Assembly (NCBI GenBank): GCA_963818245.1 | Contig: CAWFSD010000012.1 | Coordinates: 106,994-170,993 of the forward strand | Length of the DNA: 64,000 nucleotides | Origin: an uncultured Planctomycetota bacterium | GTDB lineage: Bacteria > Planctomycetota > UBA11346 | Direction: 5' to 3' | Shown: positions 1-64,000 of the stretch, one piece after another | Numbering within the stretch: position 1 is the stretch's first letter | Layout of the letters: every line of letters starts with the position of its first letter | Notes under the pieces: model-generated | Databases searched by the model: none | Told to the model about the DNA's origin: nothing | What the model saw: only the letters and a program-made list of their open reading frames with translations | Position numbers and translations under genes: made by a program

Positions 1-2119
<2,119 letters not shown>

Positions 2120-2235
2120 GGGGCGCCGTTGCGCGCTGACTCCAGCCGCGGTGGCGCGTCCTCCCGGCCCTGCTAGGCTCACGGTGTCTCCGCCGGCAGC
2201 GCCGGCCGCCCGCCCCGTTCCGCCTGGAGCCCGCC

Positions 2236-2739
2236 ATGCGCCTCCCCGCCCTCGCCCTGCTGACCGTGGTCGTGGCCGCCGCCGACGGCGCCGTCGTGGC
2301 CGAACCGGCCATCGGCAGCGTGGCTCCCGAGTTCGGCGGCACGCGCTTCTACAACCTGCCCGCCGGGGTCACCAAGGTCACCCTCGCCGACGAGCGCGGG
2401 CGGGTCGTGCTCATCGACTTCTGGGCGACCTGGTGCGCGCCGTGCGTCGCCACCATCCCGCACGCCATCGACCTCTACGCCAAGTTCCACGCCCAGGGCC
2501 TGGAGGTGATCGGCCACACCGACGCGAGCAGCGAGGACCTCGACGCCTTCATCAAGGCCAAGGGCATCCCGTACATCATCAGCGTCGGCCCCGACATCGG
2601 CGACGCCTTCGGCGCGGCCCTGATCCCGCACGCCGTGCTCATCGACCCGGACGGCAAGGTCGCCTGGCAGGGCCCGCCGGGGGAGCTCACCGAGCAGACC
2701 GTCGCGGACCTGATCAAGACGGTGAAGAAGCCACATTGA
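2236..2739 (+). CDS. TlpA/ResA-like thiol-disulfide oxidoreductase (thioredoxin fold)
   Basis: ORF 2236..2739 has a signal-like N-terminus (MRLPALALLTVVVAAA) and the CxxC motif 'FWATWCAPC'. Its length (167 aa) is typical of periplasmic TlpA-type proteins. Confidence 0.85.
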   Translation: MRLPALALLTVVVAAADGAVVAEPAIGSVAPEFGGTRFYNLPAGVTKVTLADERGRVVLIDFWATWCAPCVATIPHAIDLYAKFHAQGLEVIGHTDASSEDLDAFIKAKGIPYIISVGPDIGDAFGAALIPHAVLIDPDGKVAWQGPPGELTEQTVADLIKTVKKPH

Positions 2740-3056
2740 TGCGCAGCGGCCGTCGGCGGGCGGAGCGGGCCGACGAGGACCGCGACCGCCCGCCGCGCGC
2801 GGCGGGCGCGCGCTCCTCGCGGTGCACGGCGATCGCGAAGGCCAACCCGGCCACTGCGCCGACCAGGGCACCGGTGGCGAAGCGCGCCTTGAGGTCTTCG
2901 TAGCGGTCGGTGCGGACGGCTCGTCGGGCGGCGCGCGTCGGTGGGCGCGGAAGCGAAATAGGACTCGAGGCCGAAGATCAGCGCGAGGACCACCGCGCCG
3001 AGCACCGGGAAGGTCGCGTACATGCCGAGGATGCGCAGCCAGGGGACGTCCCACAT
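2714..3056 (-). pseudogene. Possible small two-TM membrane protein, needing one frame change near 2925-2960
   Basis: ATG at 3056 gives 'MWDVPWLRILGMYATFPVLGAVVLALIFGL' (a TM segment). A neighbouring frame then gives 'RYEDLKARFATGALVGAVAGLAFAIAVH' (a Gly-zipper TM segment) and stops at 2714. I recognise no homology, so the call rests on hydrophobicity and GC3 only. Confidence 0.25.
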
Positions 3057-3088
3057 GGGGGAGCCTACCACGGCCGGTGGGCCGGCGC

Positions 3089-4951
3089 TCAGGCGGGGCG
3101 CCGCGCCTGCAGCGCCCACAGCCGCGCGAAGTGGCCGTCGGGGCGCGCCTCCAGCTCGCCGGGGGTGCCGTCCTCGACGATGCGGCCCTGGCTGAAGACC
3201 AGCACGCGGTCGACGCCGCGCAGCGTCGACAGGCGGTGCGCGACGATGAAGGTGGTGCGGCCGCGGCACAGCGCGTCGAGGTCGACCTGCAGGCGCGCCT
3301 CGGTGTCGAGGTCGAGCGCGCTGGTCGGCTCGTCGAGGATGACGATCGCCGGGTCGCGCAGGAACACGCGCGCCAGCGCGATGCGCTGGCGCTGGCCACC
3401 CGAGAGCCGCCCGCCGCGCTCGCCGCAGACGGTGTCGTAGCCGGCCTCGAGGCGGCCGATGAACTCGGCGGCCTGCGCCTGGCGCGCGGCGGTCTCGACC
3501 GCGGCGTCGCTCGCGTCCGGGCGGCCGAAGCGGATGTTCTCGCGCACGGTGGCGTTCCAGATGAACGGCTCCTGGCCCATGATCGCGGTCGCGGCGCGCA
3601 GCTGGCGCAGGCCGAGGTCGGCGAGCGTGCGCCCGTCGTAGGCGATGCGCCCGCTGCTCGGCGCGTAGAAGCCCAGCACCAGGTCAAGGAAGGTGCTCTT
3701 GCCCGCGCCGGTCTCGCCGACCAGGCCGATGCGCTCGCCGGGGGCGATGGCGACGCTCAGCGCGCTGAGCGCCGGCTCGTTGGCCTCGGGGTAGCGGAAG
3801 GTGACGTCCTCGAAGCTGATGGCGCCCGCGGGGCGCGCCTGCACCCGCGCCGCGGGCGGTGGGCCCTCGACCTCGTCGCTGTCGAGGATGGCGAACAGCG
3901 CGGCCATGCCCGGCTTGGCCTGCTTCCACGCCTCGAAGGTCGACGTGTAGGCGCCGATGCCGGACTGCAGGAAGCCGAGCATGGCGGTGAACACCACCAG
4001 CTGGCCGAGCGGTGTGCCCACCGGGTCGCGCAGGTGCATGACCGCGCCCACGCACCACACCAGCACCGGCATGTACTGGTTCGCCATCTGCATGCCCATC
4101 TGCACCCAGCGCATCGCCACGCTCGCCTCGACGCCGGCGCGGCGCAGCTCCTCGATCTGGTCGCCGAGGCGGCCGGCGATCATCGCCTCGTTGCCGAAGC
4201 TCTTGGTCAGGCGCATGCCGGCGATGAACTCGACCATGCTCGCCGAGAAGCCCTCGCCGCTGCGCTGGGCGCGCAGGTTGAGGCGGTCGAGCTTCCCGCC
4301 CATCGCGCGCATCAGCACCATCTGCGGGGGGATCAGGCTGACCGCGACCAGGAACAGCAGCGGGTTCAGGCTCAGCAGCCAGATCGCGCTGGCCAGGCTC
4401 AGCACCAGGCTGGCCACCAGGCTGGTGACGACGTTGTGGAGCAGGTTCTCGACCCGGCCCATGTCCACGGTCAGCTGGTTGGAGAGCGCGCCGGCGCCGC
4501 GGCGGGTGAAGAAGCCCAGCGACAGGCGCTGCAGGTGGTCGACGACCAGGCGGCGCAGGCGCGCCACGCTGGCGCGCACCATGTGCTGGTTGGCCGAGAA
4601 CGCGCGGACCGTGCACCAGCCGTGGAAGGGCCACCACAGCAGGTTGCCGGCGGCGTAGGCGGCGATCGGCCACAGCACGTGGTGGTCGCGGCTCCATGGG
4701 ATGATGTCGTCGACCAGGTACTTGAGGCCGGCGGTGAAGGGGATGTAGGTCAGCGCCTGCAGCGCCTGGAAGACCGCGCCCACCCACATCAGGCGGCGCT
4801 CGACGCAGGCCAGCGCCCACAGCCGCCGCACCGGCCCGCGGCCGCGCGTGGTGCGCGCGATGCGCCCGGTCAGTCCGCCGATGACGCCGCCGGGTTCCGG
4901 CGGGGCCGCGGCGGGCGAGGACGCGTACTCCACCTCATCGGCGCTGGGCAT
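3089..4951 (-). CDS. ABC exporter, fused permease/ATPase (MsbA/multidrug type)
   Basis: ORF 3089..4951 (620 aa) has an N-terminal multi-TM domain. The C-terminal nucleotide-binding domain carries Walker A 'GETGAGKST', the signature '[13 protein letters not shown]' and Walker B '[12 protein letters not shown]'. Confidence 0.9.
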
Positions 4952-5017
4952 GCCCGGGCGACTCTAGGCCGCAGGGGCGCCAACGCCAGACACGGCGACC
5001 CTGAGGACTCCTCGGGA

Positions 5018-5140
5018 TTTTTACCGCCAAGGCGCCAAGGGAGAGGAGGACGGCTGAGAGGGGCTGAAGGCTCCTGGCCTGGAGCTCGGCCCGCCACGCG
5101 CTGGGCCGTCCCTTGGCGACTTGTCGACTTGGCGGTTAAA
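5018..5140. repeat. Word-palindrome element (CCAAGG words)
   Basis: tttttaccgccaaggcgccaaggga (5018-5042) mirrors tcccttggcgacttgtcgacttggcggttaaa (5109-5140). The loop is 66 nt. The element lies between the slyD stop and the ABC start. Confidence 0.8.
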
Positions 5141-5168
5141 GCCCCTCTGCGCAGCCAGGGACCTGGTC

Positions 5169-5669
5169 CTAGTGGTGGTGGTGGCCGCCGGGACCGTGGG
5201 CGTGTCCGTGCGAGAGCTCGTCGGCGGTCGCCTGGCGGACCTCGACGATCTCGACGTTGAACTGCAGGGTCTTGCCGGCGAGCGGGTGGTTGCCGCTGAC
5301 GAAGGCCTGGCCGTCCTTGACCTGGTGCACGGTGAAGACCACTTCGCTGCCCTGCAGGGTCGGGTGCTCGGCCTTGAAGCGGAAGCCGGGCTTCACCTGG
5401 GCGCGCGCCGCCTCGGGGAAGACCTCGACCGGCACCTGCAGGTCGAGCTCGGGCTCGTGCGCGCCGTAGGCCTGCTCGGGGGCGATGGTCGCCTTGACCT
5501 TGTCGCCGGCCTTGTGGCCGACCAGGGCCGCCTCGAGGCCGGAGATGATCTGGCCGTTGCCGTGCAGGTAGACCAGCGGGTGTCCCGCCTCGCTGCGGTC
5601 GACCTCTTCACCCTCGGCGGTGGCGACGTGGTAGGTGAAGGAGACGACGGCGTTCTTCGCGATATCCAT
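5169..5669 (-). CDS. slyD: FKBP-type peptidyl-prolyl isomerase SlyD with a His-rich tail
   Basis: Inside ORF 5169..5801, ATG at 5669 gives 'MDIAKNAVVSFTYHV...LVYLHGNGQIISGLEAAL...'. The C-terminal metal-binding tail is 'HGHAHGPGGHHHH'. The upstream in-frame extension looks non-coding. Confidence 0.9.
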   Translation of the reverse strand: MDIAKNAVVSFTYHVATAEGEEVDRSEAGHPLVYLHGNGQIISGLEAALVGHKAGDKVKATIAPEQAYGAHEPELDLQVPVEVFPEAARAQVKPGFRFKAEHPTLQGSEVVFTVHQVKDGQAFVSGNHPLAGKTLQFNVEIVEVRQATADELSHGHAHGPGGHHHH

Positions 5670-5954
5670 GGGCGCCTCGGCTGGCGGGTGGGGGCCGGGA
5701 CCGCACCGCCGGGTCCGGCGATGCTGGCCGGTGACCGGCGGCGACCCACCTTGCGGCGGAATCCGGCGAGGCAAGGCCGGCACGGCGCTACATCTGCGCA
5801 CTCGCGCTGGAGCGAGACCGGCGGCCCGGCGGGCCGCGGTCCGGTGGTGTGCGGGATGAGCCCCGGGCTTGCGCCCGTGCCTGACAGCGCTTCAATCGGG
5901 CGCGATGAGCGTGCCCAGGCTCCCACTGCTTCTGGGCGTGGTCGTCCGCGTCCC

Positions 5955-6386
5955 ATGGCGGCGCTCGCACTGGGCTGGTGGCTGCTGCTCGCCCCGCCCG
6001 CCATCGACCCACCCGGCCCCCGCGACCCCATCACCACCGCCGAGCTGCGCGCCCTGCGCGCCGACCCCGCGGTGGTCGCCGAGGGCCGCCGCCTGTTCGC
6101 CGCCAACTGCACGCTCTGCCACGGCGTGAAGGGCCAGGGCGACAAGGGCCCCAACCTGCGCGACGGCTACTGGCTCGGCGGCGCGCAGCTCACCGACCTG
6201 GTCGAGGTCATCGGCAACGGCCGCCCCTCCAAGGGCATGGTCGCCTGGCGCTTCGGCCTCAAGCCCGCGCAGATCCACGCCCTGGCGGTGTTCGTCGCCT
6301 CGCTGCAGGGCAGCGAGGACGGCACCGGCAAGGCGCCCCAGGGCACCCTCAAGCCGGTCGACGCTCCAGAGCCGGTCGAAAAGTAG
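5955..6386 (+). CDS. Small c-type cytochrome (class I, CcoP-domain-like)
   Basis: This is the tail of ORF 5121..6386. ATG at 5955 gives a hydrophobic N-terminus (MAALALGWWLLLAPPA), a single heme motif 'CTLCHG', and a downstream 'GMVAW' methionine-ligand region. The start is uncertain. Confidence 0.75.
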   Translation: MAALALGWWLLLAPPAIDPPGPRDPITTAELRALRADPAVVAEGRRLFAANCTLCHGVKGQGDKGPNLRDGYWLGGAQLTDLVEVIGNGRPSKGMVAWRFGLKPAQIHALAVFVASLQGSEDGTGKAPQGTLKPVDAPEPVEK

Positions 6387-6401
6387 TGGCGCCACGGAGC
6401 A

Positions 6402-6624
6402 GGATAGCACCCCAGAGGGTCATCGTCTTGAGACAGGATAGAACCGCAGAGGCCGCAGAGGTGGAAGACAGGAGGGCCGCAGAGGGGTCATCGTCTCGGC
6501 GGGAGCGAATCGCAGCGGTCCTGACGGCCCACGAGACCGAGCACCCCGCACGCTCCTGGTGGCCGTCCTCTGCGGCCTTCTGCCTTCCCTCTCTGCGCTC
6601 TCTGCGCTCTTAGCGCTTCTATCC
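6402..6624. repeat. Word-palindrome element (GCAGAGG words) plus a truncated extra left end
   Basis: ggatagaa (6436-6443) pairs with ttctatcc (6617-6624), and ggccgcagagg (6475-6485) pairs with cctctgcggcc (6567-6577). A partial copy, ggatagcaccccagagggtcatcgtct, sits at 6402-6428. The element lies between convergent cytochrome c and hisS. Confidence 0.8.
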
Positions 6625-6656
6625 GGCTGTGAGCGGTCGGCTGGCTTCGATCCTCA

Positions 6657-7949
6657 TCACCCGAACGAAGCCAGCGGCACCTTCTCCTCGATCTTCTCCG
6701 GACCGAGGGTGCGCACCACGACGACGCCGTCCTTGACCTCGTTGCCGCCGAGGATGAGCAGGCGCTTGGCGCCGTCCGCCTCGGCGCGGCCGATGACGTT
6801 CTTGAAGCGGCGGCGCGCTGTAGTCGACGGCGACGCTGCGGCCCTGGGCGCGCAGCGCGGCGGCGATGCGGTTGGCGATCGGGAACTCGGCGGCCGTGAC
6901 ATCGGGTAGACCACGTCGTCGATGCCGCGCGGCGGCGTCGGCAGCAGGCCGCGCTCCTTGAGGATCTCGACGATCACCACGTCGCCGAAGCCGAAGCCGA
7001 CCATCGGCGTGGCCGGGCCGCCGAAGGTCTCCATCAGCTTGTCGTAGCGGCCGCCGCCGGCGATCGCGCGCGGCAGGCTGCCGGACGCGTCGAACAGCTC
7101 CCACACCGTGCCGGTGTAGTAGGACAGGCCGCGGATCACCGACAGGTCGATCTTCACCAGGTGGGCGATGCCGCTGGCCTCGGCCAGCGCCAGCAGCTCG
7201 CGCAGCGCGAGCAGGCCGGGGTTGTCCGCCGGCACCTTGGCCGCGACCTGGTCGAGGCCGGTGGTGTCGAGCAGGCTGATGATCGCCGCGCTGCTATCCG
7301 GGTTCAGGCCGAGCTTGCCGAGCTCGACCGCGGTCGCCTCGTCGCCGATCTTGTCGCGCTTGTCGATGATCACGCACACCGCGGCGAAGGCGTCGCCGTC
7401 GATGCCGAGGCCGGCGAGGAAGTGCTGGATGACCTGGCGGTTCGAGACGCGCAGGACGACGTCCGGCCTGTCGACGCCGACGTTCAGCCCGGCCAGGCGC
7501 AGGAAGTCCACCTGCGCGGCCATCAGCTCGGCCTCGGCGGCGACGCTGGCCAGGCCGATGACGTCCATGTTCCACTGGAAGTGCTCGCGCTTGCGGCCGC
7601 GCTGCATGTTCTCGTAGCGGAAGCACTGCGGGATGGCGAACCAGCGCGCCGGCAGGGCCAGGGCCGCGCCCTTGCCCAGCACCAGGCGCGCCAGCGACGG
7701 GGTCATCTCCGGGCGCAGCGCGACGCGGTCCTCGCCCTTGGTGACGAAGTTGTAGAGCTGCTTGGTGATCTCGTCGCCGGCCTTGCGGGTGTAGAGCTCC
7801 TCGCTCTCCAGCACGCAGGCGTCGTACTCCTCGAAGCCGTAGCGCCGCGCGACCTCGCGCCACAGGCCGAACAGCCAGGTGCGCACGCGCATGTCCTCGG
7901 GGTGGAAGTCGCGGACGCCCTTCACCGGTTGCAGATCGATCGTCGCCAT
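6657..7949 (-). pseudogene. hisS: Histidyl-tRNA synthetase; the ORF stays open but two compensating indels scramble about 26 codons
   Basis: HisRS motifs are present: 'RPEMTPSLAR', 'FRYENMQRGRKREHFQ', 'GGGRYDKL', 'GFGFG'. Between about 6826 and 6903 this frame reads 'MSRPPSSRSPTASPPRCAPRAAASPSTT'. The neighbouring frame (ORF 6619..7104) reads a sensible 'DVTAAEFPIANRIAAALRAQGRSVAVDYS'. Confidence 0.9.
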
Positions 7950-8253
7950 GCGGTTCCTTTGCGCGCCGCGAGCGTGCGGCGGGCGGCATCGTGGGCCGCG
8001 GTGGCGCGGCGCAACCGCGGGTCCGCCACTGCGCGATTCCGGAGGCTCGATGGCTTCTCGCCCGATTTGTGGGAAGAGTCAGGGGCAAGGGCGACCACCG
8101 ACTGGCGTTCTCCTCCGTGCCCGCCCCTCCGCTCCCTATGTCTCCATGCGATCGTTCTCCTGGGTCTCTCGAAGATTTCGCCGAGACACGGAGAGACGGA
8201 TGTGAGCGCGCGAGGCCGCGCGCGCCGAGGATCCGGCTTCACGACGACGGCGT

Positions 8254-8961
8254 CTAGGCCGCCGTCAGCCCGCGGCGGCGGCCGGCGACGCCGAGCGCCA
8301 TGCCGGCGGCCAGCGCGCCGAGGTCCGCGCCGAGCGTCAGCGGCCGGTGGGTCGCCCACGCCTGCGCCACCTCGAACAGCGCGTAGCCCAGCGCCAGGGT
8401 GCGCGCGGAGGTGCGGAACAGCGGCACGTAGCCGACCACCAGCACCAGGTAGTAGGCCAGGCCCCAGCGCACCCTGCTGCCCGGGAAGAGCGTGGCGACC
8501 ATGCCGATCAGGCCCATCACCAGGCCGTTGGCGCCCACCACCACCCCGTGGCCGTGCGCGAGCACGCCGGCGAGCAGCACCAGCACCGCCGCCAGGCAGG
8601 TCAGGGTCAGCATCGCGCCGGCGCAGGCAAGCGGACCGACCCAGCGCTCGACCGCGCGGCCGAGCACGGCGATCAGCAGCACGTTCACCACCAGGTGCAG
8701 CCAGCCCTCGTGCAGCAGCGTGTACGAGACCAGCTGCCACGGCTCGAACAGCTCGGGGTCGGTGTACAGGCTCCACGACGCCGAGGCGTAGGTGGCGACG
8801 CGCAGCGCCTCCTCGCCGAACAGCCCGCGGCCGCCGCCGGCCAGGCGCAGCAGCACGTGCAGCGCGACCAGCGCGCCGCACAGCGACCACGTCACCACCG
8901 CCGTGCGCCCCGGCCAGGGCCGGCTGGCCGGCGGGTCCAGGGTGGTGGGCAGGATCAGCAT
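8254..8961 (-). CDS. Rhomboid-family membrane protein with a non-canonical (apparently inactive) catalytic dyad
   Basis: The ORF has six or more TM segments and the TM2 motif 'LLHEGWLHLVVN'. The TM4 GxSG motif reads 'GANG' (codon AAC at 8527-8529). The TM6 'AHxxG' motif reads 'GADLGALAAG'. Confidence 0.8.
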   Translation of the reverse strand: MLILPTTLDPPASRPWPGRTAVVTWSLCGALVALHVLLRLAGGGRGLFGEEALRVATYASASWSLYTDPELFEPWQLVSYTLLHEGWLHLVVNVLLIAVLGRAVERWVGPLACAGAMLTLTCLAAVLVLLAGVLAHGHGVVVGANGLVMGLIGMVATLFPGSRVRWGLAYYLVLVVGYVPLFRTSARTLALGYALFEVAQAWATHRPLTLGADLGALAAGMALGVAGRRRGLTAA

Positions 8962-8965
8962 GGCC

Positions 8966-9802
8966 TCAGCCCGGCAGGAAGGGCGCGCGCTCCAGCCACG
9001 GGCGCAGCGGCGCGACCTGGGCGAGCAGCGCCGCGTGCAGCGCCGGGGTGGCGCCGGCGACGATCGAGCGGCGCTCGACCAGCTTGGCGGTGCCGCCGCG
9101 GTAGTCGCTGGCCGCGCCGCCGCCGCAGCGCACCAGCAGCTCGCCGGCGGCGGTGTCCCAGGGGTGGATGCCGAGCTCGTAGAAGCCGTCGAGGCGGCCG
9201 ACCGCGGTGTAGGCGAGGTCGAGCGCGGCCGCGCCGCCGCGGCGGTGGTCGTCGCAGCCGCGCTGCACCGCCTCGAGCACGCGCAGCGCGTCGGTCAGCG
9301 CCTCGGGGTGGCGGAAGGGCAGGGCGGTGGCGAGCAGGGCGCGGCCGAGGTCGCTGCAGCCCGAGGTCTGCGCGCGCTCCTGGTTCAGCCACAGGCCGAT
9401 GCCGCGCTCGGCGAGGAAGACCTCGTTCTGCACGGGGTCGAAGACCACGCCGGTGTGCGGGCCGTGCTCGTCGCAGAAGGCGATCGACACCGCCCACACC
9501 GGGATGCCGTGGATGAAGTTGGTGGTGCCGTCGATGGGATCGATGATCCACAGGTGGCGGCCATCGAGCTGGTGCCCGCCCGAGCCGGACTCCTCGCCCA
9601 GCACCTGGTGGTCGGGGTGGTGCGCGCGGATGCGGCGGATGATGGCGTCCTCGACCAGCCCGTCGACGTGGCTGACGTAGTCGCGGCTGGCCTTGGTGCG
9701 CACGTCCTTCTGGGTGACCGTGTTGAAATGGTCGCGGGCGATCTTGCCGGCGCTCTTGGCCAGCTCGACGATGAAGCTGCGCATGCCGTTCATGGCGGCC
9801 AT
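8966..9802 (-). CDS. Inositol monophosphatase family protein (SuhB-like)
   Basis: IMPase motifs are present: 'WIIDPIDGTTNF', 'HPWDTAAG', 'EESG'. The rhomboid start lies 4 nt downstream of this gene's stop, so co-transcription is likely. Confidence 0.85.
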   Translation of the reverse strand: MAAMNGMRSFIVELAKSAGKIARDHFNTVTQKDVRTKASRDYVSHVDGLVEDAIIRRIRAHHPDHQVLGEESGSGGHQLDGRHLWIIDPIDGTTNFIHGIPVWAVSIAFCDEHGPHTGVVFDPVQNEVFLAERGIGLWLNQERAQTSGCSDLGRALLATALPFRHPEALTDALRVLEAVQRGCDDHRRGGAAALDLAYTAVGRLDGFYELGIHPWDTAAGELLVRCGGGAASDYRGGTAKLVERRSIVAGATPALHAALLAQVAPLRPWLERAPFLPG

Positions 9803-9832
9803 GGTCGGTCACCGAAGCCGGGGGTCAATCGG

Positions 9833-10083
9833 GGGCGCGGGGCGCGAGGCGCGAGGCGCGAGGCGCGCAGGCGCGGGGCGCGAGGCGCGAGGACAGCCTT
9901 CGTCGATTCGGTGTTGCGTCGCGTTGGTGGTCGTTCCAGACCTGAGGTCCAATGCGGCCCGAACGGGCTGCTCTCCAGAGGCAGGGTAAGACGGCGCATG
10001 GACGCGAACGCGTCGCATGCACTGAACGCCGCGCGCCTCGCCCCTCGCGCCGCGCGCCTCGCGCCTCGCCCCTGCGCCTCCTC
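9833..10083. repeat. Word-palindrome element (GCGAGG words)
   Basis: The left arm (9833-9892) is (g)gcgcgagg-type repeats. The right arm (10029-10083) is cctcgcgc-type repeats. The core of about 136 nt contains an internal hairpin near 9996-10020. Confidence 0.7.
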
Positions 10084-11577
10084 CTAGCGCTCGCCCATGC
10101 GCCTCCCCGCGCGCCTCCGGCAGGTACGTCGTCAGCTCCACCGACGCCCCCACGATCGCCCGCGCCTCGGCGGCACCCCGCACCAGCCCCAGGCCGTAGG
10201 CCTGCGCGAGCACGTTGCCGAGCGCGGTGGCCTCGACCGGGCCGGCCACCACCGGCAGGCGGCAGGCGTCGGCGGTGAGCTGGCAGAGCAGGCGGTTCTG
10301 CGCGCCGCCGCCGATGACGTGCACGGCCTCGAGCGGGCGGCCGCCGCCCGCGTCGAGCGCGCGCACGCTGCGCGCGTAGGCGGCGGCGAGGCCGTCCAGG
10401 ACCAGGCGGATGAGCGCGCCGTCGCCGGCCGCGGCGGCGTGGCCGCGCTCGCGCAGCCACGCGCCGATGCGCGCGTTCATGGTGTCGTCGCCGGCGCCGG
10501 GCGGCAGGAAGCGCGCGTCGTCGACGTCCAGCACGACGCCGCTCGGGCCGGCGGCGTGCGCCAGGTCGGCGAGCTCGCCATAGCTGTACTCGCGGCCGCG
10601 CGCGCGCGAAGCCGCGCCGGCACTCCTGCACCAGCCACAGGCCCATGATGTTGACGTTGTGGCGGATCGTGCCGCCGCCGCCCAGGCCGGCCGCGATCTC
10701 GTTGCTGATCCCGCCGGCCAGCGCGGCGGCGCCGAGGTGCGGCGCCGACGCGACGCGCCCGACCAGCGACCACGTGCCGCTGCTCAGGTAGGCGGTGCCG
10801 GCGGGGTCGCCGGGCGACGCGGCCACCGCGCTGGCGGTGTCGTGGGCGGCGGGCAGCACGATGGCCGGCGCCGCCGCCAGCCCGAAGCGCGCGCACAGCT
10901 CCGGCCGCAGCCGCCCCAGCACCGTGCCGGGTCGGGCGATCGGGCTGGAACAGCCGCGCCGGCAGCCCGAGGCGCGCGATGAGCGCGATGTCCCACTCCG
11001 GCAGCCCGGCGCGGGCGAGCTGGGTGCTGCCGACGATCGACCACTCGCTGCGCTTCTCGCCGCTCAGCCAGAAGTGCAGCAGGTCCGGGATGGTGAGCAG
11101 GCAGGCCGCGCGCTCCAGGTCCTGCGGGCGGCGGCGCTGGTGGGCGACGAGCTGGTAGAGGGTGTTGATCGCCATCGGCCGCACGCCGGTGCGCGCGAAC
11201 ATCTCGGCCTCCGGGATGTCGCCGTGCAGCTGCGCGAAGGGCTCCTGGGTGCGGCGGTCGCGGTAGTTGAAGGGCAGCGTCACCAGGCGGTCGGCGGCAT
11301 CGAGCAGGCCGTAGTCCACGCCCCAGGTGTCGACGCCGATGCCGGCGATGTCGCGGTGCCGGGCGAAGGCCTTGCCCAGGCCGTCGGTGATGTGGCGGAA
11401 GGTCGCCGGCAGGTCCCAGCGCAGGCTCTCGCCGTCGGCGTCCGCGACGGTGATCGGGCCGTTGGGGAAGCGGTGCACCACCTCCAGGCCGATGCGGCCG
11501 CCGGCCAGGGTGGCGACGATCACGCGCCCGGATTCGGCGCCCAGGTCGATGGCGATGAAGCGGACGGGCGACGGCAT
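10084..11577 (-). pseudogene. FGGY-family sugar kinase (rhamnulokinase-like), split over three frames
   Basis: ORF 10477..11577 gives 'FIAIDLGAESGRV...GVDTWGVDYGLL'. ORF 9825..10922 gives 'LPAAHDTASAV...YLSSGTWSL...NIMGLWLVQEC'. ORF 9809..10534 gives 'HVIGGGAQNRLLCQLTADA...ATALGN'. Breaks lie near 10940 and 10615. The true 3' end is unclear because the frame reads through the GCGAGG repeat. Confidence 0.75.
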
Positions 11578-11635
11578 GCGGACTCCGGCGGGGCGGCGGC
11601 GATGAGGGGTGGTGGCGGTGGGCGGACGCGCGGGC

Positions 11636-12400
11636 TCAGCGGCTGGTCAGGCTGCGCGCCCTGAACTGCTCGTCCGGGCGCGCCACCAGGTGGTCGATGA
11701 CCGCGGCGGGCAGCAGGTTGAGGCCGCCCGCGGCCAGCGCGCCGAGGCGGATGCGCGCGGCCTTGATCGCCATCGCGGTGATGTTGCCGGCCTCGGTGTG
11801 GGTGGCGGCCAGGGCGATGAAGCCGTGGTTCTGCATGTAGATCGCCTTGGGCAGCTCGCCATGGCGGCCCGCGTAGGCGTCGACGCCGCTGCGGATGGCG
11901 CGCGCCAGCACCACGCCCGGGTCCTCGTAGTCGATGAACACCGAGTCGCGGCCCAGCACCACCGCCTCGTCCGGGAACAGGCGGCCCGCGAGCAGCTCGC
12001 GCCAGCGCGGGCTGCAGGTCAGGCTGTTGACCGCGGTGGGGTGGGTGTGCGCGACCACCGCGATCTTCGGGTAGTTCAGCAGCGCCGCGTGCAGCACGGT
12101 CTCGACCGACGGCCGGCGCGGCTGCGCGGGATCGACCTTGGCCGCGGCGTAGGCGGCGCCGACCCGCGCCAGGTCGGCCCCGGCGTCGTCGAGCAGCGGC
12201 AGCAGCTCGGCGAAGCGCACGTGGACGAAATCGTCCGCGGTCATGGTGCCGAGCGCGCAACCGCTGCCCTTGACGTGGAAGGTCGCGGCGTCGTGGCGCG
12301 CGGAGATGTTGCCCTCGCCCAGGATGGCGGCGTCGGCGGCGGGGGCGCCGAGCGCGTGGGCGAGGGCGAGGAGGTCGGCGAGGCTGGGCATGCGGCGCAT
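11636..12400 (-). CDS. Class II aldolase/adducin-domain protein (rhamnulose-1-phosphate-aldolase-like)
   Basis: ORF 11636..12400 has 'NISAR', 'VKGSG', 'VAHTHPT' and 'MQNHGFIA', which resemble class II aldolase fold motifs. It lies between the FGGY kinase and an AraC regulator. Confidence 0.75.
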   Translation of the reverse strand: MRRMPSLADLLALAHALGAPAADAAILGEGNISARHDAATFHVKGSGCALGTMTADDFVHVRFAELLPLLDDAGADLARVGAAYAAAKVDPAQPRRPSVETVLHAALLNYPKIAVVAHTHPTAVNSLTCSPRWRELLAGRLFPDEAVVLGRDSVFIDYEDPGVVLARAIRSGVDAYAGRHGELPKAIYMQNHGFIALAATHTEAGNITAMAIKAARIRLGALAAGGLNLLPAAVIDHLVARPDEQFRARSLTSR

Positions 12401-12564
12401 AGTGGCCCCGTGCCGGCGCGGTTCAATTCGCTTCCGGCTCCGGCGCTGAGACGTTCTTGACCTGACAACGATATCCGTGAGCTACCGTATCTGATCGGAT
12501 AGCGGTATACGCCGTGTCCGAGCGTGGCCCCTACCGAGCTCGATAGCACGAAGTTGACCGGAAG

Positions 12565-13536
12565 GTGGTTCCGATGGATGCTGTCCCCATGCACGACCCC
12601 CTGCTGCGGCTGTCGGCGAAGAAGCTCTTCCCCGGGGTGGGCGCCCACCTGCACGTCAACCGCCCCGTGCACGAGGGCGAAACCCCCCTGCACGACCACG
12701 ACTTCGTCGAGATCGCGCTGGTCTGCGGCGGGCGCGCCCTGCACCGCACCATCCACGGCGAGCGCGCGATCGGCCCCGGCGACCTCTTCATCCTCCACCC
12801 CGGGCAGTGGCACGCCTACGAGCGCTGCCGCGGCCTGGAGCTGATCAACTGCTGCCTGGGCGTCGAGCTGCTCTCGCGCGAGCTCGCCTGGGTGCGCAGC
12901 GACCCGCAGCTCGGCCAGCTCCTGCCCGCGCGCCTGCCCGCCCCGGGCGCCGCCGGCCCGTCCGACCAGGGCGTGCTCGCCCTGCACCTCGGCGGCGAGG
13001 CCCAGGCCGCCTGCCGCGCCGCGCTCGAGTCGCTGCTCGCCCTGCAGCAGGGCGGCGACCCGGTGCGCGCGCGGCCTGAGCAGGTCGCGCACCTGCTCAT
13101 GCTGCTCGGCCGCATCGGCCGCGAGCTCGGCGCCCAGGGCGCCGCGCGCAGCGCGCAGCCCGGCGCCGGCGTGGTCGACCCGAGCGTGGCCAAGGCCATG
13201 GAGATGCTCGAGGAGCGCCTGGAGCACGGCTGGGGCCTGGTCGAGCTGGCCAAGCTGCTCGACCTCAACCGCTCCTACCTGGTGCGCCTGTTCAAGCGCC
13301 ACACCGGCTTCTCGCCGATGGCCTGGCTGGCCCGCCGCCGCGCCGAGAAGGCCGCGGTCCTGCTGCTCACCACCGAGCAGCCGGTCGCGGCCATCGGCCG
13401 CATCGTCGGCTGGCACGACCCCAACTACTTCGCGCGCCGCTTCCGCTCCGCCTTCGGCGTCAGCGCGCGCGAGTACCGCGCCCAGTTGCCGGTCCCACCG
13501 CTGGTGAGCGGGGCCGACGACTGGATCCAGTGGTGA
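12565..13536 (+). CDS. AraC-family transcriptional regulator with an N-terminal cupin domain (RhaS/RhaR-like)
   Basis: The cupin-like region is 'HDHDFVEIALVCGG...HPGQWHAY'. The C-terminal double HTH is 'LAKLLDLNRSYLVRLFKRHTGFSPMAWL...GWHDPNYFARRFRSAFGVSAREYR'. The gene is divergent from the aldolase/kinase pair. Confidence 0.85.
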   Translation: MVPMDAVPMHDPLLRLSAKKLFPGVGAHLHVNRPVHEGETPLHDHDFVEIALVCGGRALHRTIHGERAIGPGDLFILHPGQWHAYERCRGLELINCCLGVELLSRELAWVRSDPQLGQLLPARLPAPGAAGPSDQGVLALHLGGEAQAACRAALESLLALQQGGDPVRARPEQVAHLLMLLGRIGRELGAQGAARSAQPGAGVVDPSVAKAMEMLEERLEHGWGLVELAKLLDLNRSYLVRLFKRHTGFSPMAWLARRRAEKAAVLLLTTEQPVAAIGRIVGWHDPNYFARRFRSAFGVSAREYRAQLPVPPLVSGADDWIQW

Positions 13537-13580
13537 CGGACCTGGCTCCAGGCACTCCCGGTCATCTCGACCGCGCAGCC

Positions 13581-13702
13581 GGATAGGACCGCCAAGGCGC
13601 CAAGACGCCACGTGACCGCATGCCGCCCCAGGACGGTTCGCGCCCTTCCGGCGAATGACCAGCGAACCTGTCCGGAACCCCTGGCGTCTTGGCGGTTCCA
13701 CC
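13581..13702. repeat. Word-palindrome element (CCAAG words)
   Basis: ggataggaccgccaaggcgccaagacgcca (13581-13610) mirrors tggcgtcttggcggttccacc (13682-13702). It has the same terminal sequence as the 41174 element. Confidence 0.85.
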
Positions 13703-13872
13703 CCTTCCGCGTGGCGCGGCGCGAGTCCGTGGTCGCAGGTGCGTCTGCCCGGCTGCGGCGATTTCGCGCTTGGGTCACAGCGGGCGGACGAGTACGGTCA
13801 GGGCAACCTGCGCGCGTGGCCGCGGCGTCTCCTCGCCGCTCGCCGTCCGCGCCCCCTGATGCCGGCCACCCC

Positions 13873-15114
13873 ATGATCATCCGCGGACTCGCCCTGCCCC
13901 TGGCCACCTACCGGCGCCGGCGCGCCGGCGCCGCAAAGCTGCTGCGCGCCCTCGAGGACGCGCCGCTGCCCCTGCTGCTGATCGGCGCCGACGAGCACCG
14001 CCTGCGCGCCGTGCGCCAGGACCCGTGGTTCGACTACTACACCGGTTGCGCCGAGCCCGAGGCCGCGCTGCTGGTCGACCCGGCCGCTGGCGCGCGCGAC
14101 ACCCTGTTCCTCGACGCCGGCGACCCGAAGCGCGTGATCTGGGACGGCCCGCGCCTGGGTCCTGACGCGCGCGCGCGCAGCGCCCACGGCGTGCACGCGG
14201 TGGCCGCGCGCGACACCCTCGAGGCGCGCGCCATCGCCGCCGCCAAGCGCGCCGGCGGGCGGCTGGCGATGTGCACGCGCGAGCGCGAACCGGGCTTCCA
14301 GGCCGAGCAGTTCGCGGTGTGGAAGAAGAAGCTCAAGGGCATCAAGCTGGTGAACGCCGAGCCCGCGCTGGTCAACCAGCGCATGATCAAGGACGCCGAC
14401 GAGGTCGCCTGGCTGCGCCGCGCCATCGCCATCACCCGCACCGGCCTGCTCGCGACCCTGCCGCGCATCCCGAAGCTGCGGAACGAGGCCGAGGTCGCTT
14501 CCGAGCTGGTCATGCACTACCGCAAGGTCGCCTACGGCCCGCTCGCCTTCCCGCCGATCGTCGGCTCGGCGGTGGGCGGCGCGACCCTGCACTACCCGCA
14601 CAACGACCAGCCGCTGGTGAAGGGCGCGCCGCTGCTCATCGATTCCGGCGCCACGGCCGGCGGCTACTGCGCGGACGTCACCCGCACCGTCCCGCAGCAC
14701 GGCCGCTTCAGCGACAAGCGCTTCCGCGAGGTCTACGAGCTGGTGCTGCACTGCAACGCGCTCGGCCGCGCCCACGCCCGGCCCGGGCTGACCCGCGAAG
14801 AACTCAACGACATCGCCTGGAAGCCGATCATCGACGCCGGCTTCATCCGCCACCACGGCCTGTGGCACCACATCGGCCTCGACGTGCACGACCCCGCCGA
14901 CTACGCGCAACCGCTCAGGGCCGGGATGGTCATCTCGAACGAGCCTGGCATCTACCTGCCGGACGAAGGCTTCGGCGTGCGCATCGAGGACGACCTGCTG
15001 ATCACCGCCGATGGCTGCGATGAGCTGACGAAGGACATCCCCAAGACGGTGAAGGAACTGGAGGCGGTGATGCGGGGGTGGAGGGCTCCCGGAGCGCCGA
15101 ACGGCGCGGCCTAA
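13873..15114 (+). CDS. M24-family Xaa-Pro aminopeptidase
   Basis: ATG at 13873 lies inside ORF 13612..15114. Metal-ligand motifs are 'DSGATAGGYCADVTRT', 'HHIGLDVHD', 'SNEPGIY' and 'RIEDD'. Confidence 0.85.
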   Translation: MIIRGLALPLATYRRRRAGAAKLLRALEDAPLPLLLIGADEHRLRAVRQDPWFDYYTGCAEPEAALLVDPAAGARDTLFLDAGDPKRVIWDGPRLGPDARARSAHGVHAVAARDTLEARAIAAAKRAGGRLAMCTREREPGFQAEQFAVWKKKLKGIKLVNAEPALVNQRMIKDADEVAWLRRAIAITRTGLLATLPRIPKLRNEAEVASELVMHYRKVAYGPLAFPPIVGSAVGGATLHYPHNDQPLVKGAPLLIDSGATAGGYCADVTRTVPQHGRFSDKRFREVYELVLHCNALGRAHARPGLTREELNDIAWKPIIDAGFIRHHGLWHHIGLDVHDPADYAQPLRAGMVISNEPGIYLPDEGFGVRIEDDLLITADGCDELTKDIPKTVKELEAVMRGWRAPGAPNGAA

Positions 15115-15131
15115 TCAATAATGCCGCATTT

Positions 15132-15150
15132 CCCAGGGCGTTGCCCTGGG
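15132..15150 (+). terminator. Short GC hairpin downstream of the aminopeptidase
   Basis: cccagggc-gtt-gccctggg forms a perfect 8-bp stem with a 3-nt loop, 18 nt after the stop at 15114. No U-tract follows. Confidence 0.35.
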
Positions 15151-15309
15151 CTGGCGTAGGGCGCGCCGCTGGCGCTCTTGAGGCCGGCTCCGGGACGGCC
15201 GCTGCTTCATTTGTGACACCTGACTCTGGGAACGCGGTTCCGGGACATCTCCCCCTTCCCTTGTCCCCCTCCCCAACCGCCTACACTCCCCGCTCACCGC
15301 GGAGACTCC

Positions 15310-15861
15310 ATGGATTGGGAAGGCAAGATCGTCGCCCCCCGCCTCGCCTGCTGCAGCAGTGGCCGGATGCTGGCGCCCGGCGAGTGGTGCCATTCCGCGC
15401 TGCTGCTCGACGAGGGCGGCTTCGTGCGCCGCGACTTCTCTGTCGAAGCCTGGGACGCCGAGGACCAGGGACGCTACCTGAGCTGGTGGCGCACGCGCGT
15501 GCCCGAGGCCGGCAACGAGCGCAAGGCCTTCCGCCTCAACGCCGAGACGCTCGGCCAGATCTTCACCAACCTCAAGGACTCGCGCAGCCGCGCCCAGCAG
15601 TGCCTGGCCTACGTGGTGGCGCTGGCGCTGGTGCGCGCGCGCAAGCTGCAGTTCATCACCGTCGAACGCGGGCCGAGCGAGGCGGTGCTGGTGCTCGGTG
15701 ACCGCCTGAAGGAGCTGCGCTACCGCATCCGCGATCCCCGGATGACCCCGGCGGAGGAGCAGCACGTGCTCGACGGGCTGCTCGCGGTCACGGATACGGG
15801 AGGTGGCAGTGGCGACGCAGCGGCGGCGGAAGCTCCCGGGAGCGGCAGCCCCCCCGTCTGA
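15310..15861 (+). CDS. Hypothetical protein with an N-terminal Cys/His cluster
   Basis: ORF 15310..15861 has clean GC3 periodicity, the cluster 'CCSSGRMLAPGEWCH', and a Gly/Ala-rich tail. I recognise no family. Confidence 0.5.
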   Translation: MDWEGKIVAPRLACCSSGRMLAPGEWCHSALLLDEGGFVRRDFSVEAWDAEDQGRYLSWWRTRVPEAGNERKAFRLNAETLGQIFTNLKDSRSRAQQCLAYVVALALVRARKLQFITVERGPSEAVLVLGDRLKELRYRIRDPRMTPAEEQHVLDGLLAVTDTGGGSGDAAAAEAPGSGSPPV

Positions 15862-15868
15862 GGGCGCC

Positions 15869-16423
15869 TCACTTCAGGCGGATCGGATCCAGGCTCATCG
15901 CGTACGACGACCCGCCTTCGCTGCGCAGCGCGCTGCCCTCGGGCAGGGTGTCCGGGCGCTCCTTGGCGCGGCGGGTGCGTTCCAGGATGTCGTGGTCGCT
16001 GTCCAGGTGCAGCCTGTCCGGCGCGCGGTGCCGGCTGCTCGGCAGGTGGGTGTTCTGGTCCATGGCCCGCTTGGCCACCGCCTTGCCGTCCCAGGTCGCG
16101 GCCGTCGTCGCCCCGGGTGCGGTCTGGGCGTTGGGATCCTGGGCCGCGAGCGAATTGCGCAGCTCGGTGAGCTGGTCGGAGTTCTGCGGGTTCTCCTTGA
16201 TGATGCGGTCGAGGTCCGACAGCGTCTGCGCGGTGTCGGTGAGCTCGTTCAGGCTGCCGGACGCCAAGACCTGCGCACCGCCGGAGGCGACCGCGTTGGC
16301 GGCGCCGCCGACGACCTCCTCCGGCGCGAGCAGCACGCCGAACATGGCGTCCGCGCAGCCGCTGGCGGCGAGGCACGCCACCACGATCAGGGCGCCGGAG
16401 ACGATGTGCCAGGGCCTCGCCAT
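15869..16423 (-). CDS. Putative lipoprotein
   Basis: ATG at 16423 lies inside ORF 15869..16492. The signal peptide plus lipobox is 'ALIVVACLAASGC'. The remainder is hydrophilic and I recognise no family. Confidence 0.55.
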   Translation of the reverse strand: MARPWHIVSGALIVVACLAASGCADAMFGVLLAPEEVVGGAANAVASGGAQVLASGSLNELTDTAQTLSDLDRIIKENPQNSDQLTELRNSLAAQDPNAQTAPGATTAATWDGKAVAKRAMDQNTHLPSSRHRAPDRLHLDSDHDILERTRRAKERPDTLPEGSALRSEGGSSYAMSLDPIRLK

Positions 16424-16739
16424 GGCCGGATCATCCGCTGCGTGCGCAGACCGGCAACACCCGCCAGGGCCCTGCCGGACCAGGCACCTCACCCGCCCAC
16501 GGCCTGGTCCACCGGGTGCTCGAGGCCTGCTGCGGGCTGTGCCCGCAGGGGCGCCGGAAAGAGCAACGGAAACCCGGAGCGGCCCACCCGGTTTTCGACG
16601 TTTCCCCCAGGCCCATCCCCCCTACGGGCCGGTCGTGGCGGAAACCCGCCCTTCCCGACGCCTGCCGGGTCGCTCACCCCGAGGATTTCGACATACCCAA
16701 GCCGCGATTCCGTAAACGCTTACCTGGAATCAGCCGCTT

Positions 16740-16767
16740 TTGACATGCGGAGGATGACGATTAGGAT
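16740..16767 (+). promoter_or_regulatory. Candidate sigma70-type promoter of dnaN
   Basis: TTGACA (16740-16745), a 16-nt spacer, then TAGGAT (16762-16767). The dnaN ATG at 16779 is only 11 nt downstream, so the leader would be very short with no Shine-Dalgarno sequence. Confidence 0.3.
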
Positions 16768-16778
16768 ATGTCTCAGTC

Positions 16779-17936
16779 ATGGAAAAATCCGCATCCAGCT
16801 CCCTCTCCCTGCGCTGCGACCGCAATGACCTGCTCGCAGGCATCCAGGCGGCCGATGCGGTGGTGCCCTCGAACAGCGCCAAGCCGATCCTGACCAATCT
16901 GCTCTTCGATGGCCAGAAGGACCACCTGGACATCATCGCCACCGACCTCCAGGTCGGCCTGCGCTCGCTGGTGCGCGGGGTGGTCGTCGACAGCCCCGGC
17001 CAGGCGGTGGTGCAGGCGCGCCAGCTGACCGCGATCCTCAAGGAGTCGCGCTCGCAGTCGGTGAACCTGCGCCTCGACCAGAAGGCCGAGAGCAGCCAGC
17101 TGCAGATCACCCTGGCCGACGGCGACTACCAGATCCCCGCGGTGGTCGGCGAGACCTTCCCGCCGGTGCAGTTCTTCCCCACCGACGTGCCGTACGTGAC
17201 CCTGCGCGGTCCGCGCTTCGAGGAGATGATCCGCCAGACCGTGTTCGGCATGGACAAGGACCGCACCAGCGCGGTGCTGTCCGGCATCTTCGTCTCGATC
17301 GGCCACGGCGAAGTCGTGCTCGCCGCCACCGACGGCAAGATGCTCTGCGAGGCCGTCGAGCACAGCGACGCCTTCAAGCTCGCGCCGGGCGGCGAGGCGG
17401 TGCAGGCGGTGATCCCCGCGGTGACCATCAACCACCTGCAGCGCATCCTCGCCGGCATGCCCTCGGAGCGCGTCGACCTCGCCTTCGCCGGCAAGCTGGT
17501 GTTCGTGCGCCTCTCCGTCCAGGGCGGCCTGCAGGTCGAACTCACCAGCCGCCTGGTCGAGGGCAACTTCCCTTCGTACCGCAACGCCCTGCCGCAGTCG
17601 GCGCCGAGCGCGGTGACCTTCGACGCCGCCGAGCTCGCCTCCGCGGTGCGCCGCACCGCGCTGATGACCAGCTCGACCAGCAAGGGCATCGTGGTCAGCC
17701 TGGACAAGGACCAGGCGGTGTTCAGCAACCTGAACTACACCAACGGCAGCGCGCGCATCCCGGTGCCGTGCGCCTACCAGGGCTCGCCGCTCAAGCTCGG
17801 CGTCAACGCCCAGTACCTCAGCGACGTGCTCAAGGTCTTCAAGGGCGACAAGATGGCCATCGAGCTGAGCCGCGGCCTGATCATGCGGGAACCGAATGCG
17901 ACGTACCTGATCATGCCGATCAGCTTGCCAAGTTGA
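16779..17936 (+). CDS. dnaN: DNA polymerase III beta sliding clamp
   Basis: ORF 16779..17936 (385 aa) has a three-domain beta-clamp layout: 'NDLLAGIQAADAVVPSNSAKPILTNLLF', 'LAATDGKML', 'LVEGNFPSYRNALP', 'YLIMPI'. Confidence 0.9.
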   Translation: MEKSASSSLSLRCDRNDLLAGIQAADAVVPSNSAKPILTNLLFDGQKDHLDIIATDLQVGLRSLVRGVVVDSPGQAVVQARQLTAILKESRSQSVNLRLDQKAESSQLQITLADGDYQIPAVVGETFPPVQFFPTDVPYVTLRGPRFEEMIRQTVFGMDKDRTSAVLSGIFVSIGHGEVVLAATDGKMLCEAVEHSDAFKLAPGGEAVQAVIPAVTINHLQRILAGMPSERVDLAFAGKLVFVRLSVQGGLQVELTSRLVEGNFPSYRNALPQSAPSAVTFDAAELASAVRRTALMTSSTSKGIVVSLDKDQAVFSNLNYTNGSARIPVPCAYQGSPLKLGVNAQYLSDVLKVFKGDKMAIELSRGLIMREPNATYLIMPISLPS

Positions 17937-17940
17937 GCGG

Positions 17941-18294
17941 CGAGGGGGCTGAGGGCTGACCGCTGACGGACATGCCGGCGCCTCGCGCCGGCATCACTCG
18001 TACCGAGCAGGGTGTTGAAAAATGGCGACCAAGCATCGTCGGCCCCTCCGGCCTGGATGGCGAGGCGGACGGAGCGAAGGAAATGCCGGGCATTTTCGAG
18101 CTTCGTCCAACGACGCCAGACAGGTCGGAGGGGCCGGCGAGGCGCCGATCGAGCTTTTTCAACACCATGCTAGGCTCCCGGTTCACGTCCTGGATCGCCG
18201 GCCCGCATCGCAGCACCTCCGTCAGCTGCCAGCCGTCAGCCGTCCTTCCTTCCCGGAGCGACCCATCAGCCATCAGCCATCAGTCATCAGCCGC
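17941..18294. repeat. Long nested palindrome (GCTGACGG / ATCAGCC words) between dnaN and the cca-like gene
   Basis: The helices are concentric around position ~18090. Pairs are gctgacgg/ccgtcagc (about 17964/18221), ggtgttgaaaaa (18012-18023) with tttttcaacacc (18157-18168), and cggcccctccg (18042-18052) with cggaggggccg (18128-18138). The apical hairpin is aaatgcc-g-ggcattt (18083-18097). The right end carries (atcagcc) x4 at 18267-18294. Confidence 0.8.
17974..17996 (+). terminator. Perfect 10-bp hairpin after dnaN
   Basis: atgccggcgc-ctc-gcgccggcat lies 38 nt after the dnaN stop. No U-tract follows. It is embedded in the left arm of the 17941-18294 palindrome. Confidence 0.35.
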
Positions 18295-18297
18295 CTA

Positions 18298-19536
18298 GTC
18301 TCCTGCCCCGCCGATCAGCCCCCGTGGCGCGAGGCCATCCCCATCGTCCGCGCTCTCGCTGCCGCGGGCCACGAGGCCTACCTCGTCGGCGGGTGCGTGC
18401 GCGACCTGCTGCTCGACCGCGCGGTGCACGATGCGGATGTCGCCACCAACGCCCACCCGGAACAGGTCGAGGCCTGCGCCGCGGCGGCCGGTTGGCGCAC
18501 CGTCGCGGTCGGCCGGCAGTTCGGCGTGATCATCGTGGTCGCGCCGGGCGGAGCGAACGTCGAGGTCGCGACCTTCCGCCACGATGGCGCCTACATCGAT
18601 GGGCGGCGCCCGACCACGATCGCCTTCACCAGCGCCGTCGACGACGTGCAGCGCCGCGATTTCACCATCAACGCCCTGCTCTACGATCCGCTGCGCGGCC
18701 TGGTCATCGACCACGTCGACGGCCTCGCCGACCTCGCCGCGCGGCGCCTGCGCGCGGTCGGCGACGCGGCCGCGCGCCTGCGCGAGGACCGCCTGCGCGT
18801 GCTGCGCGCCCTGCGCTTCGCCGCCCACCTCGACCTCGCCATCGAGCCCACGACCTGGGCCGCCGTGCGCGCCACCGGCCTCGCGGGCCTCGCGCCGGAG
18901 CGCCTGGTGCAGGAATGGGCCAAGGGCCTGGCCGGGCCGCGGCGCGGTGCGTGGCTGGGCCTGCTCGCGGACAGCGGGCGCCTCGCGGAATTCTGCCCCC
19001 GCTCGCCGAGCTGCCGGTCGCGGCCCGCTCGGCCACCGGCGCCGGCGCTGGACACGCTGCCGGCAGGCGGCGGCGCCCGAGGTCGCCGCCGCCGTCTGGC
19101 TGGCGGCCGCCGATCCGGCGCCGGGTCGGACCGCCTGGCTCGAGACCCAGCCGCTGCCGCGGGCCCGCAGCGACGCCATCCGCTGGCTGCTCGCCCAGCA
19201 CCACGCTGCGGCGGCGCTGGCGAGCGGAGCGCTCAGCGCCCGCCGCCGCGTGCTGCAGCACCCCCTCGCCGCGGGGCTCGTGCAGCTCCTCGCGGCGTGC
19301 GCGCCGGGCGCCCCGGCGACCGTCGCGCTGGCTGCCGAGCAGGCCGCGGAGACCGCCGCCGGCCCTGGCGGCCGCTGCTGCGCGCCAGCGACCTCATCGC
19401 CCTCGGCGTCCGGCCCGGGCCGGCCCTGGGCAGCCTGTTGCGCACGCTCGAGGACGCCCAGCTCGAAGGGGCCTTCGCCGACCGCTCCGGCGCGGAGGCC
19501 TTCGCCCGCGCCCGGCTCCAAACCGACCCGCCCTAG
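18298..19536 (+). pseudogene. tRNA nucleotidyltransferase/poly(A) polymerase family protein (CCA-adding-enzyme-like), split over three frames
   Basis: Head-domain motifs are present: 'GHEAYLVGGCVRDLLL', 'DADVAT', 'RRDFTINAL', 'EDRLRVLRALRFAA'. The frame hops near 18995, 19075 and 19375 (ORFs 18022..19536, 18324..19703, 18584..19609). There is no obvious in-frame start near the expected N-terminus, so the 5' coordinate is approximate. Confidence 0.75.
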
Positions 19537-19713
19537 GAAGCGCCGAGAGGCCCTCCGAGGTGCGGCGTGCTTCCCCGCGCAGCGGCAATCCTTGCCGCAC
19601 GCGCGTTGACCGTCCGGGAAAGCCCCGTACGGTGCCCGACCCTCCGATCCGACCGATCAGAGGCAAAACCCCCACGCTCACACTGCCGCTCACCGCAGCG
19701 TAAAGGACCCCCC

Positions 19714-22686
<2,973 letters not shown>

Positions 22687-22726
22687 GCAGGCCCATCAGG
22701 AGTGCGCGGGCCCGGGCCGCGCGTCG

Positions 22727-22755
22727 CGACACCCGCCGGAGCCTCCGGCGGGTGT
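22727..22755 (+). terminator. Rho-independent-type terminator after ppdK
   Basis: gacacccgccgga-gcc-tccggcgggtgtc forms a perfect 13-bp stem. It is followed by cgcgTTTcc and lies 41 nt after the ppdK stop. Confidence 0.6.
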
Positions 22756-22839
22756 CCGCGTTTCCGGGCCACGCGCCCACACCGGCCGCGCGCGCCCTGA
22801 ACGCGCTTGCCGGCCCCGGCGCGGCGCGAGCATGGCGCC

Positions 22840-24189
22840 ATGCCGACGCTGAGCTGGTTGGGCAAGGACGCGGTGGTCGACCACCACCGCCACCTGCCGG
22901 TGCGCGACCTGCGCGAGGATCCCGCCCTCGCCATCCCCGGCCCCCCCCTGCACACGCTGATCGAAGGCGACAACCTCGAGGCGCTCGCGGCGCTGCTGCC
23001 GGCCTACCGCGCGCGCGTGCGCTGCATCTACATCGACCCCCCCTACAACACCGGCAACGAGACCTGGGTCTACAACGACGCGGTCAACAGCCCGGCGACG
23101 CGCTCGTGGCTCGGCCGCGTGGTCGGCCGCGACGACCTCGACCGCCACGACAAGTGGCTGTGCTTCATGTACCCGCGCCTCGCCCTGCTGCGCGAACTGC
23201 TCGCGGCGGACGGCTGCCTGTTCATCAGCATCGACGACACCGAGCTGGCCGCGCTGCAGTTCCTGCTCGACGAGCTGTTCGGCTCCGAGAACCGCCTCGC
23301 GACCTTCACCTGGGTGCGCAAGAAGAAGGGCAGCCACCTCGACCGCCACCTGCGCCGCATGACCGAGTTCGTGGTCGCCATGGCCAAGGACGCGGGCAGC
23401 CTGCCGCCGCTGTTCGGCGAGGCCGCCTACGCCGAGAAGTGGCAGCCGCTGGTCAAGCGCACCAACCGCACCCAGACCCTGGTCATCCCCGCCGGCGCCA
23501 CCGAGACCACGCTCGCCACGGGCGTGCACCCCGCCGGCGTGCGCGGCACCGGCGGCACCGCGCTGCGCTTCCACGAGGACCTGGTGGTCGCGGAAGGCCG
23601 CATCGCGGCCCCCGTCACCATCACCGGCAACTTCGTGTGGACCCAGCCCAAGCTCGACGCCGAGCTCGCCCTGGGTACGCGCATCGCGTTGTCGCGCGCC
23701 TACGGCCTGAACGTGCGGCGCTGGGACCAGGCGCAGAAGACCAAGCGCCCGAGCACGCTGCTGAGCGCGCTCAGCGGCGTCGGCACCAACGAGGACGCCA
23801 GCCAGGAGGTCATGGAGATCCTCGGCAGCGAGCGCGGCGCCGCCTTCGCCTTCCCCAAGCCGGTGTCGCTGGTCGAGTGCCTGCTGCGCACCGTGTGCCG
23901 GGACGATCCGACCGCGCTGGTGCTCGACGCCTTCGCCGGCAGCGGCACCACCGGCCACGCGGTGATGCGCCTCAACGCCGCCGACGGCGGCACCCGCCGC
24001 GCCATCCTCGTGCAGCTCGGCGAGGATCAGGGCGGCGGACCCAACATCGCGCGCACCATCACCCGCGAGCGCCTGCTGCGCGCCGCCGCCGGCTACGTGG
24101 TGCGCGACGTGGCGGTGCCCGGCCTCGCCCAGGGCTGGCGCTACTGCCGCCTGGGCAATCCGGTGGGCAAGCTCGACCTGGTCGATTGA
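22840..24189 (+). CDS. Orphan beta-class N6-adenine/N4-cytosine DNA methyltransferase (type III Mod-like)
   Basis: ORF 22807..24189, with ATG at 22840 ('MPTLSWLGK') the likely start. '[10 protein letters not shown]' and motif IV 'DPPYN' precede motif I '[12 protein letters not shown]'. No res, helicase or nuclease gene is adjacent. Confidence 0.85.
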
Positions 24190-24191
24190 TC

Positions 24192-24422
24192 CACGGACTC
24201 CCGCGCGTCCGACGGGCTTCGCCGCAGAGGCGCAGAGAGGACGGCCCGAGGGCCGCAGAGCAGAGAGCGGAGGGACTGCGGCTGTGGGGGCGCAGGCGTG
24301 CTTGGCTGCGTTTTCGGCGGGCTCTGCGGACATGCGCCCCTGAGCGGCTGTCCTCTGCGGCCCTCCTGCCTGCCCTCTGCGCCTCTGCGGCGATGACCCT
24401 CGGACGCGTGCGGGTGCGTTGG
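24192..24422. repeat. Word-palindrome element (GCAGAGG words), copy A
   Basis: The left arm cacggactcccgcgcgtccgacgggcttcgccgcagaggcgcagagagg... mirrors the right arm ...cctctgcgcctctgcggcgatgaccctcggacgcgtgcgggtgcgttgg. Confidence 0.8.
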
Positions 24423-24487
24423 AGCAGGACGCGATCAGCCGCCGTTGTTGGCCTGCTTGATGATGCGGACCATCTGGTCGATTGATT

Positions 24488-24719
24488 CACGGACTCCCGC
24501 GCGTCCGACGGGCTTCGCCGCAGAGGCGCAGAGAGGACGGCCTGAGGGCCGCAGAGCAGAGAGCGGAGGGACTGCGGCTGTGGGGGCGCAGGCGCGCTTG
24601 GCTGCGATTTTCGGCGGGCTCTGCGGACATGCGCCCCTGAGCGGCTGTCCTCTGCGGCCCTCCTGCCTGCCCTCTGCGCCTCTGCGGCGATGACCCTCGG
24701 ACGCGTGCGGGTGCGTTGG
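24488..24719. repeat. Word-palindrome element (GCAGAGG words), copy B
   Basis: This is the same element as 24192-24422, shifted by 296-297 nt inside the tandem duplication. Confidence 0.8.
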
Positions 24720-24731
24720 AGCAGGACGCGA

Positions 24732-25617
24732 TCAGCCGCCGTTGTTGGCCTGCTTGATGATGCGGTCCATGATCGCGACCACGCGCTGGAAGTGGTCCTT
24801 GCTGTCGAAGTGCAGGGTCATGGCGCCCTTGCCGCCCTTCTCCTTCACGCTCACGCGCGTGCCGAAGAGGTGGAAGAGGTTGGTCTCGAGCTCGCGCAGG
24901 TGCGGCGGCTTGCTGCCAGGGGCGGCCACCGCCCCGTCGCTGGGAACGGGGGCCCCCTCCTTGGCCAGGCGCTCGGTCTCGCGCACCGAGAGCTCCTCGT
25001 CGCGGATGCGCCGGGCCACGGTGAGCTGCCAGGCGCGGTCGGCCATCCCGGCCAGGACCTTGGCGTGACCCAGGCTCAGGGCCTGGCTGCGCACCAGGAC
25101 GCGCAGCTCTTCGGGCAGGGCGAGCAGGCGCAGCGCATTGCTGATGCTGCTGCGCTCCTTGTTGAGGCGTTCGGCGAGCGCCTCGTGGGTCAGCCCATGC
25201 TGCTCGATGAGCGCCTGATAGGCCTCGGCCAACTCGATGGCGTTGAGGTTCTCGCGCTGGATGTTCTCGATCAGGCGCAGCTCGGCCTGGTGCTGGGCGT
25301 CGTTCTCCTCGCGCACCACGACCGGGACCTTGGCCAGGCCGGCCTTCTTCGCCGCGCGCAGCCGGCGTTCGCCCGAGAGCACCTCGTAGCCGACGTCGCG
25401 TTTGAGCACCACGATGGGCTGCAACATGCCGTGCTGCATGCAGACTCGCGGCCAACTCCGCGAGGGCGGGTTCGTCGAAATCCTGACGCGGGTTGGCGCG
25501 CGGAGGGGCGATCAGGCCGATATCGACCTCCAAATATCCCTTGGGAGGGTCGCGCCGCACGGTCTTCGCGAACACATCGCTCAAACTACGACCTAAACTA
25601 TTGTCATTTAAGGACAT
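24732..25617 (-). pseudogene. parB: Chromosome partitioning protein ParB, with one frame break near 25440
   Basis: ORF 24732..25439 carries 'LSGERRLRAAKKAG', 'IENIQRENLN' and the HTH 'LTHEALAERLNKERSSISNALRLL'. The N-terminal ~60 codons ('MSLNDNS...IAPPRANPRQDFDEPALAELAASL') lie in ORF 24487..25680. The break is at 'ctgcatgcagcac'. Confidence 0.88.
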
Positions 25618-26341
25618 ATAACAATTCCTTGGCGGCGGCGAGGTAGGCCAGGCCACCAGGACTAAGGGGATCGTAATCAAGGATGGTCTGGCCGTGGCTC
25701 GGTGCCGCCGCCAAGGCGATGTCGCGAGGGATGGCAGCGGCGAAGGCCTTTGGTCCGAAATGGTGTCGGACCTGCTCGGCGACTTGGCGGGCGAGGGGGT
25801 GGCGGGCTTCGTACATGGTCAATCAGGATCCCCAAGACCGCGACATCGGAATTCACATCCTGCCGCAAATCCTCGATGAAGGCAAGCAGCTGCGAAAGTC
25901 CTTCCATGGCGAAATATTCGCTCTGAAGCGGGATCAGCGAGATGATCGGCGGCCAAAAAAGCATTCATCGGTAAGAAAGACAGGTTTGGGGGACAATCGA
26001 TGAAGATCAGGTCGAAGTCCTTACGCAGGGGGGCCAACGCATATTTCAAGGCGAAGCGGCCCCCTTCAGTGCGCGCAAGAGCCTTTTCCTGCTCGAGGAG
26101 GTCCTCTCCCGCCGAAATGGCCCACAAGTTCGTCTTGGACCGTCTGATGAGGAAGCTGTCCGCTGTACACTGAAGGTCCCGAAACACGCCCAAGGAGGAC
26201 GCTCGTAGCATTTCCTTGAGGATCATTATCGATAACCAAGGTCCGCTTGCCACTCAAAGCGCAGAAAGCGGCCAAATTGACCACTGAGGTCGTCTTCCCG
26301 ACGCCTCCCTTCTGATTCGAAACGGCAAGGATATGGGCCAT
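25604..26341 (-). pseudogene. parA: Chromosome partitioning ATPase ParA/Soj, with three frame breaks
   Basis: The fragments are '[18 protein letters not shown]' (from 26341), 'DLIFIDCPPNLSFL', 'IPLQSEYFAMEGLSQLL' and 'IPRDIALAAAPSHGQTILDYDP'. They sit in ORFs 26066..26410, 25819..26253, 25677..25964 and 25604..25822. Breaks lie near 26160, 25945 and 25820, each equivalent to a +1 insertion. Confidence 0.85.
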
Positions 26342-26359
26342 GCATGATCCAGAGGGCTT

Positions 26360-26375
26360 GGTTCCACGTGGAACA
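26360..26375. promoter_or_regulatory. parS centromere site 1
   Basis: GGTTCCACGTGGAACA contains a 14-bp perfect palindrome. It closely matches the canonical parS sequence TGTTCCACGTGAAACA and lies 19 nt upstream of the parA start. Confidence 0.8.
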
Positions 26376-26390
26376 CAGCCCTTGAGGGGC

Positions 26391-26406
26391 TGTTCCACGT
26401 GGAACA
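26391..26406. promoter_or_regulatory. parS centromere site 2
   Basis: TGTTCCACGTGGAACA is a 16-bp perfect palindrome, one mismatch from canonical parS. It abuts the hom stop codon. Confidence 0.8.
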
Positions 26407-27723
26407 TCACAGACGTCGGAGGGTCACCGTGGGATGAAGGGTCAAACCACTATCATCGATATGCTTGATCGCCTTGAGAAAATGGCCACCGCGGAGCGGG
26501 TGAGTGGTGATTTCGATGCAGGCGCGGCCTTGGGCGTCAGCGGCACCTTGGTGAATGCTCAGCACACTGACCCCCTGCTGGCTCAGACCGTTGGTGATGC
26601 CAGCCAGAATGCCAGCCCGATCGGGTACCGCAAACCGCGCATAGCTGCTGGTCACTTCCTCATCTTCAGGCAAAAAGGTCAACGGTTCAGCATTCGTGAA
26701 AAAACGGAATCGGCGGGCTGTTGCTTGATACCGGCCCGTGCACACATCCACGACATCCGCCATGACTGCGCTGGCTGTTGGGAGCGCGCCAGCCCCCTGG
26801 CCGACCAAGAGGGTCGGACCAGCGGCGGAGCCGACTATATAAATCCCGTTGTAATTACGACTTACGGAAGAAAGGGGGTGCTCGATCGGGACCAGCGTGG
26901 GGGCCACCAGCAGTTCGAGGCCTTCCGGACGCCGCTTGGCGACCGCCAGGAGCTTGATACGAGCTCCCATGGTCTTAGCAGATGTGATGTCCTGAAACGT
27001 GATATTTTGAATGCCCTCAATGCGAACGTTCTCTATCGGTATGCGCGTATGGAATGCGATGCGTGCGAGGATCGCAAGCTTATGGGCGGTATCGGTGCCA
27101 TCGACATCGAGAGTGGGATCGGCCTCCGCATACCCGAGACGCTGGGCCTCGGCCAGGGCCTCGGTATAGCTACGGCCCTCCTCCTCCATCTTGGTGAGGA
27201 TGAAGTTGCAGGTGCCGTTGAGGATGGCGGAGATCGCCTCGATGCGATTGGCGACCAGGCCATCGCGCAGGGCGGCGATGACGGGGATCCCACCGGCGAC
27301 CGCCGCCTCGAAGGCGATGCTGACGTCATGGGCGGCGGCGGCGGCGAAGAGCTCGTCGCCATGGACCGCGAGCATGGCCTTGTTGGCGGTGACCACGTGC
27401 TTGCCGGCAGCCATGCAGGCCAGGGCGATGTCGCGCGCGACCGTGGTGCCTCCGACCAGGTGGATGACGGTGCGGATCTCGCGGTCGCCGAGGATGGCGT
27501 CGAGGCGATCGGTGACGGTGGCGCCGGCCGGCGTGCGGCCGCGCGGTCGCGAGGGGGTGCGCGTGACGATGGTGCGCAGGTGCAGGTCGAGACCGCAGCG
27601 CGCGCGGAACAGCTCGGGGTCGCGCTCGAGGATCTCGACCACCCCACCGCCCACCGTGCCCCAACCCACCAGTCCGAGCGGACAGCGCTCCATGTCGGAA
27701 TCTCCTTGCCGTTGCGTCGGCAT
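26407..27723 (-). CDS. hom: Homoserine dehydrogenase
   Basis: ORF 26407..27723 has the NAD-binding motif '[11 protein letters not shown]', the catalytic-domain motif '[22 protein letters not shown]' and a C-terminal ACT domain. The start could be the internal 'MERCPLG' at 27693. The 3' ~700 nt are visibly AT-richer than the 5' part. Confidence 0.9.
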
Positions 27724-27772
27724 GGTGGCCCCACGGGGGCGGGCGCAAGGCGGCGCTGCGCGTCAGAGGGGC

Positions 27773-27972
27773 AAGACCCTAGACCCTAGGCCCTGGACCC
27801 TCGGTCGTTACGCGGGGTGAAACGCGAGTCCCGGGGTCGTCCAGTGACTCCAACGAAAACAAGGATTCTTGTAAGTCCACGCGAACAGCGTGGAAAACAG
27901 GTCTAGGGTCTAGGGTCTAGGGTCTAGGGTCTAGGGTCTAGGGTCTAGGGTCTAGGGTCTAGGCCCAGGGTC
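27773..27972. repeat. Word-palindrome element (TAGGGTC words)
   Basis: The left arm (27775-27802) has four GACCCTA-type units. An AT-richer core of about 100 nt follows. The right arm has eight perfect TAGGGTC units plus two degenerate ones (27904-27972). Confidence 0.85.
27904..27959. repeat. Perfect 7-mer tandem array (TAGGGTC) x 8
   Basis: Read directly: units start at 27904, 27911, 27918, 27925, 27932, 27939, 27946 and 27953. Confidence 0.95.
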
Positions 27973-27989
27973 TGCGCCACAGGCGCCCG

Positions 27990-28736
27990 CTACATCCCCT
28001 GTTCGAGCCGCTCCGCCAGGAACCGGCTCAAGCCGGCGCTGATGATCTTGTCCTGGGTGCGCTGGAAGTCGTAGCGCAGGCGGTGGAAGGTCAGACGGTC
28101 GCCGTCGAGGGTGGCGAAGCTCGCGCGGTTGTCGCGGTCGCGCGGCTGGCCGACCGAACCGACGCAGACGTAGGCCTTGTGGCCCTTGGGGATGCGGAAG
28201 GTGCGGTGGCCGTCGTGGGGCACCATGATGCCGAGCGTGGTGGCCAGGAAGGGGGTGTGGTTGTGCCCCGCGAAGCAGATGTCGAAGCCGGAGAAGTCGC
28301 GGCTGAGGGTCTCGATCATCTGCTGCGATTCGACGGGATTCTCCGGCTCATCGACGTAGTCGTGCACGGGGTCGTAGATCGAGCCGTGGACCAGCAGCAG
28401 GTTGCCCTTGAGCACGAAGGGGGTGCGCTCCTTGAACCACGGCATCGCGGCGTCGGGGCCCGCGGTGTCGGCCAGCTCGATGCGCGTCCAGTCGATGGCG
28501 CGGGCGGCGAGGGGGTTGAAGCGGTGCTTGCCGGTGACCAGGGCCTCCTCGTGGTTGCCCATCAGGGAGACGTTGAAGTGCTTCTGCGCGATGCGCGTCA
28601 CCGCCAGGGGGTCCGGGCCGTAGCCGATGACGTCGCCCAGGCACAGGAACTGCTTCACGCCGAGCTTGAGGCAGTGGTCCATCACCGCCTCGACCGCCTC
28701 GAGGTTGGAGTGGAGGTCCGAGACGATGGCGATCAT
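27990..28736 (-). CDS. Calcineurin-like metallophosphoesterase
   Basis: This is the tail of ORF 27990..30692, with ATG at 28736. Motifs are 'DLHSN', 'GDVIGYGPDP', 'GNHE' and 'GHNH'. It overlaps the maf stop by 4 nt. Confidence 0.8.
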   Translation of the reverse strand: MIAIVSDLHSNLEAVEAVMDHCLKLGVKQFLCLGDVIGYGPDPLAVTRIAQKHFNVSLMGNHEEALVTGKHRFNPLAARAIDWTRIELADTAGPDAAMPWFKERTPFVLKGNLLLVHGSIYDPVHDYVDEPENPVESQQMIETLSRDFSGFDICFAGHNHTPFLATTLGIMVPHDGHRTFRIPKGHKAYVCVGSVGQPRDRDNRASFATLDGDRLTFHRLRYDFQRTQDKIISAGLSRFLAERLEQGM

Positions 28737-29344
28737 GGGCGCGGTCCGGCGGCGAGGGCGTCCAGGCATTGCTGGTGGAGGCGCAGGAGGATGGCGACGT
28801 TGAGGCCGACCACGGTGTCCCAGCCGCCCTGCAGGTCGGTGACGAAGCGGTCGCCGGTCTCCTGGATGGCGTAGGCGCCGGCGCGGCCGTCGCTCTCGCC
28901 GCTGTCGACGTAGGCCTGGATCTCGGCGGCGGTGAGCGGGCGCATGGTCACCCGCGCCGAGGCCAGGGCCACCGCCTCGGTGAGGTGGCCGCCATCGGGG
29001 GCGAAAGCCGTGCAGGTGTGGCCGGTGAAGACCTGGTGGGTGGTGCCCTGCAGGCGGCCGAGGATGCGCACGGCGTCGGCGCGGTCGGTGGGCGAGCCGA
29101 AGATCTCGTGGCCGAGCGCGACCACGGTGTCGGCGCCGACGGCGATGCACGGCTGCGCGCGCAGCTGCGCGGCCTCGAGCACGGCCTCGCGCGCCTTGGC
29201 GCGGGCGCGCTCGATGGCCAGCACCTGCGGTTGGGGGACGCGGATGCGCTCCTCGTCGCAGCGCGAGCCGACCACCTGGAAGGCGACCCCCGCCCGGGTC
29301 AGGAGCATGGCGCGCTGGGGACTGCGGCTGGCGAGGTAAAGCAC
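28733..29344 (-). CDS. maf: Maf-like nucleoside triphosphate pyrophosphatase
   Basis: ORF 28733..29344 has 'LASRSPQR', 'GADTVV' and 'GAYAIQ'. Confidence 0.88.
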   Translation of the reverse strand: MLYLASRSPQRAMLLTRAGVAFQVVGSRCDEERIRVPQPQVLAIERARAKAREAVLEAAQLRAQPCIAVGADTVVALGHEIFGSPTDRADAVRILGRLQGTTHQVFTGHTCTAFAPDGGHLTEAVALASARVTMRPLTAAEIQAYVDSGESDGRAGAYAIQETGDRFVTDLQGGWDTVVGLNVAILLRLHQQCLDALAAGPRP

Positions 29345-29474
29345 ACCCTAGGGTAGTCCGAGGGCGGAAGAGTCGCAAGTCGCGGTTGCGACATGGACCC
29401 GGGGTGGGCGGCCGGCTTCGGCTTCGAGCTCGAGCTCGACCTGTGGCTCGTGACCCGCAGCCACCAACTCGGCC

Positions 29475-30807
29475 TTGCGTCGAGCGGAGCGCCATGCGAC
29501 GAGAAGGCATGCCCACGCGCCGCTCACCGGTCCCCGCTCCCAGGCCTTGTTCAAGAAGGCGCTGCGGCGCATTCCGGGGGGGGTCAACTCGCCGGTGCGG
29601 GCGTGGAAGCGGCTCGGCGGCAAGCCGCCGGTGATCGCGCGTGGGGCCGGCGCGTGGCTGACCGACGTGGACGGGCGGCGCTACGTCGACTACGTGCTGA
29701 GCTGGGGGCCGCTGATCCACGGGCACGCGCATCCCGCGGTGGTGCGCGCGATCACGCGCGCGGCCAAGGATGGCACCAGCTTCGGGGCGCCGACGGCGGC
29801 GGAGGGGACCTACGCGGAGACCCTGTGCGCGGCGCTGCCGGGGATGGACCAGGTGCGCCTGGTCAACTCGGGCACCGAGGCGACGATGAGCGCGCTGCGC
29901 GTGGCGCGCGCGGCCACCGGGCGCGACGTGATCATCAAGTGCGATGGCTGCTACCACGGCCACGCCGACCACCTGCTGGTCGCGGCGGGCAGCGGCTGCG
30001 CCACGCTCGGGCAGCCCGACAGCGCCGGCGTGCCGGCGGCCTTCACCGCGTGCACCATCTCGGTGCCGTACAACGACCTCGCTGCGGCCGAGCGCATGTT
30101 CAAGCGCAACCGCGGGCGCGTCGCCGCCTTCATCGTCGAACCGGTGGCCGGCAACATGGGCCTGGTGCTGCCGCGGGCCGGCTACCTCGCCGGGCTGCGC
30201 GCGCTGTGCACGGCGCACGGCGCGCTGCTGGTCTTCGACGAGGTGATGACCGGGTTCCGCACCGCCTGGGGCGGGTACCAGCGCCTGTGCGGGGTGCGCC
30301 CCGACCTGACCTGCCTGGGCAAGGTCATCGGCGGCGGCCTGCCGCTGGCCGCCTACGGCGGGCGGCGCGACGTCATGGCGCAGCTGGCGCCGCTCGGGCC
30401 GTGCTACCAGGCGGGGACGCTGAGCGGCAACCCGCTCGCCGTCGCCGCGGGCGCGGCCACCCTGGCGCTGGCGTCCAAGCCGGGCTTCTACCGCCGCCAG
30501 GGCGCCGCGCTCACCGCCCTGCTCAGCGGGCTGCGCGCGCTCGCCGACGAGGCCGGCGTGGCCATCCAGTTCGCCCAGAGCGGCACCATGTGGGGGTTCT
30601 TCTTCAGCGATCGCCCGGTGGTGGACTACGCCACGGCCGCGGCCAGCGACGTCGAGGGCTGGCGCCGCTTCTGCGCGGCGATGATCCAGCACGGGAGTAT
30701 ACTTGGCGCCGAGCCCGTTCGAAGCGGCGTTCTGGTCGGCGGCGCACGGGCCGCGCGAGGTGCGCGCGACCTTGAAGGCGGCGGCGCAGGCGTTTAGGGC
30801 GGTTTAA
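29475..30807 (+). pseudogene. hemL: Glutamate-1-semialdehyde 2,1-aminomutase, with one frame break near 30697
   Basis: Motifs include 'IPGGVNSPVRAW', 'FIVEPVAGNMG', 'FDEVMTGFR' and 'GKVIGGGLPLAAYGG'. After 'AMIQHG' the frame turns to nonsense. The +1 frame gives 'VYLAPSPFEAAFWSAAHGPREVRATLKAAAQAFRAV' and ends at TAA 30805-30807. The start (TTG at 29475) is uncertain. Confidence 0.9.
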
Positions 30808-30824
30808 CCGCGTCGGAGCGCGCG

Positions 30825-30858
30825 GCCTTGCCCGCCGCAAACAAGGTCGGGGCAAGGC
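30825..30858 (+). terminator. Hairpin after hemL
   Basis: gccttgccc-(16 nt)-gggcaaggc forms a 9-bp stem. It is followed by gggTTgcTTTgg. Confidence 0.4.
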
Positions 30859-30861
30859 GGG

Positions 30862-30891
30862 TTGCTTTGGGTGCCGGGCGGGATTTATAAT
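30862..30891 (+). promoter_or_regulatory. Strong sigma70-like promoter of the prepilin-like operon
   Basis: TTGCTT (30862-30867), an 18-nt spacer, then a perfect TATAAT (30886-30891). A perfect -10 hexamer is unusual in this GC-rich sequence. It lies 52 nt upstream of the ATG at 30943. Confidence 0.45.
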
Positions 30892-30942
30892 GCACAGGTT
30901 GGGAACTCCCAATCCAAGCATATCCCGGACCAGGTGCCATTC

Positions 30943-31752
30943 ATGCCGTTAGCTCGTGTCACTCCAGGCGGATGTCCCCGCGGTCCAGGCGGGCCGGTGG
31001 CGCCGCGCGCCGCGGCGCCGACCCGCGGCGCCTTCAGCCTGCTCGAGATCATGATCGCGATGGCGCTTCTCGCGACGGCGATGGTCGCGGTGCTGAGCAA
31101 CGTCTATTCCCTGAACGCGGCCCAGATCGCCGGGCGCGAGGAAGCCAAGATCCAGATCCTCGCCAACCAGATGATCGAGCGGGTGATGGGGGCGAACTTC
31201 GTCTCCATGGGCCAGGCCATCAGCGCCACCATCCAGGCGGACCAGAACGCCTGGTCCTGGCACCGCCGCGCGACCTGCGCGCCGGGCACCACGGCACCGG
31301 TCAATCTGCCGCTGGCGGAGAACATCCCGGCGACCGACCCGACATATGCGACGCGCGACCTGGTCGCGCTCGGTCTCGAGGACAAGCCGTCCGGCATCAA
31401 GGACCTGCGCATCTACCTCGAATACTACAGCATGAACATCATGACCGACCTGGCGAACGCCGCCAACGCCGGGCAGGACCCGCGCGCGACCTGGAAGGCC
31501 GAGGTCGGGGACGTCACCAAGACCGACCCCACCACCTCGCCCCCCACCGTCCCCGCCACCGCCTCGCCGACCACGGCCTCGGCGATCTTCCCGCCCGAGA
31601 ACTCCAGCGGCGTCGGCGCCATCGACCTCGGCAACATCAAGTCGAACACCACCTCGCAGAACGACGCGGTGCTGGTGCGCATCGTGGTGTTCTGGACCGC
31701 GAACGCCGGCGGGCCGCGCTGGCACGAAGTCGCCATCGTCAGGAGGAAGTGA
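30943..31752 (+). CDS. Prepilin-type N-terminal domain protein (pseudopilin-like) 1
   Basis: ATG at 30943 lies inside ORF 30862..31752. A long leader precedes 'RGAFSLLEIMIAMALLATAMVAVL', which is pilin-like but has Ala inserted after the Gly. The C-terminal part is Thr/Pro-rich. Confidence 0.6.
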   Translation: MPLARVTPGGCPRGPGGPVAPRAAAPTRGAFSLLEIMIAMALLATAMVAVLSNVYSLNAAQIAGREEAKIQILANQMIERVMGANFVSMGQAISATIQADQNAWSWHRRATCAPGTTAPVNLPLAENIPATDPTYATRDLVALGLEDKPSGIKDLRIYLEYYSMNIMTDLANAANAGQDPRATWKAEVGDVTKTDPTTSPPTVPATASPTTASAIFPPENSSGVGAIDLGNIKSNTTSQNDAVLVRIVVFWTANAGGPRWHEVAIVRRK

Positions 31753-31754
31753 CC

Positions 31755-32663
31755 ATGGCGCGCGCGCTCGGCAGGGGTTTCACGCTCGTCGAACTGTCCA
31801 TCTCCCTGGTGGTCTTCGCCGGGTTGATGGTCCTGCTGCTGCAGTCCCTCATCGGGGTGACCGGGTTCGTGGCCCAGGAGGAGGCGCTGGGGGACGTCGA
31901 GGTCTCGGGGCGCTCGGCGGTCAACCGCGTCACCAACGAGATGGCCAACTCCGCCTGGTTCTTCAGCTACCTGCCCTCCATCCACCAGTACGACAGCAAC
32001 GCCGCACCGCTCTACCCGGCCATCACCCTGGACTCGGGGACGGCTGGAGCCGCCGACGAGAAGGACGCGCTGGAGTACATCAAGATCCGCACCTCCTCGA
32101 CGATCGCCGCGTCGCCGGACCAGGAGCGCTACGATTTCCTCCAGTCCAGCACCAGCGCGGCCCCGGCCGTGGTCACCCTCGACCAGTACAACGCGGCCAC
32201 CAGCTTCACCGCCTGCGCGACGCCGTTCCTGATCCTCAACCCGAACTACCCGCAGGCGCCCAGCCCGGCCGACATCTACGTCACGCACGTGTGGGAGTAC
32301 TGGCTCGGCTCCGCCACCACCCAGAAGACCTTCGACGAGAACCTCGACGCGACCAAGGTGCGCCACTACCGACTGAGCGTGGCCAACATCGACGCATCCA
32401 CCGGCACCGGCCAGCTGGTGCGCTCGTACTACAACGCCAACGGCAGCCTGCCGACCAGCGCGAGCTGGATCCAGCTCCAGCCGCCCCTGCTCGACAACGT
32501 CAAGTCGCTGGTGATCACCAACCACTACACGGCGGGCTCGAGCCTGAACGAGAACCAGTTCCGCTTCTCGGTCGTGGTGGTGAAGCCCGAGCCGGGCCGC
32601 GCCACGACCACCGTGATCAGGACGTTCACGTTCACCTGCGCCATGCGCAGCATCACCAGGTAG
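31755..32663 (+). CDS. Prepilin-type N-terminal cleavage/methylation domain protein (pseudopilin-like) 2
   Basis: An AGGAGG box lies upstream. ATG at 31755 gives the canonical 'MARALGRG|FTLVELSISLVVFAGLMVLLL' (G|FTLxE). Confidence 0.75.
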   Translation: MARALGRGFTLVELSISLVVFAGLMVLLLQSLIGVTGFVAQEEALGDVEVSGRSAVNRVTNEMANSAWFFSYLPSIHQYDSNAAPLYPAITLDSGTAGAADEKDALEYIKIRTSSTIAASPDQERYDFLQSSTSAAPAVVTLDQYNAATSFTACATPFLILNPNYPQAPSPADIYVTHVWEYWLGSATTQKTFDENLDATKVRHYRLSVANIDASTGTGQLVRSYYNANGSLPTSASWIQLQPPLLDNVKSLVITNHYTAGSSLNENQFRFSVVVVKPEPGRATTTVIRTFTFTCAMRSITR

Positions 32664-32710
32664 ACTGGGCCCCCGCCAGGCGCCGCGGAGACGGCGAGGC
32701 GGTGGTCCGA

Positions 32711-35700
32711 ATGGAGCCGATCATGATCACCCGCATTCCGCACCCGCGCGCAGGCAACGCCCTGCTCATGACCATCATCGTGCTGGCCGGCGTGGCCGCC
32801 ATGATGACCCTCAGCAGCCAGCGCGTCCTGGGGATGCACGTGCTCGCGGGGTTCAACCTGCGCAACCAGGCCGCCAGCTCCGCCGCCGAGGCGGGGGCCT
32901 CGATGGTCGAGGGCGGCCTCTACGCGACCAGCGGCGACAACACCACGCTGACCCGCGACATCGCCACCGTCCCCATCCAGCCGAACCTGAACCCCTGGTT
33001 GAGCTACATGGGCTACGCCGGCACGGGCTCGTGGCCGAACCTGTGGATCGGGAACTGCATGATCCGCTGGCGCCTCGAGCCGGTGACGGTCTACGCGCAG
33101 ACCTACGCGGGGACGCCGGCGGCGGGCACCAACTTCACCTACAACTACCAGGCCAACGCGAATCTGGTGGGCACTCCGCCGGCGAACTCCCTGGTCAACC
33201 CCGGGTTCTACCACTACCGCATCGTGTCGACGGCCTGGTACATGGACGACCTCGGCAAGCACAAGACCAGCGGCGGCGCGGCGCTGACCATGGCCAACGC
33301 CACCCCCTGGAACAACCCGGAGCAGGCGCTGGCCACCGCCCAGGTCGAGCGCCTCGTCGAGCTGAAGATCGTCAACCTGTTCCAGTACGTGATCTTCTAC
33401 GCGGCGACCAAGGAGACCGGCGACATCGAGTTCCACCCGGGCGCGTACGCTCAACGTGACCGGCGCGGTGCAGAGCAACGGCTCCATCTACTGCGGTGGC
33501 GGGGCCACCGCCTTCCAGACCGGCAACTACCACGCCTCGACCTGCCAGGGCAGCCCGGTAACCATCGGCAGCAGCGCCAACCCGGTCGGCATCAACGGGG
33601 TCGGCGGCATCTATCCGCGAGCGCAAGGCGGTGAACTACCAGTATGTCCAAGGCGCTCCCCGCGGCCGCGGCGGTCACCGACCCGAAGGTCGTGCCGATG
33701 CGCAGCCAGGCGATCGGCGGCGTCGCGATGGGCCGGGCAACAACGACCTCAACGGCGACGACGAGTCGAGCACCATGTTCACAGCTCAACGGCCAGAACC
33801 TGACCAGCATCAACGACTCGCGCAGCAACCTCGGGATCGCTGGGACCAGCGGCTACATCAAGGACAGCAACCACGGCGCGGCAGTGGTGGCGACGCTCTC
33901 GAACTTCCCGCAGCTCGCCGGCTACCCGTTCGAGTCGCAGCAGATCGTCGCGTCCGCGGTGGGTTCCCCGCCCACCCAGCTGTACTGCCACCACGCGCCG
34001 GTACCTTCACCATCAACCCGGGCTACTACGCCGGCGCCCTGCCGCTCTACTACGCCGGTGGCGTCGGCTCCTCGTGGCCGACCACGCACCAACACCGGGG
34101 CTAAGCCGATGTACGCCACCGACCTGCCGCTGTTCACCTTCATCAACGCGTCCGGCACCGCTTACCGGGACGTGTGGCCGTACCAGCCGTTCGCGACGCG
34201 TCGAGCCACCTGGGCCCACCAGCTCCTCGCCACGCATCCATCTCGGGCGGATCCCGCGCACTCTACATGTGGCCGCCGCTCAACGATGAACAACAGCCGA
34301 TCCGAAACTGGACACCTACCTGCCCAAGACCTCGGCGACGCCGACCAGCGGCTACGCGGTCGAGGGCTACTTCCTGAACATGTCCCTGCACGGCCTGCAG
34401 GGCAGCGGCAAGACCGGGCTGACCATCCGCGAGCGCGGCGCCTGCAACACCAGCTTCACCTGGTTCACCGACCAGGACATCGCGCTCCTGCGCGTCGTCC
34501 CGTCCGGCGGGCTCGCGATGCAGTCCACCATCCCGCCGGCGCAGCCCGCCGTCCTGACGTTCTCGCAGTGCGTGACCGGGGCCGACGGCAACATGTTCCT
34601 GGTCGCGACCGTGAACAATGTCGGCACCGTCACGCCGCCGCGTCCTTCAGCGCTGGCGAGACGGTGCGCGCCTACGCGGCCATGATGGAGGCGAACTACG
34701 CGGTCTACCTCGGCATCAACTCCACGACCGGCGAACCGCTCGACATCACCGTGCCGTTCTTCAACTACTCGCTGGCCAACCCGCAGGCCACCGGGCTGCC
34801 GCTGAACCCGACGACGCCCGCGCTGGGCATGATCGCCACCCAGGACTTCTTCCTCAACTGCCGGGAGTCGAGCTGGTTCCAGTTCAACAACTACATGAAC
34901 CAGGCGACCGCGGCGGCCTTCAAGGTCGATGCGTTGACCCTCAACGCCGGCCTGATGTGCCAGTTCATCGCCAACACCACCTGGGCCTCGGTCGACACCG
35001 ACCATGTCACCTCCTACAGCGGCAACCTGTCGAACATCTTCAACGGGGTCGTCTACGTCCACCGCACCCCGCGCCTCGCCCAGTACGTCACCCGGCCGCC
35101 GCTGCCCACCCGCCTACCCGGTTACCTGCACCTCCCCGACACACCACCTACCCGCCGCTGCCGGCCTACGACCCGGTCGCGCCCCTGGGCTACAACCCGA
35201 TCTTCAACTCAGGGCTTCTCCGCCGTCGCCGACCATCCCGGTGAACAGCCCGGCCTCGGTGTCGCCCCAGGCGTGCATCGGCAACAGCACGGTCTCGGCC
35301 TACCCGGTGGTCGGCAGCGTCGGCAGCGTCGGCGGCGGCGTGCGCGTCGGGCAGTCCGACGTGTGGTCGGTGTACCCCTTGGCCAAGACCGTCCGGGTGT
35401 TCAACGGCTCGGCGATCAACTGGGGTGGGGTGCAGGCCACGGCGAACAACCGCCCGCAGGGCCTGACCTTCATCACGCCCAACGCCGCCTACCTGTGGGG
35501 CAACTACAACACCACCACCTACACCGACAGCACCGGCAACGCCCAGGTCACCCCGTGCGCGATCTACTGCGACGGCCTGTCGGTGCTGTCCAACGCGTGG
35601 AGCGACACCGGCAAGACCTACACCGGCGGCAACAACGGCAACGCCACGGCGACCACGTACGTGATCTCGGTGGTGATCAACAACACTCCGACCGACACCG

Positions 35701-36041
35701 AGAACACCTACAGCGAGGGCAGCGCCGGCACCCACAACGTCATCCGCTACTGCGAGAGCTGGAACGGGAACAACTGGAACTTCACCGGCAGCCTGGTGGT
35801 GCTCAACCGCATGCGCTACAGCCGCGCCTACAGCTCGGGCGTGCCGGCCGCGGGCCCGTGCCCGATCTCGCTGAACAACGGCAATTACGGAACCAACAAC
35901 TCGGGTGGATACTACGGCGCGCCGAGCCGCAATTACACGTTCAACAGCGACCTGCTCACCTCGATGGGCCAGCCGCCGGCCTCGCTCTCGGGGATCTCGG
36001 TGCAGCGCGTGGTCAGCACGATGAACCTGGTCAACCACTGA
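32711..36041 (+). pseudogene. Large (~1100 aa) PilX-N-like pilus/pseudopilus-associated protein, with about 12 frame breaks between 33449 and 35215
   Basis: The N-terminus 'RAGNALLMTIIVLAGVAAMMTLSSQRV...AAEAGASMVEGGL' resembles the PilX N-terminal domain. Coding sense can be followed continuously only by hopping frames near 33449, 33617, 33645, 33730, 33783, 33997, 34100, 34230, 34290, 34640, 35145 and 35215. The last 830 nt (ORF 35004..36041) are intact. Confidence 0.6.
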
Positions 36042-36056
36042 ACCAGGTCCGCCTGG

Positions 36057-36091
36057 GGGCGCCCGCCGGCGCAACGCGTCGGCGGGCGCCC
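36057..36091 (+). terminator. GC-rich hairpin after the pilus-like operon
   Basis: gggcgcccgccg-(11 nt)-cggcgggcgccc forms a perfect 12-bp stem, 16 nt after the stop at 36041. Confidence 0.45.
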
Positions 36092-36196
36092 GGTGGGGTG
36101 GCGGCGGACTCCCGCCATCCCGCCCATTTCCTTTTGCCCGCAGGCGCTAGCGTGCCGACCTTCGCAGGCCGGTAGATCCCGGCCGGGGAGCAGCGC

Positions 36197-37522
36197 ATGG
36201 CCGGCAGCAGGGGTCCGTCACCGTCCAAGGTCGCCAAGTTCGGCGGCACCTCCGTCGCGACCGCCGCGCAGCTGCGCAAGGTCCAGGCCATCATCGACGC
36301 GGACCCGGCGCGGCGCTTCATCGTGCCGTCGGCGCCCGGCAAGGCCGACAGCAAGGACACCAAGGTCACCGACCTGCTCTACCTGACCCAGCAGCTCGCC
36401 GCCCAGGGGCAGCCGCTCGGGACGGTGTGGGACGGGATCGCCCGGCGCTTCACCGGCATCGTCGCCGACCTCGGTCTCGACCTCGACCTGCGCCCGGTGC
36501 TGGACGAGGTCAAGGCGCGCATCGAGGGCGGCGCCAACGCGGACTACGCCGCCAGCCGCGGCGAGGCCATCCACGGGCGCGTGCTCGCGGCGCTGCTGGG
36601 CGCGGAGTACGTCGACGCGGCCGACGTGGTGCTGTTCGACCGCGCCGGGCGCCTCGACCCGCGCACCTACGAGCTGCTCGCCGCGCGCTGCGCCGGGCCG
36701 GGCCGCTACGTCATCCCGGGCTTCTACGGCCGCGATCCGCAGGGCGAGATCAAGACCTTCAGCCGCGGCGGCTCGGACGTCACCGGGGCGATCGTCGCCA
36801 ACGCGCTGGACGTCGCGCTCTACGAGAACTGGACCGACGTCTCGGGCGTGCTGATGACCGACCCGCGCGTGGTCGCCGAGGCCAAGCCGATCGTCGAGAT
36901 CACCTACCGCGAGCTGCGCGAGCTGTCCTACATGGGCGCCAGCGTGCTGCACGAGGAGGCGGTCTTCCCGGTGCGGGCGAAAGGCATCCCGATCAACATC
37001 CGCAACACCAACCTGCCCCAGGACCCCGGCACCATGATCGTCGCCGAGCGCGACGCCGGGCACCAGGTGGTGGTGGGCATCGCCGGCACCAAGGGCTTCA
37101 CCGTGGTGCACCTCGAGAAGGCGCTGATGAACGCCGAGGTCGGCTTCGGCCGGCGCGTGCTCGACGTCTTCGAGCGCCTGGGCATCAGCTACGAGCACAC
37201 CCCCACCGGCATCGACACCATGTCGGTGGTGGTCGCCGACAAGCAGCTCGGCCACCGCCTCGACGAGGTGCTCGAGGACCTGCAGGCGGCGCTCAAGCCG
37301 GACGCGCTCAAGGTCACCGCGAAGATGGCGCTGATCGCCACCGTCGGCCAGGGCATGAACCACGCGGTCGGCACCGCCGCGCGGCTGTTCTCGGCCCTGG
37401 CCAAGGCGCGCGTCAACGTGCGCATGATCGACCAGGGCTCGAGCGAGCAGAACATCATCGTCGGCGTCGAGGAGGCCGACCTGGCCACGGCGATCCGCGC
37501 GGTCTACAACGAGTTCGCCTGA
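36197..37522 (+). CDS. Aspartate kinase
   Basis: ORF 36197..37522 has 'KFGGTSV', 'SRGGSDVTGA' and C-terminal ACT domains ('VGQGMNHAVGTAARLFSALAKARVNVRMIDQGSSEQNI'). Confidence 0.9.
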   Translation: MAGSRGPSPSKVAKFGGTSVATAAQLRKVQAIIDADPARRFIVPSAPGKADSKDTKVTDLLYLTQQLAAQGQPLGTVWDGIARRFTGIVADLGLDLDLRPVLDEVKARIEGGANADYAASRGEAIHGRVLAALLGAEYVDAADVVLFDRAGRLDPRTYELLAARCAGPGRYVIPGFYGRDPQGEIKTFSRGGSDVTGAIVANALDVALYENWTDVSGVLMTDPRVVAEAKPIVEITYRELRELSYMGASVLHEEAVFPVRAKGIPINIRNTNLPQDPGTMIVAERDAGHQVVVGIAGTKGFTVVHLEKALMNAEVGFGRRVLDVFERLGISYEHTPTGIDTMSVVVADKQLGHRLDEVLEDLQAALKPDALKVTAKMALIATVGQGMNHAVGTAARLFSALAKARVNVRMIDQGSSEQNIIVGVEEADLATAIRAVYNEFA

Positions 37523-37543
37523 GATCGAGGTGGCCGGTCAGCC

Positions 37544-37747
37544 GAAGAGGACAGGAGGCGCCGAGACGCGGAGATCGGAGGAGGGGACCAGCCGGCTTCG
37601 CCTGCCCCGTCCTCGCGCGGGCACGGACGGTGGCGCTCCGCCAGCAGCAGCGAGGACACGTCCGTGAACGCCGAAGCGGAGGCGACCCGTTGCCCAACGC
37701 GAGGCCGCCCTCCTCTTCCCTGCGCGCCTCCTGTCCCATCCCTCCCC
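37544..37747. repeat. Word-palindrome element (GGAGG/CAGGAGG words)
   Basis: ggacaggaggcgc (37549-37561) pairs with gcgcctcctgtcc (37724-37736), a perfect 13 bp. The inner pair is cacggacg (37622-37629) with cgtccgtg (37659-37666). The element lies between convergent genes. Confidence 0.75.
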
Positions 37748-37755
37748 GCGCATCC

Positions 37756-39062
37756 TCACCCGCGCAGGTGCTCGCTGAGCAGGCGGATGTACGGGGCGTG
37801 GTCGGCGCTGGCGGCGCACTCGCGGGCGCTGTGCATGGACAGCATCGGGTTGCCGACGTCGACCACGGCCAGGCCGAGGCGCGCGGCGGTGGCGGGGCCG
37901 ATGGTCGAGCCGCAGCCGAGGTCGCTGCGCACCACGAAGTCCTGCAGGGTCACGCCCGCGCGCTTCGCGGTGGCGCGCAGGGCGGCGGCCGATTCCGCGG
38001 TGGTGGCGTAGCGCACGTTGGCGTTGCTCTTCAGCACCGGGCCGCCGCCCAGGCGCGGCTTGTGGCGCGGCTCGTGGCGGTCGGCGTAGTTGGGGTGCGA
38101 CGGCGTGGGCCATGTCGGCGCTGAGCAGGGTGCTGCCGGCGAGCGCGGCGAGGAAGGCCGCGCGGCCCAGCCCGCGCTCCAGGGCGATGCGCTCCAGCAC
38201 CGCGCCGAGCAGCGGGCCGTCGGCGCCGGTGTCGCTGCCAGAGCCGACCTCCTCGTGGTCGAAGCAGGCCAGCACCGGCACCGTCGCCGCGTCGCCGTCC
38301 GCCGCGGCGAGCAGCGCGGCCAGGCCGGCGTGGCAGGAGGCGAGGTTGTCGAGGCGGGGCGCGAAGATGAGCTCGTCCGCCGCGCCGCCGAGGGTGCTGG
38401 CGGTGAGGTCGTAGAGCGCGAGGTCGTGCGCGACGACCTCGCCGGCGGGGACGCCGGCGCTGCGCAGCAGCGCGGTGAACGCGGCCTCGGCCTCCTCCTT
38501 CCCGGCTCTGCCGTCCTTGCCGCCCTGGTCATCGCCGGCCAGCCCCCACAGCGGTGCGAGGTGGAGCTGCGGGTTGAGCTTCAGGCCGTCCTCGCCGATC
38601 TTGCGGTCGAGGTGGATGGCGAGCTGCGCGACGCGCGCCAGCGGGCGGTGCAGGCGCACCAGGTGGCGCGCGCCGTCGGCGGTGTGCACGGTACCGGCCA
38701 GGCCCAGGTCGCGGTCGAGCCAGCTGTTGAGCAGCGCCCCGCCGTAGACCTCGACGCCGAACTGGCGGCAGCCCTCGCAGTGGTACGCGGCGCGCGGCTT
38801 CAGGCGCAGGTGCGGCGAGTCGGTGTGCGCGCCGATCAGGCGGAAGCGCTGCGGCGCCGCGGCCCCGCGCAGGATGAAGGCGATGACCGTGGCGCCGCGC
38901 CGCACCAGGAAGCGGCCGGGAGCGAGGTGCCACTCCGGGGCGCGCGCATCGAGCTCGTGGAAGCCGGCGGCCAGCAGGCGGTCGGCCAGGGCCTGCGCCG
39001 CGTGCGCGGGACTGGGCGCGGCGTCGATGAAGGTGCAGAGGTCGCGGGCGGCGTGGTCCATG
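37756..39062 (-). pseudogene. M18-family (aspartyl) aminopeptidase, with one frame break near 38095
   Basis: ATG at 39062. Motifs are 'GAHTDSPHLRLKP', 'FDHEEVGS' and 'SADMAH' (in the ORF 37538..41143 frame). The text then continues in ORF 37756..38532 ('HPNYADRHEP...GCGSTIGP...VDVGNPMLSMHS'). Confidence 0.85.
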
Positions 39063-39189
39063 CGCCCATGGTGCAGGGGGAGGGGAAGTCGGGTCAGCTG
39101 GAAGAGTGGGCCGAGGCGCGCGAGTCGCGAGTTGCGGAGCTCGAGAGCTCGCAACCGGGCGCAGCCCGCAGGCCAGGACGTTCCCGCGG

Positions 39190-41110
39190 TCACCTCTGGA
39201 AGCGCCGCTCCAGCTCTGGCCAGGGAAGGTCCAGCGTGGTCGGCCGGCCGTGCGGGCAGTGCTCCATGTGCTCGAGGCGGTAGAGCAGGGAGACCAGTTC
39301 GAGCTGCTCGGCGGTGGAGAGCTCCTGGCCGGCCTTGACGGCGCCGTGGCAGGAGAGGCCGTGGGCGATGCGCTCGCGCAGTCGCGCCACGGCGTCGGCG
39401 GAGGAGCCGCCCTCGGCGAGGGTGGCGAGGAAGGCGGACCAGTTGAGGCGGCGCAGCGCGGCGGGGTGGGCGCGCACCAGCACGGAGGTGGGGCCGAAGA
39501 CCTCGGCGACGATGCCGAAGGGCGCGAGCTGGGGCAGCAGGCCCTCGAGCGCGGCGACCTCGTGGGCGAGCAGCTCGACGGTGCGCGGGATGAGCAGCTC
39601 CTGCCGGCCTCCGGCGGTCAGGTCGGTGGCGGCCGGGATCGAGGCACAGGAACAGCGCCTTCTCGTGCAGCGCGTGCTGGTCGACCAGGCGGATGCCGCG
39701 GTCGGTCTCGATCAGCAGGTACATGCGGTTGAGCTGGACGACGCGGCGCACGCCGGGGAGGTGGGTGGAGGACGCGGTCGCTGCGCCGGAAGGCGAGCTG
39801 CGGGCTGCGGGCTGCGGGTCGCGGGTCGCGAGCGGGGCTGAGGAGCTCGCAGCGGCGGCCGCTGGGGCGTCGGAGCGCGCCGCGGACTCGTACCCGGTGC
39901 CGGTGTCGGCGACCCGCGTGCCAGGCTCGGGCGTTTCCTGCGTCCGCGCCTGCCAGGGCGCGCTCGGCGCCGGCGTCTGCGGCAGGAAGCGCTCCTGGTA
40001 GGCGGGCGGCGCCGCGGGCTCCGGCGCCGGGCGCACCACCGTGCGCGCGACGATGCCGACCGCGCCCGCGCCGCCGCCGAGCAGGCTGAAGCCGCCGGCG
40101 CCGGCGCCGAGCGCCTGCTGCAGCGCGTTGCGGACCAGGGTGAAGACCTCGCCCTCGCGGCGGAAGCGCACCTCGGACTTGGTCGGGTGGACGTTGACGT
40201 CGACCAGTCCGGGGTCGAGGTCGAGGTGCAGGAACACCGCGCCGTGCAGGCGCGGCTCGAGGAAGCCCTTGAAGCCCTCGCGCACCGCGGCGAGCAGCAG
40301 CTTGTCGCGCACGAAGCGGCCGTTGAGGAAGACGTACTGGCGCTTGGCGGTCGGGCGCGCCTCCTGCGGGTGGGCGATGAAGCCGGCGAGCTGCATGGTG
40401 TCGGCGTGCGCCGCCACCGGCAGCAGGCGCTCGGCGAACTGGCGGCCGAAGAGCGCGCGCACGCGCAGGTCAAGCGTCTCGCCCGCGGGCTGGTCGATGA
40501 CCGTGCGCGCGCCGGACTCGCCGGCGGTCTCGAGGCGGAACGCGACGCGCGGGTGGCTGAGCGCGAGGCGCATCACCTGGTCGGTGACGTGGCCGGCCTC
40601 GGCGGCCTCGGTCTTGAGGAACTTGAGCCGCGCCGGCACGTTCCAGAACAGGTTGCGCACGCTGACGCGCGTGCCGCAGGCCATCGCGCAGGGCTCCAGC
40701 GCCACGCGCGCGCCGCCCTCCAGGCGCAGGCGCCAGCCCTGCTCCTGGTCGGCCGGGCGGCTGGCCAGGGCGAACTCGCTGACCGCGGCGATCGAGGGCA
40801 GCGCCTCGCCGCGGAAGCCGAGGGTGGCGATGCGGAAGAGGTCGTCGGCGCTGGTGAGCTTGCTGGTGGCGTGCCGCGCCAGGGCCAGGGGCAGGTCGTC
40901 GCGGCGCATGCCGTGGCCATCGTCCTCGACCTCGACCAGGCGCCGCCCGCCGTCCTCGAGGCGCACCACGATGCGCGTCGCGCCGGCGTCGAGGCTGTTC
41001 TCGGCGAGCTCCTTCACCGCGGCGGCGGGGCGCTCCAGGACCTCGCCGGCGGCGATCTGGTTGGCGACGGCCTCGGGCAGCTGGCGGATCGGCGGCGGCA
41101 GGGGGGGCAT
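39190..41110 (-). pseudogene. mutL: DNA mismatch repair protein MutL, with one frame break near 39645
   Basis: ATG at 41110. Motifs are 'VANQIAAGEV', 'VKELAENSLDAGAT', 'DDGHGM' and 'LGFRGEALPSIA'. The C-terminal endonuclease region ('CHGAVKAGQ', 'CPHGRPT') lies in ORF 39190..39483, reached through a shifted 'IPAATDLTAGGRQELLIPRTVEL' segment. Confidence 0.9.
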
Positions 41111-41173
41111 GGGCGCACCATACGAGCGCGCCGCCGCGGCCAACCGGCGCCTGGGTCGGCCCGGAAATCAGCT

Positions 41174-41329
41174 GGATAGAACCGCCAAGACGCCAGGACG
41201 CCAAGGTCCAGTCAAGAGGGCCGCGCCTGCTTTCCTCTCCGAATGCTCCCAGTGCGGCACGCCCATCCCCGGCACTCGCACCACCGTGTCGGCAGACCTG
41301 GGCGCCTTGGCGTCTTGGCGGTTCTATCC
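41174..41329. repeat. Word-palindrome element (CCAAG words), the best-preserved copy
   Basis: ggatagaaccgccaagacgcca (41174-41195) is the exact reverse complement of tggcgtcttggcggttctatcc (41308-41329). The two are 112 nt apart. Confidence 0.9.
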
Positions 41330-41351
41330 GTCGCGCATCCCGTAGCCGGAA

Positions 41352-42173
41352 TCAGCCCGCGCTGGGCAGCCAGGCGAAGCGCTCGCCGTCGCGGGCCGCG
41401 GCGGGCGCGCTGGGCTGCGGCTCGGGCGGGGCGCTGCCCTGGGGCTCGTGGCGCTTGGGCGCCGGGCCCAGGCGGCGGCTGCCGCGGCAGCGCGTCAGGC
41501 TGACGGCCACGGCGCGGAAGAAGCGCAGGGTGTCGTACAGCGGGTGGACGCCCGAGACCTTGTCGTTGTAGATGACCGTGATCGGCACCTCGCGGATGCG
41601 CCAGCCGGCGCGCGCGGCGAGCACGCACATCTCGGTCTCGAGGTCGTAGCGGCGCCCGGCCAGGGGCAGGCTCAGGATCAGGCGCGGGTCGCAGACCCGG
41701 TAGCCGCTCTGGCTGTCGACCACGCGCCGGCCGGCGGCGAGGGTGACCAGAATGCTGCTCAGGCGGTTGAAGCCGCGCCGGTGCAGGGGCTGGCGGCCCA
41801 GGTCCAGGATGCGCTTGCCGATCACCAGGTCGGCGCCGCCGCGCGCGGCGGCGATCAGCTGCGGGGCTTCGCGCGGGTCGTGCTGGCCGTCGCCGTCGAG
41901 CAGCAGCACGCGCTGGTAGCCCTCCTGCACGGCCCAGCGGCAGCCGGCGATGATCGCCGTGCCCTTGCCGCCGTTGGCGCGGCGCAGCACCTGGGCGCCG
42001 GCGCGGCGCGCGGCCTGGGCGGTGTGGTCGCGGCTGCCGTCGTCGACCACCAGCACCGGCAGGCCCTGCTCGACCAGCGCGGCGACCACCGGGGCGATGC
42101 GCGTGGCCTCGTTGTAGGCGGGCACCACCGCGAGCAGGTCGCAGCGGCCGGAAGCGGGTGGCCGGCTGGGCAT
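41352..42173 (-). CDS. Family 2 glycosyltransferase
   Basis: ATG at 42173 lies inside ORF 41352..43388. Motifs are 'AVVPAYNEA', 'VVDDGSRD' and 'DGDGQHDP'. Confidence 0.8.
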   Translation of the reverse strand: MPSRPPASGRCDLLAVVPAYNEATRIAPVVAALVEQGLPVLVVDDGSRDHTAQAARRAGAQVLRRANGGKGTAIIAGCRWAVQEGYQRVLLLDGDGQHDPREAPQLIAAARGGADLVIGKRILDLGRQPLHRRGFNRLSSILVTLAAGRRVVDSQSGYRVCDPRLILSLPLAGRRYDLETEMCVLAARAGWRIREVPITVIYNDKVSGVHPLYDTLRFFRAVAVSLTRCRGSRRLGPAPKRHEPQGSAPPEPQPSAPAAARDGERFAWLPSAG

Positions 42174-42253
42174 CACCGCGAGGTTAGGCCGGCCACCCTG
42201 GTTGCCAGCAGGCTTTTCCGTCAGCCCAATTCGCGATTGCATGGCCGTGCAGC

Positions 42254-43561
42254 TCATTCTGGTAGCGGCCGGCCCTTGGTTTCGGGGCAGAACCAGATCA
42301 CCACCAAGCCGACGATGTAGATCAGGGAGACGGTCGCGCACATTTCCGCGAAGCTGCCGTGGAAGACGTCCTTCACCAGGCCGTTCATGACCAACACGCC
42401 CACCGCGGTGAGGATGCGTCCGGAGTTGAAGGCGAAGCCCTGGGCCGCGGCGCGCAGGCGGGTGGGGAAGAGCTCGGGCAGGTAGAGCGGCAGCCAACCG
42501 TAGAAGCTGGCGGTGACCGCGCCGACCACGAACACCCAGCCCAGGAACGCGCCGTCGTAGACCTGGTGGGTGCGGAACAGCCAGGCGCAGGCGCCGAGCG
42601 AGAGCAGGCACATCAGGGCGTAGGTCAGGCGGCGGTTGAGGGCCTGGGCGAGCACGGCAGCGATGAGCGCGCCGACCACCGACCCCGAGCCGGACCAGAT
42701 CTGGGTCCACTGGCGGGCGGTCTCGGACTTGCCGTCGAGGCTGTCGGCGACGATCGGCAGGATCTGCACCGAGCCCCAGGTGCCGAGCAGCGCCACGGTC
42801 GCCAGGGCGGCGGCGAGCAGGGTGCGTCGGCGCAGGGAGGCGGAGAACACCTCGCTGAAGCGCGCCGCCGGCGCCGTGCTGGCGGCGTGCTCCCAGGCCT
42901 TGGACTCGGGCACGAAGATGGTGAGCAGGAAGGTCAGCAGGGCCGGGGCCGCGCCCAGCATCATCAGCAAGCGCCAACCGCCATTGGCGGTCAGGGTACT
43001 GACCGCCTCGTTGCCCAGGCCCATCTCGCTCAGGCCGGCGCCGAGGTCCTTCACGTACAGGCCGGCGACGGCGATGGCCACCAGGCCGATGTTCAGCGCC
43101 GCGCCGATCACGCCGGCGAGCAGCGGCCGCCAGCGCGCCGGCCACACCTCCATGACCAGGGCGACGCCCAAGGCCCACTCGCCACCCATGCCCAGGGCGG
43201 AGCAGAAGCGCAGGCCGGCGAGGGTGTAGGGGTCGTGGGCGAAGCCGCACATCCCGGAGAACACCGAGTAGGTGAGGATCGTCCACGAGAGCGCCCGCAC
43301 CCGTCCGAAGCGGTCGCCAAGCCAGCCGAACACCGCGCCACCGCAGGCGGCGCCGAGCAGGAAGGCGGCGACGATGATGCCGTTCCACAGCGGGCGCTGG
43401 GTCGCGTCCGTGACCAGCTCGGTGAGCGCCGGCTTGCTGACGAGCGGGAACAGGCCCATCTCGACACCATCGAACATCCAGCCCAGGAAGGCGGCGAAGA
43501 GGGCCATCCAGGCGCCCTTGGGCAGGCCTCGGGCGGGAATGGCGGGCGTGGGGCTGGTCAT
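42254..43561 (-). CDS. MFS transporter
   Basis: ATG at 43561 lies inside ORF 42254..43657. There are about 12 hydrophobic segments and the MFS loop motif 'GWLGDRFGR'. Confidence 0.85.
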   Translation of the reverse strand: MTSPTPAIPARGLPKGAWMALFAAFLGWMFDGVEMGLFPLVSKPALTELVTDATQRPLWNGIIVAAFLLGAACGGAVFGWLGDRFGRVRALSWTILTYSVFSGMCGFAHDPYTLAGLRFCSALGMGGEWALGVALVMEVWPARWRPLLAGVIGAALNIGLVAIAVAGLYVKDLGAGLSEMGLGNEAVSTLTANGGWRLLMMLGAAPALLTFLLTIFVPESKAWEHAASTAPAARFSEVFSASLRRRTLLAAALATVALLGTWGSVQILPIVADSLDGKSETARQWTQIWSGSGSVVGALIAAVLAQALNRRLTYALMCLLSLGACAWLFRTHQVYDGAFLGWVFVVGAVTASFYGWLPLYLPELFPTRLRAAAQGFAFNSGRILTAVGVLVMNGLVKDVFHGSFAEMCATVSLIYIVGLVVIWFCPETKGRPLPE

Positions 43562-43952
43562 GCGCGGTCCTCGATGATGGCGGGGGCCCAGTAGCGCCGC
43601 GCCGGGCGCGAGCGCCAGCGTGGAGTTCCGCCGGCGCGGCGCGCGCGACTCACTCAAGTCCTGTCGGGAGGATCGTTTTCAGCAAAAAGCCGCCCGCTCT
43701 GGCCGAGCCGGCGCGAATCGGCGTGGGGATTGGCGGTTCCAGCCGGCAACCGCCGCGCCGACACTCGGTACTCCCTCGCCAGCGCCAACCGAAGGTTCCG
43801 GAGCCCCCGACCGATGCGCCCACACGTCCGCTCCGCCCGTGCCCGGTCCGCCACACCAGTGCGCTCGACCCGCGCGGTCGGGACCGCATCATCACCGCCA
43901 CGCCCGCCGAGGAGATCCCCGTGACCCGCCCTGCCCCAGTGGCCACCTGACC

Positions 43953-45032
43953 ATGGCCGACGCCCCCGCCCTTCCGCCCGTCGGCTTCGCCATCATCGGC
44001 ACCGGCATGATCGCCGCCCACCACGCGCGCGCCATCCGCGCGGTCCCGGACGCGCTGCTGGTCGGCGTGCACTCGCGCGACGCCGCCAAGCGCGCGGCCT
44101 TCGCCAGCGAGCGCGGCATCGCCGCCTTCGCCACGCTGGCCGAGCTGCTCGCCGACCCGCGCGTGCAGGTGGTGGTGGTGGCGACGCCCTCGGGCAACCA
44201 CGCCGAGCACGCCATGGCCGCCGCGGCCGCCGGCAGGCACGTGCTGTGCGAGAAGCCGCTCGACATCACCGTGCCGCGCGCGGCCGCGATCGTCGCGGCC
44301 TGCGCGCACCACGGCGTGATCCTGCTGCCGGTGTTCCAGAACCGCTTCGGCCCGGCGGTGCTGGCGATCCGCGAGGCGCTCGCCGCCGGCCGCCTCGGGC
44401 GCGTGCTGACCGGCCGCGCGACCATGCCGTGGAAGCGCACCATGGACTACTACCGCAGCGGTGCGTGGCGCGGCACCTGGGCGCTGGACGGCGGCGGCTG
44501 CCTGATGAACCAGGCCATCCACACCATCGACCTGCTGGTGCACTTCCTCGGCCAGCCGCTCGAGGTCTTCGGCTACACCGCCACCCTCACCCACCCCGGC
44601 GTCGAGGTCGAGGACACCGCCTGCGCGGTGCTGCGCTTCGCCAGCGGCGCGATGGGCGTGATCGAGGCCAGCACCAGCTGCGACCCCGAGCTGCCGGTGA
44701 CGGTCGCGGTCACCGGCTCGGCCGGCGCCGTGGCGGTGCGCGGCGAGCGCCTCGCCCAGTGGGAGTTCGCGTCCCCCACCGCCGCCGACACCGTGCTGCG
44801 CGCCGAGCTGGTGGTGCCGCGCCCCGACCCCGAGGACGTCGAGGCGCGCTTCCCCAAGCACCGCGCCCAGGTCGAGGACCTGGTCCGCGCCATCCGCAGC
44901 GGCGGCCAACCCTCGATCAGACCCCAGGAGGGCGTGCTCGCCATCGAGGTCATCACCGGGATCTACGAGTCGGCGCGCACCGGGAAGCCGTACCGTTTCG
45001 CTGGAACGACGGCGGCCCCCGCATCGGTCTAG
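43953..45032 (+). CDS. Gfo/Idh/MocA-family oxidoreductase
   Basis: ATG at 43953. The Rossmann motif is 'GFAIIGTGMIAAHH' and the family motif is 'LCEKPL'. Confidence 0.85.
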   Translation: MADAPALPPVGFAIIGTGMIAAHHARAIRAVPDALLVGVHSRDAAKRAAFASERGIAAFATLAELLADPRVQVVVVATPSGNHAEHAMAAAAAGRHVLCEKPLDITVPRAAAIVAACAHHGVILLPVFQNRFGPAVLAIREALAAGRLGRVLTGRATMPWKRTMDYYRSGAWRGTWALDGGGCLMNQAIHTIDLLVHFLGQPLEVFGYTATLTHPGVEVEDTACAVLRFASGAMGVIEASTSCDPELPVTVAVTGSAGAVAVRGERLAQWEFASPTAADTVLRAELVVPRPDPEDVEARFPKHRAQVEDLVRAIRSGGQPSIRPQEGVLAIEVITGIYESARTGKPYRFAGTTAAPASV

Positions 45033-45091
45033 GATCGCCACATCGGTCCAGGGTGCCCCCCACATCGGTCCAGGGTCGCCCCGCGACGGTC

Positions 45092-45223
45092 GGGTTTCAC
45101 CGCCAGGGCGCCATGACGCCAGGGAAGGATCTGGGCGTGGCTGTCCGCGCCTGGCGCGGCGGCGGCCCACTCCGATTCCGCCTTCTTCCTGCCTCCCCTG
45201 GCGCCTTGGCGGTTCAAAACCGG
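45092..45223. repeat. Word-palindrome element (CCAGGG/CCAAGG words)
   Basis: cgggtttcaccgccagggcgccatgacgccagggaagg mirrors ccttcttcctgcctcccctggcgccttggcggttcaaaaccgg. It is preceded by a 22-nt tandem direct repeat, ccacatcggtccagggt.. x2 (45038-45082). Confidence 0.75.
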
Positions 45224-45248
45224 AGTCGCGGAATGGAGGCGCAGGCGG

Positions 45249-46274
45249 TCAGTGCGCGGCGGCGGCGGCCTCGGCGGCGGGGGCCTTCGGCGTGAAGTGC
45301 GCCGCGTGGGTGAGCTGGCGCGCCACCACCATGAACAGCAACGCCAGGGCCAGGGTGCCGGTGATGTAGCCGTGGCGCTGGCCGGGGCCGCGCGTGGGCA
45401 CGCTGATCTCCTTCCACAGCCAGTGCAGCGCCGGCAGCGCGAACAGCACGCCCAGGCCGATGGCGAGGTGGTAGCGCAGGTCGTGCACGCCGGCACCGGC
45501 GACGTAGAGCAGGGGCCCGACGAGGACCTGCAGGGCGAGCGTGGCGAGCGCGACGCTGGCGAGCTGGGTCTTGATCTCGGTGCGGCTGAGCGCGCGGAAG
45601 CGGCCGGTGACGTCGAAGGCGCTGCGCCCGACCACGCGCATCAGGAACACCGCGCTGAGCGTCAGGCTGGCCAGCACCAGGTGCAGGAGGTGCGGCAGCA
45701 CGCCCGGCAGCAGCACCGCGTCGGCGAAGCGCATAGGCTGGCGACCGCCCTGCAGCGCGGAGTCGACCCCGGTCACGTAGATGAGCTGCACCGCCAGGAA
45801 CAGCACCGCGGCGGTGGCGATCATGGTCACGTGCAGGCCCTTGTGGCGGGCGAGCGCGTCCCAGCTCTGCTTGTGCAGCCAGGTCACCGCGAAGGCGGCG
45901 GCGAGCGGCGGCAGCAGCAGCGGCCAGACGCTGCCGATCGGCGAATTGCCCTCGTAGAAGGGCGTCGGGTAGAGCGTGGTGCCGAGCATGATCTCGACCA
46001 CCCCGGTGAGCGCGGCGAGGTTCATCAGCGCGATCAGCGATCCGGCGACGTCGCGCGCCAGCACGTCGTAGTCGCGCACCGCCAGGCCGCGCAGCTGGTA
46101 GACCAGGGTGAACAGCACCCCGCCGACGGTCAACCCGGAGAAGACCAGGTGCAGGAAGGCACAGAGCGCGAGCGCGCCCCCGAGCAGCGGGTGGGCGGCG
46201 AGCACATCGCCGGCGGGCAGCGGCGCGGCGGAGGGGGTGGCGTCCATGGCCGCGAAGTGTGCGGCCTGATGCAT
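45249..46274 (-). CDS. Polytopic integral membrane protein of unknown function
   Basis: ORF 45249..46274 (341 aa) has about 8 hydrophobic segments and several conserved-looking His residues ('HLVF', 'HLLHLVL', 'HWLW'). I recognise no family. Confidence 0.55.
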   Translation of the reverse strand: MHQAAHFAAMDATPSAAPLPAGDVLAAHPLLGGALALCAFLHLVFSGLTVGGVLFTLVYQLRGLAVRDYDVLARDVAGSLIALMNLAALTGVVEIMLGTTLYPTPFYEGNSPIGSVWPLLLPPLAAAFAVTWLHKQSWDALARHKGLHVTMIATAAVLFLAVQLIYVTGVDSALQGGRQPMRFADAVLLPGVLPHLLHLVLASLTLSAVFLMRVVGRSAFDVTGRFRALSRTEIKTQLASVALATLALQVLVGPLLYVAGAGVHDLRYHLAIGLGVLFALPALHWLWKEISVPTRGPGQRHGYITGTLALALLFMVVARQLTHAAHFTPKAPAAEAAAAAH

Positions 46275-46323
46275 CGGCGCAACGGCAGATCACGGCCGGG
46301 GACGGTGTCGCCTCCGTCGCCCG

Positions 46324-46337
46324 GTTCCACGTGGAAG
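46324..46337. promoter_or_regulatory. parS-like site (degenerate)
   Basis: GTTCCACGTGGAAG has a 12-bp palindromic core, TTCCACGTGGAA. It lies in the divergent intergenic region about 20 kb from parAB. Confidence 0.4.
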
Positions 46338-46674
46338 GTCCGCCGCTGCGGCCTCCGGTCCTCCCTCGGCGCCTCTTCGGGAAGCCCTCTGCAAGCTGAG
46401 CTCGCCGAGGAAGCGGGCCCGCCGCACGACCCGGCACATGGCTATAAGCCTGCCATCCGGTTGCGATCCGCGGGGCGGGGATGTACAGTGCGCCCCCTCG
46501 CGGGTATTGAATGGGCCCTTCCACCCTACGCCGCGAATCCTGGGCGGGCGCTGCCCGCGACCGGATATTCCCGTCCACGTCCGCCATCATCGCCGGTATC
46601 ACCATCTCCCATTTCCCGTCCCCTGCGACCGGCGCCAGGCCGCCCGCCGCCATCACCATCCAGGACCGCAGCCC

Positions 46675-49483
46675 ATGACCCCCGCCCGCACCGGACTCCG
46701 CCTCACGTCGCTCGTCTCCCTCCTCGCGGCAGTGGCCGGCGCCGGCGCCGCCGACCTCGCCCCCGGCCTGGTCGGCGAGTACTTCGCGATGGACGCGGGG
46801 CTGGCCGACTTCCCGGCGCTGGCCGCGGACCGCAAGCCGACCCTGGTGCGCGTCGACAAGGACATCAACTTCGCGGGTACCGAGGGCGAGTTCCACAAGA
46901 CCCGCCTGACCACGGATTTCTACGCGCGCTGGAACGGCGTGCTGCACGTCGAGAAGGCCGGCACCTACACCCTGGCGACCGAGTCGGACGACGGGTCCCG
47001 GGTGTCGGTCGACGGCAAGCAGGTGGTCGATAACGGCGGCCCGCACGCGATGATCCGCAAGGAAGGCCAGGTCGAGCTCGGCGCCGGCGACCACCCCATC
47101 CTGGTCGAGTACTACCAGGGCAACGGCGGCTCCGGCTGCCGCCTGCTGTGGAAGGCGCCCGGCGGCGCCGACGACACCCCGGTGCCGGGCAGCGCGCTCA
47201 AGCACGCCAAGGGCAGCCGAGGCGCAGATCGCCTGGGACCAGGCGGCCTGGAAGAAGCGCAAGGGCGGCGGCGGCGTGGGCTCGGGCTGGTTCTATGAGA
47301 CCCAGTACGGCCCCTTCATCGCCGACACCATCGAGGCGCCCGGCAAGAACATCGCCATCAAGGGCACCGCGGTGAAGCTCACCGCCGGCGGCGCTGGCGA
47401 GGAGGCCGTGGTCGGCGCGGTCGCGTTCGACAGCGACCTGCTGCGCGTGGCGGCCGGCTGGACCGGCGGCTTCCTCGAACTCAAGGGCGTCGCCTACGAC
47501 GGCGCGCACGGCGTGCCGGGCCCGCTGGTCAACGGCACCGAGATGTTCGGCACGCCGGTCGGCCCGGGGTGGGCCAAGGGCGACAGCTTCGCCGATCCGC
47601 GCAGCGAGCCGTACGGCCCGCTGCCGGCGGACTGGGCGCACTTCAAGGGCCTCTACCAGTACGGCGACCAGGTGGTGTTCTCGTACAGCGTCGGCGGTGG
47701 CGCGGTGCTCGAGCTGCCCGCCTTCGAGGGCGGCGGCAAGGCCATCAGCCGCACCTTCAACCTCAGCGGCTTCTCCGCCGCGACCATGGTGGTCGCCGAG
47801 CTGGCCGGGGCCAAGGGCGCCCTCGACGGGGCCGTCGCCGAACTCACCGGTGGCGATCGCACGGTCAGCGCCGGCCTGGTCGGCGCGCCCGCGGGCGTCA
47901 CCCTGGCGGTGGTCGACAACCGCATCGTGATGAAGGTGCCCGCGCTCAAGGCCGGGGTCTTCAAGCTGGTGATCACCTCCGAGAAGGCCGCCGACCTCGC
48001 CACCCTGCTCAAGGGCGCCGCGACCATCACCGATCCGGCGACCCTGACCAAGGGCGGCCCGCCGCACTGGGCGCAGGCGATCGAGACCAAGGGCGCGAAG
48101 GGCGAGGGCGAGGCGGCCTACGTGGTCGACACCATCACCGTCCCCGAGGACAACCCCTTCAAGTCGAAGATGCGCCTGACCGGCTTCGACTTCTTCAGCG
48201 ACGGCCGCGCCGCGGTCTGCACCTGGAACGGCGACGTGTGGGTGGTCTCGGGCATCGACGCCGGCCTCGAGAAGGTCAGCTGGCGGCGCTTCGCGGCCGG
48301 CCTGCACCAGCCGCTCGGCCTGAAGATCGTCGACGACCAGGTCTACACCACCTGCCGCGACGGCATCGTGCGCCTGAAGGACCTCAACAACGACGGCGAG
48401 GCCGACTTCTACGAGAACTTCAACGGCGACGTGCACACCACGCCCGCCTTCCACGAGTTCGCCTTCGACCTGCAGACCGATCCGCAGGGCAACTTCTACT
48501 ACGCCAAGGCCGGCCCGGTGCGCGCCGGCGGCCGCGGCTGGGAGACCATCGGCGAGCACAACGGCGTGATGCTGAAGGTCTCGAAGGACGGCAGCACCTC
48601 GGAGGTCTACGCCACCGGCTTCCGCGCCCCCAACGGCATGAGCATCAGCCCCGACGGCCAGATCACCACCGGCGACAACGAGGGCACCTGGACCCCGACC
48701 TCGCGCATCAACCTGATCGAGAAGGGCGGCTTCTACGGCGTGCCCGACCTCGCCCACCGCAAGGTCGTGCCCACCGACTACGACAAGCCGATCTTCTGGC
48801 TGCCCCACGGCGGCATCGACAACTCGTGCGGCGGCCAGGCCTGGGTGATCGGCGACAAGTGGGGCGCGCCCAAGGGCAGCCTGGTCCACCTGTCGTACGG
48901 CACCAGCTCGCTGTTCCTGGTCGCGTGGAGCAAGGAGGGCAGCATGCCCCAGGGCGGCGCGGTGCGGATCCCGGTCAACTTCAACACCGGCATGATGCGC
49001 GCCCGCTTCAACGCCAAGGACGGGCAGCTCTACCTGTGCGGCATGAAGGGCTGGCAGACCAACGGCACCAAGGACGGCGGCTTCCAGCGCGTGCGCTACA
49101 CCGGCAAGCCGATGACCATGCCGATCGGCTACGTGGTCAAGAAGAACGGCGTCTCGCTGACCTTCCAGGTGCCGCTCGACCGCGCCCTGGCGGCGGACAA
49201 GGCCAACTGGTCGGCCACCCAGTGGAACTACCTGTGGACCGGCAACTACGGCTCGCCGGAGATGAAGCCGAGCACCGAGAACAAGCAGGCTGGCCACGAT
49301 CCGGTGGACATCACCGCGATCACCCTGTCGGCCGACGGCAAGACGGTGTTCCTCGAGATCCCGGCGATCAAGCCGGTGATGCAGATGAAGCTCAGCGCGC
49401 ACATGGCGGCCGCCGACGGCACCGAGATCAGCCAGGACTTCTACAACACCGTGAACGTGGTGGGCGAGAAGTCCGGACCCTGA
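46675..49483 (+). pseudogene. Secreted PA14-domain protein with a beta-propeller (membrane-bound-dehydrogenase-like) region, with one frame break near 47215
   Basis: ATG at 46675 is followed by a signal peptide and a PA14 domain ('GLVGEYF...VEYYQGNGGSGCRLLWK', in ORF 46438..47298). The text continues as 'AEAQIAWDQAAWKKRKGGGGVGSGWFYETQYGPF' into ORF 47276..49483, which is intact for 2.2 kb ('DFYENFNGDVHTT', 'GFRAPNGMS'). Confidence 0.75.
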
Positions 49484-49499
49484 TCCAGGGGCCCGGGCA

Positions 49500-49531
49500 C
49501 CGGCTGCGCGCGCTCCCCGCGGCGCAGCCGG
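49500..49531 (+). terminator. GC hairpin after the PA14 gene
   Basis: ccggctgcgc-(12 nt)-gcgcagccgg forms a perfect 10-bp stem, 17 nt after the stop at 49483. Confidence 0.4.
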
Positions 49532-49616
49532 ACCGATCAGGTGACGCGGAAAGTGACTGGACGAAGCTGGCCAAAACGGTCAGCTTCGCGTCGCTTTCAA
49601 GCACTCAGGAGTTCCC

Positions 49617-51968
49617 GTGAGCAGCGCTGCGCAGACCCCCGGATCCGATGACGACACGCCGCGCCCGCCGGGCCGGAACCAGGCGCGGGTCGCGCTCGCG
49701 GTGGCGCTGCTGGCCATCGTCGGCGCGGGGGCGCTGCTGCTCGCCGGTCGCGCGGCGCCGGTCGCGGCGGTGGTGGCGACGGAGGCCACCACGCAGCAGC
49801 CCGGCGCGGCGACCGCGAGCATCCCGACGCCGGGTACGACCCAGGCGGCCAGCCCGCCTGCGGCCACCCCGCCTGCTGCCACCGCCGGGACGGCCACCCC
49901 GGTCGCGATCGGCGGCGCCCGCGTCCGGCGGCACGCCCGCGCCCGCCACCCCCGACAAGCCGGCCGACGAGAAGCTCGAGCCGGGCCTGACCTTCGGCGT
50001 GACCAGCGCGTCCGGCGGCTCCACCGACCTGCGCACCGCGCGCCTGGCCGCGCTCTACGTGCCCGACCAGGAATCCGCGTCGCCGTTCATCGCGCCGGGT
50101 CCCTTCACGGCGACGTGGGAGGGCTACATCACCAAGGACATCTGGGAGAAGACCACCTTCTCGGCCGAGGGCAGCGGCGCGCTGACCGTCACCCTCAACG
50201 ACAAGGCGGTGCTGACCTGCCCGGGTCCCGACCTGGCGGGGCCGACCGGCACCATCCGCGTCGACAAGGGCCGGACGCGCCTGCGCATCACCTACACCGC
50301 GCCGGCGACCGGCGTGGCGCGCGCGCGCCTGTTCTGGGAGACCCGCGACATCCCGCGCGAGCCGGTGCCGCCCACCGTGTTCGTGCACAACGTCGCCGAC
50401 AAGCCCTTCAAGGCCGCGCTCAAGCAGCACCACGGCCTCGCCCAGCTCGGCGCGCTGCGCTGCACGAAGTGCCACCAGAGCGACGCCAGCGCTGCGGCCG
50501 GCGGGCTGCCCGAGCTGGCCACCGACGCGCCCGACCTGCGCGAGGCCGGCGGGCAGTTCAACGCCGCGTGGATGGCGCGCTGGATCGCCGACCCGCAGGC
50601 TCTGCGCCCGGGCGCGGCGATGCCGCGACTGCTGCACGGCGCGGACGCGCCGCAGGCCGCGGCGGACATCGCCGCCTTCCTCGCCACGCTCGGCAAGGCC
50701 GCCGAGTTCACTCCGAGCCGACGAGCAGCGCATCGCCGGCGGCTACATCTTCACCAAGCTCGGCTGCGTGGCCTGCCACGCGCCGGCCGGCGACACGCCC
50801 GCGCACATCTCCCTGGCGGGCGTGAAGGCGAAGTGGCAGCCGGCCGCGCTCGCCGAGTTCCTCAAGCAGCCGAACAAGCACTACGCGTGGATCCGCATGC
50901 CGACCTTCGGCTTCACCGATGACGAGGCCAGGCAGCTCGCCGCCTTCGTGCTGTCGCGCGCGGACAAGGACGCGGACAAGGACGCGAAGGCCCTGGCCGG
51001 CGACGCCGCGCGCGGCAAGGCGCTGGTCGCGAGTTCCGGATGCGCGGGCTGCCACCAGCTCGGTGACGGCTTCGCGCGCGCCGCCGGCGCCCAAGCTCGC
51101 CGAGCTCGCCGGCAAGACCGCGGGCGGCTGCCTGGCCACCGGTGGCGACGAGGCGGCGCGCGGGCGTGCGCCGGAGTTCACGCTCAGCGGCCCGGACATC
51201 TCGGGCCTGCGCGCGATCCTCGCCACCGACCTGGCCGCGCTCAAGCGGCGCAGCCTGCCCGAGTTCGCCGAGCGCCGCTTCGCCGCGCTGCGCTGCATCG
51301 CCTGCCACACCCGCGACAACACCGAGGCGCTGCTCGCCGACTACAAGCCCGAGGCCGACAAGATCCTCGCCGACCTGCCGCCGAAGCCCGACGCGGCCAA
51401 CACCGACGGCGCCACCGGCGCGTTCGAGCAGCCGCGCCCGCTGCTGACCTTCATCGGCGACAAGCTGCGCCCGGAGTGGGCGGCGAAGTTCATCGCCGGC
51501 GAGCTGAAGTGGCGCCCGCGCCCGTGGCTGCAGATGCGCATGCCGGCCTTCCCGGCGGCCGCCGACCTGCTCGCCCAGGGCTTCAGCCTGGAGCACGGCC
51601 TGCCGCCGGTGACGCCCGCCGACCCCGTGGTCACCGACCCGCCGGCCTCGTTCGGCAAGGACCTGACCGGGCCCAACGGCGGCTTCAACTGCTCCGGCTG
51701 CCACGGCATCGGCTCGGCCGCGCCCACCGCGGTCTTCGAGGCGCCCGGCGTGAACCTCGGCTACGCCACCCAGCGCCTGCAGAAGGACTACTACCACCGC
51801 TGGCTGCGCGCGCCGCTGCGCTTCGACCCGCTGACGCGCATGCCGCAGTTCTCGACCGACGGCACCACCCCGATCACCAACATCCTCGATGGCAAGGCCA
51901 AGGACCAGTTCGAGTCGATCTGGGGGTACCTGGTGGAGGTGGCGAAGGGCACGGACTACGTGCATTGA
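49617..51968 (+). pseudogene. Membrane-anchored protein with five CxxCH heme-binding motifs, with three frame breaks
   Basis: AGGAG lies 7 nt before GTG at 49617. The protein has a TM anchor and a Thr/Pro/Ala linker. The CxxCH codons are at 50461 (CTKCH), 50764 (CVACH), 51041 (CAGCH), 51294 (CIACH) and 51690 (CSGCH). The frame hops near 49915, 50715 and 51075 across ORFs 49617.., 49648.., 50768.. and 50919..51968. Confidence 0.7.
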
Positions 51969-52156
51969 GGCCCTGCCCGATACCCCGCGGATGGCGTCGC
52001 AAGGCGGCTGACGGGGAACCAAGCGGCGAAGGCTGGGGAAATCCGCGGTGCTGCACGAGGAGAGTCCGCAGGTTTCGCAGGTGGGCGAGTGATCGAGCGG
52101 GTGGCTGATACGTGGACTGACGTTCGGGAGGGTGGATAACGGCTTGAATCGTCAGT

Positions 52157-52171
52157 GTACCTTTCTGGTAC
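52157..52171. promoter_or_regulatory. Candidate operator (inverted repeat GTACC-N5-GGTAC) upstream of the GntR-type regulator
   Basis: gtacctttctggtac is at 52157-52171. A half-site-like repeat, tgtaccttt, recurs at 52222-52230, 70-85 nt upstream of the regulator start at 52241. Confidence 0.3.
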
Positions 52172-52240
52172 CGCCGTGGAACTGGCTCGGGAAATCCACG
52201 GCAACACGTCGGGTTTCTTTCTGTACCTTTCCTGTCCCAC

Positions 52241-53389
52241 ATGGCTGGCCCGACCCTCTCTCCACGCGCGCGCTCGCTCCGGCAGCTGCGCACCTGGCTG
52301 GCCGACGGTACCATCGCCATCGGCGAGCGGCTGCCGGCGGAGGTGGAACTGGTCGCAGCGCCTGGGCGTATCGCGGCGCACGGTGCGCGCGGCGCTCGCC
52401 GAACTGGCGGCGGAGGGGCGCATCGATGACCGCGGCCTGCAGGGGCGCTTCGCGGTGCGCGCGCGTGGGGCGGGGGGCGGCAGCCTGCTCGCCGAGACCG
52501 TGGTGGTGCTCAGCCACCTGTCCGAGGAACTGGCGCCCGGCCGCCTGCCGGGGGCCTTGCTGGCGATCGATGCCGGTTTCGTCGAGGCGACGCGCGGGGC
52601 GGGGCTGACGCCGCTGCTGGTGCACCTCGATGGGCTCGCGGAACCACGCGCGGCGGAGCGCTGGCGCGCGCGCCTGCTGGCGGCGCCGCCGGCCGCGGTG
52701 GTGTTCGGCGCGCGCGCGTCCACCCTGCCCACCGCCTGGTTGGAGCGCACCGTCACCGAGCTGCACGCCAGCGGGGTCCCGGCGCTGGCGTACGGCGACG
52801 AGCCGTGGGCGGCGGGCTGCGATCGCGTCGAGAGCGACCACGCGCACGGCGCCGCGGCGCTGACCGCCTGGCTGATCGCGCGCGGCGCGACGCGCGTCCT
52901 GCGCTGCTGGGCGCCGGGCGCGCCGGGCACCTGGCAGGCGCGCCGCGACCTGGGCGTCGCGCGCGCCGTGCGCGCGGCCGGGTTGGAACTGCTGCCGCAC
53001 GCGCCGCCGCTGCCAGGCGGCGGCGACCTCGAGACGCGCGCGCGCCTGCAGGCGGCGGCGCTGCTCGGGCGGCTGCCGGCGGGCTGGCGACGCGGGGGAC
53101 GACCGCGCTGCTGGCGATCTCCGATTCCGAGGCCTTCGCCTGCGCGCGCGCGGCGGCGCTGCTCGGCCGAACGGTGCTGGTCGGCGGCTACGACCACTAC
53201 TGGCGCCAGCGCGACGAGCTGGCGCAGGGCGCGGCGCCGCCGCTGGCCTCGGTCGACAAGCGCAACCGCGAGCTCGGCGCGGCGCTCGCCGGGCTGTGCC
53301 GCGCGCGCCTCGCCGGCGAACTGCCGGCGGCGGCGCAGCTGCGCCTGCTGGAACCCATCCTGGTGCCGACCGGCGAGGAACCGTCATGA
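52241..53389 (+). pseudogene. GntR-family regulator with a LacI/PBP-like C-terminal sugar-binding domain (AraR-type architecture), with two frame breaks
   Basis: The wHTH region reads 'LRQLRTWLADGTIAIGERLPAEVEL' (ORF 52241..52429) and continues as 'LGVSRRTVRAALAELAAEGRI' (ORF 52155.. frame). The PBP-like body lies in that frame up to about 53090. The tail 'TTALLAISDSEAFACARAA...VGGYDHYW' lies in ORF 52805..53389. Confidence 0.7.
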
Positions 53390-56300
53390 TCCGCAACTTC
53401 ATCCTCGCCCTCGGCACCCTGCCGCTGCTGTCCGCGGCGGAGGACATGGCGTGGGTCAACGTCGACCCCGCGCGCGCCCCGACCTTGGCCGCGGCGGCCA
53501 CTGCGCTCGGCCTCGCGCCGCTGGCGGCGAAGGACACCGCGCGGCCGACCCGCGTGCTGCTCTACCAGGCGGAGCAGCAGGGCGTGGCGCTGACCCAGGC
53601 GGTGGTCGCGGCGCTGCGCCGAGCACCTGCGCCAGGGCGGCGCGCTGCTCATCACCCTCGGCGAGCGGCCCGGGCACGAACGCCTACGCGCTGACGCTCG
53701 CTCGCGCCGACCAGCGCCTGGCAGACGCTGATCCCGGGGGCGTCGCGCGGGATCGGCTCCGTGGCGGTCGAGAGCGGCGGCGGCGGACGCGGAGTTCTTC
53801 CCGGAGGCGCCGGCGCTGCGCCTCGAGCACGCCTGGCGGCTGAAGCCGCTGCACGCGGCGGAGCGCGGCGAGACCCGCTACGAGCGCTTCGCGCGCACCC
53901 TGTTCTACGTCGACCGCCAGGCGACAGGCGGGCGAGCCCTTCCTCAGCCGGCCGCTGCTCGACCGCGACTGGCGCGTGCGCCTGCGCAGCGCCGACGACC
54001 GCGGCGACGGGCTGCTCATCACCGGGCGCTACGGTGCGGGCCGCGGTGGCGGTGTACGCGGCCCAGGCCACGACCGGCGACGCGGCGCTGTGGACGGCGA
54101 CGCTGCGCTGGCTCGCGGCGACGCCGCAGGTGGCCGCGACGCGGCGCCGGCGCCGACGGCGGACAGCCTGGCGGCGACCGTGATCGTCGACCGCGCGGCG
54201 CGTGCGCTGCGCGTGCACGCGAGCAACCCCGGTGCGGTCGGCGGTGCGCCTGCCGGTGGTCGCGCGCCTGTCGACCTCGGATGGCGCGCTGCTCGGCGAC
54301 GCCACGGCGCAGCTCGACGCTGCCGGCGCACGGCAGCGGCGAGGCGACGCTGGCGCTGCCCGCCGACGACGAGCTGGCGCCGCAGGCGCTCACCGCGCGC
54401 GACGCCTTCGCGGTGCGCCTCGGCGTGCTCGCGCCGGATGGCGCCATGGTGTGCTGGGAGACCCGCCTCGAGGCCGACCTGACGCCGGCGGTGACCGTGC
54501 AGATCGCGCTCGACGAGTTGCGCCGCGCGCCGCGCAGCTTCCACGCCCCGGGCCCGGAGACCCTCAAGCTGCCCGACCGCGGCGGCCTGGAGGTGGCGGC
54601 CTACGCGGCGGCGCCCGGCCAGGAGCAGCACGCCCTGGTCACCGTCGCGAACGGCGCGTGCGACCTGGCGCTGGCGGCGCAGGTCGCCGATGGCCGTGGC
54701 GACCCGTCCGCCCAGGCGCTGAACGACGGCGCCGCGTCGCAGGCCAAGCCCAGCGATGGCCACACCGGCTGGGGGCAGTGGCAGGGCGTCGAGAAGGAGG
54801 ACCAGACCCTGGTCTTCCGCCTGCCCGCCCCGTCGACCATCACCCAGGTGGAGCTGGTCGGCAACGTCGCGGAGGCCGGCAAGGGCACCACGAACCCCGG
54901 TGCGGTCGAGATCAGCGTCGATGGCAAGGCGGTGGCCTCGCCTGCGGCGACCTCGACCAGCGCTTCGCCGGCACCGGGCGCGCGCTCCTCGAGCTGCCCG
55001 CCGGCACCCTGGGCGCGGAGGTGCGCCTGCGCCTGCCGTGGAGTGCGACCACGCCGGCGCAGGAGAAGCGCCGCGCCCTGCGCCTGGGCGAGGTCGAACT
55101 GTGGGGCTGCGCGGGCGCCGCGCCCGCCGCGCGCCAGGCGGAGGTGCGCCTGCGCCTGGTCGGGCCCGGCGGCGCCGCGCGCGAGCTCGGCGCGCGCACC
55201 CTGGCCGTGCCCGGTGGCGCGCGCGCCAGCGCGAGCGTCGCGTTCACGCCGGACGCGCCCGCCGCCGGCCGGTTCGGCGCCTGGCGCGTGGAAGCGACCA
55301 CGCCAGGACGCTCCGCCCGCCAGCGCGCCGCTGCTGGTGATCGACCCCGCGCACGCGCTGGCGCCGGTCGGCGACCTGCAGGACGCGGGGCACACCGCGG
55401 AGTTCGGCTGCATCGTCACGCGCGGCGTGCGCACCTACCTCGAGCTCGGCACCGGCAGCCGCGAGACCGGCGAGGGCTGGGGCCAGCCCGAGGACCTGGT
55501 GTACTGCTACGCGCACGGCCTCAAGCAGGTCGGCATGAACGCGCGCACCCAGCCCGGGCGGCTCTACCTGAGCGAGAACGACTTCCGCCACTACGCCAAC
55601 CCGTGGACCTGTTACCCCGACGGCGAGCTGTTCTTCAGCCTGGCCGCGCCCAGCCTGGTCGCGCGCAACCGCGGGCAGAAAGCCTGGCAGGACGCCACCG
55701 CGGTGCGCATCTTCAACAGCGACCGCTGGGATACCGGTCCGTCGGTGAACAGCATGTTCACCTGGCCGGAGCTGGTCGAGTTCGACCGCTGGCTGGGCAC
55801 GCAGAAGTCGCCGCGCCTGGCCGGCCGCACGCGCCAGGCGCTGTGCCGCGAGATCGTCGAGCAGCACCTCGGCCAGTTGCGCGCGTGGCAGTTGAGCCGC
55901 TATGCGGCGGACGTCGCCGCGCTGCACGACGCGGTGGCGGGCGCGGGCAAGCGCCTGGTGGTCAGCGGCCAGGGCGTGCCGCTGGTTCCGCTGCGCGCGC
56001 TCGAGCCGCTCGCCGCCACCATCCAGGGCATGAGCGACGACGACACCTGGGGCGGGATGGAGGAGGACCTGGCGATGACCGCCGGCCGGCAGATGGCGCT
56101 CAAGGCGCTGAACCCGTCGTGGCGCATGAACAGCAACCTGGTGTGGGGCTACGACACCTGCGTCTTCGACGACCCGCACTGGCACGTGCCGGTCGGCGTC
56201 ACCGAGACCAGCCGCCGCCACCTCGCCACGCGCGCCTGGCGCGGCAGCATCGGCAACGATGGCGTCTACCGCTCGATGCACACCTTCGGCTACGGCATGA

Positions 56301-57136
56301 ACGCCGGCATCTCGCTGCTCGCCACCGCCAATGACTGGCAGCAGGGCTGGAACGCCGCCGAGCGCGAGAGCCTGATCGCGCCCGACGGGCCGATCGGCGT
56401 GGGCGTGGCGGTGTCGACGGCGCTGCTCGACGATCCGCAGCACCCCGATTTCAGCGGCGGCGGCATGGGCGGCAGCGCCGCCGACGGGTACGTCGATGGC
56501 GTGGCGCGGGTGATCGGGCGGCTGCACCACGCGCAGGTCAGCGTGCCCTTCGCCGCCAACGTCGCGTCCCTGGCGCGCTGGACCGGCGCGGCGCCGCTGA
56601 TCTGCCTCGACATCGCCGGCTGGCTGCCCGTAGAGCGCGCCCAGCTCGCCGCCTGGGCGGGGCGCGGAGTGCCGCTGATCTGCTTCGCCGGCGCCGCGCC
56701 CCTGCCCGACGACCTCGCGGCGCTGTTCAGCGCAGCCGCGGTCGCGAGCGGGAAGGTCGGTGCGGCCACGGTGCGGATCGCCGGCAACCGCGTCCTGATC
56801 GAGGGCGGCTACGCGCAGCTCGACGGGCCCGCCGCGGTGCGCCTCGCCGCCGTGCTGCAGCGCCTCGGCCTGCTGCCGATCACCTACCCGCCCGGCACCG
56901 CCGGGTACGGCTTCACCTGCGGCGGCGTGCGCTGCGTCGCCATCGAGGACTGGGCGGAGCAGCCGCGCCGGGTCGAGCTGCGACTGCGCGCGGTCGCCGG
57001 CGGCGCGCGCGCCACCGCCACCGGACTGAACGAGCACCGCGACTACGCGGTGCGCCGCGACGGCGCGGACTGGGTGATCACCGTGCCGCTGCGCGCGGGC
57101 GATGGCGAACTGATCGCCGTGGAGGAATTGCCGTGA
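53386..57136 (+). pseudogene. Very large (~1250 aa) secreted protein with a discoidin/F5-8-type-C-like domain, with 10 or more frame breaks between 53620 and 55320
   Basis: ATG at 53386 overlaps the regulator stop (ATGA). The signal peptide is 'MIRNFILALGTLPLLSAAED'. The central segment 'DGHTGWGQWQGVEKEDQTLVFRLPAPSTITQVELVGN' is discoidin-like. The 3' 1.8 kb (ORF 54281..57136 from about 55320) is intact, and I recognise no catalytic family. Confidence 0.55.
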
Positions 57137-58185
57137 ATCCCACCCTGATCTCCGGCTGGCTGGTGCTCGCCGCGCTGGTCGCCGCCCCCGCCGCCAGCGC
57201 CGCCGAGCACCCGGTCCTGATCGTCGCCTGCGCCGCGGACGCGCCGGCGGCGGTGCGCGCCAGCGCAGAGCGCGTGCGCGCCGCGGCGGCGACCCAGCCG
57301 CTGCTGCAGGTGTGCGCCGCCGGGCGGCCACCGGCCACGCTGGCGGACGCGCGCGCGCTCGCCGCGGGCAGGCGCGAGGCGCTCGCCTACGCGCACGTGG
57401 TGGTGGTCGGCCTCGCCGACGATCCGCTGGTCGCGCAGGCCTGGCAGCACGAGGCCGCGATCACGTCCCAGGGCCTCTACGCCTTCGGCTTCGGCGCGCT
57501 GGCCGGCGACCTCGGCTGGGTCGAGGCCGGGCCGAATCCGTGGCTGCACAGCCCGACGGTGGGGCGGCTGCCCTTCGAGGCGCAGGCGGTGGTGGTCACC
57601 GGTACCACGCCGGCCGGTGTGGACCTGGCGGTGACCGCCTTCATCGACCACGGGCTGGTCAACGGCGTGGTCGCCAGGGACGGCTGGAAGCGCACCTCGA
57701 CCACCGTGCTCGACCAGGATCCGTTGACCGGCGCTCCGGGCCTGCCGGCGTGGCTGGGGCCGCGCGCCGGCGACTGGACGCGCATCGCCGTGACCCAGTG
57801 CGGCGCGGACGTGGCGCGCGGCGTCCTCGCTGACAGCGGCGGCGAACCGCAGGCGTGCTGGCTGGTGAAGTACCACCGCGCGGGCTGCTGGGACGAGGCG
57901 GGCGCGCCAGCGGCGCGGCGCATGTACCTGGCTGGCCTGCACCGGCGCGCCTACGGCGACGCGCTGCTGCTCGCGCGCTTCGCCACGCCGCAGGCCGCGC
58001 AGGCCGCGACCACGGCGGTGGCGAAGGCCGACCAGCTGCGCGAGGAGCACGGCCGCTGGAGCGGGCGGCTCGCGGCGCTGGATGGCGATGCGTCCGCGCC
58101 TGGACCGCTGGCGGTGTGGGCAGAGGACGGGTGGCTGGTGATGAGTTCGCTGCCCGAGGCGGTGAGCGCGACGCTCGGGCGTTGA
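57133..58185 (+). CDS. Secreted hypothetical protein
   Basis: GTG at 57133 overlaps the preceding stop. The signal peptide is 'MNPTLISGWLVLAALVAAPAASAAE'. GC3 periodicity is clean and I recognise no family. Confidence 0.5.
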   Translation: MNPTLISGWLVLAALVAAPAASAAEHPVLIVACAADAPAAVRASAERVRAAAATQPLLQVCAAGRPPATLADARALAAGRREALAYAHVVVVGLADDPLVAQAWQHEAAITSQGLYAFGFGALAGDLGWVEAGPNPWLHSPTVGRLPFEAQAVVVTGTTPAGVDLAVTAFIDHGLVNGVVARDGWKRTSTTVLDQDPLTGAPGLPAWLGPRAGDWTRIAVTQCGADVARGVLADSGGEPQACWLVKYHRAGCWDEAGAPAARRMYLAGLHRRAYGDALLLARFATPQAAQAATTAVAKADQLREEHGRWSGRLAALDGDASAPGPLAVWAEDGWLVMSSLPEAVSATLGR

Positions 58186-58213
58186 CGCGCCGCCGGACGG
58201 CACCGCGGGCGAC

Positions 58214-58330
58214 TTGGCGGCGATGCGCGACCGCGTCACCGCCCTCGCCTCCACCCCGGACGCCAGCCGCCTGGTCAGTGCCGGTCCCGACGGCCAGCCG
58301 CTCGTCCGGGAGGTCGTGAGCGGCCGGCTC
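58214..58330 (+). pseudogene. Relic of a single WD40 repeat
   Basis: ORF 58214..58465 reads 'RVTALASTPDASRLVSAGPDGQPLVREVVSGRLLSTL'. This follows the WD40 pattern (V.alA.spDg..l.SaG.DG....W.v.sG.ll.tL) but with the Trp lost and no neighbouring blades. Confidence 0.3.
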
Positions 58331-58483
58331 CTGAGCACGTTGCGCTGCCCGTTTACCCCGCTGGCGAGCAGCAGCGCTGGGAAGCGATCGATGACTCGTG
58401 GGCCGCACGACGACGGTCGATGGATGGTGAGGGTCGCAGCGGAACCGCATTGTTTCAGGACATAATGGTCCCATTATCCACAT

Positions 58484-59866
58484 ATGCCCGGGCCGTCGTT
58501 GTGCCGCGGTCTCATGGTCGTGCTGGTCTCCGTGGGCGCCACGCTCGCCGCTGCCCAGGACCTGCCCGCCGCGCGTCCGCTCACTCCGCCCTACCTCGAC
58601 ATGCCCGAGGACGCCGATGGAATGATGCCCGCGCTGCTCTCGCAGACCGGGGCCTTCGCGCCCGGTGCCGCGGGCGGGCCGCCGGTGCCGGTGGCGGCGC
58701 TCATCCCCTACGAGGTGAACACGCCGCTGTGGACCGACGGCGCGCGCAAGCAGCGCTGGATCGCCGTGCCGCAGCAGCCCGCGGGCGATGACGCGCTGGA
58801 GGTCGAGGAGCGCATCGGCTTCGCCGCCACCGGCACCTGGTACTTTCCGCGCGGCACGGTGCTGGCGCAGGAGTTCGCGCTGCCCCGCGACGAGCGCGCG
58901 CCGGGCCTGCGCCGGCTCGAGACGCGGCTGCTGGTGTGCTCGTCCGCGGGCCACGTCTACGGCGTCACCTACCGCTGGCGCGCCGACGGCAGCGATGCGG
59001 AGCTGTGCGACGCGGCGGGCGCGGACGAGGACGTCGCCGTCGTCACGCGCAGCGGCGGGACGCGCACGCAGCGCTGGCGCTACCCGAGCCGCGCCGAGTG
59101 CCTGATCTGCCACAACCCGGTGGCCGGCGGGGTGCTCGGCGTCTCGACGCGCCAGCTCAACCGGCCGGTGCCCGGACCGGGCGGCGCGGCCGTGCCGCAG
59201 CTCGCCGCCTGGGGCGCGCTCGGGCTGTTCCGCGGCCCGTTCGCGACGGACGCGGTCGCCACCTACCCGCGCCTCGCCGCGCTCGACGACGCCGGCGCCA
59301 GCGTCGAGGAGCGCGTGCGCTCGTACCTGGACGCCAACTGCAGCCACTGCCACCGGCCCGGGGTGATGGCCTTCCAGAGCTACGACGCGCGCTACGAGAC
59401 GCCGCTGGAGCAGCAGAACCTGATCCAGGGCCACGTCCTGACCGATTACGGCATCGAGCGCCCGCGCTACATCAAGCCGCGCGACCCGTGGCGTTCGATG
59501 GTGCTGGTGCGCCAGGAGCGCACCGACCTGCTGCGCATGCCGCCGTTCGGCCGCACCCTGGTCGACGGGCCGGCGATGGCGCTGCTGCGCGCGTGGATCG
59601 ATGGCCTGCCCGGCGCGCCGGCGCTGGCGCCGCCCGAGATCGAACCGGCGGGCGGGCGCCTGCCGGCGCCCATCACCGTGCGCGCGCACCACGCCGATCC
59701 GGCGGCTGAGCTGCACTTCACCCTGGACGGCAGCGCTCCGGACGAGGACTCGCCGCGCTGGACGGGCCCGCTGCTCATCGAGCGCGCCACCGTGCTGCGC
59801 GTCAAGGCCTACCGCCCGGGCTGGTCGGGAAGCCTGCCGGTGGTCGCGGAATTCACCGTCCGCTGA
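58484..59866 (+). CDS. Secreted protein with two CxxCH motifs and a C-terminal chitobiase/hexosaminidase-C-like domain
   Basis: ORF 58484..59866 has a signal peptide, 'CLICHN' (from 59098) and 'CSHCH' (from 59339). The C-terminal 'ELHFTLDGSAPDEDSPRWTGPLLIERATVLRVKAYRPG' resembles that accessory domain. Confidence 0.65.
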   Translation: MPGPSLCRGLMVVLVSVGATLAAAQDLPAARPLTPPYLDMPEDADGMMPALLSQTGAFAPGAAGGPPVPVAALIPYEVNTPLWTDGARKQRWIAVPQQPAGDDALEVEERIGFAATGTWYFPRGTVLAQEFALPRDERAPGLRRLETRLLVCSSAGHVYGVTYRWRADGSDAELCDAAGADEDVAVVTRSGGTRTQRWRYPSRAECLICHNPVAGGVLGVSTRQLNRPVPGPGGAAVPQLAAWGALGLFRGPFATDAVATYPRLAALDDAGASVEERVRSYLDANCSHCHRPGVMAFQSYDARYETPLEQQNLIQGHVLTDYGIERPRYIKPRDPWRSMVLVRQERTDLLRMPPFGRTLVDGPAMALLRAWIDGLPGAPALAPPEIEPAGGRLPAPITVRAHHADPAAELHFTLDGSAPDEDSPRWTGPLLIERATVLRVKAYRPGWSGSLPVVAEFTVR

Positions 59867-59917
59867 GCGGCGCGGTCGTGGGCTTCCGGCGGCGCGGGCA
59901 CGGCCTAGGCTGCGCGC

Positions 59918-62384
59918 ATGCTCCAGCCCGGCACCGTCCTCGGCGGCATCCGCATCGACGCCCTGCTCGGCAAGGGCGCGATGGGCGAGGTCTACCGCGG
60001 ACTGCAGCTGTCGCTCAAGCGGCCGGTGGCGGTCAAGCGCGTGGCCGAGCACCTGCTCGGCGACGAGCAGGCGGTGGCGCGCTTCGCGCGCGAGGCGCAG
60101 TGCGTGGCGCGCGTGCAGAGCCCGCACGTGGTCGGCGTGCACGATTTCGGGCGCTTCCGCGACGCCGCCGGCGCGGAGCACCTGCTGCTGGTCATGGAGC
60201 TGGTCGACGGCGGCGCCAGCCTGCGCGCGCTGCTCGCCGGGCGGCGGCGCGCGGCGCTGGACTGGCGCACCGCGACGGCCTTCGTCCTGCACGTCGCGGA
60301 GGGCCTGGCGGCGGCGGCCGAGTTCGGCGTGGTGCACCGCGACATCAAGCCCGACAACATCATGATCACGCGGAGGGGCGTGGCCAAGCTCGCCGACTTC
60401 GGCCTGGCGCGCGCGGTCGACTCGTCGGCGATGACCATGGAGGGCGCGGTGCTCGGCACGCCGCTCTACCTCTCGCCCGAGGCCTGCCGCGGCCTGCCGG
60501 TGGACGCGCGCGGCGACCTCTACTCGCTCGGTTGCACCTGGTTCCACCTGCTGGCCGGCGGTCCGCCCTTCCAGGCCTCGACCACCATCGCGCTGCTGCG
60601 CGCGCACCTCGATGACCCGCCACCGCCGCTGCGCAACCTGGCGCCGGAGGTGCCGGAGGCGGTCGCGAGCCTGGTCATGCGCCTGATGGCCAAGGATCCC
60701 GGCGCGGCGCTTGCCCAGCGCCCAGGCCCTGGTGGAGGCGCTGCACGGCCTGGCGGCGCAGGGGCTGGTCGTCCCGCGCAGCGCGCCGGAGGTCTTCGGC
60801 GACGAGCCGGCGACCACCGCCACGCACCTCGCGCCCGCGTCCGGCCATGACACCGCGCACACCCTCGCCAGCGGGCAGGCGGCGCTTCCCGGCAGCGGCG
60901 CCGCCACCGTGCCGACGGTGCTGGCGGCGACCGTGCCGACCGCGGCGGCCGCGCGCCCGACCGGCGACGACGGTGCGGTCACCGCGACGCTGGGTCCGCC
61001 AGTGACGCCCGTGGGACCGGCAGCCGCCGCGTCGGGCGCCGCGCCGGTGCAGCCCGTCCGCCCGCGTCGGCTGGCGCTCGCGGCGACCGCCGCCGTCCTG
61101 GCGCTGGCGGCCGGCACGGCGCTGGTCGTGCGCGCCGCGTCCCGCGATGCGGTCGCCGAAGCGCTCGCCGCGCATGACTGGACACTGGCGGAGCAGCGCG
61201 CCGAGGCGCGCCTGGCCGCCCACCCCGACGATGCCGCGGCGGTCGCGCAGTTCCGCCAGGCGGTGCATGGCGAGGCCCTGGAGCTGGCCGGCGGCGGCCG
61301 CCACGACGATGCGCTGGCGCGGCTCGCGCGGCAGCGCGGCGCGCGCCCGTGGCTCGACACCGCGACCTGGGAGCGCGAGGTGCGCATCGCCAAGGCCGCG
61401 CACCTGGTCGCGCACCAGCACCCCGAGCAGGGTGGGAAGCTGTTCGTGGCCCTGCGCGAGGAAGCCCCCGACGACCCCGACATCTGCCGCGCCATGCTCG
61501 CCGCCTTCGCCGGGCGCGACGACGCGCCCGAAAGCCTGGTCGGCGCCGCGATGGTGGTGGCGCGTCAAGGCGGTGGAGCGCTGCCGGCCGACGCGCTGCA
61601 GGTGCTGACCGCGGCGCTCGCCCGCGAAGGCCCCTTCGGCGAGGGCATCGAGAGCCTGCGCGCGCTGCTGCTCGCCCGCGCGCCAGGGATCGCCGCGACC
61701 GTGCAGCCGTGGCTCGACGGAGATGACTACACGCGCCGCTTCAACGCCTTCGCGCTGCTCGAGAAGGCGGGTGCGCTCGGCGATGGGGACCGCCTGCGCT
61801 TCCACCTGGTGACGCTGCTGTCCTATTCATCCAGCTACACCGTGACCAGCGAGGCCGCGACCTGGCTCGAAACCGAATCCGCCAAGCCGGGCTGGGCCGA
61901 GCGCAAGGCCGCCGCGCACCTGCCGGCGATCAGCGCGGCGCAGGCGCTGCGCAGCGGCGACGCGCTCGCCGACCGCGTGGTCGCGCTGCTCGCCAGCGCC
62001 TTCGGCGAGGAGTCCGCCGTCGCGGCCCTCGCGTGGTGCGCCGACACCGACCAGGAACTGCGCTGGAACGGCTACCGCATCCTCGCCGCCGGCCACCGCC
62101 TGGAGCGCCTCGACGTGCCCGCCTTCCACGCCGCGACGCTCACCACCTTCGATCCGCTCTTCTCCACGCCCGCGTTCCTCGCGGCGGTGACCTGGTGCAC
62201 GGGCCAGCGCGGCGCGCCGGGCGCGGCGGCAGCGCGCCAGGCGCTCGCCGCCGGCGCGCAGCACATCGGCAAGGAGGTCGACCTCTACGAAAAATCCGAG
62301 GCCCGCTTCATGAAGCAGCGCGCCGCCGGCTGCCGCGAGCAGCTCGCGCGCGTGACGGCGGCGCAGGCCGAGCTGGGGCGGTGA
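59918..62384 (+). pseudogene. Hanks-type Ser/Thr protein kinase with a TM segment and a helical-repeat ectodomain, with one frame break near 60703
   Basis: Kinase motifs are 'GKGAMGEVY', 'VAVKR', 'HRDIKPDNIM', 'DFGLAR' and 'GTPLYLSPE' (ORF 59918..60850). The text continues as 'RLPSAQALVEALHGL' in ORF 60711..62384. The TM segment is 'LALAATAAVLALAAGTALVV', followed by Ala/Leu-rich helical repeats. Confidence 0.88.
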
Positions 62385-62390
62385 CGGGCG

Positions 62391-63291
62391 TCACGGCGCG
62401 TCGTGGACGAAGCACCAGTGCAGGAAGCGCTCCAGCCAGCCGCGCCTCCGGTCGGGTGCGAGCACGGCGCGGAGCAGGCCTGCGCGATCCGCGCCGATGA
62501 GGCCGAGCAGGGCGCCGTCCTGGTCCTTCCAAGCGGCGCGGCCGAGGTCGCGCGCGGCGCGCAACCGCTGCGGGGCGGCGCGTCCAGTGGTAGCCCAGCA
62601 GCTGCGCGAGGCGGTAGGCGTGCTCGGAGGAGGCGGGGTCGCGGAAGGCCGCGCCCGACCAGAACGGGCCCGCCGGATGCTCGCGCCAGTACGTGAGGGT
62701 CGCGCGCCAGTTGTAGGGATCGGCGAGCGGCGGCGCGCGGTTGCCCATGCGCGTCTCGAGCTCGGTGGCGATGCCCTCCTGCAGCCAGGTCGGCACGCCG
62801 CTGCCGCTCAGCACGGCGTGCACCAGCTCGTGGCCGAAGGCCGCGTCGAGCGCCTCCCGGCCGGTCACCGGGACCGCCAGGTGCCCGACCGGGAAGGAGC
62901 GCCAGCAGCCGCCGCTGATGATCGACGCACCGCTGCCGCCGAACAGGCCCTCGTAGGCGAGCTGGTCGTCGGTGGACGCGAACAGGATGGCCGGCCAGCC
63001 GCCGGGTGGCGGCTCCGGTTCGAGTCCCGGGATCACCTCGGGCAGGCGCAGCAGCGCGTGCCGGGCGTGCGCAGCGAGGCGCTCGTGGTCGGCGCCGAAC
63101 GGCGTCAGCCAGTGGAAGGCGCGGTCCGGCACGAGAGCGTACGGCGCGCCGAGCGCGCCGGCGACGTCAGCCAGGAAGCGCGCGGGGGTGATCGTCTCCG
63201 CGAGTGATCCAGCCGCGGTCCAGGTAGGCGCCGCCGGCTCGGACGCCGTGGGCGGGTCGGCGGGTGGTTGGCCGTCAGATGCGTCCGTCAT
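62391..63291 (-). pseudogene. Peptidase-MA-like (HExxH...EG) protein, with one frame break near 62575
   Basis: ATG at 63291 lies inside ORF 62308..63561. The zincin-like motif is 'HELVHAVLSGSGVPTWLQEGIATELE'. After 'LLGYHW' the sensible text continues in another frame ('APQRLRAARDLGRAAWKDQDGALLGLIG...FLHWCFVHDAP'), with the stop at 62391-62393. Confidence 0.6.
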
Positions 63292-63314
63292 GGGAAAGCT
63301 CCGGTGCGGCCTCG

Positions 63315-63920
63315 TCACGATCGCGCGATCAGTCGGCGGCGCCAGTGGTCGAACGCGGGGCTGGTCGAATCCCACGCCGCCCACAGCGCGATGCCGTTGC
63401 GGCGCAGGCAGTCCAGCCAGGCGGTGCGCTCCTTGGCGCGCACGGTCTTCAGCAGGCACTGGATCTTCTCGTCGTCGCTCAGCGCGCGCGGCTGGCTGCG
63501 CAGCGGCATGCCGGCCTCGTGCGGAGTGCGCGCGTCCTTGCGCGCGTTGCAGGCGCGGCACGCGGCCACGACGTTGCCGAGGGTGTCGGCGCCGCCGCGG
63601 CTGCGCGGCACGACGTGGTCGCGGGTGCCGGTGGCCATGGACAGGCGCGCGCCGCAGTACTGGCAGGCGAAACCGTCGCGCACGAACACCGCCTTGCGCG
63701 TCGGGGCATCGAACAGGCGGCGGCGGCGCTGGGTGCGCACCTGGTGGCGCATCACCACCACGGCCGGCAGCTGGAAGCTGGCGTGGGCGCTGCGCACGGT
63801 GTCCGGGTAGTGCTCGATGGGCACGGCCTTGCCGGCCAGGACCAGGGTCAGCGCGTCGATCCAGCGCTCGGCGACGGCGAGGTACTCAAAGCTGGCGTTC
63901 AGCACCAGGCAGCGGGTCAT
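63315..63920 (-). CDS. HNH endonuclease family protein
   Basis: ATG at 63920 lies inside ORF 63315..63962. The zinc-ribbon plus HNH core is 'CQYCG...TRDHVVPRSRGGADTLGNVVAACRACNARK'. Confidence 0.8.
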   Translation of the reverse strand: MTRCLVLNASFEYLAVAERWIDALTLVLAGKAVPIEHYPDTVRSAHASFQLPAVVVMRHQVRTQRRRRLFDAPTRKAVFVRDGFACQYCGARLSMATGTRDHVVPRSRGGADTLGNVVAACRACNARKDARTPHEAGMPLRSQPRALSDDEKIQCLLKTVRAKERTAWLDCLRRNGIALWAAWDSTSPAFDHWRRRLIARS

Positions 63921-64000
63921 GGGATTCCTTCGCAGATGGGACGGAACGGTGGTGCGGTCCACCGGCTTCGCAGGAGGTTCCGCGCCGCCACGAGGCGGCG

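Follow-up and report, generated by a model that had tools for sequence, protein, structure and literature searches.

Inverted pairs of tandem heptamer arrays have been described in a few bacterial genera. Xanthomonas carries 70-75 convergent pairs of GGGAATC heptamer arrays (PMC4692102), and Geobacter metallireducens carries looped pairs of five tandem heptanucleotides, the MTYCTGA "class 3" sites (PMC2700814), whereas cyanobacterial STRR heptamers are reported to follow a similar grammar (Mazel et al. 1990). Small inserts bounded by terminal inverted repeats are represented by the intervening sequences (IVS) of 23S rRNA, such as the Coxiella burnetii IVS, which has a 28-bp terminal stem cut by RNase III and carries the small S23p ORF in its loop (PMC4990558). 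MITEs with their autonomous IS partners, REP/BIME and REPIN elements with their RAYT transposases, and eukaryotic Foldback transposons such as Drosophila FB are further described forms of short palindromic or fold-back DNA. Here, we analysed a 64,000-nt stretch of DNA from an uncultured Planctomycetota bacterium (GCA_963818245.1, contig CAWFSD010000012.1; hereafter the window), which contains a family of intergenic palindromes whose arms are built of tandem short words. These palindromes look like gene-less copies of a very widespread selfish DNA cassette, whose complete form carries a small, uncharacterised nuclease gene (GxxExxY) between the same arms. No paper in the library searched describes the cross-phylum arm or its link to GxxExxY genes, and literature searches for the arm sequences returned only PCR primers.

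The initial annotation had listed eleven intergenic intervals with inverted, tandem-word arms, and this observation is confirmed: every listed interval contains the described arms. Two of the intervals are the copies of one 297-bp tandem duplication, leaving ten independent loci. The elements are as follows, with no strand assigned to any of them and fold z-scores given for the plus and then the minus strand where two are listed.

41174-41329: focal CCAAGG-type palindrome; left arm 41174-41208, GGATAGAACC + CGCCAAGA/CGCCAGGA/CGCCAAGG; core 41209-41294 (86 nt); right arm 41295-41329; 35-nt arms, 91% complementary; between the GT2 stop (41352, minus strand) and the mutL start (41110, minus strand); z = -7.5 and -6.3.
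13581-13702: CCAAGG-type palindrome (GGATAGGACCGCCAAGGCGCCAAGACGCCA ... TGGCGTCTTGGCGGTTCCACC), 3' of the AraC-family gene 12589-13536 (plus strand); z = -5.3 and -3.9.
5018-5140: CCAAGG-type palindrome with a degenerate head (TTTTTACCGCCAAGGCGCCAAGG ... CTTGTCGACTTGGCGGTTAAA), 3' of the FKBP gene 5169-5669 (minus strand); 21-nt arms, 86%; z about -3.
45092-45223: CCAAGG/CCAGGG-type palindrome with a degenerate head (GGGTTTCACCGCCAGGGCGCCATGACGCCAGGG ... CCCCTGGCGCCTTGGCGGTTCAAAACC), between convergent genes 43953-45032 (plus strand) and 45249-46274 (minus strand); z = -4.8 and -3.0.
6436-6624: GCAGAGG-type palindrome with the same head (GGATAGAACCGCAGAGGCCGCAGAGG ... CTCTGCGCTCTCTGCGCTCTTAGCGCTTCTATCC), between convergent cytochrome c (plus strand) and hisS (minus strand) genes; 6402-6435 is a partial extra left end upstream of the real element; z = -4.7 and -6.4.
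24192-24422: GCAGAGG-type palindrome with an additional outer stem (ACGGACTCCCGCGCGTCCGACGGG...), first copy of the tandem duplication (24178-24770, period 297, 98% identical), between the DNA methylase gene (plus strand) and parB (minus strand); 68-nt arms, 82%; z = -8.8 and -9.7.
24488-24719: second copy of the same duplicated GCAGAGG-type palindrome, not an independent locus.
9833-10117: GGCGCGA-word palindrome, with about 8 tandem 7-mers on the left and about 14 degenerate CGCCTCG on the right, upstream of the inositol monophosphatase gene 8966-9802 (minus strand); about 50-nt arms, 88%; z = -8.6 and -7.1; family membership by grammar only.
17941-18294: GCTGACGG/CCATCAG-word palindrome directly 3' of dnaN, with a second palindrome (GGTGTTGAAAAA...TTTTTCAACACC) nested inside it; z = -8.4.
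27773-27972: TAGGGTC-word palindrome, AGACCCT x4 on the left and GGTCTAG x9 on the right, between hom (26407-27693, minus strand) and the metallophosphoesterase gene (27990-28736, minus strand); z = -10.7 and -8.6; family membership by grammar only.
37544-37747: weakest member, with a purine-rich left arm (GGACAGGAGGCGCCGAGACGCGGAGATCGGAGGAGG) and its imperfect complement, between convergent aspartate kinase (plus strand) and M18 peptidase (minus strand) genes; only a 13-nt exact arm core plus imperfect pairing; z = -3.7 and -1.8.

Tandem Repeats Finder detects the words in 10 of the 11 intervals, the exception being 37544-37747. Specifically, it finds the 8-mer CGCCAAGR at 5025, 5112, 13590, 41183, 41297 and 45101, the 9-mer CCGCAGAGG at 6444 and 6589, the 7-mer GGCGCGA x8 at 9834 and x14 at 10027, CCATCAG x4 at 18263 and GGTCTAG x9 at 27900. 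Folding no better than dinucleotide-shuffled sequence had been named in advance as grounds for dropping the claim; on the contrary, all loci fold better than 100 dinucleotide shuffles on both strands, with z from -3 to -10.7, the weakest value being -1.8 for 37544-37747 on the minus strand. The same annotation had accepted that confinement to this window in a genome-wide search, with no excess over shuffled intergenic sequence, would count against the family. The window contains 140 inverted exact 12-mer pairs 40-400 nt apart, compared with a mean of 16 (maximum 25) in block shuffles, and the head GGATAGAACCGC, with up to 2 mismatches, occurs 11 times against 3.8 expected, a count that 0 of 100 shuffles reach. 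One cluster of inverted 12-mers, at 39960-40436, is GC-rich simple sequence inside mutL and not an element. The elements lie next to stop codons of housekeeping genes, every one except 9833, whose 3' neighbour was not securely called, and four loci (6402, 24192/24488, 37544 and 45092) lie between convergent genes.

The arms are not confined to the window. The CCAAGG arm, GGAT(A/T)GAACC + (GCCAAGRN)2-4, occurs almost unchanged in Planctomycetota, Kiritimatiellia, Lentisphaerae, Sorangium and a Burkholderiales MAG. In particular, the 22-mer of the focal arm occurs in 5 genomes of 4 phyla and in at least 120 metagenome stretches, on contigs of 55-73% GC, and its commoner GGATTGAACC form occurs on one phage contig. 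Many family members sit on contigs of about 1 kb. Conservation starts sharply at GGATTGA and covers the head plus two to three words. Within the window, the head GGAT[A/T]GAACC (or AACC[G/A]C) followed by at least two tandem 7-9-nt purine-rich words is present at 41174, 13581, 5018 and 45092 with CCAAGG words and at 6436 with GCAGAGG words, whereas 9833, 17941, 24192, 27773 and 37544 have words only. The initial annotation held that the word is locus-specific and that only base-pairing potential is conserved; this is not supported as stated, because CCAAGG, GCAGAGG and GCTGAYGG/CCATCAG arms recur with the same sequence in unrelated genomes, the last forming a (CCATCAG)x14 palindrome between convergent genes in the Planctomycetota MAG locus L008. 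The words mark subfamilies whose sequence is itself conserved. By contrast, the GGCGCGA word was not seen in the 867 kb of fetched loci.

Over all loci, 85 arm pairs are convergent, with heads outward, and 4 are divergent, and all window elements are head-out. No target-site duplication of 2-9 bp exceeds chance in 58 elements, with boundary offsets of +/-3 tried, and the cores of 59 elements are unrelated apart from re-sampled loci. The complementarity of an arm with its own partner exceeds that with other partners, 0.68 against 0.46 (permutation p <= 0.0005). Comparison of orthologous intergenic regions, which had been proposed as a test of presence, absence and word switching, shows that the focal element is present in the 93%-identical relative L140 and absent in the relatives L141, L142 and L143, where the spacers are 9, 69 and 58 nt. 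Between the window and L140, the arms are 33/35 and about 24/25 identical (about 94-96%), the core about 69% and the adjacent spacer about 45%, and the L140 right arm has one 8-mer fewer. Additionally, elements 37544 and 27773 are absent at syntenic sites of the relative L149, where the spacers are 4 nt and 121 nt, the latter with no hairpin. A further pair of loci, L131 and L132, looked like an insertion polymorphism but differs by a scaffold gap of Ns.

Among ORFs of at most 400 aa next to arms in about 120 loci, the only recurrent family is GxxExxY (TIGR04256, E about 1e-39 to 1e-42; PF13366; PD-(D/E)XK nuclease), found at five CCAAG-arm loci, L010, L013, L033, L041 and L060, and no transposase family recurred. 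L010 reads stop, arm, 60 nt, ORF, 10 nt, arm. The reverse search gives the same association: four homologues chosen by protein alone, with contig size the only criterion, all have AACCGCCAAG...CGCCAAG on the 5' side and CTTGGCG...CTTGGCGGTT on the 3' side, and 17 of 20 longer homologues show clear read-through of these arms as NRQGRQ, NRQDAK or LGALGVLGG. Three of 67 paired cores, the gene-less cores of loci L012 (E 3e-6), L115 (1e-5) and L069 (3.5e-4), keep detectable GxxExxY remnants. Diverse, more distant GxxExxY representatives show read-through of GCAGAGG, CACAGAG, CACGAAGG and CGCAAAG arms, and at the DNA level one such gene, in locus L150, is flanked by inverted arms of the GCAGAGG type, the second word of the window. 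For the GGCGCGA, TAGGGTC, CAGGAGG and GCTGACGG words no gene link was found, and membership rests on shared grammar. No GxxExxY gene or detectable remnant lies in the window itself, and the rest of this genome was not examined for one with matching arms.

In 40 GxxExxY homologues, D82, E92, K94 and Y110 are invariant and Q106 nearly so. The structural model has a pLDDT of 87 and gives only weak PD-(D/E)XK fold matches, to lambda-exonuclease and Cas4-type nucleases, none of which reaches E <= 0.001 (TM-scores 0.39-0.47), and a sequence search of the PDB returned no hit. The family is very large, with 34,184 clusters at 50% identity matching at E <= 1e-3 and 14,399 clusters at E <= 1e-10, and no function is known for it; in the paper library searched, only three papers mention it, none about repeats.

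Other identities were examined and rejected. No Rfam family matches the elements: there is no gathering-score hit in the window, and the two hits at E <= 1 do not fall on an element. No tRNA or tmRNA was found in the window, and the resemblance of GGTTCAATCC to a T-loop was dropped, because the flanks do not complete a T-arm and the window's own variant (GGTTCTATCC) breaks the loop consensus. The elements are not canonical intrinsic terminators, since a scan of 36000-46000, which holds three of the elements, found no site at any of them, the loops are 65-160 nt, and no T-run is visible in the flanks read. Integron attC sites do not fit either: the ends GGATAGAAC and GTTCTATCC do not match RYYYAAC and GTTRRRY, and the elements are dispersed singly among housekeeping genes. 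CRISPR was rejected because the direct arrays in L013 and L115 are plain tandem repeats of head-plus-word units with near-identical "spacers". Coding potential of the arms (8-nt period, stop codons), Shine-Dalgarno or CsrA-like GGA motifs, which are not present in all words, and the IS91 target tetranucleotides GAAC and CAAG were set aside as coincidence or as not fitting.

Taken together, these findings suggest, with moderate confidence, that the palindromes are gene-less members of a cross-phylum family of hairpin-bounded selfish cassettes, comparable to MITEs. In this view, the basic unit is a directional arm, a short head (GGAT[A/T]GAACC here) followed by 2-10 tandem purine-rich 7-9-nt words, and two arms face each other with heads outward. 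In complete copies the arms would enclose a roughly 130-aa GxxExxY protein, a PD-(D/E)XK nuclease with its catalytic residues kept, whereas most copies, including all those in this window, would have lost or never had the gene and keep only a short, locus-specific core. Each word type would mark a cassette lineage that travels with its own nuclease lineage. The analysis directly demonstrates the shared arm sequence across phyla, the head-out orientation, the absence of target-site duplications, the arm-gene association in both directions of search, gene remnants in some cores, presence or absence at orthologous sites, and stronger conservation of arms than of core. That the nuclease drives spread is our inference: it could cut arm-bearing or hairpin targets and have the break repaired from a filled copy through the conserved arms (homing-like), or it could excise and insert the hairpin unit. 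We likewise infer that copies survive just after stop codons because a self-pairing insert is tolerated there, as with 23S rRNA intervening sequences, and that word number drifts by slippage. No transposition or homing event, exact empty-versus-filled junction or target motif was recovered, the relatives with empty sites being too diverged for that, and arms also occur alone, in direct tandem arrays (L013, L115) and upstream of phage ORFs (loci L144-L148), which a simple two-ended transposon model does not predict. The interpretation offered in the initial annotation is partly supported: the elements are a real family of dispersed, structured intergenic repeats, and of the four roles it proposed, MITE/REP-like mobile DNA fits best, given the empty orthologous sites, the same arms in many phyla and the nuclease gene in complete copies. 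Its statement that no described family has this grammar is too strong, because the Xanthomonas and Geobacter arrays are partial precedents.

We consider it unlikely that the hairpins are kept mainly as host-beneficial RNA structures, acting as bidirectional terminators, REP-like 3' stabilisers or RNase III processing sites, with the GxxExxY association being incidental. The intergenic position nearly always right after a stop codon, the four convergent settings, the very strong folding, the pairing within elements beyond what the family consensus requires, the conservation of arms over core, and RNase III cleavage of the comparable Coxiella stem (PMC4990558) all favour such a role. However, no T-run was seen in the flanks read, the orthologous sites of three elements are empty in relatives with spacers as short as 4 and 9 nt, so the genes do without them, and a purely structural role does not explain 30-nt sequence identity across phyla. 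Among the 5 elements with co-directional neighbours whose two strands differ in energy, only 1 folds better on the sense strand, although a secondary, exapted effect on transcripts remains possible. Neutral replication by-products, in which slippage creates the words and intramolecular template switching mirrors them independently at each locus, appear very unlikely. Differing word numbers between arms and between orthologous copies, the 297-bp duplication and the raised own-partner complementarity are in line with this view, but it cannot produce the same 30-nt head-plus-word sequence in different phyla, the fixed orientation or the association with one protein family. It may still explain word-number drift, and possibly the word types seen only in this window (GGCGCGA, TAGGGTC).

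On the other hand, the arm-gene association could mean that the hairpins are the primary entity, and that a sequence-specific homing nuclease gene inserts into the centre of pre-existing palindromes of its cognate word type, the window's elements being unoccupied targets spread by some other route. This appears unlikely, yet the present data do not separate it from the favoured reading. Nuclease clade and arm word correlate strictly, the clade around the GxxExxY protein P0001 (at least 63% identity) showing CCAAG arms wherever flanks or read-through could be read and other clades carrying other words; gene-less copies outnumber filled ones about ten to one; arms of different words are stacked and nested, for example in locus L005; and there is no target-site duplication. 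Against this, it does not say how the empty palindromes reach new loci and new phyla with identical arms, and the remnants in short cores show that at least some gene-less copies are decayed filled ones. REP/REPIN-type elements mobilised by a RAYT (IS200-like Y1 transposase), or MITEs of an ordinary IS family encoded elsewhere in the genome, are very unlikely. The elements are short, abundant, palindromic and intergenic, with a conserved head, and occur as head-out pairs, alone and in clusters, as REP and BIME do. A match to a described REP/BIME family had been set as a refuting outcome, but each arm is a direct tandem array without internal dyad symmetry, and its head, GGATTGAACC, is not of the GT[A/G]G type. 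The missing target-site duplication, the unrelated cores, unlike MITE or REPIN copies, and the absence of a recurrent transposase family among ORFs of at most 400 aa next to arms in about 120 loci further disfavour this reading, although a RAYT was not sought across this genome.

A broader reading is possible but tentative: GxxExxY proteins would be the nucleases of a previously unrecognised class of bacterial and phage-borne mobile element, a hairpin-bounded cassette whose tandem-word arms serve both as the nuclease's recognition site and as homology arms. It would spread without target-site duplication into intergenic spacers, and its decay would leave the abundant gene-less palindromes seen in Planctomycetota and in genomes assigned to several other phyla. 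The finding gives a concrete, testable role to GxxExxY/PF13366, explains a class of intergenic palindromes that probably break metagenome assemblies, and unites scattered reports of inverted heptamer arrays under one architecture. If the nuclease really mobilises the arms, this would be a new kind of small mobile element with very short, well-defined ends shared across phyla and phages, which matters for genome evolution and possibly as a tool.

Compared with the described systems, the inverted heptamer arrays of Xanthomonas, Geobacter and cyanobacteria share the grammar, with intergenic tandem 7-mers on one strand facing the complementary array on the other and array length varying between related genomes, but those reports cover one word in one genus, interpret the arrays as G-quadruplexes or regulator sites, and describe no conserved head, no cross-phylum arm and no associated gene. 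Foldback transposons also have long inverted arms of tandem short repeats, variable arm length and a heterogeneous or absent central region, yet they are eukaryotic, produce target-site duplications and are linked to a different transposase, and nothing suggests common descent. REP/BIME and REPIN elements are likewise abundant intergenic palindromic repeats just 3' of genes, found singly, in inverted pairs and in clusters, with a conserved head and variable spacers between units. However, a REP unit is itself a hairpin, whereas here a unit pairs only with its partner; the associated gene here is a PD-(D/E)XK nuclease rather than a Y1 HUH transposase; and REP families are lineage-specific, whereas this arm is shared across phyla. 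As with MITEs and their autonomous IS partners, short, non-coding, inverted-repeat-bounded copies far outnumber longer copies with the same ends and a nuclease gene, copies are present or absent between relatives, and subfamilies differ in their ends. Distinct from MITEs of a DDE-transposase IS family, they lack a fixed-length target-site duplication, their cores are not shared as deletion derivatives of one IS, the encoded protein belongs to no known transposase family, and arms also occur alone and in direct arrays. Finally, 23S rRNA IVS sit in rRNA helices rather than mRNA intergenic spacers, and their cargo is the four-helix S23p family rather than a PD-(D/E)XK GxxExxY protein, whereas the arms here are tandem short words with a conserved head shared across phyla; long perfect or near-perfect stems are predicted here, but RNase III cleavage was not assayed and no RNA data were examined. 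In common with the hairpin-bounded cassettes, IVS are small selfish inserts bounded by terminal inverted repeats that form a long stem, with a small ORF in the loop, ORF-less versions in other bacteria and a sporadic distribution that suggests horizontal transfer, and the IVS insert is tolerated because the stem lets the host process it out with RNase III.

The window is 72% G+C, and its proteins have their best homologues in genomes named Planctomycetota. It carries dnaN, hisS, mutL, parB, hom and other housekeeping genes, whereas no tRNA was found and no Rfam family reaches its gathering score. Three further features of the window were noticed:

15132-15176 (+ strand): a sub-threshold match to Rfam RF01687 Acido-Lenti-1 RNA (32.5 bits against a gathering score of 37, E 0.0015 on the whole window), which forms two hairpins and lies 18 nt after the stop of the M24 peptidase gene.
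37538-41110 (- strand): mutL and an M18 aminopeptidase, which read as one 1190-aa ORF with no stop between them; the C-terminal part of the peptidase appears to continue in another frame that ends at 37756, indicating either two genes in one frame or a frame error.
24000-28000: a region around parB, the presumed parA and hom in which G+C drops to 0.62-0.67 against 0.72 elsewhere, although the gene order is conserved in L149, a stretch from a relative.

The initial annotation had reported at least eleven intergenic palindromes with arms of tandem short words, and this observation is confirmed. All eleven intervals contain inverted arms, and Tandem Repeats Finder finds the short words in ten of them. 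Failure to fold better than dinucleotide-shuffled controls had been set out in advance as grounds for rejecting the claim; every interval folds better than the shuffles on both strands, with z = -3 to -10.7, except for the minus strand of 37544-37747, at z = -1.8. An excess over shuffled sequence was also found: the window holds 140 inverted exact 12-mer pairs 40-400 nt apart, against a mean of 16 (maximum 25) in block shuffles, and the head GGATAGAACCGC with up to 2 mismatches is found 11 times against 3.8 expected. Based on gene calls from codon usage and on Pfam hits, every element lies in an intergenic spacer, and all but 9833, whose 3' neighbour was not securely called, lie within about 5-60 nt of a stop codon. 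Four loci lie between convergent genes. The list of intervals nevertheless requires three corrections, given first below, and one interval holds a further palindrome, given last:

24192 and 24488: the two copies of one 297-bp unit, tandemly duplicated at 24178-24770 (98% identical), which carries a whole GCAGAGG palindrome twice between a DNA methylase gene and parB.
37544: a weak element.
6402-6435: a partial extra end.
18005-18170: a second palindrome (GGTGTTGAAAAA...TTTTTCAACACC, with inner arms 18033-18062 and 18114-18143), nested inside the GCTGACGG-word palindrome 17941-18294, which may belong to a different repeat family.

The arm is not restricted to this window. A scan of one genome per species with the 22-mer of the focal element found it in Sorangium sp. 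So ce315 (twice), a Planctomycetota MAG (three contigs), a Kiritimatiellia MAG, a Lentisphaerae MAG and a Burkholderiales MAG, and a slightly degenerate version was found in at least 120 metagenome stretches, on contigs of 55-73% G+C. Over 233 distinct arms, conservation begins abruptly at GGATTGA, runs through ACC-GCCAAGR-CGCCAAGR and into a third word, and nothing outside is conserved. The window uses the variant GGATAGAACC.

The arms of the family face each other with their heads outward, with 85 convergent pairs against 4 divergent. No target-site duplication of 2-9 bp exceeds chance, and the cores of 59 distinct paired elements share nothing, apart from the same locus sampled twice and one tandem array. 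Within an element, the two arms match each other beyond the family consensus: in the third-word zone, own-partner identity is 0.68 against 0.46 for other partners (permutation p <= 0.0005), whereas the outer head does not co-vary. Additionally, other words follow the same AACC[G/A]C head, namely CACGAAGGA, CACAAAGGA, CGCAGATGG, CGCGAAGG and CGCAGAGAA.

Arms also occur alone, as direct tandem arrays of head-plus-word units, and stacked with arms of other words. In the following, retrieved loci are designated L with a number. Direct arrays of about 32-40-nt units, for example ATTGAACCGCCAGGACGCCAGGAGAAGCA... repeated more than 10 times, are seen at L013:190-700, L115:12225-12560, L029 and L022, and in L115 an opposing array lies on the other side of a GxxExxY remnant. 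Stacks of arms of different words are present in L005, L017, L024, L107 and L125. Specifically, at L005:331-815 (Kiritimatiellia MAG) left arms of at least five different word types are stacked one after another, followed by their right arms, and the whole stack is enclosed by a CCAAG pair 449 nt apart, which looks like repeated nested insertion. At L041:1-1400, five tandem copies of a complete, roughly 190-nt gene-less element share one core at 94-99% identity, and one unit in the series carries a GxxExxY gene instead.

To identify genes associated with the arms, all ORFs next to arms were clustered over about 120 loci, and one family recurred in independent loci. This family is GxxExxY (TIGR04256, E about 1e-39 to 1e-42), which is Pfam PF13366, a PD-(D/E)XK nuclease family. 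The clean unit is shown by L010, in which the stop codon of the upstream gene is followed in order by GGATTGAACCGCCAAGACGCCAAGGACGCCAAGAACGG, 60 nt, the GxxExxY ORF, 10 nt and CCGTTCTTGGCGTCCTTGGCGCCTTGGCGGTTCATCC. In the opposite direction of search, four homologues were chosen only for sitting on long contigs, and all of them are squeezed between housekeeping genes and flanked by the same arms. Of twenty longer homologues, seventeen clearly read through the arms as NRQGRQ, NRQDAK or LGALGVLGG. A profile of the proteins finds fragments of the gene in three gene-less cores, those of L012, L115 and L069. Among 67 pairs spaced up to 900 nt, three hold the gene, three hold remnants, and the rest hold neither. 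Neither a GxxExxY gene nor a remnant was found in the window. Solo arms lie next to small accessory genes encoding a MazE-type antitoxin (L022), DUF6932 (L109) and a HicB-like antitoxin (L111), and GxxExxY may not be the only cargo.

The words are lineage markers. A profile search of 1.84 billion cluster representatives finds 34,184 clusters at E <= 1e-3, and the read-through peptides of diverse members reveal other arm words.

Read-through peptides of diverse GxxExxY proteins and the arm words they reveal.
RRDAEGAEG, TETQRAQR: GCAGAGG
NHRDTEDTE: CACAGAG
NHEGHEG: CACGAAGG
RKDRKERR: CGCAAAG

At the DNA level, the GxxExxY gene of L150 lies between TCACCGCCGAGACGCAGAGGGCGCAGAGG and CTCTGCGGGGTCTTTGCGTCCTCGGCGTCTTTGCGGTGAG, which is the word of window elements 6436 and 24192/24488. 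The GCTGAYGG/CCATCAG word of 17941-18294 recurs as a palindrome between convergent genes in L008, a Planctomycetota MAG locus. The GGCGCGA and TAGGGTC words were not seen in the 867 kb of loci examined, and the membership of the elements that carry them rests on grammar alone.

Comparison of orthologous intergenic regions, which had been proposed as a check, was carried out in relatives that keep the order MFS - GT2 - mutL - M18 peptidase.

The GT2-mutL spacer in the window and in relatives, with GT2 identity to the window.
Window: spacer 241 nt, element present
L140: GT2 identity 93%, spacer 216 nt, orthologous copy
L141: GT2 identity 79%, spacer 9 nt, element absent
L142: GT2 identity 78%, spacer 69 nt, element absent
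L143: GT2 identity 76%, spacer 58 nt, element absent

Between the window and L140 the arms are 33/35 and about 24/25 identical, with one 8-mer word fewer in the right arm of L140, whereas the core is about 69% identical and the spacer next to the arm about 45%. L149, a longer stretch of the relative that also gave L141, keeps synteny as far as parA-parB. There, the M18/aspartate-kinase spacer is 4 nt, against 233 nt with element 37544 in the window, and the metallophosphoesterase-hom spacer is 121 nt without a hairpin, against 296 nt with element 27773. This 55%-GC relative lacks the window's elements, but its own spacers, at L149:183-374 and L149:1206-1442, hold other tandem-word sequences, such as GGCTGCTTTGGTCGGTC repeats and GCTGCGCTTTGCGCAATAAGCG repeats next to a scaffold gap.

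In the GxxExxY protein, D82, E92, K94 and Y110 are invariant and Q106 nearly so in 40 homologues. This is the D...ExK...QxxxY set typical of RecB/Cas4-like nucleases. No sequence match exists in the PDB. The AlphaFold model is confident (pLDDT 87), yet its only PDB fold matches are weak ones to lambda-exonuclease and Cas4-type nucleases, with a best E of 1.7e-3 and TM-scores of 0.39-0.47.

Taken together, the simplest account is that the window's palindromes are gene-less members of hairpin-bounded GxxExxY cassettes, that is, selfish DNA that is tolerated in spacers just after genes. The interpretation offered in the initial annotation is partly supported. The arm sequence across taxa, its orientation rule, the lack of target-site duplications, the two-way association with the nuclease gene, the decayed copies, the lineage-specific presence and the stronger conservation of arms than of core are shown, whereas the way in which the element moves is an inference. 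Two versions fit equally well: in one, the unit of arms plus cargo is what spreads, and in the other, the nuclease gene homes into cognate palindromes, with the conserved arms as recognition and homology sequence. Several findings are not explained. At L144:1036, L144:5970, L145:1264, L147:5851 and L148:6304 (IMG/VR contigs), solo arms with CCAAG or GCAGAGG words, and with further word types beside them, lie between co-directional phage genes, in all five cases in sense orientation and shortly upstream of the next ORF, which the two-armed cassette model does not explain. The direct arrays of arm units in L013 and L115 and the origin of word types that lack the AACC head are likewise unexplained. 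A host role in transcript ending or stability may ride on top, but it is not needed, as relatives lack the elements, no T-run follows them in the scan of 36000-46000, which holds three of the elements, or in the flanks read, and the sense strand is not the better folder.

In the literature searched, we found no paper that describes this arm, its cross-phylum spread or its link to GxxExxY; three papers mention the protein at all, none of them in this context. The grammar of intergenic tandem heptamers facing their complement has, however, been noted in Xanthomonas (PMC4692102) and Geobacter metallireducens (PMC2700814), and hairpin-bounded inserts carrying a small ORF are known as 23S rRNA intervening sequences (PMC4990558).
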